Shown in pieces: positions 1 through 64,000 of a stretch of 64,000 bases of DNA. Within the stretch, counting starts at the first letter, position 1; each line of letters starts with the position of its first letter. This DNA is from Camelus dromedarius (lineage: Eukaryota): positions 9,114,001-9,178,000 of the forward strand of contig NC_087458.1 in the NCBI RefSeq assembly GCF_036321535.1, given 5' to 3'. The notes beneath the pieces were generated by a model. That model saw only the letters and a list, made by a program, of their open reading frames with translations. It made no database searches and was not told the DNA's origin. The translations under genes and the position numbers were made by a program.

Positions 1-631
1 TAAACTCTGTTTTTCTCATAGTCCCTTTATTCCAACCTGTAAGGTATTATTTTTCAGTTCCTGAAGTAGAATCTCAGGTAGTTTCTGAAATCTTTATGTC
101 AAGTTTACTGTGATAACAAAAGCTCTAAATTTTATTTAATGCTAAATATTTCCCCTTTGTCTTGCATTGGAATTATTTAATCGGTGAAGTCTACATCGGG
201 CCAATGGAAGTTGACCTGTATATCAGCTCTGTCAGCTACCATTGCTCTCTCTGCTAACTTTTGTGACTGGTGCTCAAGGACTACACTGGGGAGAGAGAAG
301 GAAGAAGTGGGGGAAGTTCTTACTTGATGCTACTGTCACGCTCTGGCTGCTTCCAGGGCTTTGCAGATGTGTACTGAGTCTTTCTCATGTGCTGAACTTT
401 CCTGAGTTTCTGGAAGAATTCCCTTGGAGTTTTTCCTTGGAGTTTTTATAAATTCTTTTTTTGGTGACAGGGTTGAAGCTGCATCTGGCTGACAGCTTGT
501 GAATCTGCCTCTTAATTCTGAAAGTCCACCAATTTTCTGAGTCACATCTTTCGGAGGTCTTATTGGGCAAATCCACTTTAAATAAACTGGCCCATATCTG
601 AGTCAAAAGAAATTTTTGTGCATCCTTGCTA

Positions 632-757
632 CTTCCATAGTCTTTTTTTTTTTTTTTTTACATCTGAAAAACTATCAATTCTTTTTTTTATATATATGTA
701 TATAGTCAGTTTACAATGTTGTGTCAATTTCTGCTGTACAGCTTCCATAATCTTTTT
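632..757 (-). mobile_element. Tiny 5'-truncated young L1 insertion with target-site duplications and a double poly(A)
   Basis: Minus strand reads L1 terminus ctgtacagcagaaattgacacaacattgtaaactgactata; TSD cttccata(g/a)tcttttt at 632-647 and 742-757. Confidence 0.8.
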
Positions 758-1379
758 GTCATTTTTATATCAGCTAAAATTCAGTATCCATCTATGAGAA
801 AAGTACCTCTTTGGGAGTTGGGGATCTAGTACTATACACCAGAAGACCCAGGAGGAGGACTTCCCATCTGTGCATTGGCTAATAAGTGGATAGACGTGGT
901 TATGGGCTATGAAAATGACAGGAGTCTGTGAACTGGCTTCAACCCCCTTGGTTGCAGTTGGGGAGCACCTACGAAGTACCGGCTTGGGCAGAGACCCAAG
1001 GATTAAAAAGCCTTTGCAGAAGTGCCAGTTTGCTGAGGATAGATCTCAGCATTCTATTGGAGCAAAAAAGAGAAAAAAATACAAGTTTAGATGCATTCAA
1101 CAGCGTAAGAGAAAATTTGTCAGTGCTATTCCCTCCCCTAAGGTGGCACAGCTTGGATCTGAACTAGATGGTGACAACCTCCCCTGAAGGGAAAAGAGAG
1201 AGAAATGAGGGAGTGCTCAGGTTCCCCAGCTGTATGGGATGCTGCTGGAGAAACCTGTTTCTCTCTCAGAGCACCCAGGGTACTACCCAGGCCTTTCATG
1301 ACTGGGTAGGTCATGACTGGGTGGGGAGAGGAGATGGGGAAAAAGAGATAAGAATATTTAAAAGCACTTAAAGGATTTG

Positions 1380-3645
1380 GGTTCTGTTGACTGAGTTTAA
1401 GACTCTAGCAGCAAATCCACCCACAAGCTACTTGAAAACCCCACTTGAAGATTCCGCCAGCTGGCCCACAGGCACCCTCAATACCCCAAGGGCCAAGCCC
1501 ACACTCTCCCCAACTCTTCAGCCAGCATCTTGCGCACAGTCCTGAGGTGGCTTTGAGGGTAAGTGGTGGTGGACAGGGAGGGCAAGCAGAAAACAGGAAA
1601 GACTCTATGGGCAACGGAAAAAGCACAAAGCTGAGCTACAGCACCACCTTCAGGAGAACAACAGATGTGTCCTAGATCTGGTCTGACAAGCTGTAAGATC
1701 AAGAGAAGACATACAAACTTCAGAATTCTGCCACATTAAAAGAAATGAAGTACTGATACAAGCTACAATGTTGGATGAACCTTGAAAACATACTAATTGA
1801 AAGAAGCTGGTGATGAAGGACCACATTGTTTATGTTTCCATATATGTGCAATGTCCAGAAAAGGCAAATCTGTAGAGACAGAAAGTAGGTTAGTAATTGC
1901 CTAAGGATGAGTGGGGTGGGGAGGTTGGGGAGTGCTGGCTAAGGGTGTAGATTAACTTCTTAGACTAATAACATGTTAAAATCAGTTGTAGTGATGGGTG
2001 CATAACTATGTGAATATACTAAACTGGACTCTTTAAGTGGTTGACTTGTATGGTACATGAATTCTGTCTCAATAAAGCTGTTAAAAAATTCTGCTACAAG
2101 AAATAGAAAGGAGCATGGAGCAGGTGTATCCATGCAAGGTCAGAGAAAACCCAGGGTATAAGCAGGACCAACAAGTATCTTCCACCTGAAGACGGCCAGT
2201 AAGGAATGGGGGATGTGACAGCTACTTCAAATGCCAAAGCAGCAACGTAAAACTCCAAGGTATACAAAGAATCAGGGACACGTGACATGATCAAACAACC
2301 ACAATAATCCTTTAGCAACTGATCCCAAAGATACAGAGATACGTGATTTGCCCAATAAGTGATTCAAAATAACTTTTTTGAAGAAACTTAATGAGCTACA
2401 AGAAAACACAGAAAGACAACTTAACAAAATCAAGAGAACAATATAGAAACTAAATGAGAAATTTAACAAAGTGATAGAAGTCATTAAAGAAGAGTGCCAT
2501 ACAGAAATTCTGGTCTTTAGGGATCAAAGGAATGAAATTTAAAATGCAATAAAGAATGTCAACAGCAGAGTAGACCAAACAAAATAAAATCAGTAAGTTA
2601 GAGGATAGGAAATTTGAAATAACCCAATCTGAGGAGAAAAAAAGGAAAAGAGTGAAGAAAGTCTGTGTGATCTAATGGACACCTTTAAAAGAACAAATAT
2701 TGTAATCATTAGATCTTTAGAAAGAGAAGACAGGAGGAAGGGGTAAAAAGCTCATTTAAAGAGCTAAAAATTGAGAAATTCTCAAACCTTGGGAGAAACT
2801 TGAACATTCAAGTTTATGAAGCTAATATATCACCCCATTATTTCAATTCAAAATGATCTTCTCCAAGACACATTGCAATAAACTTTCAAAACTCAAAGAC
2901 AAAGAGTTCTAAAAGCAGCAAGAAAATAAAGATTTCATCCTACAAAGGAACCCCCATAGGCTATCATGAAATTTCTCAGCAGAAACTTTACAGGCCAGGA
3001 GAGAGTGGGATGATATATTTAATGTGCTGAAGTTTTTAAAAATTGCCAGCCATGAGTACTTTATCGGCCAAGTTATTTTTCAGAAATCAAAGGGAAATTA
3101 AAATTTTGCCAGATTAAAAAAACTCTGGGGGAGTTCATCCATCACCACTAGATCTGCCTTGCAAAAAAATGCTGAAAGGAGTTCTTCAGGCAGAAATGAA
3201 AGGATGGTAATTAGTAACATGAAAACACATGAAAGTAAACAACACTGGAAAAGGTAAATATACAGTCAGATTTAGAGAACTGGGATTCTGTAATATGATG
3301 AAGTAAATTCAAATGCAGTATAAAGGTTAAGGAGAAAAGTATTAGAATAAGTACAACTGCTACAATTTCTTAATGAATACGAGCTATACAAAGGGTTAAT
3401 TCTGACCTTAAAAACTTAAAAGAGAAAGAGTAAAAGGGTAGAGTTTTTATGCAATCAAAATACGTCACTATCAGTGTAAAACGAACTGTGAAATTTTGAG
3501 GTATCTTATGTAAGCCTCATGGTATCCACAAAGCAAACATCTATACTACTATATTCAAAAAGAGATACAGAAATAGAAGTCAGAGCATATCACTGTGGAA
3601 AATCACGAATCACAAAGGTAGGCTGAAAGGGAGAAAGAAGGAAAA
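1380..3645 (+). mobile_element. Old L1 (L1M-type) 5' UTR plus degenerate ORF1, interrupted by an L1 3' end fragment at about 1735-2087
   Basis: ORF1-like A-rich sequence (gaagaaacttaatgagctacaagaaaacacagaaagacaac; ggagttcatccatcaccactagatctgcc); 1735-2087 ends in aataaagctgttaaaaaa. Confidence 0.7.
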
Positions 3646-4172
3646 AAACTGCTATGTCCATATCCAAGCAAATTAAATACATATATTCATACAAAGACTT
3701 GCACATGATTTTTCATAGAAATATCATCCATAATATCCAAAAAGTGAGAACAACTCAAATGTGAATCAATGAATGGATAAACAAATTTGGTGTATCTATG
3801 CAAGGAAATATTATTCAGCCATAAAAAGGCACAAGGTCACGATACATAGTACAACACAGATGACCCTTATGCTAAGTAAAACGAACCATATACAAAAGAG
3901 AACACATTGTATGATTCCATTCATATGAAATGTTTAGAACAGGCAAATCCATAGAGACAGAAAGCGGAGTAGAGGTTGCTGGTGGAAGAGGAGATGACTG
4001 TAACGCATATGGGGTTTCTTTTCAGGCTAATGAAAATGTAATGCATGTGGGGTTTCTTTTTGGGCTAATTAAATAGTGGTGGTAGTCGATCAACTTTGTG
4101 AATATACTAAAAGCTATTGAATCAACATTTCAAAAGAGTAATTATTATAGCATGTGAATTATCTCTCAAAAA
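3645..4172 (+). mobile_element. L1 (L1MB/MC-like) 3' end fragment
   Basis: gaatggataaacaaatttggtgtatc...cagccataaaaagg...caaatccatagagacagaaag. Confidence 0.75.
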
Positions 4173-4269
4173 AGAATTAGATTCAATCATGAATATAGAC
4201 TTGAAAGAAGTTCATAATGTATTCTGGCAGAAAAAAACATTGCAGTATAATTTAAAGATGGATATCAGA

Positions 4270-4350
4270 TTATCTGTCTATCTGTCTATCTGTCTATCAT
4301 CTAGCATCTATCATCTATCTATCTATCATGCCTCTCTCCTTATCTATCTA
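4270..4350. repeat. (TCTA)n microsatellite, imperfect
   Basis: Runs of tctatctgtctatc and tcatctatct. Confidence 0.9.
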
Positions 4351-4664
4351 GGTAACGTGTGTTTGTGTGTGCATGTGTATATATAATCAGTCTAACAACA
4401 AATAGTGGAAATTCAACAATAATAACGTTGCAGAAAGGAGGACATTTCAGGATCTAATTTATATATTGGTACTTGTTACTATTCTGAGGATCTCATGTTA
4501 TTTAGATAGTTTTAAATTTACTTTTAAATAATTGAGTATATTTTAATTAAAAAAAAAAAAACAAGTAAAACCACTAAGAATCTTCCAATAGGAACATAAA
4601 GCAAAAGGTAATTTTTTTCACCACAATTAAAGAATAGAAATTTGTTTGAAAATAGCTGACAAGT

Positions 4665-4810
4665 CAAGGAGGAAGGCTGCAGAAGAAGCCATCCCTGCTG
4701 ACAGTCTTAACAGGGACTTCTAGCTTTCAGTCTGTGTGAGAATTAATTTCTGTTGTTTAGCTCACCCCGTCTGCAGTGCTTTGTCACGGCAGCCTCAGCA
4801 GACCGATGCA
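4665..4810 (+). mobile_element. MLT1 (MaLR) LTR 3' fragment
   Basis: agccatccctgctgacagtc...gacttctagc...gtgagaattaatttctgttgttt...tttgtcacggcagcc. Confidence 0.7.
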
Positions 4811-7800
4811 GAACGTGTGGTGCAAATACGTTCTGCGTATTTAGGAACTCTGAATAGAATGAGACAACTGGAGGGGCAGACGTGAGGAGAGAGGAATCTG
4901 AGGACAGCTCACGGAGGACCTTAAGGCCAGCCTGAAGTGCCTACCTTTGTTGGTTGTAAACTGTGCGTTCTGAAGTTTTGGGGAAGAGAGGGATTTGATA
5001 CCGTATTTTCTTGGGTTGGGACTCGTGAGCATCCTTAATTTAGCAGTGGAGAGACTAATAGGAACAGAGATTTCAGGAGGAGTCTGGTGACCCAGGAAGA
5101 TCAGTTACTACCAGATAATTACGACACTAGACGGTTTGTCTTTCTACCATACTTAACACTTCAAAACAGTCTCATCTTTATCTCATTTAAATGAAGACAT
5201 AGACCAACATAGCAGAAGGTATCAGTCTCCTTTCTTTACAGACATGTAGCCTGGGGCCCAGAGTAAGAAAGTAGTTCACTCTTAGTAATTTTCTAGGTCA
5301 CAGAGTAACTTCAGGACAGAAGAACGCGTCCTCTTTCCTTGCAGACTTTCCCTTTGGCTGTCCCCAGACTGTGGGAAGTGAGGGGGAGGCAGTGGTGCTG
5401 GTGGATTTATGAGGTCAAGCTTAGAACTGACCTCGTGTCACTGCAGGAGGAGGGGGCTGTGGTGTCCGTGGGTGTGTGACAAGGTGTGGAAAATAGTTTC
5501 CATCTTTGTTGGGGCGATGCTAGTGTGCCTTAGTCACAGCAGGAGGCAGCAGGGACAGTGGCACTGGACATGCCCGTGGAGTGAGAATTCAAACAAGCTC
5601 TGGGAAAGGAGTAAGGAGACTGCACTCTTTGCCATGTACCTGCGGTGCGACAATGATAATTCATGTAATCTCTGCCATATCCAGTGTTTACAACAGTAAT
5701 ACAGGGATAAAAATCCTTATTTAGCTTATCTTAAAAGTTTTAAAGAAACTGAATACACAAAGATACACACACATAAATACTTCTACATATGTATATAAAG
5801 GTGATTTGGGGAAATTCATGATTAGCATTATATTTAAAATTCAGGAATATTTATCACATTATCAAAAAATGAATATTTAAGTGGAATTGATTTGAATTTA
5901 AAGGTGAGATAAGGACAGTTGGTATCTTTACAAAACTGAGACATCTTGTCCTTGTATAAATTGTGTCTCTATATTTATTCAAGTTTTATTCCGTATGTTT
6001 CTTTATGGCTTCACTTTAATTGATTTTGACAAGAAATTGTTAAATATATTTCTAGATATTTTGTGAAGTAAATAATTTAAATTTCCCATTTTTGCAAACA
6101 CTTTCCATTAGTCCCTTCACATAGCCATGTTGAGCTTCCAAAGGAACTCACACACCCCAGACCTAACACTTCACTCTTGATACCCTCATTTGTAGGCTCT
6201 TCAGGGATTCATTCTTAAACTTTCAGAGTCCTGTAGCACAGACAAAGCATCTAGCACATCCCCCTACTCTCCTGGATCACTGCTCTGCAGAGTTCACGTC
6301 TACAAACTGCTTCTGAGCTGTTGGACCAGTTGAACCGCTTATGGTTACCAGTGACGTCTCTTTTGGTCTTTTGCCAAGCCCAGATAGATACAACATCCGC
6401 TCTGTAGTTGTGTTTTCAAGCCCCCTGGGAATGATTACTGCATAATGTTTGATACAGGTTCTTTATACCTCGCTAATAAAGAATTCATCAGGGGAAATGA
6501 GCAACTTCCTTGAGTGGGACATAAGAAGTGAAAAAGCAAAAGGTGAATTCAGTTTCAAAAAGATTTTCCATAGGGGAAAGTTCAAGATAAGATGAAGTGG
6601 TTGGAAAAATCATCTCATTAAGTACAGAAATTTTTGTGGGGGAAGAGGCATAGGAAGTTGCTTCATGAACATTGAGTGAGTTAGAATTAACACATGAAAG
6701 TTGAGTCAGTTAGTCCAGGAAGAACTAGGGATATTTTTATAGAAGACGGGGATTTTCAGAAGCCTGCTTTTGCCACGAGCTGATCAACCTCTTGTATTAG
6801 TTACATACTGATTGTATTTCTGGTCATTGGGCTCAATGACTTTTTGAGACAAGTACGCATGCCATGGTCACGTTTTAATTGCAAGGGCTATAGGAAGAGG
6901 ACGGCTTTACACATATGAAAATGTGTATGCTTTTCTGAGGATTTGTCTTCTCAAATGAAAGATGTCTGGAAGAAATGTCCAGAAGTAGGCTAGCTAAAGT
7001 AGAATTAAATCTTTTATTTTATAATGGCTGGTTTTCTGAAAATATGTGAAATTATTAATACCTCATTAAAATCATCAGAAATCTAATTTCGCATTAAACT
7101 AATTCACATTAGGGATTGTAAGTTTATTTCCTTTTCATGAGACAACTTAATAGGCTAGAAGTCTGGGCTGAGCAACAGGCCCAAGGAAATGAGGATTTGG
7201 TGGCCAAAGAAATTAAATTTGCTTTAGTCTTTGTGACCTTCAGGTCTGAGACTTGAGGCAAGTCTCAAGCTCCAAGGGATGGAAGAAATGCAGTTGGCTT
7301 TCTTAGCAGACAAGTTCAGCAGCCCACAGTAAAACTGGGCCTGTGAATAAAGCATTCCGGTCCCTTCCCTCTTAATTCAACCCCTGGACGAGGGGTTTAT
7401 GTCATTGACGAGGAGACTGGTGGGAGAAAAGGAAAAGACTAAGAAACAAAATGATTCAGTGGGAAGATCTTTACTGACAAGTGGATATTGAAAATAAATA
7501 TGAAGTGAAGATGCAATTCTCTCCATGGAGCGCCCCCGGTTGTTCTCAGTCCTGCAGGAAGGATAGATAAGTAAAATGTCTAGCTCACATTCTAAACTGA
7601 AATGCACGTGAAGGAAGACTCCTGTGCTTCATGGAGACAGAACCTGTTTGCTCTTCACATGGACTTTTCTATTTGGTGAATAATAAATGAAATGGGATTA
7701 AGCTCAGCCTGCCTTTCTTGCCTACTCTGTGTGGTTTTAGGTCTTCTTTTTCACCTGTGCCCCTGTGAATATCTTCATGGAGGTGGTGTTGACTAAATTT

Positions 7801-8387
7801 AGATTCTTATCAGTGCATAAAAATTTATTTAAAAAACCCCCAGCTCCCATTAATAAATTAGAAATACAGAAATAAATAATTTTCTGTATAACGTTCTTAC
7901 TTGAACATTAATTGGATATAACTTATGCACCAAAAATTGTAACTTTATATATGTTATCTCATTTAAAAATTGTGACCTGACTATATTGAAAGACCTGAGA
8001 TTCAAGAAACATTCAGAAAAGGAGAAAAACAGAGACCAGATGTTCCTGAGTCCCTAAACCAGACAGTTAGGGTTGTGCAATATTTTGCAAGGTTGATTTC
8101 CATTCTGGCTGTGATTGCATAATAGTTTTTGCCGAAGCTAGAATTCTGAGCTTATTTATGTTTTCTTACAACAGCCATCCATTATTTTTCTCTCAGTTGA
8201 AAAAACTTCAGTAGGCAATAATTTATGTGATCATGAAAATATGCTGTTTTTTAAAATTTATGTTTGGAAATGAAGGAGAAATGATCTCTGTTCTTGAACA
8301 CTATACTCAATTGCTTGATCATTTTTGCTCTGGGAATTTTTCCCCATGTACTTTGTGTTTTATTAAGTACAAAGAGTGGGATCTAGA

Positions 8388-9332
8388 TTAATGTTGTGGC
8401 AGAGAAATTGTTCTTCCCACAACTCTTTGAAGAGCTGATTTGAACTCTTTATTTCTCAAGCTGTAAACCACTGGATTGAACAATGGAGTTAGGATAGTAT
8501 AAGATACTGATATGAGAGCATCCTGGCTTGAGGAGTAGTTGGACTTAATCCTTAAGTAGATAAAGGAGGCACAGCCATAATGGACAATGACAACAATGAG
8601 GTGAGAAGCACAGGTAGAGAAAGCTTTGTACCTGCCTAATGTGGAAGGAAATTGAAGTATGGCAGAGATGATGTGAACATAGGATACCAAAATCAGTAAC
8701 AGGGGGATAACCAAGACCAATGCACAGAGCGTGATAATGACAATCTGACAAAAGTGGGTATGGTGAGATGCCACCTTGAGAACAGGAGAAATGTCACAGA
8801 AGAAGTGGTGTAGTTGGTTGGAGGAGTGGAAGGGCAGGTGAAACACCATGGATGTGATGATCTGTGCAACAGTAAAGCCACAGAAACAGGCAGCAGCCAC
8901 TAGTCCCACACACACCCCATGCCCCATGAGCACCGTGTAGCGCAGAGGGTTACAGATGGCCACGTAGCGATCATAACCCATGGCTGCCAGCAGGAAGGAG
9001 TGGGAGCAGCCTAGGAAGAGGAAGGTGAACATCTGGATGGCACAGCCCAGGAAGGAGATGGTCTTCTTCTGGGCCAGCAGGTCCACCAGCATCTTGGGTA
9101 CAATGACGAAGGTGTAGCAAGTCTCAGAGCAGGAGAGTACAGCAAGGAAGAAGTACATGGGGGTGTGCAGGGCTCTGTCCAGCACAATGGTGGAAATGAT
9201 GACGGCGTTGGTGCCCAGAGTGAACAGGTAGACGAGCAGGAAGACAACAAAGAGCAGCCGCTGCAGCCCGGCTAGAGAGGAGAAGCCGAGGAAGACAAAC
9301 TCTCTCACCAGCGTCTCATTGACCCACTCCAT
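8388..9332 (-). CDS. OR10K2: Olfactory receptor 10K2 orthologue, intact single coding exon, 314 aa (start taken as MEWVNET at 9332, not the upstream ORF start at 9395)
   Basis: OR motifs LHTPMYFFL, MGYDRYVAIC, HFFCD, KAFSTCASHL and PVVYSLRN. C-terminal half (AQIITS..., QIVI, ILQFPSTLGR, SSQDALISV) matches recalled human OR10K2. Pyrimidine tract plus AG acceptor at 9359-9358 just upstream. Confidence 0.9.
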   Translation of the reverse strand: MEWVNETLVREFVFLGFSSLAGLQRLLFVVFLLVYLFTLGTNAVIISTIVLDRALHTPMYFFLAVLSCSETCYTFVIVPKMLVDLLAQKKTISFLGCAIQMFTFLFLGCSHSFLLAAMGYDRYVAICNPLRYTVLMGHGVCVGLVAAACFCGFTVAQIITSMVFHLPFHSSNQLHHFFCDISPVLKVASHHTHFCQIVIITLCALVLVIPLLLILVSYVHIISAILQFPSTLGRYKAFSTCASHLIVVIVHYGCASFIYLRIKSNYSSSQDALISVSYTILTPLFNPVVYSLRNKEFKSALQRVVGRTISLPQH

Positions 9333-9829
9333 GGAAGGTACAGCTTCAGGAGACAGTCTGAGAGAGAGGAGAAGATGGTACTGAGGAAAATCCATTAAAA
9401 TTATAGAATCACAGGAAATTAATAACTACAAGACATGTGTTCTCAGATTTTGAGTTCTGCCTCATTCCTCCTCTTCCTGGTTTTGTAAGACATGAAGAAA
9501 TATCAAAAATTGTGCAAAGTGTGCGTCCAAGTTTGAGTCGCCACAGTATTTATAACACCATAGACAAAATGTTCTCGACACTTCTCAGATTCAACTCTCC
9601 CTTCATCTCACTTCCCAGGATGGGGCTGATGTTAAAATTTTCAGCCTCTCTAGGCTCTGCAATGCTAGTCCATTTGGTTTTACTGTCTTCACATCCTCCC
9701 ATGTTCCTACAGTTGCAAAATAAATTATCTGAATGCACTACATTTATATATATAACTCTCTAAATAACTTTATATATACTCTGCAATAGCTTTTCATTAT
9801 CATTCTCCTTATACCCACACCTTAGTTTA

Positions 9830-10380
9830 ATCTTTCCATAACCTACACCTACATTCTATCCAACTCTGCTTGCCTTACTTCCTGGTGTGGATCACCAGTT
9901 CCACCTTCTTAAACTCTCATTAAGGTGACTCTTTGCTTCTGTATCTGTATTCTGTTCCCAAATCTGGAAGAAGTTATCCAAGATGGAATACTTCTATACC
10001 TCCTCCAATGCCTATCTCAGAGTCTTTCCTCCAGCAGAGAGAACACAGTCTTTCTTCAGGACTCTTGCCCATTTTCATCAATTTTCTTAACTCCTACAGA
10101 AATCACATTATGGAGATCTTTCCCATCACCAGTCTCACATTTCTCCAGTCCATCCTACTCCTGATGCCAGCCAGACTAATCTTCTGAAATATAATTGTAT
10201 CCTATCACTCCCCTCCTCAAAAATTTTGCTCATAGCTATAGCATAAAGTTCAAAGTCTTTATGGTCTGTGAGCTCTTGTTTTGAGAATTAAACTGTGTCC
10301 ATGATCATCTGTAGACATTTATGGGATGCATCACGGTTGTGTAATATGTTGCATCCTTCCTTGCCTCTGTTCTTTGCTCA
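9830..10380 (+). mobile_element. L2 fragment
   Basis: ccagccagactaatcttctgaaa...tatcactcccctcctcaaaa...gcataaagttcaaagtc resembles the L2 3' region. Confidence 0.5.
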
Positions 10381-11194
10381 TGTTACTTTGTTACCCACTT
10401 TTTATTTACAAATATTTTACGTTACTCATACTATTATATTCAACGTTATTATCTTAACTACTGTTAATAACAAAAATCAGGATCATCATACTCTTCCTTA
10501 GATGAGAACCACAAAATCAAGACTATCAGTCACCAGCCAACAAGGATCAAACAGTTGTAAATGCAACCATGTGTCAGGCGCTAGGTATGTGTTAAAGATA
10601 CATGTAAAAGATTTGGTCCAAGGCCTCAAGCTGCTCACATTTCAAAGGTGAGGCATATTCAAAAGAAGACATTATTAAAAAATAATGTGGTTGAACTGAT
10701 AGATGTGCACTTGCAATTGTGAGAAAATTGAGGAAACAATTTTTTTTTGTACATCCTTGGAAAAATATTTTTGCATTTCTGGTTTTCTTGACATCTGTTA
10801 TAGAGATGTTGAACTAAAGCATTCTTGGAAAAATGTCATGAGACCGGCCACTATTTAGTTTCTACAAGTTTCATGCAGATGTGGAAAGACTCCAGGTAAC
10901 CACAGTTCCATCTCCTGGCTCCTGGGGAGGGCAGTCTTGTCCACGGTGTTTCCTGCTGCCACTCAAACCATGTAAAAGGGACAAATCTGCTCTTCCTTTA
11001 TCTTATTCCCCTGATTCTTTGCTCAGTGCCTAACACGAGGATTTTTATTGCCCAGAAGATACATTTATTACTAATATACTGTTATCTTTCTAATTCCAGG
11101 GTCCTTAATTCTCAGGACTAAGTAATACATTTCTACATTAGTAATCTTGACTTTTACCCTTACAAACACATGTAAAGGTGAGCAATGTAGGAAT

Positions 11195-11405
11195 AAGATG
11201 AATTTTGAACTTAGATAGATGTGATCTTTAATCCTGACTCTGATGTGTTCTTGTGGTTAGATCTTAAACTCTCTAAGCCCCATTTTCTTATTTGTATGGT
11301 GAAAAAAGTAATCGCAGACCCCTAGGGCTATAGTGAAAATTAATTGAAAATCATGTGTACGAGAGAGGCTAATTCAACACATAGTGAGTGCTCGATAAAT
11401 ACTTC
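11195..11405 (+). mobile_element. MIR SINE
   Basis: aatcctgactctg...ctctaagccccattttcttatttgt...cacatagtgagtgctcgataaata. Confidence 0.65.
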
Positions 11406-12234
11406 CCTTTAATTACTTCACTGTTGTTCTATGGGGACTGGGAGCAGAAATATTCTCATCAACAATACAATGAGGATTTAACTCATAGGAAGTTGCTGAA
11501 GCTGCCTTTTCTGCACTTTCCCGGGGTGCTGCTTGGCATTACGTGGAGTCCTGCTCTGCCCTGGAAGGGAGGCAAGGGTTACTGATCTTGAAGTTCCATG
11601 CAAGTTCTGTGGTATTTGGTTCTCTGTAGTCAGTCACCCAGGCAGGTTATCTGCACCTGGGAGAAAGCAAGGGAGTTTTCCTAAATTTTCTATTTTGAGG
11701 GAGAGGGTAGTATAGGATAAACTTAGAAGATAAAATGATAGTTAAATTTAGTCACATACAAAGAAAAACTTAGAGGTTTCTTATTATGGATGCTTTATAC
11801 TTACCAATAATGCATATTTTGTGTATGTTTTAATCTAGATATTTAGGTATCAAAGTCAACAATTTATTGAGTACTCAAAGAAACTGAACATCAGACAGTA
11901 CTTGGATCAGAAGCTCCAAGACCAGAAAGCAGCCGAGTAGATGTGTTAGCCACAGAACCGAGGTCTTCTGTTTTTCAGATGAATGCGATTCCCACAGTCT
12001 TGTGCCGCCTCCTGAAGAGATTTATGGTGTTGTTATAGCTGCTACCCCTGCGTTCTCCTCCAGAGTCTGTTCTCTATGCCCTTGTGCTAATGTTTCTGTC
12101 TCTGATTTTATGTTCCGAAAAGGCAGTTTCTGTGTCTTTATGTCTGCCAACTACAATTATTTTCAGAGTACTCACAATTCTCAGACTTGTATTAGATATT
12201 GTAATCTTTTTCTCGATGTCACTTTAAAAAGATT

Positions 12235-12453
12235 NNNNNNNNNNNNNNNNNNNNNNNNNNNNNNNNNNNNNNNNNNNNNNNNNNNNNNNNNNNNNNNNNN
12301 NNNNNNNNNNNNNNNNNNNNNNNNNNNNNNNNNNNNNNNNNNNNNNNNNNNNNNNNNNNNNNNNNNNNNNNNNNNNNNNNNNNNNNNNNNNNNNNNNNNN
12401 NNNNNNNNNNNNNNNNNNNNNNNNNNNNNNNNNNNNNNNNNNNNNNNNNNNNN
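12235..12453. other. Assembly gap (N run)
   Basis: N bases. Confidence 1.
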
Positions 12454-12900
12454 ATTTCATTTATGTGTGGCATCTAAAATAATCAGTTCAGAGGAGGAGA
12501 AAGTAGAATGGTGGCTGCCAGCGCCTGGGCCAAGGGAGAGAGGAAGTGGCTGTTCACTGGGTATAAGGTTTCAGTTACACAAGGCGAATACTTCGTAGAT
12601 GCCTGCCTACAACATTTTGCCTGTAGTTAACAATAGGTAATTGTGTACCTGAACATTCATTAAGAGGGCAGATCTCATAAAGAATAGATAAACAACAAGG
12701 TCCTACTGTATAGCACAGGGAACTACGTTCAATAGCTTATAGTAACCCATAATGAAAAAGAATATGATAAAGAATATATACACGTATAACTGCATCACCA
12801 TGCTTTATACCAGAAACTAATGCAACATTGTAAATCAACTGTACTTCAGTTAAAAAGAAGGTCATCTCATGTTAAATGTTCTTACTATAATGAAACACAA
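12454..12900 (+). mobile_element. Old L1MA/MB 3' end with a nested younger L1 3' end (12679-12854)
   Basis: The younger terminus (aacaacaaggtcctactgtatagcacagggaac...acattgtaaatcaactgtacttcag) splits the old terminus; degenerate TSD at 12662-12678 and 12855-12870. Confidence 0.7.
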
Positions 12901-13156
12901 GATTTGGTGATTAAAATATTGTTAAGTGCACTGTTGAATTAAATCAGAACCAAGACAGTGTCTACGTAAATTTAGGAAGAGCAATGAGTCAGTTCATCTA
13001 CAATATGTATAAAATTTATACGCATAGTTTCATAAAAATGCACTTTAAAGTTTAATTAGGCCTGATTAACAACATTTGGAGTCCACATTCTTGATTGTGG
13101 CTGTCTCTGTCTTTTACTGGCACTGCACCGGAACGGACCCATCACCCTTCTCTGTC

Positions 13157-13830
13157 TCTTACCTGAGCTGTGAAGGGAGGGTCCTGCTGGGGGATAGATG
13201 TTCACTCTCGTTCCCTGTCCACTGTCCAGTTTCTCACTGCTGTGGCTGCTCAGTCCAACATGGATGTCTGTTACTCATAGAGGGGCTCACTCCCACCTGC
13301 CTCTCCCTCCCCCTGAGAGAAGCCAAAAGCGCCGAGGCTACAGGGACAGAATCCAATTTGAAATGGAAAAGGAGGAAGGGTCAAAATGGGCCCGATGCTA
13401 CTGATCTTTACTCAGGGGTAGGCATGTGATGATGTTCTGGGGACTTAGACCCCAACTCAAATCAAACAGAGCTAATTTCTTTCTGACATTTTGTACCAAT
13501 TGGCCGAAGACCACAAGTCACATCTAATAGTGACCACAGAGCAGCTGGAACTTTCACTGCATTTATTGGTAGCGGGCAGTTCTTCTGTGGGTCTCCTGAT
13601 GCCAGAGTCATCACCATGGAGATGTTGCACTGGGTTTAATTAACAACTGAGTTGATTGCGGAAAGTAGGGACAAGTCATCAAATGCCAAATTACTCCAAA
13701 TTGGGCCCACGCATGAGGGCTTGGGGAGCGGAAGGCTCTAAGCCCCTCTCAGATGCAGCAATTTTAGAAAATTTGACTAATTTTAAGTTGATTTGTCAAT
13801 TTCATGTTACCAAAGGGATGAAAAGGAAAT
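13157..13830 (-). promoter_or_regulatory. Probable OR10K2 5' non-coding exon and promoter region
   Basis: Consensus donor CAG|GTAAGA on the minus strand (intron starts 13162), 3.8 kb upstream of the acceptor at 9358; TAATTA and O/E-like sites at about 13635-13820. Confidence 0.35.
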
Positions 13831-14504
13831 TGCACATATAATTCATGGTCAGTATGTGTAAAACATGTCTGTTCAGTTAAAAACGTGCTTTTGCATTTAT
13901 ACTTAGAACTGTTGTTTTCTGTTAGGTTGAGAGGACCGATGAAGCAATGTTGCTTTCTATTGTGAAGGCCGAAAGGTGACTCATTTCACCATTAACTACC
14001 AAGTTCATTTCTTTCAACCTCTCTATTCCATTATCCAGAAACTAACATAGTGTATTGTTATACACAGGAGATACTAAATAAACATGTGCTGAATGTTGGC
14101 AAATAAATGGTCCCAGACAATGTTTCCCCAGTAATATAAATCACCTCTTAGTTTGAACAAAAATGTGTATTTCTTTTCTAATTTCCAAAATTTCTGATTT
14201 CCACTTGCCTTGTGACTAAGCTAGGAATGAAGGTGATTTCACCATCACGTGGTGTCAATGGATACTGAAGACCCCTGACAATGGCTTGGTGCAGAGTAAG
14301 AATTCATCACATATCTGATAGATGAAGAAGTAATGATCCTGAGACCCAAAGTGAGAACAAAGGAAGAACAAAAAATAATTGAGAACAAGAAATAATACTC
14401 ACGAAGAAATAAGAAGTAAGAAGAGTAGAATTTAATCTAGTTGAATCTAAATGCTGAACAGCTTTGTGTTATTGATATCCATCATTTATTCCAAACTCAC
14501 AGCA

Positions 14505-15320
14505 GTTTTTTAAAAAACCAACTTCATCGAGTTATGATTGACATGGAAGAAGATGTACATATTTAATGTATACAACTTGTTGAGTTTGATGTAAGTATAT
14601 ATCCAAGAAACAATCACCACCATCAAAGCCATAGACATATGCATTATTTCCCAAAGTTTTATCCAGTCAACTTTGTTATTATTAATTACTATTATTATTA
14701 ACTGTGATAAGAAAACTTAACATAAGATCTATCCTCTTGGCGAATTTTAAGCATACAGCACAGTAGTTTTACCTCTAAGTACTATGCTGTATAGTGCATC
14801 TCCAGAACTTCTCTTGCATAATTTAAACTTTATACCCTTTAACCAACATCTCCATATTTGCCTCTCTCCCCAGCCCCTGGAAACCACCATTCTACTATAT
14901 GCTTCTGTGACTTTGACTATTTTAGATTCCACGTATAAGAAGGCCAACCAATATTTGTCTTTCTGTGTCTGGGTTACTTCACTTAGTGTCTTGAGGTTCA
15001 CTCATATTGTGGCAAATGGCAGACTTTCCTTCTTTTTCAAGGCTGAATAATATTTTGTTATGTGTATATACCACATTTTCTTTATACATTTCCTATGATT
15101 TGTACCATTAGGTTGTTTTCATATCTTGGTTGTTGTGAATGGTGTTGCAATGAATGTGGAGATATAGGTGTTACTTTGTGATTCTGATTTCAAACTCTTT
15201 TGATAAATGCCAAGAAATGGGATATCCAGATCACATGGTGGTTCTATTTTTAATTTCTTGAAGAACTTCTGTACTGTTTTCCCTAATGACTATACCAACT
15301 TATATTCCCACCAACAGCAT
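14505..15320 (-). mobile_element. L1MA/MB 3' end
   Basis: cccagcccctggaaaccaccattctac...tagattccacgtataag...gggatatccagatcacatggtggttctatttttaatttc. Confidence 0.8.
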
Positions 15321-15334
15321 GCCAACATTGTGGG

Positions 15335-15610
15335 TTTGGTATTGGTATTTCTACTAGCCAATGAAACATGGGCAGAAGGGATAGCTCACTAGTTCCAAGC
15401 CTTGGCCAAAAGAAGCACTGTGGGTTTTCTGCTATCACCATAGGATGAGCTCTCCATGTTTTTAAGTCTGGGATCTAGACTAGAAATAGCTGGTACAAAT
15501 CTGATACCAATGTATTGAAAGGGGGCCAAACCCAAGAGATATACAGCTTGAAGCAGACTTGTCATGCTAAATTCAGCTTAGATCAGTCAAACCTAAAGCA
15601 ACTTGCCCAC
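15335..15610. mobile_element. MLT1-type LTR fragment
   Basis: gccaatgaaacatgggcagaag...agttccaagccttggcc. Confidence 0.5.
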
Positions 15611-15667
15611 ACAGCAAGAAGTATTTTTTTCTTGTGGTTAAAAAAAAAACAAAACACTTAACATAAA

Positions 15668-15841
15668 NNNNNNNNNNNNNNNNNNNNNNNNNNNNNNNNN
15701 NNNNNNNNNNNNNNNNNNNNNNNNNNNNNNNNNNNNNNNNNNNNNNNNNNNNNNNNNNNNNNNNNNNNNNNNNNNNNNNNNNNNNNNNNNNNNNNNNNNN
15801 NNNNNNNNNNNNNNNNNNNNNNNNNNNNNNNNNNNNNNNNN
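15668..15841. other. Assembly gap (N run)
   Basis: N bases. Confidence 1.
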
Positions 15842-15844
15842 NTC

Positions 15845-16495
15845 TCTACGCTTTGAGGTGATCTGTTACACAGTAAATATCAAATATGTTTATCTTCAAT
15901 GATGCTAGACTCTACCAAATCATTTTTCAAAGTGGTTGTACCAGTTTATACTCCCACCAGTACTGAATGGGAGTTTCAGTTGCTCCACATCTGCAACAAT
16001 AAGTGAGGGTCAAACATGCTCTCCTTTCCTCAGCTGTTCTCCTTCCACATCCTCCAGATTCTTCCTGGGCAGTGAGGGAAATAAACCTCAGCCTGAAATG
16101 ACGTTGTAACTCATTTTCATTTGAGACATCCTGGTATGTCTGTGTAATTGCATTTGCACTTCCATGATACTAATGAGATTGAACAGCTTTTCACAAGTTA
16201 ATCAGCCAATTGGATTTCTTCTTTTTTTGAAGGTCCTGTTCAATGTGTTGTACATTAGAAAAGAGAGATATCTCTTCTTATTGATTCCAGGAGATTTAAA
16301 CACATTCTGGAAATCAGTATTTAATTAGCGATGTGCATTTCATATATCCTGTCCGACTCTGAAAATTGCATTTCAGTCTTGATGAACAAAAGTTCTTAAT
16401 TATAATGAAGTATAATTTATCAGTCTTCAACTTTCTGAGTAATGCTTTTGTATGCTGTTTAAACAACTTTTGCCTCCACGAGATCAGGTACACTA
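15845..16495 (-). mobile_element. Old L1 fragments abutting the truncated OR pseudogene
   Basis: caaagtggttgtaccagtttatactcccaccag; aattgcatttgcacttccatgatactaatgagattgaac. Confidence 0.65.
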
Positions 16496-17006
16496 AACAC
16501 CAGGACGTTGACAACCACATAGATCAGGAAACCACAGAAGCTTGAGGCTAAAACCAACTGCACGCAGGTGGCATGGCTGACAATGTGTGTGCAGTTAAGA
16601 GGGTTGCAGATGGCAGCATAGTGATCATAGCTCATCAGAGCAATTAAAAACAGTTGGTACAAGCCAAACCCACAAAGAGATTTGTTTTGCAGAACATCCA
16701 AAGAAAGAAATAGTCAGACTTGTGGAAAGCAGGTTGGTCAGCATTTCTTATATCGTGACTGAGGTGTAATAGGTTTCAGAGCAGGAAAGGGCAAAGAGAA
16801 AGAAGAATATAGGCCTGTGCAAAGGTCAATCTAGACAAAAACAAACAAAGACCAGACAAATGATAATCTTTATGGTGACACTGGCCATCAGAGAGATCAG
16901 GCAGATAAGGAGGAAAATAATGAAGAGAAGGCTCTTCAGATGTCCCAAAGTTTGAGAAGCCTATAAGGATGGACTCAGTGATTATGTTCTGGTTCTGTCT
17001 CTCCAA
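16495..17006 (-). pseudogene. OR10-family pseudogene fragment (N-terminus to about TM4), with frameshifts, a stop and 3' truncation
   Basis: Minus-strand pieces read ERQNQNIITESILIGFSNF, LHRPIFFFLFALSCSETYYT(*)EMLTNLL, GLACTNCF and MSYDHYAAICNPL. No ATG; homology ends at an L1 fragment near 16495. Confidence 0.8.
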
Positions 17007-17429
17007 TGGGCACTGGAAAACAGACTTAGACATCCTTACATTGAGAACAAAAAGACTTTGACAAAAGTGAAATGCCTCCATCAAAACCACAAATGTGTTT
17101 TTGTACAAAGCTGATAATAGTGGTATGAAAAAACGAGTAACACAAGTTAAGCACACTGATAAGGGGTTAGGAGAAAAGCAGGAGGCATGAGGAGTGATGA
17201 CATAAGTAAGTTACCAATCAACAATGTCTAAAGAAATTTATCTTTATTTTTGTAAGTTGATTTTATGCTTTGTTTTTGTTCTGATTTGCAGGGAAGACTC
17301 ATATAAATTGCATTAAATCAGGAAGTGATTTTGAGCTCTCCTTGTCTGATCTTACCATTTTATGGAAGAAACTGAGGTTCAAAAATATTAAACCATTTGT
17401 TTAACCCACATGAGTTAGACCAAAGTTAA

Positions 17430-18700
17430 CAGGAATAAAATAATGAAGCTCAGAGAAGAAATCAATCAAATGGAGACTAGAAAAACAATGTAAAAGTCAA
17501 TAAAACTAAAACCTGTTTTAAAAAAAAACTGAACAAAATTGACAAAGCCTTAACTAAAATAAGTAGGGAAAATAAGAAGGCTGAAATAAATAAAATAAAA
17601 AATTAAAGAGGAGACATAACGTATGTGTCAGAATTACAAAACAGACATAAGGGAGTATTATCAACAATTGTGCACCTACAAATTGGATAATTTAGAAGAA
17701 ATTGACAAATTTCTAGAAACATAATCTACCAAAACTGTACCACAGAGAAATAGAAAGCTTAAACAGACCATTAACAGATAAAGAGATTGACCAGAAATCA
17801 AAGATCTACCTACAAAGAAAAGCCCATGACCAAATGGTTTTATGGGTGAATTCTACCAAATATGCAAAGAAGAATTAACACCAATTTGTATGAAGTTTTT
17901 CCAAAAAACAGAACAAGAAGGAACACTTTCAAACATATAAGGCTGACATCACCCTGATACCAAAGCCAGATAAAGACACCAGATAAAATACAGTCCAACA
18001 CCCTTGATGAACATATATGCAAAAACCCTCAACAAAATACTAGGAAACTAAATACAACAGCACATTAAATTTATTACACATGATTATTAAGTGAGGTTTA
18101 ATCTTGAGACACAAGGATGGTTGAGCACATGCAAATTAATCAATGTGCTATGCCACATTAATGAAGGAAAATAAAATAAAGTGCATGATCAAATCAATAG
18201 AGGCAGAAAAAAGTATTTGACAAAGTTCAACATCCAATCATGATTAAAACTCTCACTAAATGAGTATAAGAGAATTTATCTTAACACAGTAAAGTTTACA
18301 TATAAAACCTCTAGAGCTAAATAATGATAAATGGGAGAAAATTGAAAACTTTCTCTCTAAAACTGGGTGCAGTGGGAAGGATACCCACTGTCAACACTCC
18401 TATTCAATGTGGTATCAGGGGTCCTAGCCAGAACAATGAGATAAGCAAAAGAAATAAAATATATCCAAATCAGAAAGGAAAAAGTAAAACTATTCCTATT
18501 TGCAGATGATATAGTCATATATGGAAAACTCTAATGATTCAATCAGAAAGACCGTTAGAACTAGAAAACAAATTTCAGTAAAGCTGCAAGATACAAAATC
18601 AGCACACAAAAATCAGCCACGTTTCTATACATAGACAATGAATTATACAAAAGGGAAATTAAGAAAATGATCTCATTCACAATAGCAGCAGAAAGAATAA
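17430..18700 (+). mobile_element. Degenerate L1 ORF2 (reverse transcriptase region) fragment
   Basis: accaaatggttttatgggtgaattctaccaaa; ccctgataccaaagccagataaagac; ctatttgcagatgatatag (FADD motif region); many stops. Confidence 0.85.
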
Positions 18701-18704
18701 ACTA

Positions 18705-19090
18705 CTGGAATATTATACTTACTGAAATAAGTCAGACAGAAAAAGACAAATCCTGTATGATATCACTTATCTGTAGAACCTAAAAAAATCATATGAATAA
18801 ATGTACATGCAAAATAGAAACAGACCCACAGATGTAGAAGACAAACTTGTGATTATCTAAAGGGAGAGAAAAGTGTAGAGGGGCAATAAGGATATGGGAC
18901 TAACAGATACAAACCACTATATATAAAATAGATAAACAACAAGGATATATTGTATAGCACAGGGAACTATACCCATTATCTTGTAATAACTTACTACAAT
19001 GGGGTATAGTCTGCAAAAATATTGAATCACTATGCTGTACACCTGTAACTAACACAATATTGTAAATCAACTATACTTCAATGAAAAATT
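18705..19090 (+). mobile_element. Younger L1 3' end
   Basis: gtatagcacagggaactatacccattatc...atattgtaaatcaactatacttcaat. Confidence 0.8.
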
Positions 19091-19459
19091 TTAAATAAAT
19101 TAAAATATTTTTAAAAAGAAAAATACCTATTGGCTTTTTCATCAAGAAAGTTGATATACTATATGGGAAACAGTGTGTAATCTGTGGAGCTAAAAACCAA
19201 AAAATTTAGAATAATTGTACTTTTCAAAAATCTACATATTAATTGAAATATTTAACTGTATTTCTTATTCTAAACAATACTCATAAAATGATCTATTTAT
19301 CTATGACTTACAGATCTATACTTTAAGTTTAAATTCTTGTATTAAACAAAACATTTTCAGAAAAATAAAATCAATTCTGTAGCAATAAAAAAAATAGGAT
19401 CAGTTACCCTAGCTAATGTAAAAAGTCCCTTTATGCCTATAAATTATTTGTACAATAGA

Positions 19460-19860
19460 AATGGACTAAAGTGACGAAGGGCAAGCCTCAATTTCTGTTT
19501 TTTGTATTTTCTGATAGAAGCAACACTCCTTTGAAAAGTAACGCATCTAGATTACAAAGCTCAAAATTATGTGAGTCAGTCATTAGGGGTAATATTGGCA
19601 GGAGCCATTTCCATCTCCCCTTACACCAACTTCCAGACCTACATATTCTTGCTACTGGAGGATAGGCACGATGCCTAGTTTGCTGGTTCAGAGTATACAT
19701 GGCCTTGAGTAGGCACACGGGGAGCCATCATGTGTTGTCCCACAAGTAGTGCCCTAACTGAGCCTTCGGTAAGTCTTTTCATTGTTCTGCCAGGACACAT
19801 CCTTCCGAGTGATGGGTACACTGAAGGAGACGGATTTCCCAGTATCATTTACTGAATATT
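19460..19860 (-). mobile_element. ERV-L internal fragment (end of integrase)
   Basis: Minus-strand LLKAMYTLNQ...PPVARI resembles ERV-L LQKAVYALNQ...SPIARI; preceded by a degenerate HH-E...L-K segment. Confidence 0.55.
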
Positions 19861-22391
19861 CACAGTGCTCTTACTGACTTGTGAGGTCAAAGACCACGTT
19901 CCCAACTATACACAGATCATTTTCTGCGCTCTCCTTTCTGTCTCTTTATTTAACTCCTTATGTTCCAGTAGCATGTTCTTTCTATGACTAAGACGTCTTA
20001 CTACTGGGAAGAGTGAGCCCCTATATCACTTATCCTTTTTCAAAAGTGTCTTATTCTTCCAAGTAAACTTTATAAATGTTTAATTTCAGGTTGCCTTCAC
20101 AATTCATGCCAGAGTTTGGATTGGAATTATATTGATTTTGGAGTAGCTTTGATGAAATTGACAACTTTATATACAGTCATTCCAGTAAAAACCATTTGTA
20201 AGGTAACAAGTAATTTATTAATAGAGCTCAACTAGATTTAAGATACTTGTTAAAAATTTAAGTTTTTGCAGAACACCCCAATGTTCCTAATGAGAACTTC
20301 TATAGGCAAAAACCTGAGAAGATAAATTTGTAATGAAACCCTCTTTTGATTCTTATAAACATTAAAGTTGAGAATCACTGGACAGATACATTGGTTTCCT
20401 GACCTAAAATTCAATAAACATTTTCCACTTAGTCTGATGCATTGCAGACTTAATTGTGATTTCTCCTGCAGAATCCATAACAGATGGACTTAATTTCCAA
20501 TGAAGACATGGGCTAATTATGCTTATGGCTTCTAGTCCCCAGGTTCCTCAACTAAGGCTACCTTTGAGAACCTTGCAATGTTATTTTTCCAAAATAAAGT
20601 TGACTTCTAATTAACCCCATGCAGGACAATGTCTCCAGGGCAGTAGATACAGCCTCAGGAGTCCAACAGTCACAGTATATGCTTCTAATATCCACACCCC
20701 ATGTTGGTCACCAGAACTTCTAAAGATGATGACTTTGGCTGGAGACGTTGAAAGTCCTGATGGATAGGGGAGGCTCCTTCTGTTGAGGCAGATGAGAGCT
20801 TCCATCTCGAGGCAGATTCACTCTCTTCTGCTGATATTTCTTCAGGCCCTGACCTTTGGCTTAGAATCTACATTTAAAGGGATCCCAGATACTGAATAGC
20901 TGCTTCTGTCTGAATTGAAAGAAGGAGAGCAATGTAGGTACTTACTGAAGTGGGGATATTGATCTAGTCTGAGGCTCTGTGGGGTCGAGACCTGAGTGAG
21001 GAGTAGTGCTTGTGGACACCTCCCTTTCGACCTCCTTAGAAGATCAGTGACAGCTTTCTGGCCAGTGCCAGGGTTATTAAGAAGGAGAACCAGGGGCTGC
21101 TTTTAACTCCAGGTACTAAAAGTGATTGGGCATCATCCATATAGTTCTCTGAAGTTTTCTTAGTGATCAGACTGGTTCATTTTTACTCCCTGCTAGATTT
21201 TCTTTACTTTTTTTTTTTTTTTTGGATTTTCATGGATTAAATGAAACATATACTAAATCTTCACTTCCTCTCTACTGTGTACTCACGTATGTTTTCAGCT
21301 ACAATTGAAATCTGATACTTAAACTCCATTTTAATATGGCAAATTCAGGATTTTCATGTGTATCTAAGAATACAAAAATTCCTTCTCTTTATTTTCTGAG
21401 GCTGTGTACATAATTTCTCTCAGTTAATTGACTGATGTTTTCCCTGAGAGAAGTATTTGAATATCTCAAAATTTTGCATTTGAAAAATCATAGGTTTGCT
21501 TCCTTTTTGAATAACCAGTACCCTCAAATATTGAGTCACTGTTTAAATCTAAATTATATAAAATTCCTTGGAGCATCTAAGGAATTAGAAAAATAAGGTA
21601 TAGAAATGTCATCTCCAAGGATTATAACATGAATTCCATCCCCAGGTTCTAGAATATCATAAAGGGACTTTGGGGATCATCTGAGTAGAGAATTTTGGAC
21701 TCTTTGAGTTGAAACGTTATTGAGGGTCAATACTCAACTCTTACCCTAAGTCAAAAACGTCTGCAAGATATTACTCAAGGAGCCTCTGCTTAAGTACCTT
21801 CCGTGCATCCTAACAGTTTATTACAGTCACTACCCTGTCACCTAATTTTAAAATAAGGAGACTAAATATCCAAGTTAAGTACCTTGGCCAAAGTCACACA
21901 AAGCTAGACCTAAAATACAGATCTTCTCACTCCAAATGGAGGGATCTTTTCTCTTAGTTTCAAGGCTTGTGGGTATTTGGCTGGAAGATCTTTTTATTCT
22001 TTTGCTGTTATATCTTTCTGTCCATAGTACTGATATGACGCCCTGTGGTGGTCTTGGATGTGTTCTTGGCCAATGGGGGCTGCTTTCTCAGATGAACTGT
22101 GCCACTGGGTCTCCATACACCATGAAAAGGGCAAATATATCAGCCACACCTCATTTAGACTGTAGGGTTATATTAATAGCATGTAGAAAATCCAGTTACC
22201 TGAAGTCAGCTATCCTCATGGGTCTTAATGAAAAATAATCCAAGCTACCTTTTTTTTTTTTTTTTTGGTATTGGCTAGATACAGGCACTCCTTCATAATC
22301 AGATAACTCTAGCTTCTGTGGTCTATAATTCCTGCTCAGTGGAGTGAGAGTATGGTAGGGATTATAGGTGAGTGAGTTGAAAAGAGACACA

Positions 22392-23063
22392 AAAAAATCT
22401 TGGGAAAATGATAAGAAAAAAGAAACTGATCATAAATTCAGATTTCCCCCAGTGTTCTGAAATAGACGGAAATCTCTTTGTCTAGGTGGAGGTGTTACAT
22501 AGGGAAACTGTCTCACTGGTTTGCCTTTTCTTCATATAATTCGTATATTCATGCATATGTATATAATGGGGATATAAATGACATATCCATTCTTTGCATT
22601 TATATGTCGTAGAAATATCTCTGGCTACAGAATGAAAAATTTCTATTATTTGTTTTAAAGGACTATAAAACCAGCATGTGTGAGTATCTTAATATTAACT
22701 TCAAATAATTATACCTACTAAGTTTAGGACCAATTTCTAGTAATGAAGAAAGAATGAAAATTATTATCTCCAAATTCTAAGGATAGATAAAGTGAGTTTC
22801 AGAAATTTTCAATCATTTAACTTAGAGTCTAGGAAACCAAAGTTTGCTACTATAAATGCAAAGAATGGATATGTCATGTATATCCCCATTATATACATAT
22901 GTATGAATATACTAATTATATGAAGAAAAGGCAAACCAATGAGACAGGTTCCCTATATAACACCTCCACCTAGACAAAGAGATTTCCGTCTGTTTCAAAA
23001 CACTAGGGGAAATCTGAATTTATGATCAGTTTCTTTTTTCTTATCATTTTCCCAAGATTTTTT
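22392..23063. repeat. Long inverted repeat: arms 22392-22604 and 22851-23063 (213 bp each), 246-bp spacer
   Basis: Hand alignment of the left arm against the reverse complement of the right arm gives 9 mismatches in 213 and no gaps. Confidence 0.97.
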
Positions 23064-24343
23064 CTAATGCAAAACCAAGAAATTCTGGTAGCAGATGCAG
23101 ATAATTCCTCAACACAAAATAATGTAAAAGTATTTAAATATACTGGAAAGTATATAAATGAAGACTGGATACAGCCTATAACTACTAAATGATTTTGCAT
23201 CCAGGGAACACAGACTTTACTTCTTAGGCTTAGGCAGCTGGGAAATACACCCATGAAAAAAAGCATGTGATATAAGGTCTAAAAATGACTTTAGAAATAG
23301 TTTTTTTTTCTAGTAGTTTGCAAACTGTGTTTAGCAGAAGAATATTCATATTCAAAAGGAACCTTATTAGAAGAACAAGTTGTAAAAGATATAAAGCCTA
23401 TGATTTGTGTCAGGGGAAAACTGCCCAGTTGTCACATTCTCTGTCACTCTCTGAGACAAGCTCTTGGACATTTTTGCAAAACTCTGTTTCTCTGAGATTC
23501 TTTGAGGTGTTTCAGAATGGGAAAAGTGAGAAGGGTTGCAACATGCATGTTAATGAGACTCTTTCTAATACTCTGATGACTCTTCTCTTCCTAAAAGAAG
23601 GAGAACGTTTTCTTTTAAGTAATGCTATCTTCTGTTCCATCCTTGGCTCACTATTCTAGTTTGCAGAACTTGAGTAATGTTTCAAACTGGTTTCAGCACT
23701 AAAGGGTGGTTTTTTCCTTATTGTTTTGGGTATCGATGTAAAATTTTTGTAATGAATCGTTGACAGAAGATATATAATATTTTTACCACGTATTTTAGCA
23801 TATAATAAGTCATCAATAAACACAAATCCTCTTACACTTTTGCTTAGAGTTTATCTAATTCTTCCTCTCCCTTCTCATTTTCTGGTTGATAATCTGAAGT
23901 TCACATGCTGTGTCTGAGCACTACTCATTTCTTTTATTCCATGCTCTGATCAAGTTCAGATAGCTGAAGTTAACCATTATTCTCAGTTTTGGAGAGCTAG
24001 TTGCCTTGGGCTTGTAGTGAGCAAGAAAAACACAATAATTCATTAGATAATTCATAAGTAAGATACAAGGGAAACCTAATAGCCAAGTGCTTAATCCTCT
24101 GCTAGAGAGAGAACATTTTCTGAGGCTCAGACAAAGCCTCCTAACTGGTCGCCAGTTATCCTATTCTGTGTTTAGCCTTAATTCTTATTTCAGCAGATGT
24201 TTCTTGGAGGGAATGAATGAGTTCCACCAAACGTTTAGAAATGCCTGCCAGCTGCAGACTTTGCGCTGAGTTTCCCGTGCATTTCTCCCTCCCTGGAGCC
24301 GGGCCTCTGGCTCTGGCTCTGGCTCTCCTGTGCAGCAGTGACC

Positions 24344-25285
24344 ATGGAGTGGGTCAATGAGACGCTGGTGAGAGAGTTTGTCTTCCTCGGCTTCTCCTCT
24401 CTAGCCGGGCTGCAGCGGCTGCTCTTTGTTGTCTTCCTGCTCGTCTACCTGTTCACTCTGGGCACCAACGCCGTCATCATTTCCACCATTGTGCTGGACA
24501 GAGCCCTGCACACCCCCATGTACTTCTTCCTTGCTGTACTCTCCTGCTCTGAGACTTGCTACACCTTCGTCATTGTACCCAAGATGCTGGTGGACCTGCT
24601 GGCCCAGAAGAAGACCATCTCCTTCCTGGGCTGTGCCATCCAGATGTTCACCTTCCTCTTCCTAGGCTGCTCCCACTCCTTCCTGCTGGCAGCCATGGGT
24701 TATGATCGCTACGTGGCCATCTGTAACCCTCTGCGCTACACGGTGCTCATGGGGCACGGGGTGTGTGTGGGACTAGTGGCTGCTGCCTGTTTCTGTGGCT
24801 TCACTGTCTCGTTGGTCACCACCTCGCTGGTATTTCGCCTGCCCTTCCACTCCTCCAACCAGCTCCATCACTTCTTCTGTGACATCTCTCCTGTCCTCAA
24901 GCTGGCATCTCATCGTTCTCGCCTCAGTCAGTTGGTCATATTCATGCTCGGTGTGTTTGTCTTGGTTATTCCACTGTTACTTATCATGGTCTCCTATGTC
25001 CGCATCATCTCTGCCGTTCTAAAAATTCCTTCTGCCGTTGGAAGATACAAAGCCTTCTCTACCTGTGCCTCCCATCTCATTGTGGTAACTGTTCATTATG
25101 GTTGTGCCTCTTTCATTTACTTAAGGCCCAAATCTAATTACTCTTCAAGTCAGGACACTCTAATATCAGTGTCCTACACCATCCTCACTCCTCTGTTCAA
25201 TCCGATGATTTACAGTCTAAGAAATAAGGAATTCAAATCAGCCCTTCGAAGAGCAATCATCCAGACTTCACATCCTGTTAATTAA
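24344..25285 (+). CDS. OR10K1: Olfactory receptor 10K1 orthologue, intact, 313 aa
   Basis: Full set of OR motifs. C-terminal half (VSLVTTSLVF, SQLVIFMLGVF, KIPSAVGRYK, SSQDTLISV) matches recalled human OR10K1. Divergent orientation to OR10K2; first ATG at 24344. Confidence 0.9.
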   Translation: MEWVNETLVREFVFLGFSSLAGLQRLLFVVFLLVYLFTLGTNAVIISTIVLDRALHTPMYFFLAVLSCSETCYTFVIVPKMLVDLLAQKKTISFLGCAIQMFTFLFLGCSHSFLLAAMGYDRYVAICNPLRYTVLMGHGVCVGLVAAACFCGFTVSLVTTSLVFRLPFHSSNQLHHFFCDISPVLKLASHRSRLSQLVIFMLGVFVLVIPLLLIMVSYVRIISAVLKIPSAVGRYKAFSTCASHLIVVTVHYGCASFIYLRPKSNYSSSQDTLISVSYTILTPLFNPMIYSLRNKEFKSALRRAIIQTSHPVN

Positions 25286-25299
25286 AGAGCCAATTTTTA

Positions 25300-25445
25300 A
25301 CTGTTCAGTTAACTGTATGCCTGTTATGTGCCAGGGAGCATGTGTGCTTTCACACGTTTTCTCATTTACATGTCGAACACACACTGTAACATAAGGATCT
25401 TTAACACATGAGGAGAATGAGACTCAAAGAAGTTAAGACATTCTG
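25300..25445 (-). mobile_element. MIR fragment
   Basis: ctgttatgtgccaggg...gaggagaatgagactcaaagaagttaag. Confidence 0.55.
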
Positions 25446-26149
25446 ACTTTCTACCCTCAGTGATACTCTAAAAATGCTATGCAGATGTGTAAAAAGATTA
25501 GTCATTTCTTGAATAAATTTCATCATATTTCACTGCTCTAAAATTTATCATTCAAGATCAAATATGTCTTTGATGAGAGCAAAGATGCGTCCAAGCTGTG
25601 TAGGTCAAAAGAACAGAAGAAAATCTGACTACCCAGTCCCACATCTCCTGCTATCGCTTCCCGCTCTCCTGAAGACAACAGGCAACCTTGGTCCCCTCCG
25701 TTTTATAAGAAACACAGTGCCCATGTTTGGTCCCTGATTTCCTAATCACACCTCAATCTACATGTTGAATGCTTTGCCTTTACCTGAGTTATTTTGTTCT
25801 TCTGTTCTTTGAGAATGGAACTTTATTATGGAATCTTCTTCCTATATATATGTAGCATCTTATTTTAGCCCCCAGATTCAGTCCCTGAATATCATACCAT
25901 TTATTGTCTTTGAAGCAGCTACTATCACGGAATAATTGCTAAAGTATCTCAAGTAATATAAGCAAAGGGGTCGAGTTACTGTTAACAGGGTAAAGAACAA
26001 GAGTTCCCTAATGGCCAGAAAACTCATGGAAAAGTCTTTCAGTGACTCTGCTTGCCATAGACAATGAAGCCAGGAACTCTCTGTTAGCAAGAATGTATCA
26101 TCTAGTTCCTGCCGACCGCTCTGGCCTTGTTATTGCTAACATTACTGTC

Positions 26150-26900
26150 ATCCATTTCTCATTTGCACCTAATTGTGCACTCTGAAGCTAATCTAGTATT
26201 GGCCGGTCCTCAAAGTGACATGATTCTGTATTCTGCCCTGTTTTCTCATGTGCTGCTTCCTCTCTTTGTAATAACTCCTCTTTGTTTAATTTTCTTATTT
26301 CAGCTCATATTTCAAGATAACTTCAGCCACACTCTCACTTTCTCTCTAAAGCCTTCCCTCTGTCCATGGCATAACCTGCCAGTGGTATTAACCTCTGCCT
26401 CCTTTGTGTTCTCACAACATCCAGGATTTATTTTTATTATATCTTTCATTATTTCAACAGATGTTTATTCATTGCTTAATATGTACAAGATACTATTTTA
26501 GCTCCTGGAAATTGATGAAGCAAAAAATGTTCATGGTCTCCGCCCTCATAAATTTATCGTCCAGTTTGACAGAGTCTCAGTAAAGAGACAAACTCAGGAA
26601 AAAATAATTTACTGCAAGTTAAATTCTATTCTCTGAAGTGAACTATATGCAGGAGCTCGGCAAGAGAATACAAAAAGAAGTCTAATTTAGATTGGATGGT
26701 GTGGAGATGGCTTCCCAGGGGAACCGAGGTGTAACCTGTAACTTGAAGAGTAAATGGGAGTCACTAGGTAAAGGGGATTATTTGCAGAGATCCTTTTAGA
26801 CAGAAAAAGCAACATGTACAACAGTCCTGAAGCAAGAAAGAGCTGAAAAAGATACAGACAAGCAAAGAAGGCCAGGCTAATAGTTTTTTTTTTTGTCTCC
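26150..26900. mobile_element. L2 fragments in both orientations
   Basis: atttattcattgcttaat...ctccgccctcataaatttatcgtccag...gtaaatgggagtcactagg. Confidence 0.45.
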
Positions 26901-27744
26901 CTACAGTGATTTTGAATTTCCCAAAGGCATAGGCTTTATATTAAATACATCTTGTCGACCCTACTCTCTGTATAGTGCCTGGAATGAAAGGAATGCTTGT
27001 GTTATGAATAGCTTTGTCTGTTTTTCCATTTTCTGCTGCCAAGCTCCCTCAGTCACCTTCGTGTCCTGACCTGTCTTGGTGAAAGTCAATTCTGTCCACT
27101 CAGGTGACCATGCACCTGACAGTGACCTTTTTTCCCCTTTCCTTCGCCACACATTGAACCAGTCAAATATTGAATGGGTTTGTCTCTTTGAATCTCCCCC
27201 TTCTGACCCTACCATGAGAGAGAAAGGGCAAGCAGTATTGAAAACAGTGTCGTGGATATTTCTTACCTTTTCACAAACACTGATTCCCTTCAGATTCCAC
27301 AGTTTTGATTCCTGAGAAGAATCAGTCAGGTCAAAGACACCAGATAATGGGAATCAGGGGTCCTGAAGAGGTAAAGAAAGTTAATTTTTCAACAAAGCTG
27401 TCAGGTTGTGTATTGTATGTTCATACCTCTTCCTACAAGACAGAGCAAGAAATGTTTTAATTGCCACCTAACACGCATGTGCACATGCACACACACAAAC
27501 GGAAACAAGGTTCACTTTAAATACGTTTTATTCATAATTTGTGTATTTTTATCAATGTTTTCTCTGTTTCTCCATCTACTCCAACTGGATTTTAAAACTA
27601 CTGGTGTTGACAACTAACTTGATTCTATAACCTTCATGATGAGATAAGCATAAAGTTTCAAAATCACTGTTTTAAAGTGGTTGCTTTGAGTGGAGAGGAA
27701 AGAGCCCAGCAAGAAAAATAATATTAAAGGAAATAATACCAATA

Positions 27745-27945
27745 ATAGAGCACCTCCTATGTGGCAGGTGCTGTTGTAGGTCCTTCACACATGCTAATAT
27801 GTTTATCCTCACAGCAGCCCGTTTTCCAGATGGGGAAACCATAACATGGTTTATGGTTAAGTAAGTTGTCCAAGGCCACATAATCACTAAACTGGGAGAA
27901 CTGGGACCCAAATTCAAGTTGCCTGCCTCCAGATTCCATGCTCTC
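27745..27945 (-). mobile_element. MIR SINE
   Basis: gagcacctcctatgtggcaggtgctg...cagatggggaaac...aagttgtccaaggccaca...gacccaaattcaag. Confidence 0.75.
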
Positions 27946-28624
27946 ATCTACGACATGATACTGTCTTTCTTAAACCTAGTACAGAACCTAATAAAAGTTT
28001 GTATTGTGACTTCTGAGTGTTCCTTATTATAAATACATCTTTATACATAAATCTGTTATAGTAGGAGAGATTTTTTTTAAAAAATGAAATTAGAAGTACA
28101 AATTGGATGAATATATTTAACAGTTTTGATACATTTTGCTGAATTACCTTTTTTTCCCCCAATATTATACATATATTTGATGAAATTATTTCCAGGATAT
28201 CCTAGGGTATCATACAATAGTCCATGTCTACCATCATAGTTCTTCACAGTCAGAATTTATGGAGAATATTGCAATACCCACAAAAGCAATGAACTTGCAG
28301 CATTGCAAGGGCCATGAAAAAAAGCACAATTATAATCCACATGCACTATTCCATCACTTGGAATGATGTTCAACAATGGCTGAGATACTATTAGGTTTTA
28401 GACTAACTCTCAGCTAACTCCCCAAAACTGAGCCAAACACATATGTTGCTGAATTTTTTTGGATAAACTTACAACCAATTTATAATCCTATTTCCAAGCA
28501 TTTTTGTTGCTGGTCATATAGTCCATATTACCACAGCTAATTTGATGATCTCAGGTTAATTTTAATTTGCAGTATATTTTAAATTAGCTGAAATAAATTT
28601 TTATTTAGTCGATGTACATCATTC

Positions 28625-28758
28625 NNNNNNNNNNNNNNNNNNNNNNNNNNNNNNNNNNNNNNNNNNNNNNNNNNNNNNNNNNNNNNNNNNNNNNNNNNNN
28701 NNNNNNNNNNNNNNNNNNNNNNNNNNNNNNNNNNNNNNNNNNNNNNNNNNNNNNNNNN
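28625..28758. other. Assembly gap (N run)
   Basis: N bases. Confidence 1.
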
Positions 28759-30108
28759 ATGACAGAAGAGACAAGAATATACAATGGAGTAAAGACAGTC
28801 ATTTAAATTAGTGGTGCTGGGAAAAGTGGACAGCTACATGTAACAGAATGAAATTAGAACATGCTATCACATCATATACAAAAATAAACTCAAAATCCAT
28901 TAAAGACCTAAATGTAAGACCAGAAACCATAAAAGTCCTAGAAGAAAACATAGGCAGAACATTCTTTGAAAAGAAATTGCTGCATTATTTTTTGGGTCTG
29001 TCTTCGAAGACAAAGAAAACAAAAGCCAAAATAAACAAAAAGGACGTAATTAAACTTAAAAGCTTTTGAACAGAAAAAGAGATCATGATATCATGAAAAT
29101 ATAACCTACTGAATGGGAGAAAATACATGCAAATGATATGGCTGATAAGGGGTTCATATCTAAAACATAAAAAGCTCAAACAACTCAACACTAAAAAAAA
29201 AAAAATGATTAACAAATGGGCAGAAGGCCTGAACAGACATTTTTCCAAAGACATACAGATGATCAACAGGCACATTAAAACATATTCAACATCACTAATC
29301 ATCAGAGAAATCCAAATCAAACTACAGTGAGCTATCACCTCATGCTTGTTCAAATGGCTATCATCAAAAAGTCTACAAATAAGAAATGTTGGCAGCATGT
29401 GGAGAAAAGGAAACCCTAGTATACTGTTGATAGGAATATAAATTGGTACAGCCACTTGGAAAACAGTATGGAATTTCTTCAAAAAACTAGAAATAGAGCT
29501 ACCATATGATCCAACAGTTCCATTCCAGAGCATATATCTGAAGAAAACGAAAATGCTGATTCAAAAAGATACACACATCCCAAGTGTATCAACAGATGAT
29601 TGGATAAAGAAGATGTGATATATATGTATGTGTGTATATATCTATGTATACATGTACATATATATAATGGAATATTACTCAGCCATAAAAAGAATGAAAT
29701 TTTGCCATTTGCAACAACACGAATGGATTTGGAGGGTAGTGTGCTTAGTGTAATAAGTCACACCGAGATAAATACTTTATGTTATCCTTACATGTGGAAT
29801 CTAAAAAAATAAAACAAACAAATGAATATAACAAAACAGAAATGGACTCATAGATACAGAGAGCAAATGTGGTAACAAGTGGGGAGAGGGAAAAGAGGGT
29901 GGGCACCATGAGGACAGAAGATTAACAAGTACAACCTATCATGTATAAAATAAATAAGCTACAATTATATATTGTACAATACAGGGAATACAGCCAATAT
30001 TTTATAATAACTGTAAATAAAGTATAATTCATGATAATATTGAATCACTATGTTGTAACCTGAAACTAATATAATATTGTAAATCAAATATACCTTAATT
30101 AAAAAAAA
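28759..30108 (+). mobile_element. L1 3' portion (ORF2 C-terminus plus 3' UTR plus poly(A)); 5' side runs into an assembly gap
   Basis: ggtgctgggaaaagtggacagctacatg; aaagacctaaatgtaagaccagaaacc; ends atattgtaaatcaaatataccttaattaaaaaaaaa. Confidence 0.9.
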
Positions 30109-30899
30109 ATATGGTGTCTAGGGTACAAAAGTTGATGTTCCAAGTGTTGGGAAGTAGAAGCTGACAGACTTTAGAGACCAGGGTTTATAAACCAGTATAA
30201 CATTACTTTTGCTATAATCTCTTGGTACAAGTAGTCATCTAGCCTACCCTGATTCAGGGGAAAGTTATTGCCTGTGGATGAATTTTCTCACTGAAATACT
30301 TCCTGGAGAGCTAGCCATGGTCCCGATCTGTGACATAACTAAATGAGAGAGAAGCCACTGAGTCCTGGTCATCAAATTCTTACTTAATACCTTAGAATTT
30401 TCTCCTCCTGTTCCATCCCTACAGCATCTCTAATGTAACTTATACAAGAGCAGGTCACATGAGCCCCTAAGAGAGACATCCATGAGTGTCTAGTATTTCT
30501 CCTTTTCCAGCCCAAAGTGTCTGGACTCACTGGCAGAAGGAATAAATACGCAAAGCGAAATTAGGAGGTAGTTGTAATAAGGGAGCAGTCTCAGCTAAAA
30601 CCTGAAACAGGACACTATTACATCTTACTCCACAACCCACATTTTCTTTTTCTTTATTGAGCAAATATCAGCCATGCTCACGTTACATTCCAGGAGCAAA
30701 TGAGTTTCCCATGTGTCTGAAAGATTTATGCTGCCTCTGGCGTTCTAATACTTCACCCTCTTCTAGCTTTCAGAAATGAGAATGTGAAATGGATCGTTTC
30801 TTCCCAACTGAAAATAAAATTTTAGTCATTAGGTAAGGGATACTCAAAGGCAGTTGTTCCATTATGTCTGTTTTAACAAATAGGACCAAGAAAACCTCT

Positions 30900-31270
30900 A
30901 CAGCTCTAATAAATCCCCAGAGAATTTCTAAGAGGAAACCAACTAACGTCCACGGTGCATTAGAAAGGGCCTTCTCTTTGACCAACGAATTCTCATGGTG
31001 TATTACTACAGTCCTACTTACTAATTGGCGAAATTATGGACACGCATTGGGCGCCATGTGGTAATTAACTCCCTGTGGAGACAGGAATCTCAGTAACAAC
31101 CAATGCATTGAGGCCATCGCTAATGTAAGAAGGAAAGACCATTGTCATGCTCACTGAGGAACTGCCCCAAGGATAAAGGCACAGGTGATATTTTTGTGTG
31201 GAGCAATGCAGATAGTTTTCTTACACTGGCCCACAGTTTGTGGAAGAAAAACCCTGGGGCATTATGACAG
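30900..31270. promoter_or_regulatory. Candidate OR promoter or enhancer with clustered homeodomain (TAAT) and O/E(Ebf)-like sites
   Basis: TAATAAaTCCCcaGAGA 30907-30923; CTAATTGG 31021-31028; TAATTAacTCCCtgTGGA 31062-31079; minus-strand TAATgCCCcaGGGt 31264-31251. Unique, non-repeat sequence. Confidence 0.45.
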
Positions 31271-33655
31271 GGAAGATAATTTTGGCAATTTTCACCTAGA
31301 AACCTTCATCGATGTCTGAGAATGAAGATACCTGCATGTCACTGGACTCTTAGATAATTTGACAGAATATGAAATTTTAATTTTTATTTAGGAACTTTTA
31401 TTTCCTTATTGAGAAGAGCAGTGACAATCCAGTCATTTATTTGAATGTCAAATTTCAAAATTGTTGCCAGTGATCTCTTTTCCCCTACTCATTAGGAGTG
31501 GAAAATATGTGATCAAATGATAGAAAGGACAGTTGGATGGTGGAAAAAAGTGTAAGGATAAAGATAGAACCAACATCAAGAAGAAGGTATGGCTGCGGGA
31601 TAAGTTTTGATTTTTTTCATTGGAGGATATACAGTATTAGAAAGAAAGAACAAAAACTACAGGAAATACATGTTCAAGCATTTTTACTTAGGAGGCACAT
31701 GGTGGTGCAAAGGGGGCCAAATTGCTATAAAGTGAACTAACTGAAATGATTATTAATTAATAATGGGCTATTTAATTTATTTATTCAGGGAGCACTTGTA
31801 TCCCATATATTCTATTGACTTAAGTATTGAGCTGTGTTTTGAGGTTACACAGAGAGTAAGTTGTGGTCTTTATCTCTGAGGATGTCGAGTCTATTGAAAA
31901 GACAGCCAGGAGAAAATAATTTGGATATAATATGTTGAGTATTTTCATAAAGACACATGAAACAAGCTTTAAATAAGTCAAGCTTTAAATATATTAGAAA
32001 CAAAAAATTCTCCCTAGACACATTACAGAAAGTTCAAAAACTAGTGACTTTTAAAATTGTGAAGAATGAGTGGGCCAGAGATGAAAGTTAACATGTATTT
32101 GAGGCTGAGATCTCTCTCTCTCTCAGCGTGAAGCCTTGAAATACAAAGGCATATATAGAAAACTGTGTGTATTTTAGTGCAAGGCCTGTGTGATTAAAAT
32201 TTAGAGCATAAGGTTGTAAATGTAGATGGGGGTAGAATTAGTTGCCCTTTTAACCAACTTAAGAAATTGTCTTTAACACTACAGGTGATAAAGTTACTGA
32301 GCAAAATAATGAAAAATCAGTTTACTCTTTCCACTTGTTAAGAAGACAATTTAATTACCCTATATTTCCTTTTCCTTTTTCTTTCTTTTCATTCCTCCAA
32401 AGCTTTCTTTGAATATGTAATAACCACCTCTCCAAATTCAGGACACTATCTCCTATTTGCCAAATATTTTATGCGGCACCTAGACTCTGTTAAATAGAGT
32501 CAGTGTTTTCCATTGTAAATTTATTTTCAAACTTTAGCTCCCACATAGGTTCCAAGGATGAGTTTGTAAAAGTAAGTGACATATTGTAGGGGTTGGCAGG
32601 AGAGAATCATGGAATAGCCATTGAGTAATGCGACCTTTTTTTCCTTTCAGAAACTCCACCTTTCTTTGGATAACTAGTCACTGTCCTGAGAATGATCCTA
32701 ATAAGAGAAAATACTCAAAAAAAGGAGACCAGAAAGTTGGAATGGTAGACATGATATCTAAGGAAGAATACTAGAGGAGTTTTTGTTCCGGTCAAAAACA
32801 CAGTGTGTATTTCTTATTTATAAAGTTTAGAGATAAGGCAATTCAGAGACACAAAAGAGGAGCCAAAGCTTTTGATTCTAGTCCCATTTAAAAAATTCAC
32901 TAACCCTTTGCTAAGCAAAAGATTAAACAATGATAAAAATTCTGTTATTTGCAAAGGACTTTAACACCAACAATCACGTGCTATTAAAATTAAAAGGTTT
33001 AGTTAGGGAGATAATGGTGAAAACCACCAGATAATCAGAAAAGAAAATGAGAGAGCAGCACTTTTCTTCTCTCAGTTTGATTGAGGTATGATTGACACAC
33101 AGCCCTCATAAAATTAAGGGAACTTTGTTCTTCAAGGACAAGCACTATGAAGACAAATCAATGGTTCTGACCTAGATGAAGAAAGTATTAAAAATAGGAG
33201 GGAAGTAGATCTTCAGACATCGGTGGTATCACTGATGGAATACATGTGTCAGTAATGTGGATAAAATGATGACCACTTAAAATAATAATTAATGTAGATA
33301 AAGTTTTTTTTGAGGATTAGATTACTAAAATTTAAGCAGAGACTATAAAAGGCTACATGAAGGAGGCCTGAAGAATTGACTTTCTTTGAATAAATATCTG
33401 TACATTTGACATGAACACTTGTCACCAAATGCACTACTAAAATCAATGACAGAAAATTAGCACTGTGGGTGCATACTGATTTAGGATAATTTTTGCTTGG
33501 TTTCCAATCCTTTTTTCTCTCTCCCATGCCTGTGGCTTCTCTCTCAAACCAGACTTGTGCTAGTTACTTTATAAAGGGTAAGTCACCCTGATTTCTCACT
33601 TTCAAAGTTCTCTGGACCCGGTCACATCGACTTGACTGTGTGGGATCAACGCTCC

Positions 33656-34597
33656 ATGGCCAATTCCTCCTGCGTTACCGAGTTCCTCCTGCTGGGTTTC
33701 TCCAGCCTTGGGGAATTGCAGCGTGTCCTCTTTGTGGTCTTTCTCTGCCTCTATTTGATCATCCTGAGTGGAAACCTCACTATCATCTCAGTCATCTGCT
33801 TGGATCACGGCCTCCACACACCCATGTACTTCTTTCTAGGTGTCCTTTCCACCTCTGAGACCTTCTACACAATTGTTATCCTGCCCAAGATGCTTATCAA
33901 TCTGCTCTCTGTACTCAGGACACTCTCCTTCATGAGTTGTGTCTTCCAGATGTACTTCTTCCTTGGCTTTGCTGTCACCAATTGCCTGCTTCTGGGAGTG
34001 ATGGGCTATGATCGCTATGCTGCCATCTGTCAGCCTTTGCACTACGCCATTCTCATGAGCTGGAGGGTATGTGGGCAACTGGCAGTGACTTGTATTCTTG
34101 GTGGTTTTATAGTATCTCTGGTGGGAACAACTTTGGTCTTTAGCCTCCCTTTCTGTGGCTCCAACAAGGTCAATCATTACTTTTGTGATATTTCAGCAGT
34201 CATCCGTCTCGCCTGTGCTGACACCTACATCAATGAACTGATCATCTTTATCTGTGGGGTCTTGGTGCTTGTTGTGCCTTTGATCTTCATCTGCATCTCT
34301 TATGGATTTATTGTCTCCACTGTCCTGAAGATCTCATCAGCTGAAGGCAAGCGGAAAGCATTCTCCACCTGTGCCTCTCATCTCATCGTGGTCATTGTTC
34401 ACTACGGCTGTGCGTCCTCTGTCTACCTGCGACCCTCAGCCCAGTATACAACAGGCACAGACAGGCTGGTGACAGTGACTTACACCGTCATCACCCCACT
34501 GTTGAACCCCATGGTATACAGCCTCAGGAACAGAGATGTACAGCTGGCCATTTGGAAAATGATTAGGAAGACTGGTTTTTCTGTTAAGTCTTTATAA
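33656..34597 (+). CDS. Olfactory receptor of the OR10R subfamily (OR10R2-like; exact orthology unresolved), intact, 313 aa from first ATG (MANSSCVTEF)
   Basis: LHTPMYFFLG, LSTSETFYT, FAVTNCLLLGVMGYDRYAAIC, NKVNHYFCDISAV, DRLVTVTYT, PMVYSLRN are OR10R-type; position between OR10K1 and OR6Y1 fits. Confidence 0.85.
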   Translation: MANSSCVTEFLLLGFSSLGELQRVLFVVFLCLYLIILSGNLTIISVICLDHGLHTPMYFFLGVLSTSETFYTIVILPKMLINLLSVLRTLSFMSCVFQMYFFLGFAVTNCLLLGVMGYDRYAAICQPLHYAILMSWRVCGQLAVTCILGGFIVSLVGTTLVFSLPFCGSNKVNHYFCDISAVIRLACADTYINELIIFICGVLVLVVPLIFICISYGFIVSTVLKISSAEGKRKAFSTCASHLIVVIVHYGCASSVYLRPSAQYTTGTDRLVTVTYTVITPLLNPMVYSLRNRDVQLAIWKMIRKTGFSVKSL

Positions 34598-34744
34598 TTA
34601 AAACATTTTTCAAGAGTTCACACACATTTGGGTGAAATGTGTCTCTAACTGTCATAAAAGCTTCTAGTCTATTCTGTATAACTGTGTGGCCTTGGATGAG
34701 TTGTTTGTGGGGCTGTAATGATCTCTTATGTAAAGCAGACATAG

Positions 34745-34810
34745 TAATGTATGTGTACATGTATATATATGTATGTGTGTGTGTATATATGTATACATAT
34801 ATATATATCT
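34745..34810. repeat. Mixed (TA)/(TG) microsatellite
   Basis: gtatgtgtacatgtatatatatgtatgtgtgtgtgtatatat... Confidence 0.9.
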
Positions 34811-36869
34811 CAAGTTTTTTGCAAAGATTAAGGGCAATAGCAAACATCTGTTATTAAAAAACTCTCCTGCTTCTCCTCTTCCTCCAGACATAGTTCTCAA
34901 AAGGGTCTCAACAACCATTATCTCTTGCTCTATGTTTGGCTTGTTAACCCCAAATCTCTGATGGTCCTCTTTGTTTAAGGTTATATCCAGCCTTCGCATT
35001 TTAAAATTACTACACATATCTCTATTATTGGCTCCCATTTCTCAGTTTTCAGATTAAGTCTTTTTAGATTATTTTCCTTCTTATTAGTTAAATAATTAAG
35101 GCATTTAAGTTACTACATTTCTGTATAAGCATAGCATTGGACATCTCAATTATTTTGTTCGGTTGTTTTTTTCCTTCCTGATAGGTTTGCAATTGTCATT
35201 TATTACTCAATTTTTTTTTTAGAAATGGAGTATTTATTTCTTATAAATATTTTCTTGCTGCTATTTAAATAACTTGTTATTTATAGTTTTGTGTGCTGTG
35301 TTAATGAGAAAAATGTGACTTATATAAGTTCTATTTTTAGAATTTATTGGATTTTTATTATTTATTTCTCCCAAATTATTCTTGATGAAGTATTTTCATT
35401 AAATTAATTTTCAGTATGCGTAGTATTATTTGTTTTGAGGATATGTGAACTGTCATGGTTTAATGGTGTTGAATCCAAATACTTAACTGCATATACAAAT
35501 GAGCTTTTTATTAAATTCCTAGCAAAACTGACTTATTAATTTTGTTATGAAGTCTGTTTTTTTTTTTTAATTCTAAATAAACCTTTTGGGATTCAGCATA
35601 TATATTCTACCCTTAAACCCACCAAAATGATAACAGGAGTATAAAAAGCATAAAAGGACCCATCAAGAAGGCTCACAGTAAAGGACAGCACACAGGGGGT
35701 GTTAAAAAATTATACAAGCAACCAATTCACAGCACAAAACTGTGTTTGAACTTTCTCCTCACAACTGAGTCTCTCAGGTGACGCTGAAAAGAGTAAGATT
35801 GGCTTAAGGTTTTAATAAGGGACACAGCTTCTCGATCAGCGCTTCTTAAAACATCTGCAGTGAAGGGCCAATTAATTTTCTTTTTCCATCTTATCACAAG
35901 ACAATATTTCAGCAAAATAAAATAAAAATGAATTATTAGAAAAATGAAGTGAAAAACCTGGCTGGCCAATTCTCTGTTCCAAAATATGTTTTCTAATCAG
36001 CTGTTTCAGTAATATGAAACTCTATAACAGTTGCTTAATATGTGTATTCAATTCCTTTTTGCCTGTTTTTTCCAATTTTATTGAGATGTAATTGAGAAGC
36101 CTACCTACGCACAACACTACCATCACCCTGGGCAGCAAGTCCTTTATTTGAAGGAGAACTTGTGTGGAGCATTTTGGTTTCCACTACACAGGCACAAGTT
36201 TTTTCCTATAGAGATGTTCTGTTTCTTTTTATTTTTTTCTATAGTAAATTTCTATGGGATCTGAGCATGCTCTTTTTCTGGGTTCATGTTTATGTGAGAC
36301 TGATTTTCTTGTACTCTTAGAAGGGGCGGGGGGTCTAGTATAATATTCCCAGTTTTGTGGCTGTAGGGCACCCTCTTGTGTTGTCATCAGAAAGTATTCG
36401 ACTCTTAATTGGAGCCTGTAAATTTTTCCTGGTTTGGCTGATGTTCTCAGACTGGCCAATTGATTTTTAAGCTGTTACTATTGGAAGTTATTTTTTGTTG
36501 TTCGCCTGATAGCAGGACTACCAGTAAAGGTTGTTCTTTTTCTCGGCTTTCTCTTTCACAATTTTTAATATTATAATTTGGGTTCCTTAAGTATATTTTG
36601 TTGAATCAATTTTTTTTAAATGTGGCCTTGGGTGTCATAATTTCTCTTTTGAATTTACTTTTTCCTTATTAAATTAGGAATAATTTACATAAATAAAATT
36701 CAAGTATTTTAAGTGTAAGTTACTTGTGAATTTTTTACAAAGATTCATTCATTTAACCTCCACATGATTAAAAAAAATACAATTATTTCTGTCACCTCAA
36801 AAGTTATCTTTCTATTTTCTGATTGACTCCCTACCTCAGGACAACACAGCATTGATTTCCTTTTTCCAG

Positions 36870-38900
36870 CTTTTTTGAGATATATTGACAAACAGCATTG
36901 TGGTAAGTTAAGGTGTACAACTTGATAGCTAATACATGTAAATATTGCAAAATGATTACCACAATAAGGCTAGTTAACACCACCATTAGATCACATAATT
37001 ATCTTTCTTGTAGTGAGAACATTTAAGATTTACTCTCTTACCAACTTTGAAGTATATAGTAGAGTATTGTTAATATTGTCACCATGCTGTATATTAGATC
37101 CCCAGAACCTATTTGTCTTATAAATGAAAGTTTGTATCTTGTGATCAATATCTCTCCATTTCTCCCAACCTCAGCCTCTGGCAACCGCTATTCTACTCTG
37201 TATGTCTATGAGTTTTAGATTCTACCTGTCAGTGAAATTCTATAGTTATTGTGTTTCTCTGTCTGACATATTTCACTTAGTATAATACCCTCAGGATTTA
37301 TTCATGTTGTTACAAAAGGCAAGATATCCTTTTTTACAGATGAATAAAAAATAATTTTTAAAATATATTTTATAGTGAACTTCTACAAATATATATATTT
37401 ACTTCTCTTTTTTTTTTTATCTTTAGTGCTTCTTTTATCTATAATGCTTCTTGTGTTTTGTGTAAGAAACATTTTCGTAACCAAGATTAAGGGACTATTC
37501 CCTTATATTCACTTCCAGAGCCTTATAGCCTTAACTTTTATGTGTGCTGTGAGTTTCATTTGTTTCTGTTTCATCTCTTAACCAAATACAAGGCAGCATA
37601 ATTTAAATGCAATGAGACACCCATTTAAAGTATACAGTTTGACGTGTTTTGACAAATACGAATACCTGTGTAACCACTACCACGGTCAAGATATAACACA
37701 TCTGTCACCTCCAAACTTTCCCTCATGTCCCCCCACTGTAGCACCATCAGTCCTAGGAAACCATTGACTGCTTTCTGTCACTGAAACTTTGTTTGACAGT
37801 ATTAGAGTTTCTTGCCAATAGAATCACGTACCATGTGTTTTTTGTGCTTTTTGGTTTCTTTCACTGGGTGTATTTTTTGAAATTTATCTGTGTTGTGTGT
37901 GTAGTTCGCTCTTTTTGTTTCATTGTATAAACGCACTACACTCTGTTTATCCAGGCACATGAAGATGCACATTTAGTTATTTCTCAATTTACAGGTCTTA
38001 GGAGCAGAGCTGCACAAATGTTTGTGTACATGTACCTACGTAACTGTATGGAGGTTTTTTTTTTTATTATATTAAGCAAATATCTATGTGTGGAATTGCT
38101 GATTTATATAGTAAATATATGTTAACTTAAAAGAGATCTCCAAACAATTGGGCAAAGTAGTTTTGCCATCTCACACTTTCAATAGCAATGTACGAAGGTT
38201 ATCAGTTGCTTGGCATACTCAAACTTGCCAGTCTTAATTCCATCCATCAGGTAGATGTATAATGATATCCAATTGCAGTTGGAATTTGAATTTCCTTGGT
38301 GACTAAATATGCCGAATATGTTTTTGTGTGTCTATTGGCCATCTCTATATTTTCTTTAGTTAAGTGCCTTCTCAAATTTTTTGTCCGTTTCCTGATTGAA
38401 ATATCTTTCTAATTTTTAATTGGATCATTTTTATTTTTATTGAATTGTCTAAGAATTACTTATATTTTCTAGGTATAATTTTTTTGTCACATATATATTA
38501 TGCAAATACTTTTCCCATGCTGTGATTTTTTACTTTTTTTCAGTGTCTTTTGAAGAGCAGTAGTTTATTTTTAGTTTTGCTAAAGTGCAATGTACTGATT
38601 TTGACTTTTATAGTTCACACGTTTTGTCTCATATTTAAGAAAGATTTGCAAAACCTAAGCTCACTAAGACTTTATCTAATGCTATTTTTAAGAAGTTTTA
38701 TAATGTCAGCTCTTGTAGGCAGGATATAATCCATTTCCAGTTATTTGTCATGTGGTGTGAGAACAGTGCAGTTCTTTCCCCTGCCCAAATGCACTGTTGT
38801 TGAAAATACTGTCTTTTCACCATTGAATTGGCTTGACAACCTCATAGAAAACTGAATCTATCGATGTGGATATAATTTTGGACATCATATTTTATCTCTT
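36870..38900 (-). mobile_element. Several old L1 3' fragments (L1MA and L1MB/ME-like)
   Basis: gcaaaatgattaccacaataag...ccatgctgtatattagatccccagaac; cctgtgtaaccactaccacggtcaagatat; ttttcaccattgaattggc. Confidence 0.75.
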
Positions 38901-38959
38901 TGTCTACATTTATGCTAATAACAACTATCTATTTAAATACAGCTTTATAAATAAGTCTT

Positions 38960-39360
38960 GGAATCAGTGTAATTCCCTCTGGATTCTTCTCTCTTGGTTC
39001 CTGGGGGAAGCCATTTATGAGGGGGTGATATACCTCAAAACTTGGAGGGAAGCCACCCTCTGGGGTACTGAAGGAAGCCATCCATGGGAAGGTGCCTCAG
39101 CATGGAATTCTCTGGGAAAATGCCTCTGGAGATGGTACTGCTGAAATTGCCTGAGAGGGAGTGCCATTACCATTGAGTGTCCCACGTGCTGCTAGCCTCC
39201 AGGCAGAGGCAAGCACACCAGAACCAGGGAGACAATTCTCTTCTAACTCTGGTGGCCCTCTATCACCTTCCACTGACAAAGCTTAATATCGTGTCAGCTG
39301 GCAAAGGAGAAATATTCCAGTATCACAACCAGAGCAATTAAAAGAAGGTTTAGAACTGAA
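38960..39360. mobile_element. Ancient LTR-like fragment, family not assigned
   Basis: ccactgacaaagcttaatatcgtgtcagctggcaaaggagaaat resembles a recalled ancient LTR motif; GC-rich block. Confidence 0.35.
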
Positions 39361-39489
39361 ATACAGTTACATTCTTAGTTTTCACAGTTTGCTTAGAATT
39401 AATATTGTGTGACTACACATGAAATGTAGAAGCTTTGAAATTACATAAATCCATTTACTCCTAACATATCCTTTATTCTAAACTGATTA

Positions 39490-40025
39490 CATCTCTATAC
39501 ATAGACAGATGACTAGATAAAGAAGTTGTGGTATATTTATACAATGGAATACTACTCAACCATAAAAATAATAAAATAATGCCATTTGCAGCAACATAGA
39601 TGGACCTGGAGATTGTCATTCTAAGCAAAGTAATCCAGAAAGAGAAAGAAAAATACCATATAATATCACTCATATGTGGAATCCTAAAAAAAAAAAGGAT
39701 AAATGCATTTATTTACAAAACAGAAACAGAATCACAGACATAGAAAACAAACTTATAGTTACTAGGTTTGGAAGGGGGTAGGAAGGGGTAAATTGAAAAT
39801 TGGAGATTTGCAGATACTAACTACTATACATAAAATAGATAAAAAGACAAAATTCTTCTGTAAAGCACAGGGAACTATATTCAGTATCATGTGGTAACCT
39901 ACAATGAAAAAGAATATGGAAACTAATATATCTATGTATATGTATGATTGAACTATTATGCTGTACACCAGAAATTGGCACAACATTGTAAACTGACTAT
40001 ACTTCAATTAAAAAAAATTAAAAAA
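39490..40025 (+). mobile_element. Young lineage-specific L1 3' end
   Basis: gccatttgcagcaacatagatggacctggagattgtc...gctgtacaccagaaattggcacaacattgtaaactgactatacttcaattaaaaaaa. Confidence 0.9.
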
Positions 40026-42493
40026 TGAAAATACGCCATAGGACAATGTAATAATTTTTGCTTTATTCATACATATTCCAAAGAAATTAAGAAAAATAAC
40101 ATTTTGTGTTTACTCAAATATTTATGCTTTTAATACTCATAATTTCTTCTTCATCATAGGTTTTTAATATCTGTATTGATTAATAGTGTCTCAAATGTAA
40201 AGATAAGGTTTTGGAGCAAGGATAGATTATCATTATTTACAGCAATAACTGAATAGGTTTCTATTGACCAAATTCTTCTGTGGTTATAGGATAGGATCCA
40301 GATATCACCCTACATGTATGAGGGCTGTTCTATATAATAGAAACCCTGAAATTAGAAATCTGGAGCTTACGTAGAAATGGAATAGTTGTTAACTTCCCCC
40401 ATTGAAATATAAACACATAAGTTTGGGAAGATAAATCTCTCACTAACTATTTAGCTATAGTTCAGGTTTCAGAACTTGTCCTTTAAACTAGATCTCAGGT
40501 TTCTCTACTCAGAAGGCCTAAGGGGAAAAATTAAAATATTTATTTTATGACACCTATTTGCATTTGTGTCTGGTATAATTTTCCTTTTTCTTGAAAAATT
40601 TCTTCTAGTATTTCAGGTAGTACAGATCTGTTAATGACAATTTCTGTCTCTTTTTTTTAATTATGTAAATCTGTGTATTCTGCCCTCAAACTTGAAGAAT
40701 ATTTTCAGTGGGAATATAATCCTGAATTGGTATTTTTATTAATTTTTTTTCCTCTTATCATTTTTAGGATTGTGTTCTCTGGCCCCCATGTTTTCTGGTG
40801 AGAGGCCAGCATTTATTTCAGGGCTTGTATTTCACTCTTGTATGATCAAGAGAAACCATCGTGTGTACTTTCTTTCTAGTGTTGAATACGTTCTGTATCT
40901 GCCTGCTTTTATCCTATCTCCAGTGCCTTCAAGTTGTTGCTCTTTGTGTTTTTTCCAGAGTTAGTAGTTGTTATCTTCAAGAGGGTTGGCATACTAAGTA
41001 CTTACTCATTAAGATGAGAAACAAAATTCTACTTGCCTTTACTTTTATGAAAGTTATAACCCCATAATATTAATAAAATATTTTTATGCAATTTAAACAT
41101 TTTTTCTAATGCCTACTGAATCACTGATTAGATGGAAATTAATGCAGGGAATATAAAATTATATAAGTACCTTAAGAAGAAAATTTAATTCAAGAAATTA
41201 TGTACCTACAAATTATTGGAAAGTTTGAAACAGTCAAGAGTCTGTCACTGGAATTATTGATCTTAAGAGCACTTGATCACAGCTAAAATCCAGAGGCCAA
41301 GGAAATGTTGCTGCTGCTGCTGGTGTAACATTTTTACAGTTTTCTCACAATACCCACAACAGTTTGGAACATAAAATGAGTCTAATTCCTATAATATACT
41401 CTCAACATTCAGATTCTTCTTATTTTGGTTCTCTGTGCAAGCAAGATAAAAGAAAGATGACCTCAATTTTGCCTCCTTTTTCACTATCATAAGGCAAACT
41501 AGGAAAGGAATTAAACTGAAATAAAGGAGAAAGAAAGGTAAGAAAAGAGATGAATTGGGCCTCTGGTGATGTCATAGCCTATGATTCACTAAATTTGCCT
41601 GCAACGCATCATTTGATGTTCTGATGTTTGTTCAGATATGGGAGTGATGAAGTGGATTCCATTTCCTTTGTATCTACTTAGTCTAATTTAACTTGGATTT
41701 TTTTTTTCTTTTTGTGTTACAATAGACATAATTTATCCTGGAACCATTTCAAGCATATTAGTCAAGGAACAAGCCCTAGTTCTTCCATCCTTTGTCATAT
41801 GTTGGGCAAAAAGCCCTGTTAAATCTCACACATTTCATCAACTTCTATCTAGAAAGAATCTTGATTAAATTTAACTGTGTGAGACTGAGAATTTGAATTG
41901 CATGGCTAAAAGCGGAAGTTTAAGACTTTCATCTTGATTTTTTTTCCTGCTATTTGGATAAAGCTAACTTATTGAATAAGATATCTAGCACAAAATGTGA
42001 AAGAAAGAGAAAAAAATATGCATTTATTCAACAAGTGTTCATTGAATATTTATGTATCAGGCAATATTCTAGAGATGGGGGTAAAACATTAAGGAAAACA
42101 GGAATATTTTCCTATGGAGTTGGAAAATAGAGATATGTAAATTAAAAATATAATCATAAATGCACATCAAACTGTGATACATGTTAAAGAGAAATACATG
42201 TTGAAGAGAAAAAGTAAATTATGGATGTGGACCAGGTTGACCTCTGAGTCAAGACTCAGGAAACGATGCAGTGCAAGTCTCTGAACTGAGCCCTGTCTGA
42301 TCAGAGTTCTCTTGAGCTTCCCAGTTATTTAAGCGAACAGAGTCCTTTTTCTCGTGCTGGATTGTATTGTGCTTCATTCACATGAAAATCTAAACTACTG
42401 ACAACATGCAACAGTCTTCTTTTTATAATTTTTAAGATTTATTCCTTACTATTTCCATTTCTATTAATCATTTATGTGCAAAGTGTGTTTCGT

Positions 42494-42620
42494 GTATTGG
42501 TTTGGGTTCTCCAGAGAAACATAACCAAGAGAATATATACACATATACTGTATTCACAGGAGTTGGCACACACAATGATGGAGGCTGTCCTCAGTCCATA
42601 ACTGGGTCAAGCAGCGATTC
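42494..42620 (-). mobile_element. MLT2 (ERV-L LTR) 3' end
   Basis: tgtattggtttgggttctccagagaaacataacc is the reverse complement of the MLT2 terminus. Confidence 0.7.
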
Positions 42621-45600
42621 TAGAAATGTGACTAACTGCAGTATTTTTCAGATTTATTTCTGCTCTGATACCTCAGAGGTCTTTGGACAGATTTCTTCGA
42701 AAGGCTGTGCAGCACCAAGGCTGAGGGCTTGACTAGCTCCCTGTGGAGAAACGCTTATTCAGGGCGATGCACTGAGCAGACCAGATGGCCAGGAAACCCA
42801 GGAATTCAGCAGCTCTTGGGAGGGACTGTTGTGCACATTTGAAAATTTCTCAAAGCAGCAGTGGCTGCTGTCAGATCTCTGTTGGTAGCCTCTAAAAATG
42901 GTATAACTGGAAATAAAAAGACTCTGAGTCAATAATAATCTCATTTAGGAGTTTCTGCTGCTCTGAGGACCACTGCTGGGGACTGCCAACAAGAACATCT
43001 CTGCTGGGAGCCAGTGATGAGTCTGCGACAGAGTCGAGTGGGGAAGATCTTGATCTTAGTGCCTGCAGTGCTCCCTGAACCTCCTCTTCTGAGTGAGTCA
43101 TGACTTCCGAGGGAGGGTAGAGACGGTGAATTTTTCTTCATTATCTCATAGAAGAGGAAGAATAACAATTTCTAGGAAATTTAAAAGTGTAGAAATTGTG
43201 TTGGCTGACTCCAGCAATAGAGAACTTGACTTTAACTTTATTTCAAATACAGGATATGAAAACCGTAGTACACAAATGTATAACAGGCATTTAATTTTGT
43301 TTTCTTCAGCCTATTCCCCTATCATCTACCTTGGGTCAGTCTATCAGAGAACTGCAGAAAAGATTTAGGGTAATTAGGGGACTAGCCCTCCAGGAATCTA
43401 CACTACGGTATTTTAATCCTATTCCCTACCCTTGAGGCAGACACTTGATTGGAGCAAGCTGGGGAAAAGTGGAGTTATCACCTCTGTGACCTGCACCCAA
43501 ACACTCCACAACTTTCCTTCAGTCCTCGAATCTGCTCTTTGCTGCTGTTCTGCAAAGTCTCAGTTTTGCCAGCTAAGATAGCACTCTTTTCTTCATCCCT
43601 CACACTGTACTCCTATGCCCTTCTCATTGGTGCAGAAACTGAACTTGTGGGGCTCAGATGAACCCAGACTACAAGGAAGAACTTAGTTTCTTCTTTTGCC
43701 ATGATAAAGCAAGGCTTTATTTGCCCTGGTGAAGCCCAAGGAAGAAAAGGGCTTCTTCCTCGCTTAACGACCTCAGAAAATACAGCCCTGTGTTACTTCC
43801 TGTAATGCGGGTTTGCCACATTTACTTCTCTTTTCCTAATTTGCAACAGCCTTCAGCTTCTAATGAGCTACTAGGCAACCTGGGATTCATTCGTTGCCAA
43901 CTAATTGCCAATGTTCGTTAGTTTTCTCCCGTTTCCTTTTTATCCTATTGGACCCGTGAGATTCAGGATCCATGTTGTTTTCTGCATTTATTCATTGAAA
44001 GGATTGGAACTGTGCCAAAAATAATGTTGCAATAATGGCTCCCTGAAGTTTTGGAAAATATAAACATAAATCAGCATGTTGGGGCCACAGCTAATAAAAG
44101 ACAAAAGAAAAGTTCTTCAATGATGCTTTAGGGGATACTGCTCAGAATTCTCAGCAGAGAAGGCGGGACTACATTGGGGTACTGAGATGTCAGTGGTAGA
44201 AAGAAATAGAATGGAGCCATTTCAGAATTAGAAATGATGGTAGTAATATTAACTTTGGAGTCTTATTTGATTAGAAGATTTCTAGGTTTCACCAAATTCT
44301 AATAGCTATATGCTAGGGAATATAGAGAAATAGGTCTGTTGGATTGAAGAAGGCAAGGTGATTTACTATTATTTCACTTAAGAATGATACTTTACTTAAC
44401 CTAAGATAGATATAATTTAATAAATAGGCATTTATTAAATTTAAGTATTCATTAACTTAATATATCAATAAGTCAATATATTAATGAATGAATACATTGA
44501 TGGAAGTAATGACTTGTCTACTCAGAGAACATGTCAAATATATCCATTAGTCTACTGGTCACTATGCTCCCCTCAGACAGAAAAATGAAACTGATACTTC
44601 TGCTTCATGCCCTCTCTTGAAAGTGAAGGAACCCAAAGCAAAAACACTCAGAGATGATTTGGATTAAGAAATATGCCTTTAAAGTGTAGGATCAAAATTC
44701 AGTTGTCTCGATATTTCATTTTGTGGACTTACTGTACAGCCCTAAATACCCTAAATATTGCAATTAGCAAGTATATTAATCAAATATATAAGTATCAGAA
44801 TGAAAAAAAATTCAGTTGTCTCTTCACTTGAGTCACAGTAGGTAAAAATTTTCTTTTCGTAGTCTACTTCTATGCCTTATGTTTTTCAACTATTTGTTCT
44901 GATGTTTTTTAAAATTATGTTACAAATTCAAACTTGATTTTAGTTGAATTAAGGCAAAAAGGATTTATCTATACTTTAGTAAGGAAAAATTGAAGGAGTG
45001 GAAACTCCTTGAGGTCAGCTGTGTCGAAATGCAATGTTAAGTTCTGTTGGAAATATACGGAAACTGTGAAGAGATTTAATGGCTCATATTGAGGAAATGT
45101 CTAATGGGTTGGATTTATTTCCTTTCGAAGTTTGAAACTACAATTACAGACAAATTCTGAATCATGTCTATATTCTTGGCAGATGATAGGCAGTTAGTAA
45201 GATCAATGACCAACCTGACTGTGAGAACCTTATGTTTCTCTAGAGTTCCTGAAATGCACTAAGGTCCCACCCAACTCCCCTCTATCAAGTGAGTCAAATA
45301 GCTTGTTTGATTAAGGAAAAGGATGAATTAAAGTCAACAAAATATTATTGTCTCCATAAACACACACTAACAGGAGTTGGGTTTTCATATTGGTTCAGTA
45401 GGTTTTAAAAAATTAAATAATAGCGTAAAAAAATAAAACATGGTATATGTTTCAAGTACCTGCAAAATGAAACTTTTTGGCACAGAGGATTACACAAATA
45501 ATAGATGGTTGAGTCAGGGCTGCTGTGCAGGAAGACTGCAGACATTTTCATTTCCCAATTGCTATGTGAAGTAGGGAATGTGAAGGAAAAAAACTTCCTA

Positions 45601-45820
45601 GACTTAATTAAACACTGTGAGAGATTCAAAAATGGTCCCTGGAAACAGATGTAATCTGAGTTTTTGTAAATGATTCCATGAACTGACATGACTGATAGGG
45701 CATCTCGTACTAGCATTAGTCCTCACCCCTTCTCCTGTTTATAATTCTTCAACCCAGTGGAACTGTCTCCACCTTTCATGGTAAACAATGTTCCTTCATT
45801 CTTGTTCTCTGTAGATCAAT

Positions 45821-46521
45821 CCTGGGGACCAAGTCAACCTAACTAATCTCTCCTCTGTCGCAGAGTTCCTGTTGTTGGCATTCTCCAGCCTTGGAGAAAT
45901 CCAGCTCACGCTCTTTGCTGTTCTTCTGTGCTTATATGTGATTATCCTGAGTGGGAACATCACCATGGTCACTGTCGTCCACCTGGATCGCAGCCTCCAC
46001 TTACACATGTACTGCGTCCTAGGGATTCTTTCCATCCCTGAGACGTGTTGCACCTTTGTTGTCCTGCCCAAGCTGCTCATAAACCTGTTGTTTCTGCTCA
46101 GAACAGTCTCATTTATGAACTGTGCCACTCAGCTGTTTTTCTCCCTCGGTTTTGCTGTCACTAATTGCATGCTACTGGGTGTCATGGGCTACGACTGCTA
46201 TGCTGCCATCCATCATCCACTTCGCTACTCTGTCCTTATGAGCTGGCAGGTATGTGGACAACCGGCAGCCATCGTGCTATGACTGGTTTTTTGTTCTCAC
46301 CGATAGGCTCCCTCTTAGTCTTTGAACTACCTTTCTGTGGCCCCAACAAGATCAACCACTACTTCTGTGACATCTCACCAGTTATCTGGCTTGTCTGTAC
46401 CGGTACCTACATAAATGAATCGGTCATCTTCATTGGTGGAATTCTAGCACTCACGGTCCTCCTGACTTTTATTTGCATCTCGTATGGCTTCATTGCTCGT
46501 ACCATCCTGAGGATCCCATCT
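45821..46521 (+). pseudogene. OR10R-subfamily pseudogene: no in-frame ATG, frameshift near 46270, truncated before TM6
   Basis: Two overlapping ORFs: NLSSVAEFLLLAFSSLGEIQ...MGYDCYAAIHHPLRY, then FCGPNKINHYFCDISPV...TILRIPS. OR homology stops abruptly at about 46521. Confidence 0.85.
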
Positions 46522-46844
46522 TGTCATTGTATTTACAAACATGCTTGTACGACAACTATTCTAATATTTTTATTCATTCCTGTAACAGTAGGAATAGTCC
46601 TAATTGTAATAAAAGTGAAAAGTAATTGGTAATAAAATCTATGGTAAGGAAACACAGGAAAGCTGTTCCTTAAATGCTTAAAATCTAAAAAACACAATGA
46701 TATTTCTAAATTTTTACTTAGGTTTTCACAAAGCTTGGGCCATTCATTGGCTTTGGACTTTTGTATCTACAAATGAGATGGTGGCTTTATTTAAATGAGC
46801 ACATGCTAAGCTTCAGTGGAAAAATAGAAGATGGGAGAAAGTGA

Positions 46845-46895
46845 GGAGAGAGAGAGAGACAGAGAGACAGGGGGACAGAGAGAGACGCACAGATA
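46845..46895. repeat. (AG)n/(AGAC)n microsatellite
   Basis: gagagagagagagacagagagacag... Confidence 0.85.
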
Positions 46896-47385
46896 CAGAA
46901 CAAATTACAAACTGTGAAAGGAAATGAAAAAAGTGAAATTTAGAAGACAAGAAAACAAAGACAGGTAAAAATGATGAATTAGAACTGAAACAATTAGAAA
47001 AGAGCAAGGGAAGGACTGGAAAGTCCATCAAGTCAAAATATATTCACAATTTCCGACTTCATCTTCTGTGCTCAAACATGTATTTATTCAATTATCTTTT
47101 CAACTAATATTTATGAAGCACCTACTATGTGCCAGACACAGTTGAATGTACAGATGGTACATTAGTAAATTGGACAGATTAAAAATCTCTTCTCTTCTTT
47201 AATGGGGGAGAAAAAGCTGTCATCATTTCAAATAATCCTTGAAAAATGTGCATTTGTGCATATACATGTGAACAGTTACACACACACACAAACAGGAGGT
47301 CAATAGGTAACCAAAGGCAAGAGTGTGAGAAGAACTCTGTAGAAACCATCTCCTGATTCAGGCATGAAGGCATCATACATATTTT

Positions 47386-48363
47386 TTAATTAACCCAAGC
47401 CCCATCTTCCCTGGGTCCCCTTCTTTTGCAAAGTATGGTCTTCTTGAGTGCTGCCTTTACTTCACGGTTTCTCAGGCAGTAAATAATGGGGTTGAGGAGT
47501 GGGACAATGACAGTGTAGAGCACAGACACCAACTTGTTGGAACTGTAGGCATACATAAGCTTAGGGCGGGTGTAAGTGAACAGAGTCGTGGAATAGAAGA
47601 GAATTACAACTGTCAGGTGAGAGGCACAGGTGGAAAATGCCTTTTGACGTCCCTGAGCAGAAGGGATCCTGAGGATGGTGGTGAGAATGGTGGTGTAAGA
47701 TGCTACCACTACACAAAGGGGAACAGCAATGACCATGAGGGCCAGGAAGAAGTCCACTAGCTCAGCCCGTGAGGAGTCCTCACAGGAGACATTGAGAAGG
47801 GGAGAAATATCACAGAAGTAGTGATTGATATGAGGCGTGCCACAGTAGTGGAGTCGAGCTATGAAAACCATCTTAATCATGGCAGTTATAAGTCCACAGA
47901 ACCAGCATCCCCCAGCCAGTGTGCCACAAAGCTGTTTGGTCATGATGACGGGGTACCGAAGTGGATTGCATATGGCTACGTAGCGGTCAAAGGCCATGAC
48001 GGCGAGGAGGATGTACTCGGTGCAGACAAAGGTCACAAAGAAGTAAAGCTGAGTCATGCAGCCATTGAAGGAAATGGTCTTGCTGTGGCTGAGGAAGTCT
48101 CCCAGCATCCTGGGGCTGATGACGGTGACATACCACATCTCCAGGAAAGAGAGGTTGCTCAGGAAGAAGTACATGGGCTTGTGTAACTGCCCGTCACTGC
48201 GAATGGCTAGGATGATTAGAAAGTTCTCCAGAAGGGTGAGCAGGTAGGTTGCCAGGAAAACAAAGAAGAGGAGCAGCTGAAAGGCTGGCGGTGTTGGAAA
48301 TCCCAGAAGAATGAAATGTGTTGTCACTGTATGGTTATCTCCTTCCAGAACCATGGTGATCAT
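47386..48363 (-). CDS. OR6Y1: Olfactory receptor 6Y1, intact, 325 aa
   Basis: DNHTVTT, SDGQLHKPMYFFL, TFVCTEYILL, MAFDRYVAIC, RPKLMYAY, PIIYCLRN; length and sequence match recalled human OR6Y1. Confidence 0.92.
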   Translation of the reverse strand: MITMVLEGDNHTVTTHFILLGFPTPPAFQLLLFFVFLATYLLTLLENFLIILAIRSDGQLHKPMYFFLSNLSFLEMWYVTVISPRMLGDFLSHSKTISFNGCMTQLYFFVTFVCTEYILLAVMAFDRYVAICNPLRYPVIMTKQLCGTLAGGCWFCGLITAMIKMVFIARLHYCGTPHINHYFCDISPLLNVSCEDSSRAELVDFFLALMVIAVPLCVVVASYTTILTTILRIPSAQGRQKAFSTCASHLTVVILFYSTTLFTYTRPKLMYAYSSNKLVSVLYTVIVPLLNPIIYCLRNREVKAALKKTILCKRRGPREDGAWVN

Positions 48364-50907
48364 GACTGGCTGTGGGCACAGACAATATCAGCTCCTTCCA
48401 CGTCCCAGGCACCAGCCTATCATTATCGACATTTGTAGGCTGCAAATTCATCACAAGAGAAGCTTTCCTGCCTTTAGATCTTTACTTCCTTCTAAATTAT
48501 GATTAGAAGCAAACGAAAAAATTTAAAAAAAATAATGATTAGAATCAAAACTTTTGAGTCAAAATGTACTTTAGGGAGTGTGTTTGTTTATTTATTTATT
48601 TATTTTCAAATTAAGCTGAAAACTTATCCAAAGTCACACAGAAGTGAAACAGGAGCTCCCTGACTCTCAATTTTATACTTTTCCAAGACATCACCACTGG
48701 ACGCAGGAGGATGACCATCATATCACTCTTTCACTATAAGCAAGACATTTTCATCTACTGCATATGGAAAGAAGGCAGGGGACTCAGTTGCTCATTCTCT
48801 AGGTGTAATTTGTATAAGTCACATGACCCCACTGATCTGTAAAATGGGTAGAATCCCCCCTTTTTTTTGACCTATCTAACAAGATTGTAAAGCTTGGATG
48901 AAACAAGACTTGAGCAAACACACAGGATTCATAGCAAATTTGATATGAATATTCACCAGCTTCTCAGAGAACAAAATTGAATGGATAATTTAAAAGGTAG
49001 TCATTCCCTTGATTCAATGCACTGTGTAGGGGACTTGATTACAAGTTTGAAAAAAAGTACATTCAAATCGTACTTTTGCCCCACTCTAGCGAAGTGAGCA
49101 TATTACATAAGCTTTTAGAATATTAGTTCTTTAATTTCTAAGGTGGATTCAGTATAATTATACCACTATTTGTGAACATCTAATGAGTCTGAGTTTAAAT
49201 TCACTAACTACTAAACATAAAATATATAAACAACAAGCTCCTTCTGTATAGCACAGGGAACGATATTCAATATTCCTAGAAGGACCCTAGCTGAACTGCA
49301 CAGTTACAATAATAGCTCTAGAAAATAAAAGGATGCAATGTAGCCTTAGACTGCAGCAACAGATACAGTCGTTCTCAGAGCAGATGCTTTATATTTGAAC
49401 CTGGAAATAAAAAACAGCTCATTTAATTTTTAAGACTAAGAATTAATTTTTTAAAAAGTGGGGGATATTGTCATAGAAACTATGTGTTCTTTCATTCTTC
49501 CTCTGTTTCCAACAGAAATATTAAAGTCCAGATGCAGTATCACCAGATGAATGAGCACAAAATACAGATACAAAGAAATAAGAGGAAAAGAAGGGAGTAT
49601 GATTGTATTTGATCTGTAAAACTCTCCCTATATACAATATGTATTATATATACATAAATATAGATTAAAGATATAATGGTTGTATTTTGAAAAATGGAAA
49701 AATTAATGTACAAGGAGTATGCTTCGCCAGAAGTCAAATGCAATGCAAATCTAATAGGGGGTCCAGGTTACAAGTCTCCAAGACTAGATCATCTTAGTCG
49801 CATCTTGTAGCTTCCAAGACCGTTCACAGTCTATCTGGCAGACACACGAGGAAGAGAGCAAGGTTCACATAGTTAGCAGCCTTCCCTCCAAAAGAAATTT
49901 CACAGCAAAAGGATCCCTGAGAAGGACATGCTGAGTATTCGACAGCCTTTTCACAGCCTGATGATACCTCGCGTTCGCCTAGCACTTTATAATATCACTA
50001 TATAATTTAATATAAAGAACGTTATTTCATTTGATCATCAAAATCAGGAAGTTAGTTAGGGCAAATGTCACACTGCCCACCTGTCCCGGAGATATTACAT
50101 ATTTAGCTCAAGGTCACACTCAAGGTAACTAATTGCTTAATGACTGAATTGAAATAAAATATCTACTTTTTTTTTTATTCCCTGCTGCTTTTTCTGTATG
50201 AGTAGGCAGAGGATGATCTATGAGTTGAGTAAGGTTTTTTTTTTTTTACTTCTTCTGAGCAATAAACTGTGCCTTTGTGAGACCGACACACTGCTGAATG
50301 CACGAAGAAAGAAGCTTTAAACTGTACCTTCGAAAACAGCTTTAAATGCACCCTGTCTGAGGAATAAAAGTTTAGGGAGTGAAGAATCAAGGTGGCAGGA
50401 TAACGGCCAAGATCCAGGTGAAGGTCCTGGCACTCTGGACCTCAAAGATACTAGCTAGCAGCAGCTCTGTTCCTTGTAGCCCACTATCAGCTCTCCACTG
50501 TGGACTTAGCTCATAGAATAACAGTATTTTTAGACCAGTAGGATTTTAATTCAACTTTCTTTTTTTCCCTTTTTTCGTATTGCAGAAGTGAATCCCAGAG
50601 TGCATAACTGTTGTTCTCAATGTCAGACAACTATGTAGTGGCAGAATAGCAATTTATTGATGACGTTTCAGCCCTCGGCAAACTTTAATACCTGATCTCA
50701 CACATCCCATTTGATTTAACTGGTTCTGTGGACCAATAGACCAAGCGTGAGAAGGACATTTCATCTTAAATTTTAGCTTGATTTGAACAGAATTCTAAAT
50801 GTTAGTGTGAGTCTTACAGTCATAAAATTTTTCAAAAGACTGTATTTCATAAGCTTTCACAATGGCTCACTGAATTAATTATACACAAACATACATGCTT
50901 AAAGAAA

Positions 50908-51049
50908 GAAGGGCTACATTCAGAAAACGAATATATGTACGTGTATGTATGACTGAGACATGACGCTGTACATTGGAAATCAACACATTGTAAACTGACT
51001 ATACCTCAGTAAATAAATAAACAAATAAATAATGAAAGGTTACATTCAG
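50908..51049 (+). mobile_element. About 110-bp 5'-truncated young L1 with 16-bp TSDs
   Basis: Terminus acattgtaaactgactatacctcagt plus (AAAT)n tail; TSDs gaagggctacattcag 50908-50923 and gaaaggttacattcag 51034-51049. Confidence 0.85.
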
Positions 51050-53249
51050 CTCAAGAAACACAGGATCTTAGAGCTGCAAGGAACCTGATAGGTCAAATGG
51101 TTTCACTTCTTGCTAATCTTGTGAACTTCCAGTGCATAAAATATTCATGTAACCTTTGCCTAATCCTCTCCAGGAAGAGAAAACAATATTTACAAATATC
51201 GCCATACTTAAAAAAAAAAAAATAAACCTCTGATTGGGACATACAGGGCTTTCTCCAGTGTAACAGAATGCTGCTACATTCGCGGGTTCTGCTTCTGTCT
51301 TCTGAAGCTTCAAAGAGTAAGTCCCATGATTTTGTCCAAGGATAGCGTTCACTCTTTGAACACAGCTGTCAGCTCCATGAAACCTCAACGCTCCCCCACC
51401 ACTGATCTATTACTCCTGCCTCACGCCCTCACGACTTTCTTTCTCTAGAGTAAAACATTCATTTTATCTCATATATATATACATACATACATACATATGT
51501 AAAATCTGGTTGTTAGTCCCCTTGAAGTTTGTGGTCATCCCCCTTAGATGATCCCAGTTTAACTGGGGCATTCGATGGGGAGCAATATCAGAATGCTGTG
51601 AGCAATATGCATGGAATTTAAGGCTTACTTTCATTCCGAAGACAGTCAATAGGAAGAGATTTATCCCACTGAGCCTTCCAACAAAGAGGACCACGATGCT
51701 CTGGTTCTGATTTCCCAGGGAGGGTGTAAATGGCTTCCTCAGTAGTCAATGGGCCATCAGTACAGTGACCGTGCTGGGAATGGAAAGGGATGTGCTCTGT
51801 AGTTTGCGGAGAAACAGATGCCTAAGACTAGAAGTGAGGGACAAGGGAGAAAACGTATGCGGTCAAAGCACTCCCAGAAATTGAGGCATTAAAAGTTGTC
51901 ATGCCAGCTCTGAGGAGATTGCTCTGGCCAAAATGAAGATCCCAGGAATCTCCAAAGTAGGACAAAGGTAGTGAGAGATGTGACAGAATAATCATTTGTG
52001 CTCAGCTTACTGACTCCTGCAGGGCGATGAGAAAAAGGTATAGACTGGTCAGAAGGGGACCTACCAGTCTTGGACCCTCAATGGCAAGACATTTTCTAAA
52101 GGGGATAAACAACTCCAAATCAGTTTAAAAAAGACGTAATTCTAGTTCATCTCCCTTTTTCCAGAAGCTCTTAGGAATAGATATGCTTAAGGTGTATAGG
52201 AATTGCAGTCCCCAAGTTTGTAACAGGACAGTATAATTGTCTGCCATGTAGTGACCCCTCTGCACCCCTCGGTCTCTGCTATGAGTTGATTTTGAAGATT
52301 CTAAGCAAAAAAGTCTCTATCATATTCCAGGTCCCATACATCCTCTATATCTTTTCAAAACCATGACATATTTTGAAATAATTTTCCATCTAGGTAGTTT
52401 TAGAAAAGTGGCTTAATTTCTATAGTTCTCATCTTGAATGCAATTAATCTTTGCAGTTTATTTCAGGATCCCAAATTGAGGATACATGTGACACATGATG
52501 AATTTTTTGAATAATCTGCACAAGGAACAAGGAATGTTACCTTCTTTCTCTCATGGTACTATGACGAGAAGTGAAATCTTTATCTTCTAAGGAGCTGCAA
52601 GTCATCAAAACTGCAACCACTGTCACATTTACCTGCCTCTGGTATATAAAAACAGACGTACATACTTACATACCTGGATTTCAGCCACCACTCTCCACGT
52701 ACACATTCAGTTGTGTACTCTCATACATTCATTCTCTTTTCTCTGCTTTCTCTCTTTCCATCTCTTGAGTCAGAGGACACCTAGACTCTGCACTTTGCAA
52801 AGCATAGAACTGGGCTGACGCATTAAACTGAGGAATCTTCAGGAAATAAGACCGCTGGGCAATGTTAGACAATCAGGCTTTTTCATCTAGAAGGGGTTCT
52901 TCAGTAGAGTCTTAAAATGACATGATAACCTATATTACACAATACCTCTGAATCCCTAACATTTTTCCTCTGGCTTAATCCACATGAAATCCTTGATAAA
53001 TTGAAATTAATCTATATATGTACTTAGTTTAGGGCCCAACTACACACTGTTGCTACACTACTAAACATAGGCTCAAAGAAGACGAGCTATTTTTAAAATC
53101 TGTAAAATGAAAGCTCCAAGAATCAATGATTTAAATAAAAGTGATTTTCACTTATTCCTTGCTTCCCTTCATAAAAATAATTAAAATCCGGCCAAATTTC
53201 CCTTTTGGAAATATCTGAGAGTCGTTTTTCAACTCACTATTTTCTCAGC

Positions 53250-53750
53250 AATGTAACTTACGACACTTTCTCCAACCTCATTCAGGCATGGCCAGCTTGT
53301 TCGGAGAAATGAGACGGAATCGTGTACCCGAGGAGCATCCCCCAGCCCAGGAGTGCTGCTGGCAAGTCTGGCTGTGTCTCTGCTCAGCTTGAAGAAAGTG
53401 CAGAATGGGTCTATTTGTGCTTCTTCCTGCTTCCAAGCTACTGAAAAAAACCAGCTCCTTTCCACCCACAGAAGACCTCGCAACAGGCATAGCCCTCAGG
53501 AGAGCATCTGGCCTTTCCAGGGCTCAATGGGATCTTTGGGAAATACTAAAGGAAGAGCTGGCAAGTTAAGTGGACTCTCCAGACACAAGAGAGACCTTAG
53601 CATGACTTGAAGGCTGCCTTTCTCTTGTGTGTGTGTCAATGCGTGCACGCTCTCGTGTGTGTGTCCCCTTCTCTTTCTGGGGAACGGTCTCACAAATAAT
53701 AAGATCCTCCGGGGGAAGACAGTGCTATAACCCAAATCGCTCAACATAAA
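53250..53750 (-). promoter_or_regulatory. Probable OR6Y1 5' non-coding exon and promoter region
   Basis: Minus-strand donor GTAAGT at 53261-53256; O/E-like sites (tcctccggggga near 53706-53717 beside TAATAA; ccctcaggaga); 5 kb upstream of the CDS. OR genes typically have 5' non-coding exons. Confidence 0.35.
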
Positions 53751-55719
53751 ATAAGAATGCTACTCCATTCTTACTTGGAGACACAAATATATGAACACAC
53801 ACACACATATACAAGCTCCACACACACTGGGATATTTTGCACACAAACATCAATTCTGTACATCAGCATGACTCTCATGCATCAGTAACTCAGTAGGTAT
53901 GAACAAATACTACATTCCTACAGTAGCCATATTTTCCAAGAGGAATAAGAACACGTGTATGTTTACTCTTATTATCCACAAACAGTTCACAGTCAGAAGC
54001 ATATAAAGGTGTTCAGAGAAGGTAGAAAATAGCATGAGTGTATAGAAGATACACTGGGATGAAAATTGAACAGTTATCCCTTCAGACGTATATGCTCTAC
54101 GTAGGTTACAATGTCTGCACACCAGGCATGGTTAGCCTGGCGTCAATAATGTCCAGAGTTTTCTGCAAAAGACAAATCAGTTTACAAAAACAGTCTGAAG
54201 ATACGACTTACTGCCAGATATTTACAGTGCATTCCTCGTTCTCCCAGTCCAGACGGCTTGTACTAATCAGGAGTAATCTGTCTCATAAGTAACGTTGCTG
54301 AGTGATATTTAGCAATCTTTCAGGAGACTAGAGCTGTAAAGCTAACCCAAGGCGAATCATTTCACAACGTATACGTATATCAAATCATCATATTGCACAC
54401 TCTAAGTATCTTGTAATTTTATTTTTAACGATACTTCAATAAACCTGGGAAAGAGGGAAGAAAGTTAATCTGAGGTCGAATTTGTCTACAAAGAGAAAAG
54501 ATTTTTCAATCCTTTACTCACACATGATTTATTTAATATTTACAACAATCATATGAGGTAGACAATATTACTTTCATTATGAGGGACATCTTAGTGGTAA
54601 AACCAGAATCAAACCAAATTTCTTGGCTCTCAGGGCAGAATTCTTAACTATAAGAATTCATGATTTCCATAACTCTATGAAAGGAAAAGAGAGTGTACTG
54701 AATGGAAGGTAAATTGAGCCAATCTCAAAGATTAAAGGGCTATTCTGAAACTTCATGAAAATAAAGCAACTTAAACATTTGTAAGTGTCAGGTTTTCTTT
54801 TAGGTTGTGTTATTTCAAGTGCTGGAAAGCCTAAAATAATTATTGGTCAATCAGTTTTCTTTAATAGACAATTTATCTTTGTTTTTTTCTCAAAGCCTCG
54901 TTCAGAATAGGCAAATGTGCACTGAGACACAATTTGTGTTTATGAGTATTTGTTCAATACTGTTTTTGTTGTTGTTCTTTCACATGTCCCACACCTAAAG
55001 AAACATTGAATTTGGTTTTAATGTGCAGAAATTAGGCTGGGATCAGAGTGTGAAATTTTTCTAAGTAATTCAAGCAAGTTTCCAAAAATAAAGAGAAGTT
55101 GGAAGAATGACTGTAACTCAGGCTTTGAACCTGAGACATCACAGATACCTGCATCTCACCACTCATCCCCTCATCTTGTCTCTTATTAAGACATTTTCTG
55201 TCCTTGTGGTCATTTGCCCCAGGGGCAAAATCGAAAATATTTGGCAACTGGTATAACTCAGGTAGCAACTAGTTGAAACAGAAGTTGACCATGATGCTGG
55301 AGAAGATTCTGAGGCCAACCTACATAAAAGTTTCCTAATGCGTTTGATCTATTACCTAATCAACACTCATTAGGTCAATCAGCTGTATAGCATCCTTAGA
55401 GAAGAATAAGGGAGATGCGGATAAATACTTAACCATATTAACTGGTGCACATACGGCTGAATACCAGCACTGCACTTTCCTCCATCTTTGACTTACAGTG
55501 GGTATGAGACTTGTTGCAGTAAGGAGGATTGATTGAGTGACATGAGATATAGTTTTTAGGGTATAATTGTACTTTTGTGATTCTCATAGAATGAGGATTT
55601 GAGAATTTGAATCCTTGAAACTGCTACAACAAAGCCTACATCACTTTATCTTAATATACGCACCAACATGTCCCTTTTCTTATATTTTCTCACTTGCAAA
55701 ATAATACGGTTGGCCTGGA

Positions 55720-55950
55720 GTAGGGAATCTCAAACTGGCTGTGAAACACGAATTCCTAAGAAGTTGAAACTTATGCATGGCAGGGTTGCAAACTAGACAT
55801 ACCCTATCAGATTCTCCATAGATTTTTCTGGGAATCTGTATTTTAACAAACCCCTAGGAGATTCTTATGTAACTAGCTTGTGTAAGATCAATGATTCACA
55901 AACTTTTGTTTGTATCAGGAAGTTCCCAGACACTGTTTAGAGAAATCGTG
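55720..55950. mobile_element. MER5-like hAT DNA transposon relic
   Basis: ctgggaatctgtattttaacaaacccctaggagattcttatg. Confidence 0.6.
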
Positions 55951-56053
55951 TACTAAATAATATTTTGTTCTTGTTAAACCTACTTTATGATTCCTTATAT
56001 GTCACTACTAAGATGCTGCTCCTTGCTTCCTTCTTGACGGGGTCTATGGTACA

Positions 56054-57007
56054 TCAATCTGGGACACTCCTGGGACAATGGCATCTAGCCAGCACTGTCT
56101 TCCTGAGGGCATCCTTCACCTCCTTGTTCCTCAGGCAGTAGATGGCTGGATTGAGGAATGGTACAATGACAGTATAGAGCACGGAGATGACCTTGTTGTG
56201 GTTGAAGGTGTACATGGCCCGGGGCCGTGCATAGGTAAAGAGCGTGGAAGAGTAGTAGATCACAACCACTGCCAGGTGAGAGGCGCACGTGGAGAAGGCT
56301 TTGTGGCGTCCCTGGGCAGTAGGAATCCTCAGGATGGCTGCAATTATGGCAGCATACGATGAAACCACAACTAACAGAGGGAGGAGAATCATCACCAGGG
56401 CCAAGAGGAAGTCTACCAGCTCTGCTTGTTCCTTGTCAGAGCAGGTGAGGTTAAGCAGTGGGGAAATATCACAGAAAAAGTGGTTGATGATGTTAGGTCC
56501 ACAGTAGGACAGTCGGGAAATGAAAAGAAGCTTCATCATGGAGCTGAAGAAGCCACTGCCCCAAGAGGATGCAGCAAGGCGAGTGGCCATGCTGGAAGGC
56601 ATGAGACTAGGATAACGAAGGGGTTCACAGATGGCCAGGTAGCGGTCATAGGCCATGACGGCTAACAGGACACATTCGGTGCAGGCTAAGGCAATGAAGA
56701 AATAGAGTTGAGTCATGCAACCTACAAAGGAGACTCTACTGTCCAGGATAAGAAATGCTCCCAAGAGTCGGGGAACTGTGACATTGATGTACCATAGCTC
56801 CAGGACGGAGAGATGGCCAAGGAAAAAGTACATTGGGCGATGAAGGCTTGGAGTGAGCCAGATGGTGGAAATGATGAGTGCATTCTCCAATAACGTCAAC
56901 AAATAAATTGCAAGGAAGAGGGCAAAGAGGAGCAGCTGGATGGGTGGAGAGGTAGGGAAGCCCACCAAAACAAACTCCGCTATGTGGTCTCCACTCAAAT
57001 TTCTCAT
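56054..57007 (-). CDS. OR6P1: Olfactory receptor 6P1, intact, 317 aa (start MRNLSG at 57007)
   Basis: MRNLSG, LHRPMYFFLGHLS, MAYDRYLAIC, SDKEQAELVDFLL, RPRAMYTFNHNK; strong acceptor (ttactttttcag) at 57030-57029 lies inside the longer ORF call. Confidence 0.92.
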   Translation of the reverse strand: MRNLSGDHIAEFVLVGFPTSPPIQLLLFALFLAIYLLTLLENALIISTIWLTPSLHRPMYFFLGHLSVLELWYINVTVPRLLGAFLILDSRVSFVGCMTQLYFFIALACTECVLLAVMAYDRYLAICEPLRYPSLMPSSMATRLAASSWGSGFFSSMMKLLFISRLSYCGPNIINHFFCDISPLLNLTCSDKEQAELVDFLLALVMILLPLLVVVSSYAAIIAAILRIPTAQGRHKAFSTCASHLAVVVIYYSSTLFTYARPRAMYTFNHNKVISVLYTVIVPFLNPAIYCLRNKEVKDALRKTVLARCHCPRSVPD

Positions 57008-57662
57008 CGTCTCCGACCAGTTGATTCCCTGAAAAAGTAACAAGAAGAGCGAGATGCTAAAAGACAGATGGATCAAATGCTGACATCCTCAGATTGCAAT
57101 CTTGTGAAGATGCTTAGTGGCATAATATCAATTACTGTTACATCATTTTGTTCCTTCACTTTGTTGTGTCATCTCTCACCTCAAGGGAAAAGCTCTCAGA
57201 CTTGAAGATCATACTCAATAACTTGGCCATTGTAACTACAGTGGGTATTTTATAAATGCTTGCTGAGTGGTTTCAGAACAAGTCTTAATATTTCGATTTT
57301 TGTTTCCTTATCTATGGAATGCTCTTCTTTCACTTTCCACAAACTCCTAAACTCCATAGAATCTTTACTCGGTATTTGTTGAGTGAATGGGTAAAAGAAG
57401 GAGTGATAGCAAGCTGGAGCCTGAGGACATACCTCTCAGAGGAAACTGAGTTTAGAAGAAGCAGTAGCTTAAAGATAGTACTTGAGCTATAGTGCAAAGT
57501 AGCATGGGAAGAGGGAGATTGATTTGGGAAGCATTTATTCACAGTTGGAGAAATAATTCAATATAGAAAAGAAAATGGAGCTCTGCTCCAGAAATTTTTC
57601 ACTCATTTTTATAAGCATTTTTGAGTACATTTTTGTGCTAGAATTAGGTTGTCCCATTCCCG

Positions 57663-58165
57663 TGAAGCAGATTGAAAAATGGGCCACAAAAGCTGTCCAC
57701 ATCCTAATTCCGGGAACCTGTAAATATTACATCTGTGACAAAGACTTTGAAGATGAAATTAAGTTAAGGGTATTGACATGGGGGATTATCCTGGATTATC
57801 CAGGTGGAATTTAAATGCAATTTCAAGGGTTCTTAGAAAAAGAAAAAGGAGCAGAGGGAAATTTGAAACAGACACACGGAGGAGAAGGCAATGTGAGGAT
57901 GGAACAGAGAGAGATTTGAAGACGCCAGTATGGAGACTGGATTGATTTGGCCACAAACCGAAGAACGCCAACAGCCACAAGAGGCTAAGGGAGGCAAAGA
58001 ATAAATCCTCCCCTACCGCCTCTGAGAGGAGTGCAGCTTTGTCAACACCTTGAATTTGGCCAAGTGATACTGATTTCAGACTTCTGGTCTCCAGAACTGT
58101 AGGAGAATAAATCTCTACTGTTTCCAGCCATCAAATTTGTGATAACTTGTTACAGAAAACCGATA
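57663..58165 (+). mobile_element. Near-complete MLT1 (MaLR) solo LTR
   Basis: gtccacatcctaattccgggaacctgtaaatattac...ggattatcctggattatccaggtgg...cagacttctggtctccagaactgtaggagaataaat...ttgtgataacttgttacag. Confidence 0.85.
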
Positions 58166-60379
58166 CTGTTGGCAAGGCATTCAAGTGGAAGAGGCAGTCA
58201 TATGCCCCCCAATCATCCTTCTGTGACTTCCCAGTCTCCTATCAATAGTGCCATTGGCCAGGCATCTCCAGAGGGCATCTGGCAAAATTATAAATCTGAT
58301 TTGAAATTGGATCACATGTTAGATATCACCAAGCATTTTCATTTTTGGTAGAACTTAGGCTCTTGTCTTCACACTTTTTTTTTTTACCCTTTCAGCAACT
58401 TAAAAATATATATATCAGCTTGCCTATTTTAAACTTGACATCTATTTTTTATCATACATTTAAATAGTTGCAAGGAATTTAATTTCCTCTACATTGTAAG
58501 TGTTGACGTTTTAAATGAAACTCTTAACATCACTCCTTTATATGTACAGTGAAATCTAAATGTTGATGCTATGATAACCCACTAATACTTATTTTAAAAA
58601 TTTGGTGATGCTTGTTTCTTTTAAAACGGAAATTTTATATTATTTTTCTTACTGAACTCATAATTCATGGTATTATATTTTTATAATTGCAAGCCTTTTA
58701 TTGATTTTTCCATCTCTATCTATCTACCTACCTATCTGCATAGGTTTTGTTTCTTTGTTTCCTGTACTCTTGGGGCTATAAATATTTTTTAAAAGATTTT
58801 CTTCTAGACATTGTTATTATAATTAGCATACATTTCACCAAAGCAACAGAAATATAATAATAAATTTTTAAAAATACATTAGATAACATTAAAAAATTTA
58901 TTAGAATATCATTTTGTAATAATGTTGAGTGTACTTTTTTCAATTCTTGTGTGCATTCATAAAGACTACTTATTACCATAATGAGAAAGCTTTCAGCATC
59001 AATTTCATTCTTACTTTTCATTTTGGAGATATAGACACTGAGGAAACTAGTTCATATAAATAAATGACATTGATATACCAAAGCTCAGGGAATGGAATTT
59101 GTTTTGTTATAGTAATAACACTAAATTATTTGAACTTTCTATTAGTTATATGCCAGAAATTACACGGCGATATATCATCAAAATGGCTTTTATTGATCTA
59201 TTAGCTGACAACTCAATTAGCTTCCATTTCAATTACGTTGAAAGAAAAAGATTGGAAACCACTGACTTGCAAAAGGATGTGTTAGCCAGTTTTCAGTCAT
59301 TCACTTTCTCAGCACCGACAGTGGTACTGTCTCTAACTTACACTCTGGGGCACTTCCACACAGTAAGATTCAGTTATGCCTTCCCTTGGAAGGGGCTAAA
59401 AAGTTTTGACAAGGAAAGTGGAAAAGGAGAAGAAGTACTTTCTCAAGCAGATCAGTTTTAAGAAGAGCCGGTAAGGGAGTTGAAGATCAGGGAATGAATC
59501 GTTTGGAACAATTCATACCTGAATCTTGGAAAGCCTTTTGCACCTTCCAGTGCACGTAAGCCCAGGTTTGGAAAACTGATTTAATGTATCAGGTACTTTT
59601 CTGAGAGAGAGTTTGGGGAGGAGGGTGGGGTGGTAAGGTTGGGGGCAGGAGAGGAAGGAAGCACAACATGCCTTGGGGCTAGGTAATTTCCTACAAGATA
59701 GGAAAACATTCAAAAAATGGTGGCTAGAAACCCACCATCTATGGTAAGGGAATTCTGATGCCTGAAGTAAACCGAGCAATAACAAAGTTTGAAGAGGGAA
59801 CCTGTCTTCATCCCTCTATTCTCAGTAGACAGAGCCGTGCTTAGAACACAGTAGAGACTCAAAAAATATTAGTGGAATGAATTTCAGTCTTGACTTGTAT
59901 AATTTTGAATAATTTACTTCCTTCAGATACTTGCTTTTTTTAAATCATACAAACTGAAAACAAACTAGAGTTCTTTCTACTTGCAGCACTGCTTGGAATT
60001 TGGTTGAAATTCCAACTTGGTCCAGGAACAGTCCTGAGGGACAGAGGAGAGAAATTGTTAGAAAATGGGGTGGAGAGAGAGAAGCACCCTGGGAAGCTCA
60101 TTGTCTGGTTCACAAGTTTTTTTGAAGCTAGTCTTGCTCTGCAGCCCATAAGCAGCTTAGCTAGCCTGCTGATTCCAATGCAAGCCTGTAAGTAGGGTTC
60201 CTTATGCCCAGCGGTGCCCCTGACCCCAACTCCTGCCCAGTCCTCAGTATCACTTCACATCATTATCTTCATAGGTTTTGAGCTCAGTTATTAAAAACAG
60301 AATACTATTTGTCATTCAGGCTGGACTGCTATTGCCAAAGACTTTCTTTTCTAGTCACAGCAACTCTGGCCCCTATTCC

Positions 60380-61220
60380 CTGCCAGATATTATCTCTCTC
60401 CATTTTCTAAACCCTGCTCCAAATCTGCCTTCCCTCCTCGCAGTACTCAGATCTCAGGTATCTCCAGATATATCAGGGAACACAGAGCACTGAACTCTTG
60501 TATTATTTGTTCCTTTTTTTTTTTTTTCCTGTTTGCTCTCACTTCTGGTCTACGTCTTTTCTCCTCTGTCAGTCCTAGAACAACAGTCCTCTTCTACAGG
60601 CACTTGAAGATGTTTGTGATATCAAGGTAGCATCCTACCGTCAGCCTAGCACAGGGCAGATGGGCCTAAAGTTTCAACATTCATACAGAGATAAGCTCTT
60701 TAATCACACCCTCCTCATTTCACAGCTTAAGTTCCAAAAAATAATTAATAAGGAAGATCGCAAGAACTTCTCCCATTGCACTTCGCTTTAGCGCCAAGAG
60801 CGGCGTTCTATCCACAGATCTTCTCAGGACTAAATGATACTGATGGTGTTGTACAATTTATCTTTGGCTTGCTCTCAAATGCTCCCTTTCATGGTCACTC
60901 TCCCTTCCATGTCTATCACCCATCACTCTTGTTTAACCCTCCAGTCACATCAAAGTTCTTTAAGACACCACTCTGGTTCCTGCCTCTGGTCTTTTGCACA
61001 TGATAAACATCATAAACATTAGTTCTCCTGTGAAGACTTTGCCCAGTGGCTCCCTTACACCTGCTGTTATGATTATGACTCTATTAACAGACCTAGGAGG
61101 TAATTATGTATTTACCAGGATTTTTCCTCCTCAAGAGTGGAAAAAAACAGTCATTTCTCTACCCTTACTAAGTGCTTTGCACATTAATAGGTAACCAGTA
61201 AGTATTTATTGAATGAGTTA
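60380..61220 (+). mobile_element. L2 fragments including a 3' end
   Basis: ctcaggtatctccagatatc...; gcacattaataggtaaccagtaagtatttattgaatgag. Confidence 0.5.
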
Positions 61221-64000
61221 ATAAATAAATGAAGTAATAATTTAGGATTTAGGGAAATTAAGTTTCCTTCTTACAGAGGTAGAAAGTTGAACCTGTTTTG
61301 TTTTGGGTTTTGTTTTTAATCTATAACCTAGGGGTGCTGCTACTTCTGATGATGTTGGTCACTCTTACTTCATTAGGCTGTGTGACAATCAAAGAGACCA
61401 TTTAGGTGAGAATGACTTGCCCAGAGTGTGAAGCATCCTCAATATTTTCAAATACAAGGACGATTCCATAGCCTTGTGGGCCTGAAACCCACACTTCTCC
61501 CCAACTGGATGGGGTGATTTGCGTCACCTCAGATGTCTATTTATACCAGCAAAATTGCCTTGATTTCTGTCCAGCCTCTACCTCCTAGATGTTACAAAAA
61601 ATTGAAGCAGAACAGTGCATGGCCTCACTCCCAATGACCTGTTTCCGGAAGCCATACACACCTTTGTCCAGAGACATACTGGGAGGGGCTCTATACACAG
61701 GCATATCCCATTATCAGAGAAAATTAAGTTCTTTTTTTCCCTTGAATTCTTCATTTGATCATCACAAATTGAATACTCATAACTCATTAAGCAAAGAACT
61801 TGGTAACTCAACAACTGAAGATTGTCTGGAATCATTATAATGACTAATGTGGTCTGTGTCCATATGGCATTTAGAGAAGACACAATAAAAAAACGGATCA
61901 TTATATTCAAGGCACTGAGTACTTTGTATGTGCTGGCTTAATCCTCATAAGAGCCCAATGAGTTTAAGCATTTTTTCTCTATAAATGACACAGAAGGCTG
62001 AGTGATTTTTTTTCCCCAAGATCATATATGCAGGAAATTTGGAGTTGGGGTAAAGTCAGATAATTTAGTCCTGCTGGTATCGGAACAAGCTTAATCATTA
62101 TCCCATATGTCCTCCATGGAAATAAGTAGATGTTCATGAGTATAGCTGGACGAACTCACTCGTTCACATAAAAACAAAAGGTTTTTTGTTCTGTTTTGTT
62201 GTGCTGTGTTCCAGCTCATCTGTGAAGAGCAGTCCAATTCAATCCATAGCTCTTTAAAATCTCATTTAAATCTGAGCTGTATGGAGATGGACTACATATG
62301 GTAGGTATGGCTTTGGGCCCGGTCTGAGGGCAGAGGGGGGGCCGCCTCTCTAAACATACCGAGGGTGGCCTCTGATGCTCCTACCGTCAACCTCTGCTCT
62401 TTGATCCCCCTTCCTGTACATAATTTCCTGTCCTTTCCATCATGTTCACAATCTCTAGCCCCTCACCGCAGTGTAGCTTAGCAACATTCTTACACTTGTG
62501 AACATTTCAAATGTTTTTCTCAGGTTCCAAATTGATAATTATAGACCCTTGTATATGAGTTAAAGAGCAGGGTGCTCAGTATGAGATGTTGGAATAAATG
62601 AGCTTTTTGAGATTTTAAGCCAATTGGCCATCTGAAGAAATTCAATATATTTTGAGAGTTCAGGAAACTGAAAAGAATGAATGAAGGATCTGAGGGTATT
62701 GAACCTGAATAAGGAAAACATTTTCATAGAGGTTCCTCTAGAATTTTTGCTTGCCAGTCTTCTGTATTCACTCACGTATCCATCTTTGGATGTTTGCCAA
62801 TAGGCTGGTTACCTTTTGCTTCTGGGCAGGTGTGCTCAGTCCCAGCCACTCTTCAACACAGCTGGATGTTCCATACTTGTCTCTGAGTAATTTGTGGAAT
62901 GGCAGGGAAAGGGTTTTGCAGATGGTGCCCTTAAGCAAGCAAGAGCAGCCTAGCCAGCCCTTATCCCTTAATCATTAAGACACAGCCCCTTAGGACACAT
63001 TGTCATGGTGACCTACCTCTCCCCAACAAGACTGTGTCCAAGTCACCTCAGGGACCATTTGTTCTAGGGCATACATGATACAATGAAAGAACAAAGCCTG
63101 GAGGGACATAGCCCTGGAGGGAAGTAGAATAAAGTCCTTGCCTTGAGTACATTGCCAGAGTGTCATCCATGTGGTGCTTCTGCAAACTCCATTTTCAGAG
63201 GTGAAGCTGTTAGTCTGCATTAGTACATAGATATAAAGATAATTCAAGTCTAAAATTCTGTTAAGGAAATAAAAAAATAAAGCAACAGAGTTATGGACAA
63301 ATTAATTCTGGCAGACTCTTTAGATTATTAAATATCATGGAGAAAATATTATTTGTCAAACTCCACTCACCTTTGCATTTATATCACTTATCTGTGTATA
63401 TGTGTGAGGAAGAGATTCTTTATTTCCCATCCATAAGTCTACAGGCTTCAATGAGGAAAGCATCCTCTCTTGTTCGCCGCTTTTTACATCATCTCAGGGA
63501 GCATACAGAAAAGACCTCAGGATAATTGGATGAGGATAGGCAGAGGAGTAATTTCAGATTCCTGATTCCTGATGCAAATCTGAATCCATTTTTGAAAATG
63601 ACATCCGTCATTTTTCCTCATAAACCTGTGTTTCCTGACTGCAATTTATGTACAGTTAGCCCCTTTATTTCTCAATCTACTAGAGTTGTCATAAATGGAG
63701 TAGGTTGTCTCCCAGGGTATGTGTTAATATCCTTATCATGGGACGTGTTGAAGAGGCCAACAGCATCCTGCTCAGGATGCAATACAGGGCAGGTAGCACA
63801 CTGCAACAGAAGTAAGTTTCACTCCTCTCTGCGATAACATTCAGTGTTCCCACGGTATAATCGGGTTAGAAACAATCGTCTTTACAACAGATTAAATGAT
63901 GCTATAAGCAGTAGGAGAATTACAGTGATCTTTGAAATTTTAGCCTGAAGCAGTGAGCAGATGCTAACCCACAAGGAGGGACAACATGAGAACACCAGTG

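Follow-up and report, generated by a model that had tools for sequence, protein, structure and literature searches.

Introduction

How can two receptor genes be nearly identical over one half of their coding sequence and clearly distinct over the other? The question is raised by OR10K2 and OR10K1, two genes in the window analyzed here, a 64,000-nucleotide stretch of Camelus dromedarius contig NC_087458.1. A sequence-only reading of the window proposed that lineage-specific, probably recurrent gene conversion has homogenized the 5' coding halves, giving a receptor pair with a constant half and a variable half. We report a computational analysis of the two genes, of a third copy outside the window, and of their relatives in other mammals.

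Results

Two head-to-head genes with a nearly identical 5' half

OR10K2 (K2; 9332..8391, minus strand, 314 amino acids, stop codon at 8391-8393) and OR10K1 (K1; 24344..25285, plus strand, 313 amino acids) are intact, single-exon open reading frames of ∼313 amino acids, and OR10K1 and OR10K2 are the named proteins closest to them. An in-frame ATG upstream of K2, at 9395, would give a product of 335 amino acids if used. Protein searches returned OR10K2 of pig, whale, hippo and Tupaia as the best named relatives of K2 (92-93% identity), and placed K1 at 98% identity to OR10K1 of C. ferus and at 91% to K1 of pig and Moschus. The exact proteins of both genes are annotated on GCA_036321535.1. The protein matches carry PF13853/PF00001, and by sequence the genes are assigned to olfactory receptor family 10 subfamily K (class II OR, Pfam 7tm_4). 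Camelid K2 proteins were grouped within a pig-led 90% cluster. Secondary structure prediction gave seven long helices plus helix 8; confidence in the structural model is low (pLDDT 50), and it was used solely for approximate helix limits. The genes are arranged head to head on either side of a unique spacer of 15,007 nt (9335..24341) with two masked N runs inside, and a repeat search recovered them as an inverted repeat pair (8423-9334 and 24342-25253; 912 nt, 89% identity) whose arms lie 15,007 nt apart.

K2 and K1 were compared without gaps over coding nt 1-864 (amino acids 1-288) of K2. As the sequence-only reading had stated, 457 of the first 458 coding nucleotides match, with the same borders. 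The shared tract comprises 2 nt before the ATG and coding nt 1-458, and occupies 8875..9334 (minus strand) in K2 and 24342..24801 (plus strand) in K1. Coding nt 1-413 and 415-458 are identical; the single difference, at nt 414 (T at 8919, C at 24757), is synonymous in a His codon, and the next falls at nt 459. Upstream of the point where identity begins (9334/24342), the flanks match at chance level (5-10 of 30 positions). The two proteins are identical for 155 amino acids and first differ at A156 versus S156.

Beyond the tract the genes diverge abruptly. The 3' part of K2 that was analyzed (8468..8874, minus strand; coding nt 459-865) covers the outer end of TM4, ECL2 and TM5-TM7; its counterpart in K1 (24802..25253, plus strand) is ∼78-80% identical to K2 up to coding nt ∼910. 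Between nt 459 and 864, 88 of 406 positions differ (21.7%), in keeping with the distinct C-terminal halves described earlier, and the longest exact match between the paralogues is 24-25 nt. The contrast between 1/458 and 88/406 differences is highly significant (Fisher p=3e-30). At the rate of the 3' half, at most one difference in 458 nt would arise with a probability of 3e-47, and at the divergence between K1 and K2 in the 5' half of buffalo and minke whale with one of 7e-15 to 2e-21; chance is therefore excluded. Paralogue-diagnostic nucleotide sites number 2 in nt 1-458 and 60 in nt 459-864. GC3 values for the 5' half (camelids, 0.75-0.78; buffalo and minke whale, 0.67-0.70) exceed those for the 3' half (0.50-0.56), a direction that would be expected of GC-biased gene conversion, with the codon usage of the TM segments uncontrolled.

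The near-identity could in principle be an assembly artefact in which differing 5' halves were collapsed or polished to one consensus. Repeats of this sort confuse short-read assemblers, and in an old C. ferus assembly 666 nt of K2 were joined to K1 at the K1 locus, creating a chimeric 399-amino-acid gene model (P0001). The window, however, matches mCamDro1.pat at 100% identity, and that assembly is haplotype-resolved and built from PacBio HiFi reads, which greatly exceed 458 nt in length. The border is identical in independent assemblies of C. ferus (chromosome level) and alpaca, which also have private differences of their own, and the 5' half of a further C. ferus copy, K1b, equals that of dromedary K2. 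The N runs (12235-12453, 15668-15842 and 28625-28758) are all intergenic and lie outside both genes; since the record identical to the window spans them at unchanged lengths, they are masks and not assembly gaps. The earlier concern about consensus collapse in a gapped assembly thus falls away, and we consider an artefact very improbable.

Half-gene trees and permutation tests point to interlocus gene conversion

Purifying selection or codon constraint on TM1-TM4 would account for a conserved segment with no exchange of sequence, and in all mammals examined protein-level conservation is higher in the N-terminal than in the C-terminal half. Against this, synonymous sites have been homogenized as well, so that constraint alone is insufficient to explain the identity: dS between dromedary K1 and K2 is 0.017 in the 5' half and 1.00 in the 3' half, with corresponding values of 0.035 and 1.00 for alpaca and 0.026-0.036 and 1.04 for C. 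ferus. Furthermore, buffalo and minke whale orthologues differ from the camel genes by 8.5-10.5% in the tract segment, and K1 and K2 hold lineage-specific substitutions in common in many lineages. The chance that constraint produced the pattern is vanishingly small.

Separate nucleotide trees of the two segments gave different histories. In the tree of nt 459-864, K1 and K2 form separate clades (100/100), whereas in the tree of nt 1-458 all camelid K2, K1 and K1b copies form one clade (100/97), and the AU test rejects a monophyletic K2 (p=2.5e-5). The 5' halves thus group by camelid species group and the 3' halves by paralogue, which is what the sequence-only reading had said conversion predicts. 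A fragment test was run as our own version of the Sawyer/GENECONV-type permutation procedure that it had proposed, with 10,000 permutations. The dromedary pair contains a run of 87 concordant polymorphic sites, a length reached in 0 of 10,000 permutations (permuted maximum 29); P was <1e-4 for all camelid pairs, each likewise with 0 of 10,000, and 5e-4 for buffalo.

Inverted repeats 15 kb apart permit inversion by crossing-over, and chimeric genes might have been made by a reciprocal crossover between the copies or by partial duplication. A crossover would exchange the 5' halves and invert the spacer, but would not render the halves identical. Spacer inversion was looked for in dromedary, C. 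ferus and alpaca and was not found, since the three species are colinear throughout the spacer and both sets of flanks; in addition, each locus keeps its own unrelated upstream sequence to 2 nt before the ATG. We therefore regard this origin as extremely improbable. Position, flanks and orientation have been kept at both loci, as in a non-reciprocal exchange. Taken together, the sequence comparisons indicate that the 5' coding halves of OR10K2 and OR10K1 have very probably been homogenized by interlocus gene conversion.

A third copy and successive layers of exchange in camelids

A third OR10K copy, K1b, lies outside the window ∼125 kb off, and is a participant in the exchange. In the dromedary, K1 and K1b (L003) are identical at 1625 of 1625 positions over a second, nested tract (23814..25438, plus strand) that runs from 529 nt upstream of the ATG to ∼150 nt beyond the stop codon; the flanks on its two sides are 73% and 70% identical. 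A run search gave 20 holder runs from 11 studies, all in the form of Logan contigs, and one Logan contig (L006) extends over exactly 23814-25438. The same contig is unbroken through the K2/K1 borders, an observation that is not fully explained. The C. ferus K1 and K1b copies differ at 13 scattered upstream positions, in a patch at nt 306-398 and at nt 673.

The border at nt 458/459 recurs in C. ferus and in alpaca, whose K1 was represented by its K1b copy. Because it is common to alpaca, the border is either older than Camelus or has arisen anew at the same cliff in homology. Had there been one old conversion in the camelid stem and none since, such a common border would remain, and the near-identity in the dromedary would reflect slow evolution. 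The differences within the tract in the alpaca pair (8) and the C. ferus K2/K1 pair (11) fit this explanation, being about as numerous as those between dromedary and alpaca orthologues (5-8). The dromedary pair does not: its single difference falls well short of the expected 6.5-9 (Poisson P 0.001-0.011). G at nt 130 (V44) is present in all 7 Camelus sequences, at three loci, whereas alpaca K2 and K1b and 4 outgroup sequences have A; judged from these sequences, G is derived, and it is fixed in Camelus only. The 5' half of dromedary K2 is 100% identical to that of C. ferus K1b and differs at 5 positions from that of its own orthologue, C. ferus K2, from which its 3' half has 0 differences, although the contrast between these two halves reaches p=0.06 only. 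The complete identity of dromedary K1 and K1b, set against the differences between the C. ferus copies, likewise speaks against a single event, which we judge quite unlikely.

Later events in Camelus and in the dromedary are instead supported by the sequences, at a small number of sites (nt 130, 140, 330 and 414). The C at nt 330 and at nt 414 is common to dromedary paralogues. K1 of C. ferus and of C. bactrianus retains an ancestral K1-type patch at nt 306-323, which makes the tract in these species a mosaic. At nt 140, where K2 encodes S47 or F47, another dromedary K2 protein, XP_010975367.2, has F47, as do the K2 proteins of C. ferus, C. bactrianus and alpaca, which suggests that the converted state of dromedary K2 may still be segregating. 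The 5' half offers two diagnostic nucleotide sites and the outgroups have themselves been homogenized, so the polarity of the founding event is not resolvable at the nucleotide level; the protein residues A64, G108 and F151 give a weak hint that K2 was the founding donor.

The half-gene pattern recurs across mammals

Protein trees of the N-terminal and C-terminal halves were built for 25 mammals. In the C-half tree the K1/K2 label requires 1 change (support 96). In the N-half tree it requires 19, which is no improvement on shuffled labels, and the two paralogues are each other's closest relatives in pika, lemur, colugo, shrews, tenrecs, hedgehog, beaver and wallaby (92-99). With N-terminal halves grouping by species and C-terminal halves by paralogue, the process is pan-mammalian and not specific to camels; as read from these trees, concerted evolution of half the gene is a recurrent feature of most mammalian lineages. 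The conversion originally described as lineage-specific and probably recurrent is accordingly upheld as recurrent, by nt 130 G and the match between K2 and K1b, and fails as lineage-specific. Part of that description had relied on residues W3, G23, T72 and A88 as shared by both camel genes and different from both human ones. Three of these numbers are off by one (G22, T71 and A87), and these residues are common to most artiodactyl K1 and K2 proteins; they provide no lineage-specific evidence, and the human-versus-camel residues cited are not diagnostic.

Discussion

The observations are accommodated by the following scheme. OR10K2 and OR10K1 are ancient paralogues whose C-terminal halves have been apart since before the marsupial/placental split. 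We infer that breaks in one copy were repaired with the other copy as template, resulting in non-reciprocal interlocus conversion of the 5' halves. The 5' end of the tract coincides with the end of homology, 2 nt before the ATG, and its 3' end with coding nt 458, within TM4, where identity drops to ∼78% and beyond which there is no exact match longer than ∼25 nt. At least three layers are legible in the sequences: a first of homogenization in the camelid stem; a second, in the Camelus stem, that carried nt 130 G to K2, K1 and K1b; and a third, very recent and in the dromedary, that brought K1b/K1-type sequence into K2 and made K1 equal to K1b over 1,625 nt. We read the stable 3' border as a self-maintaining homology cliff, probably initiated and preserved by selection on paralogue-specific residues of TM5 and TM6.

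A broader reading, which we put forward as possible but doubtful, is that the OR10K1/OR10K2 pair extends across therians and has an age of over 100 million years. In it, the module from the N-terminus to TM4 would be permanently shared and would evolve concertedly in nearly every lineage, TM5-TM7 would be insulated, and the border near codons 153-190 would be held by selection on a few paralogue-specific pocket residues (192, 203-205 and 227-232). If this is true, the pair represents a natural domain-swap experiment on which receptor half sets tuning. K1 and K2 are natural chimeras that do not differ until late in TM4, so that a difference in odorant tuning would have to reside in ECL2-TM7.

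Because the two gene halves have different histories, assigning orthology or testing for selection with the whole OR10K coding sequence will mislead. The exact repeats of 458 nt and 1,625 nt also break short-read assemblies and gene models, as in the chimeric C. ferus model. The locus offers a layered, dated record of conversion (camelid stem, Camelus stem, dromedary, and possibly still segregating), and its stable 3' border is useful for weighing a homology cliff against selection as the limit on conversion tracts.

The OR10K pair is a new example of a known process. In the fetal gamma-globin genes HBG1 and HBG2, only the 5' part of the duplicated gene undergoes conversion, up to a sharp, stable 3' border. 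Those copies are in tandem, with an intronic simple-sequence repeat as the border, whereas the OR10K copies are inverted and the border is set by a fall in identity within a coding exon.

CCR2/CCR5 (PMC8877049) and TLR1/TLR6 (PMC2077338) are neighboring receptor paralogues that have been homogenized repeatedly and independently across mammalian lineages, and as in OR10K, part of the gene is homogenized while the other part stays distinct. CCR2 and CCR5 belong to a different receptor family, and extracellular domains are among their converted regions, which are considered in relation to pathogens (PMC8877049). By contrast, conversion in OR10K reaches from the N-terminus into TM4, most of which it includes, and spares the part containing TM5 and TM6.

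Among olfactory receptors, a passage of PMC1794568, citing Sharon et al. (1999, Genomics 61:24), names gene conversion as a complication for orthology; a search of one literature library for OR10K1/OR10K2 conversion found no paper. Interlocus conversion in clustered olfactory receptor genes resembles the OR10K case in being non-reciprocal, with tracts of a few hundred nucleotides in a single-exon CDS. The OR10K exchange differs in being confined to the same gene half in most mammalian lineages, in apparently predating the therian split, and in involving, in camels, three loci whose events are datable in layers.

The 5' halves of OR10K2 and OR10K1 are nearly identical

OR10K2 (K2; CDS 9332..8391, minus strand, 314 aa) and OR10K1 (K1; CDS 24344..25285, plus strand, 313 aa) lie head to head. 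Among named proteins, K2 is closest to OR10K2 from pig, whale, hippo and Tupaia (92-93%), and K1 to OR10K1 from C. ferus (98%), followed by the OR10K1 proteins from pig, Moschus and whales (90-91%). In an ungapped comparison, coding nt 1-413 contained no differences; the sole mismatch within nt 1-458 is nt 414, a synonymous change in a His codon (T at 8919, C at 24757), after which identity resumes over nt 415-458. The first 155 residues of the two proteins are the same. Within nt 459-864, 88 of 406 nt differ. The match starts 2 nt before the ATG, with chance-level similarity further upstream, and homology peters out around nt 910; analyses of K2 were confined to coding nt 1-864. A repeat search of the window returned the gene pair as one inverted repeat (912 nt, 89%) with 15,007 nt between the arms. 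At the 3'-half rate, at most one difference in 458 nt would occur with a probability of 3e-47; at the 5'-half divergence between K1 and K2 of buffalo and minke whale, the probability is 7e-15 to 2e-21. A chance origin of the identity is excluded. Reading both genes, together with the ungapped comparison, confirmed the half-identity described in the sequence-only reading.

K2 has a further in-frame ATG, 63 nt before its start (window 9333-9395, minus strand), which lengthens the open reading frame to 335 aa; C. bactrianus K2 is annotated as a 335-aa protein (P0162). A splice-acceptor-like ctctctctcag is located ~30 nt upstream of the downstream ATG, the one that the shared tract precedes by 2 nt. 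The window also contains an inverted repeat ~1.3 kb upstream of K1 (22392-22604 / 22851-23063; 213-nt arms, 96% complementary, 246 nt apart), which is found in C. ferus too. Three further intact OR genes, at 33656-34597 (plus strand), 47386-48363 (minus) and 56054-57076 (minus), are 41-56% identical to K1/K2 (range for the three genes), and no conversion tract links any of them to K1 or K2. The first belongs to the OR10 family and has 73% nucleotide identity to the OR just past the window start; identity between the second and third is 59%.

A third copy and independent camelid assemblies

The sequence-only reading had raised the concern of consensus collapse in a gapped assembly. Exact protein look-up mapped the K2 and K1 proteins to record CM070332.1 of GCA_036321535.1, which is mCamDro1.pat (PMC13603154). 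Loci fetched from this record (L002, L004) match the window at 100% identity on either side of every N run (12235-12453 and 15668-15842 in the spacer between the genes, 28625-28758 downstream of K1), and the record's coordinates pass through each run with exactly equal length. The N runs thus represent masking rather than gaps in the assembly, and because they lie outside the genes no reading frame is affected. Given the masks and the identity of the accession, consensus collapse carries little weight.

The look-up also revealed that the exact K1 protein has two genes on one chromosome. The second, K1b (CM070332.1 9013475-9014416), lies outside the window, ~125 kb upstream of K1, and adjoins a CD1-like gene. 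Over 1,625 nt (window 23814-25438; 9472-11096 of L003, the fetched K1b locus), K1b has 100% identity to K1; the flanks of this tract show 73% and 70% identity, and weak homology of 71-77% spans at least 12 kb. The pair is a segmental duplication of old date in which only the gene core was recently overwritten. In C. ferus the K1/K1b tract has the same 5' border, ends ~80 nt earlier at its 3' side and carries differences (13 scattered upstream, a patch at nt 306-398, and nt 673), which makes the event in dromedary the younger one. A short-read Logan contig (L006, from SRR36380801) ends exactly at the K1/K1b tract borders (window 23814-25438), which fits a two-copy exact repeat. The same contig has T at nt 414 and does not break at the K2/K1 borders; low coverage of single-copy K2 branches is one possibility that might account for this.

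Loci from two further camelids were compared: C. ferus K2 (L013), K1 (L001) and K1b (L010), and alpaca K2 (L012) and K1b (L008). Differences between K2 and K1 over nt 1-305, 306-458 and 459-864 number 0, 1 and 88 in dromedary and 2, 9 and 88 in C. ferus; those between K2 and K1b number 2, 3 and 87 in C. ferus and 3, 5 and 89 in alpaca. Over the same intervals, dromedary and alpaca orthologues differ at 4, 4 and 8 sites (K2) and at 1, 4 and 9 sites (K1b). The 458/459 border is common to all three species and each has private differences, so the pattern is reproduced by independent assemblies. An old short-read C. ferus assembly (GCA_000311805.2, L007:9999-11310) carries a 666-nt piece of K2 at the K1 locus, after which K1 starts again at nt 297, and a chimeric 399-aa RefSeq-style model (P0001) stems from this join; the model is an assembly and annotation artefact due to the conversion tract.

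Tests of gene conversion

Synonymous divergence (dS) between K1 and K2 copies in the 5' and 3' halves, respectively, is 0.017 and 1.00 in dromedary, 0.035 and 1.00 in alpaca, 0.17 and 1.30 in buffalo, and 0.29 and 1.32 in minke whale. A nucleotide tree of nt 459-864 separates a K1 clade from a K2 clade (100/100), and one of nt 1-458 places all nine camelid sequences in a single clade (100/97); constraining K2 to be monophyletic in the latter cost 37.6 log-likelihood units (AU p=2.5e-5). In a Sawyer-type permutation of polymorphic sites, the dromedary K2/K1 run holds 87 concordant sites, a value reached in 0 of 10,000 permutations (maximum 29). The corresponding counts were 0/10,000 for C. ferus, 0/10,000 for alpaca and 5/10,000 for buffalo, and minke whale K1/K2 gave no significance in this test. 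The dS contrast, the half-gene trees with the AU test and the permutations support the original interpretation as gene conversion, and the analysis as a whole extends it.

Layered events in camelids

Individual sites point to several events. G at nt 130 (V44) is present in 7/7 Camelus sequences from three loci; alpaca K2 and K1b have A, as do 4/4 outgroup sequences. The G is a Camelus-specific change that was passed between loci. The derived C at nt 330 is limited to dromedary K2, K1 and K1b and C. ferus K1b, and C at nt 414 to dromedary K1 and K1b. T at nt 140 (F47) is common to K2 of C. ferus, C. bactrianus and alpaca; K2 in the window has the K1-type C. A transfer from K1/K1b to K2 in the dromedary lineage is indicated, because the entire 5' half of dromedary K2 matches C. 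ferus K1b, differing from C. ferus K2 at 5 sites, and its 3' half matches that of C. ferus K2 with 0 differences. Another dromedary OR10K2 protein (XP_010975367.2, P0169) retains F47 where the window encodes S47 (window 9193, coding nt 140); the converted state may thus be polymorphic, with the conversion allele still segregating in dromedary. K1 of both C. ferus and C. bactrianus retains a stretch (nt 306-323) of ancestral K1-type states (S103 and I108, like pig and whale K1), and the tract in these species is a mosaic. The single dromedary difference compares with 6.5-9 expected without events since the alpaca split (Poisson P 0.001-0.011).

The half-gene pattern in other mammals

K1 and K2 diverge over nt 1-458 by 7.6% in buffalo and 10.7% in minke whale, and by 22% over nt 459-864. 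In the 5' half, the two paralogues of one species match each other as closely as orthologues of different species do; sites separating K1 from K2 in both buffalo and minke whale number 2 in nt 1-458 versus 60 in nt 459-864. Protein trees were built for 25 mammals from an N-half (aa 1-153) and a C-half (aa 154-288). In the C-half tree the K1/K2 label requires 1 change (support 96), and the wallaby genes fall on opposite sides of the split. The N-half tree requires 19, no better than shuffled labels (17.3), and K1 and K2 are sisters within species in pika (95), lemur (97), colugo (99), shrews (98), tenrecs (97), hedgehog (99), beaver (96) and wallaby (92). Identity of the N-halves within one species is 84%-98%, with dromedary the extreme at 100%, and the residues that tell K1 from K2 across mammals are all at 192, 203-205, 227-228 and 231-232. 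The Bubalus K1-like and K2 genes (L014/L015) share a low-divergence block at nt ~180-540 (1-3 differences per 60 nt, except 7 in nt 421-480), an independent tract with another end because it reaches beyond the camelid border. Judged by the buffalo and whale divergences, the diagnostic sites and the 25-mammal trees, the half-gene pattern is an old, general property of the K1/K2 pair and not a camel peculiarity; the earlier description of the conversion as lineage-specific does not hold, as the pattern recurs across mammals in the N-half and C-half trees.

Proposed mechanism

The K2/K1 exchange must be non-reciprocal, because crossing-over between the inverted genes would trade one half for the other and invert the spacer; no inversion was found in the spacer, which is colinear in dromedary, C. 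ferus and alpaca. The 5' limit of the tract is the end of homology. Past the 3' limit, K1/K2 identity falls to ~78%, and the longest exact match is 24-25 nt versus 413 nt in the 5' half. Efficient homologous repair requires a longer exact match than 24-25 nt. A homology cliff of this kind would be self-maintaining, the converted part remaining convertible and the diverged part not, and selection on TM5/TM6 residues may both make and guard it. GC3 is 0.75-0.78 in the camelid converted half and 0.67-0.70 in the same half of buffalo and whale, compared with 0.50-0.56 for the 3' half; this contrast, uncontrolled for codon usage, runs the way GC-biased conversion would predict. In a structure model of low confidence (pLDDT 50), helices span 21-51, 57-88, 94-127, 138-165, 193-226, 231-259 and 272-293; the border, at residue 155/156, would then fall within the outer part of TM4, not after it.

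Comparison with known systems

Clustered OR genes are known to undergo gene conversion (Sharon et al., 1999, cited in PMC1794568), and recurrent partial conversion of neighboring receptor paralogues has been described for CCR2/CCR5 (PMC8877049) and TLR1/TLR6 (PMC2077338). No description of conversion between OR10K1 and OR10K2 was found in the literature searched. We conclude that the K2/K1 half-gene conversion is real and that OR10K1/OR10K2 is a new case of a known process, the value of which lies in its layered, datable events, its third locus, and a half-gene border that recurs across therian mammals.

Follow-up and report, generated by a model that had tools for sequence, protein, structure and literature searches.

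The region upstream of an olfactory receptor gene of the dromedary (Camelus dromedarius) carries a long inverted repeat with two nearly identical arms, and the question that this locus raises is whether the structure is real, how and when it was formed, and whether its arms have been kept alike by conversion or selection or are the slowly decaying products of one mutation. The repeat was analyzed in the window (the whole stretch of DNA studied, 64,000 nucleotides in length) and by comparison with orthologous and related loci in public assemblies.

Structure and distribution of the inverted repeat

Based on repeat finding and direct comparison, the repeat consists of two gapless arms of 213 nt each, separated by 246 nt, which differ at nine positions (22450, 22457, 22463, 22498, 22507, 22516, 22542, 22553 and 22577; six transitions and three transversions) and thus share 96% identity. 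Upon recomputation, the arm coordinates, the 9 of 213 differences with their 6/3 split and the 246-bp spacer reported in the original prediction were recovered exactly. The three parts of the repeat are as follows:

22392 to 22604, forward strand: left arm, the ancestral source; collinear with the loci of Rice's whale (L003) and swamp buffalo (L004) and with an alpaca paralogue (L005)
22605 to 22850, forward strand: spacer of 246 nt, ancestral unique sequence turned into the loop of a hairpin; collinear in all three outgroup loci
22851 to 23063, reverse strand: right arm, derived from the left arm by inverted copying; absent from the three outgroup loci

Comparison of the flanks revealed no extension of the homology between the arms beyond their ends, and no target-site duplication was found, as had been said before: the octamers on either side (AGAGACAC and CTAATGCA) have no common sequence, and the best direct match between the flanks of the repeat was only 5 nt long (CAAAA). 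No other copies of the arms or the spacer were detected within the 64-kb window.

The same inverted repeat, with the same nine differences between its arms, was present in two assemblies of C. ferus and one of C. bactrianus. Both arms were also found in the alpaca orthologue (L006, one assembly), gapless, with a spacer again of 246 nt and zero indels, in a locus that shared 97.5% identity with the window over 4.1 kb. In the upstream region of the receptor gene (4-5 kb), identity of the window was 99.5% to C. ferus and 99.7% to C. bactrianus, and the latter two differed from each other by 0.2% over the same region (DNA comparisons of the locus ended at position 24400, and protein searches used window positions 24473-25282). 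In sequencing runs from 13 studies, under four organism labels, a fraction of 0.90-0.93 of the sampled 31-mers of the repeat was present. As the repeat is common to Camelus and alpaca, it predates the split between Camelini and Lamini. Fold-back chimeras are a recognised fault of some long-read libraries, yet an assembly artefact in the form of a falsely folded-back contig, which the original prediction had named as a possibility and whose probability is here vanishingly small, is excluded by the identical structure and junctions in four further assemblies from three species, by the finding of nearly all sampled 31-mers in the reads of 13 studies, and by the fixed differences with phylogenetic structure that the arms bear.

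Other features of the neighbourhood include a stretch at 21820-21960 that by eye resembles the core of a MIR SINE (containing ccaagttaagtaccttggccaaagtcacacaaagctag), an old repeat in keeping with the decayed repeats noticed nearby in the earlier reading of this DNA. A fuzzy search with consensus heads of SINEs (Alu, B1, carnivore, bovid, pig, horse, rabbit and MIR) gave no match. Two T runs of 16-18 nt (21208-21223 and 22250-22267), each followed by GG(T)ATT, are located 1042 nt apart, the second ending about 100 nt before a donor-like motif described below. Runs of N occupy positions 12235-12453 (219 nt), 15668-15842 (175 nt) and 28625-28758 (134 nt). Open reading frames of the OR10 family were observed at 8423-9334 on the reverse strand (89% DNA identity to the receptor gene beside the repeat) and at 33632-34597 on the forward strand (56% protein identity to the alpaca paralogue P0153, itself 99% identical to the receptor beside the repeat), together with weaker matches to olfactory receptors at about 47.9-48.2 kb and 56.6-56.7 kb.

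Empty sites and the origin of the right arm

The outgroup loci were those of related receptor genes in Rice's whale (L003), swamp buffalo (L004) and alpaca (L005, with receptor P0153). The last one was rejected as the alpaca orthologue, being a paralogue situated 125 kb from it, and served as the third outgroup instead. In a tree built from the upstream region, these loci were placed, with full support, as ((whale, buffalo), (alpaca paralogue, (alpaca orthologue, (window, C. ferus)))). In whale and buffalo, collinearity with the window extended from about 20.2 kb across left arm and spacer; it stopped at 22849 in the whale and 22830 in the buffalo, and restarted at 23070 and 23066, respectively, with about 20 nt in between. 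The same pattern was observed in the alpaca paralogue, where left arm, spacer and right flank are collinear and the right arm is missing. The left arm aligned with L003 (about 4208-4432), L004 (about 4302-4526) and L005 with identities of 72-80%, on a par with its surroundings, while the sole match of the right arm in these loci was the orthologue of the left arm, in reverse orientation. The empty sites are alike in whale, buffalo and alpaca paralogue (GCTATTGACTAG[A/G]AAAATGCAAAA), and the right arm of camelids replaced about 10 nt that read TGACTAGAAA in the outgroups.

Since the outgroups have the source arm and lack the right arm, it is the right arm that is the derived, inverted copy. Moreover, the four camelid arms agreed in 17 of 209 ungapped columns on a state that differed from all three outgroups, and these common derived states mean that it was the local left arm from which the copy was made, at a late stage of the camelid stem branch. 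The polarity and the local source of the duplication are demonstrated by these comparisons, which indicate that the right arm arose on the branch to the camelid orthologue of the OR10K1 locus, from pre-existing unique sequence. They support the local inverted duplication of fold-back type that had been proposed for this repeat, and the outgroup loci now identify which arm was copied.

The empty sites also bear on whether the 672-bp unit could be a non-autonomous, MITE-like DNA transposon with terminal inverted repeats of 213 bp. As in MITEs, two long and nearly identical inverted arms flank a short core, which is AT-rich. However, the sites that should be empty contain left arm and complete spacer as ordinary orthologous sequence, they lack only the right arm, this arm carries the 17 derived states of the local left arm, no target-site duplication was found, and no second copy was detected within the 64-kb window. 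An element that minus one of its arms is ordinary orthologous DNA, unlike any MITE in that the arm itself is orthologous unique sequence, leads us to rule out a transposon, which we regard as extremely improbable; that no transposon had been recognised in the original prediction agrees with empty sites that contain left arm and spacer.

The junctions are marked by two short motifs:

22593 to 22600, forward strand: TTTGCATT, at the inner end of the source arm; complement of the target-site motif AATGCAAA
23066 to 23073, forward strand: AATGCAAA, the original target site, directly after the insert; also found at the empty sites of whale, buffalo and alpaca paralogue

A second AATGCAAA, at 22855-22862, belongs to the start of the copy, and the motif thus lies on both sides of the insert. 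The inverted match between TTTGCATT and AATGCAAA that adjoins both junctions is 8-9 nt long and lies 3 nt inside the copy, offset from the inner junction, which makes it no clean microhomology of that junction; reverse-complement matches of at least 8 nt between two 31-nt windows are expected by chance in 1.5-2% of cases (shuffles, or windows paired at random at a distance of 246 nt). Microhomology at the return junction does not exceed 2 nt, both junctions having been blurred by at least 20 My of mutation.

In the four-point description of template switches, point 3 falls at about 22392, point 2 at about 22604, point 1 at about 22850, and point 4 at AATGCAAAA after the insert. This is the order 3-2-1-4, by which an inverted repeat is created with the intervening sequence as its loop, and the novel segment is the reverse complement, at 96% identity, of a nearby sequence 246 nt away. 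The copied tract (about 212 nt) is longer than the tens of nucleotides by which such events are recognised, and it represents a size outlier in the same kind of event. The copied stretch was probably 22393-22604, because the ancestral base at 22392 was a G and had no pairing partner.

The repeat is very probably the product of a single mutation in a stem camelid, by template switch or fold-back, that subsequently decayed in a neutral manner and has no function. The mutation would have occurred after the separation from whales, from ruminants and from the paralogous OR10K1 locus, and before that of camels from llamas and alpacas. As for the molecular mechanism, we infer that, during replication or break repair, a growing strand would have left its template after GCTA[C/T], at about 22850, and that synthesis would have restarted on the complementary or the nascent strand at about 22604, copying back to about 22393 and possibly two nt beyond, with a one-base slip in an A run. 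The strand would then have rejoined its first template at AATGCAAAA, found today behind the insert, and would have skipped about 10 nt of the target site. The pre-existing inverted match between TTTGCATT and AATGCAAA may have juxtaposed source and target in single-stranded DNA. Alternatively, and with the same product, a broken 3' end may have folded back within its own strand, followed by limited synthesis and end joining. From then on, arms, loop and flanks would have mutated at one neutral rate, with neither conversion between the arms nor selection on their pairing. An origin as a retrocopy was rejected, as the A/T run at the outer end belongs to the source and a poly(A) tail would be expected at the other end.

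Fold-back priming and microhomology-mediated break-induced replication at short inverted repeats are known to generate inverted duplications and palindromes in yeast and mammals. The camelid locus resembles these events in the match between TTTGCATT and AATGCAAA beside the junctions, the adjacent inverted copy, the little homology at the junctions and the small deletion. Fold-back priming usually results in palindromic amplifications of kb to Mb or in dicentric chromosomes, whereas the camelid product is a small interstitial insertion, synthesis having ended after about 212 nt and rejoined the original site.

The other known system to which the event can be compared is the short-range template switch (event type 3-2-1-4 / 1-4-3-2; Loytynoja and Goldman 2017, PMC5453318; Walker et al. 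2021, PMC7954356), in which a nearby reverse-complement copy likewise replaces a few bases and forms a new hairpin, and the ancestral state can be recovered from outgroups. Events of the order 3-2-1-4, which make inverted repeats and create hairpins, are a documented class of the four-point model in comparisons between human and chimpanzee, where they account for 31% of events called at high confidence (PMC5453318). Unlike the template switches of great apes, with copied lengths of 12 nt (median) and at most 128 nt (PMC7954356), the camelid tract reaches about 212 nt with a loop of 246 nt; and unlike those recent switches, the camelid event is tens of millions of years old.

Age of the duplication and divergence of the arms

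The four arms of camel and alpaca were compared with each other, with the following results:

camel left arm and camel right arm: 9 differences
alpaca left arm and alpaca right arm: 7 differences
left arms of camel and alpaca: 5 differences
right arms of camel and alpaca: 5 differences
cross pairs (left arm of one species and right arm of the other): 8 and 8 differences

Three of the differences between left and right arms are common to camel and alpaca (22507, 22542 and 22553), six are specific to camel (including 22392, where an A now stands in both camel arms) and three to alpaca (22398, 22550 and 22555). No site in this four-arm comparison joined the two arms of one species against those of the other. 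At 22498 the right arm of alpaca carries the state of the left arm, which could be a parallel transition or a very short conversion tract. When the nine differences between the camel arms were polarised with the outgroups, six proved to be derived on the left and three on the right, compatible with equal rates.

About 3.5 of the arm differences were assigned to the time before the camel-alpaca split (two arm lineages) and about 9.5 to the time after it (four arm lineages), so that the duplication is approximately 1.7 times as old as the split (binomial range, roughly 1.15-3.5). Published ages of the Camelini-Lamini split are about 16.3 Ma (PMC12337305), 25 Ma from mitochondrial genomes (PMC1939714) and 11 Ma by the fossil record, as cited in PMC1939714. 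The duplication would thereby date, roughly, to 20-45 My ago, on the stem of Camelidae. A strict clock set on the whale/buffalo distance was rejected, as it puts the camel-alpaca split at about 5 My, and was replaced by this dating relative to the split. The recent origin first suggested for the repeat was not borne out, given that it is gapless in both camel and alpaca and older than their separation; its arms look young because the region evolves slowly in camelids (2.5% between camel and alpaca).

The same comparisons bear on the other idea put forward in the original prediction, according to which the arms were kept alike by conversion. Under this explanation the repeat would be far older than it looks and its arms would have been homogenised by recurrent intrastrand gene conversion, as in the large palindromes of sex chromosomes; the 96% identity of the arms, set against differences of about 20% between related loci in this region, the state of the alpaca right arm at 22498, and conversion active nearby (alpaca paralogues 98-100% identical over the CDS and about 450 bp upstream, with flanks of 55-80%) are in its favour. 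Orthologous arms, however, differ at 5 and 5 positions and the arms within a species at 9 and 7, and no site pairs the arms of one species against those of the other; three arm differences older than the camel-alpaca split were retained in both lineages, and a repeat whose right arm the outgroups lack cannot be ancient. Given that orthologous arms are closer to each other than those of one species, the similarity of the arms can be explained without gene conversion, which we consider very unlikely to be its cause; their likeness fits instead a single duplication followed by slow divergence.

With respect to the alpaca OR10K1 paralogues, located 125 kb apart, identity was 93-100% (mostly 98-100%) from about 450 bp before the ATG to the stop codon, in a tract (L006:5548-6947 against L005, equivalent to about 23893-25292 of the window) with sharp edges and flanks that were 50-80% identical. 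This tract of CDS and proximal upstream sequence looks like a gene-conversion tract, and the inverted repeat is located about 830 bp outside of it. At the protein level, the alpaca paralogue matched the receptor of the window at 267/270 residues and the alpaca orthologue at 264/270. In addition, a CD1-like gene model of 378 aa (MHC_I_3, C1-set) covers the paralogous locus (L005:1-12942) with the receptor copy inside its intron; a spanning CD1-like model is not listed for the orthologue L006.

Constraint, transcription and significance

Divergence between camel and alpaca was similar in the arms (10/426, 2.35%), the spacer (5/246, 2.03%) and the remaining upstream region (89/3452, 2.58%). The changes that accumulated in the arms after the split break pairs of the stem, with 22498 as a possible exception. 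Equal divergence of arms, spacer and flanks points to neutral decay, and no sign of selection on sequence or pairing was found in the camel-alpaca divergence of these two lineages. Judging from this neutral divergence between two lineages only, the repeat is most likely without function. The idea that the repeat would be fragile as DNA is contradicted by the lengths of arms and spacer, unchanged in both lineages. In yeast, widening of the spacer from 12 to 100-200 bp lowers the instability of inverted repeats 20- to 300-fold (PMC10164571), and an indel-free repeat with a 246-bp spacer in two lineages agrees with this spacer effect.

The elements relevant to a role in RNA are:

22368 to 22373, forward strand: GTGAGT after TAG, candidate splice donor; present in camel, C. 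ferus and alpaca
24344 to 25285, forward strand: olfactory receptor CDS of 313 aa, with its ATG at 24344; an ORF named OR10K1 or OR10K1-like by NCBI in camelids

The receptor CDS lies 1.3 kb downstream of the inverted repeat; its residues 46-315 (ORF numbered from 24338) shared 98% identity with OR10K1 of C. ferus and matched 7tm_4 / 7tm_1. The motif TAG|GTGAGT stands at 22368-22373 as it had been described, and acceptor AGs do precede the ATG (24344), at 24334-24335 and 24337-24338. A (TGGCTC)x3 microsatellite (24308-24325) immediately precedes the polypyrimidine/AG acceptor and ATG of the receptor gene. The outgroups have GACATGG or GACATAG at the donor site (whale, buffalo and alpaca paralogue), and a donor motif absent from them is no older than the camelid branch. 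No upstream exon was found in the gene models of C. ferus (chromosome assembly), C. bactrianus and alpaca, the ranges of which correspond to the CDS only. Regarding transcripts, one RNA-seq run contained 13-17% of the sampled words, a share that genomic DNA or unspliced background could explain; in several runs of low depth and unclear type, the share was 17-37%. The predicted RNA fold of a 696-nt stretch reached -368 kcal/mol compared to -133 ± 8 for shuffles (z = -30), and an Rfam scan of 21500-24500 with E up to 10 returned only sub-threshold chance matches.

It is conceivable, with a small chance, that the hairpin is functional within a 5' intron, as put forward in the original prediction, or within an upstream transcript, where about 210 bp of dsRNA would be edited by ADAR or diced and would affect splicing or expression. 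Such a role is suggested by the very stable predicted fold, the TAG|GTGAGT placed 20 nt upstream of the repeat, the AG acceptors before the ATG, the 13-17% of sampled words in one RNA-seq run, and the fact that template switching is documented and proposed, in two reports, as a source of RNA hairpins and of new miRNA genes (PMC8794818; bioRxiv 10.1101/2023.04.19.537475). Against it, unpaired substitutions in the arms accumulated at the rate of the flanks (2.35% vs. 2.58%), at most one of about 10 changes in the arms after the split restores pairing, the donor motif is missing in whale, buffalo and paralogue, the gene ranges of C. ferus (chromosome assembly), C. bactrianus and alpaca consist of the CDS alone, and the small share of words in the RNA run could be genomic DNA or unspliced background. 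A narrower version, to which we attach a still lower probability, is putative: camelid hairpin and camelid donor would together form part of a lineage-specific 5' transcript of one OR10K1 paralogue, in which the dsRNA of about 210 bp is edited or diced and modulates the receptor. If this were true, dsRNA derived from one template switch would be the long-hairpin counterpart of the de novo miRNA genes ascribed to template switching.

Inverted pairs of Alu elements act as ADAR substrates. Such pairs and other long inverted repeats, studied as fragile sites (PMC10164571), resemble the camelid repeat in their arms of about 200-300 bp, high identity and potential for hairpins in RNA or single-stranded DNA; in contrast to the independent insertions of a repeat family that make up an Alu pair, the camelid arms are two copies of unique local sequence.

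The repeat itself is of little importance, being a neutral structural mutation beside one of the two camelid paralogues of OR10K1. Its value is that of a clean, dated example, in which source, copy, empty site, polarity of every subsequent substitution and minimum age can all be read from public assemblies, and it belongs to a known mutation class, of which it is an unusually long and well-dated case. An interstitial hairpin of about 210 bp, exceeding the maximum of the great-ape set, can arise in one template-switch or fold-back event, and an inverted repeat with 96% identity and a spacer of 246 bp can last free of indels in two lineages for over 11-25 million years. In slowly evolving genomes such as those of camelids, high identity between the arms of a repeat should thus not be equated with recent origin or gene conversion.
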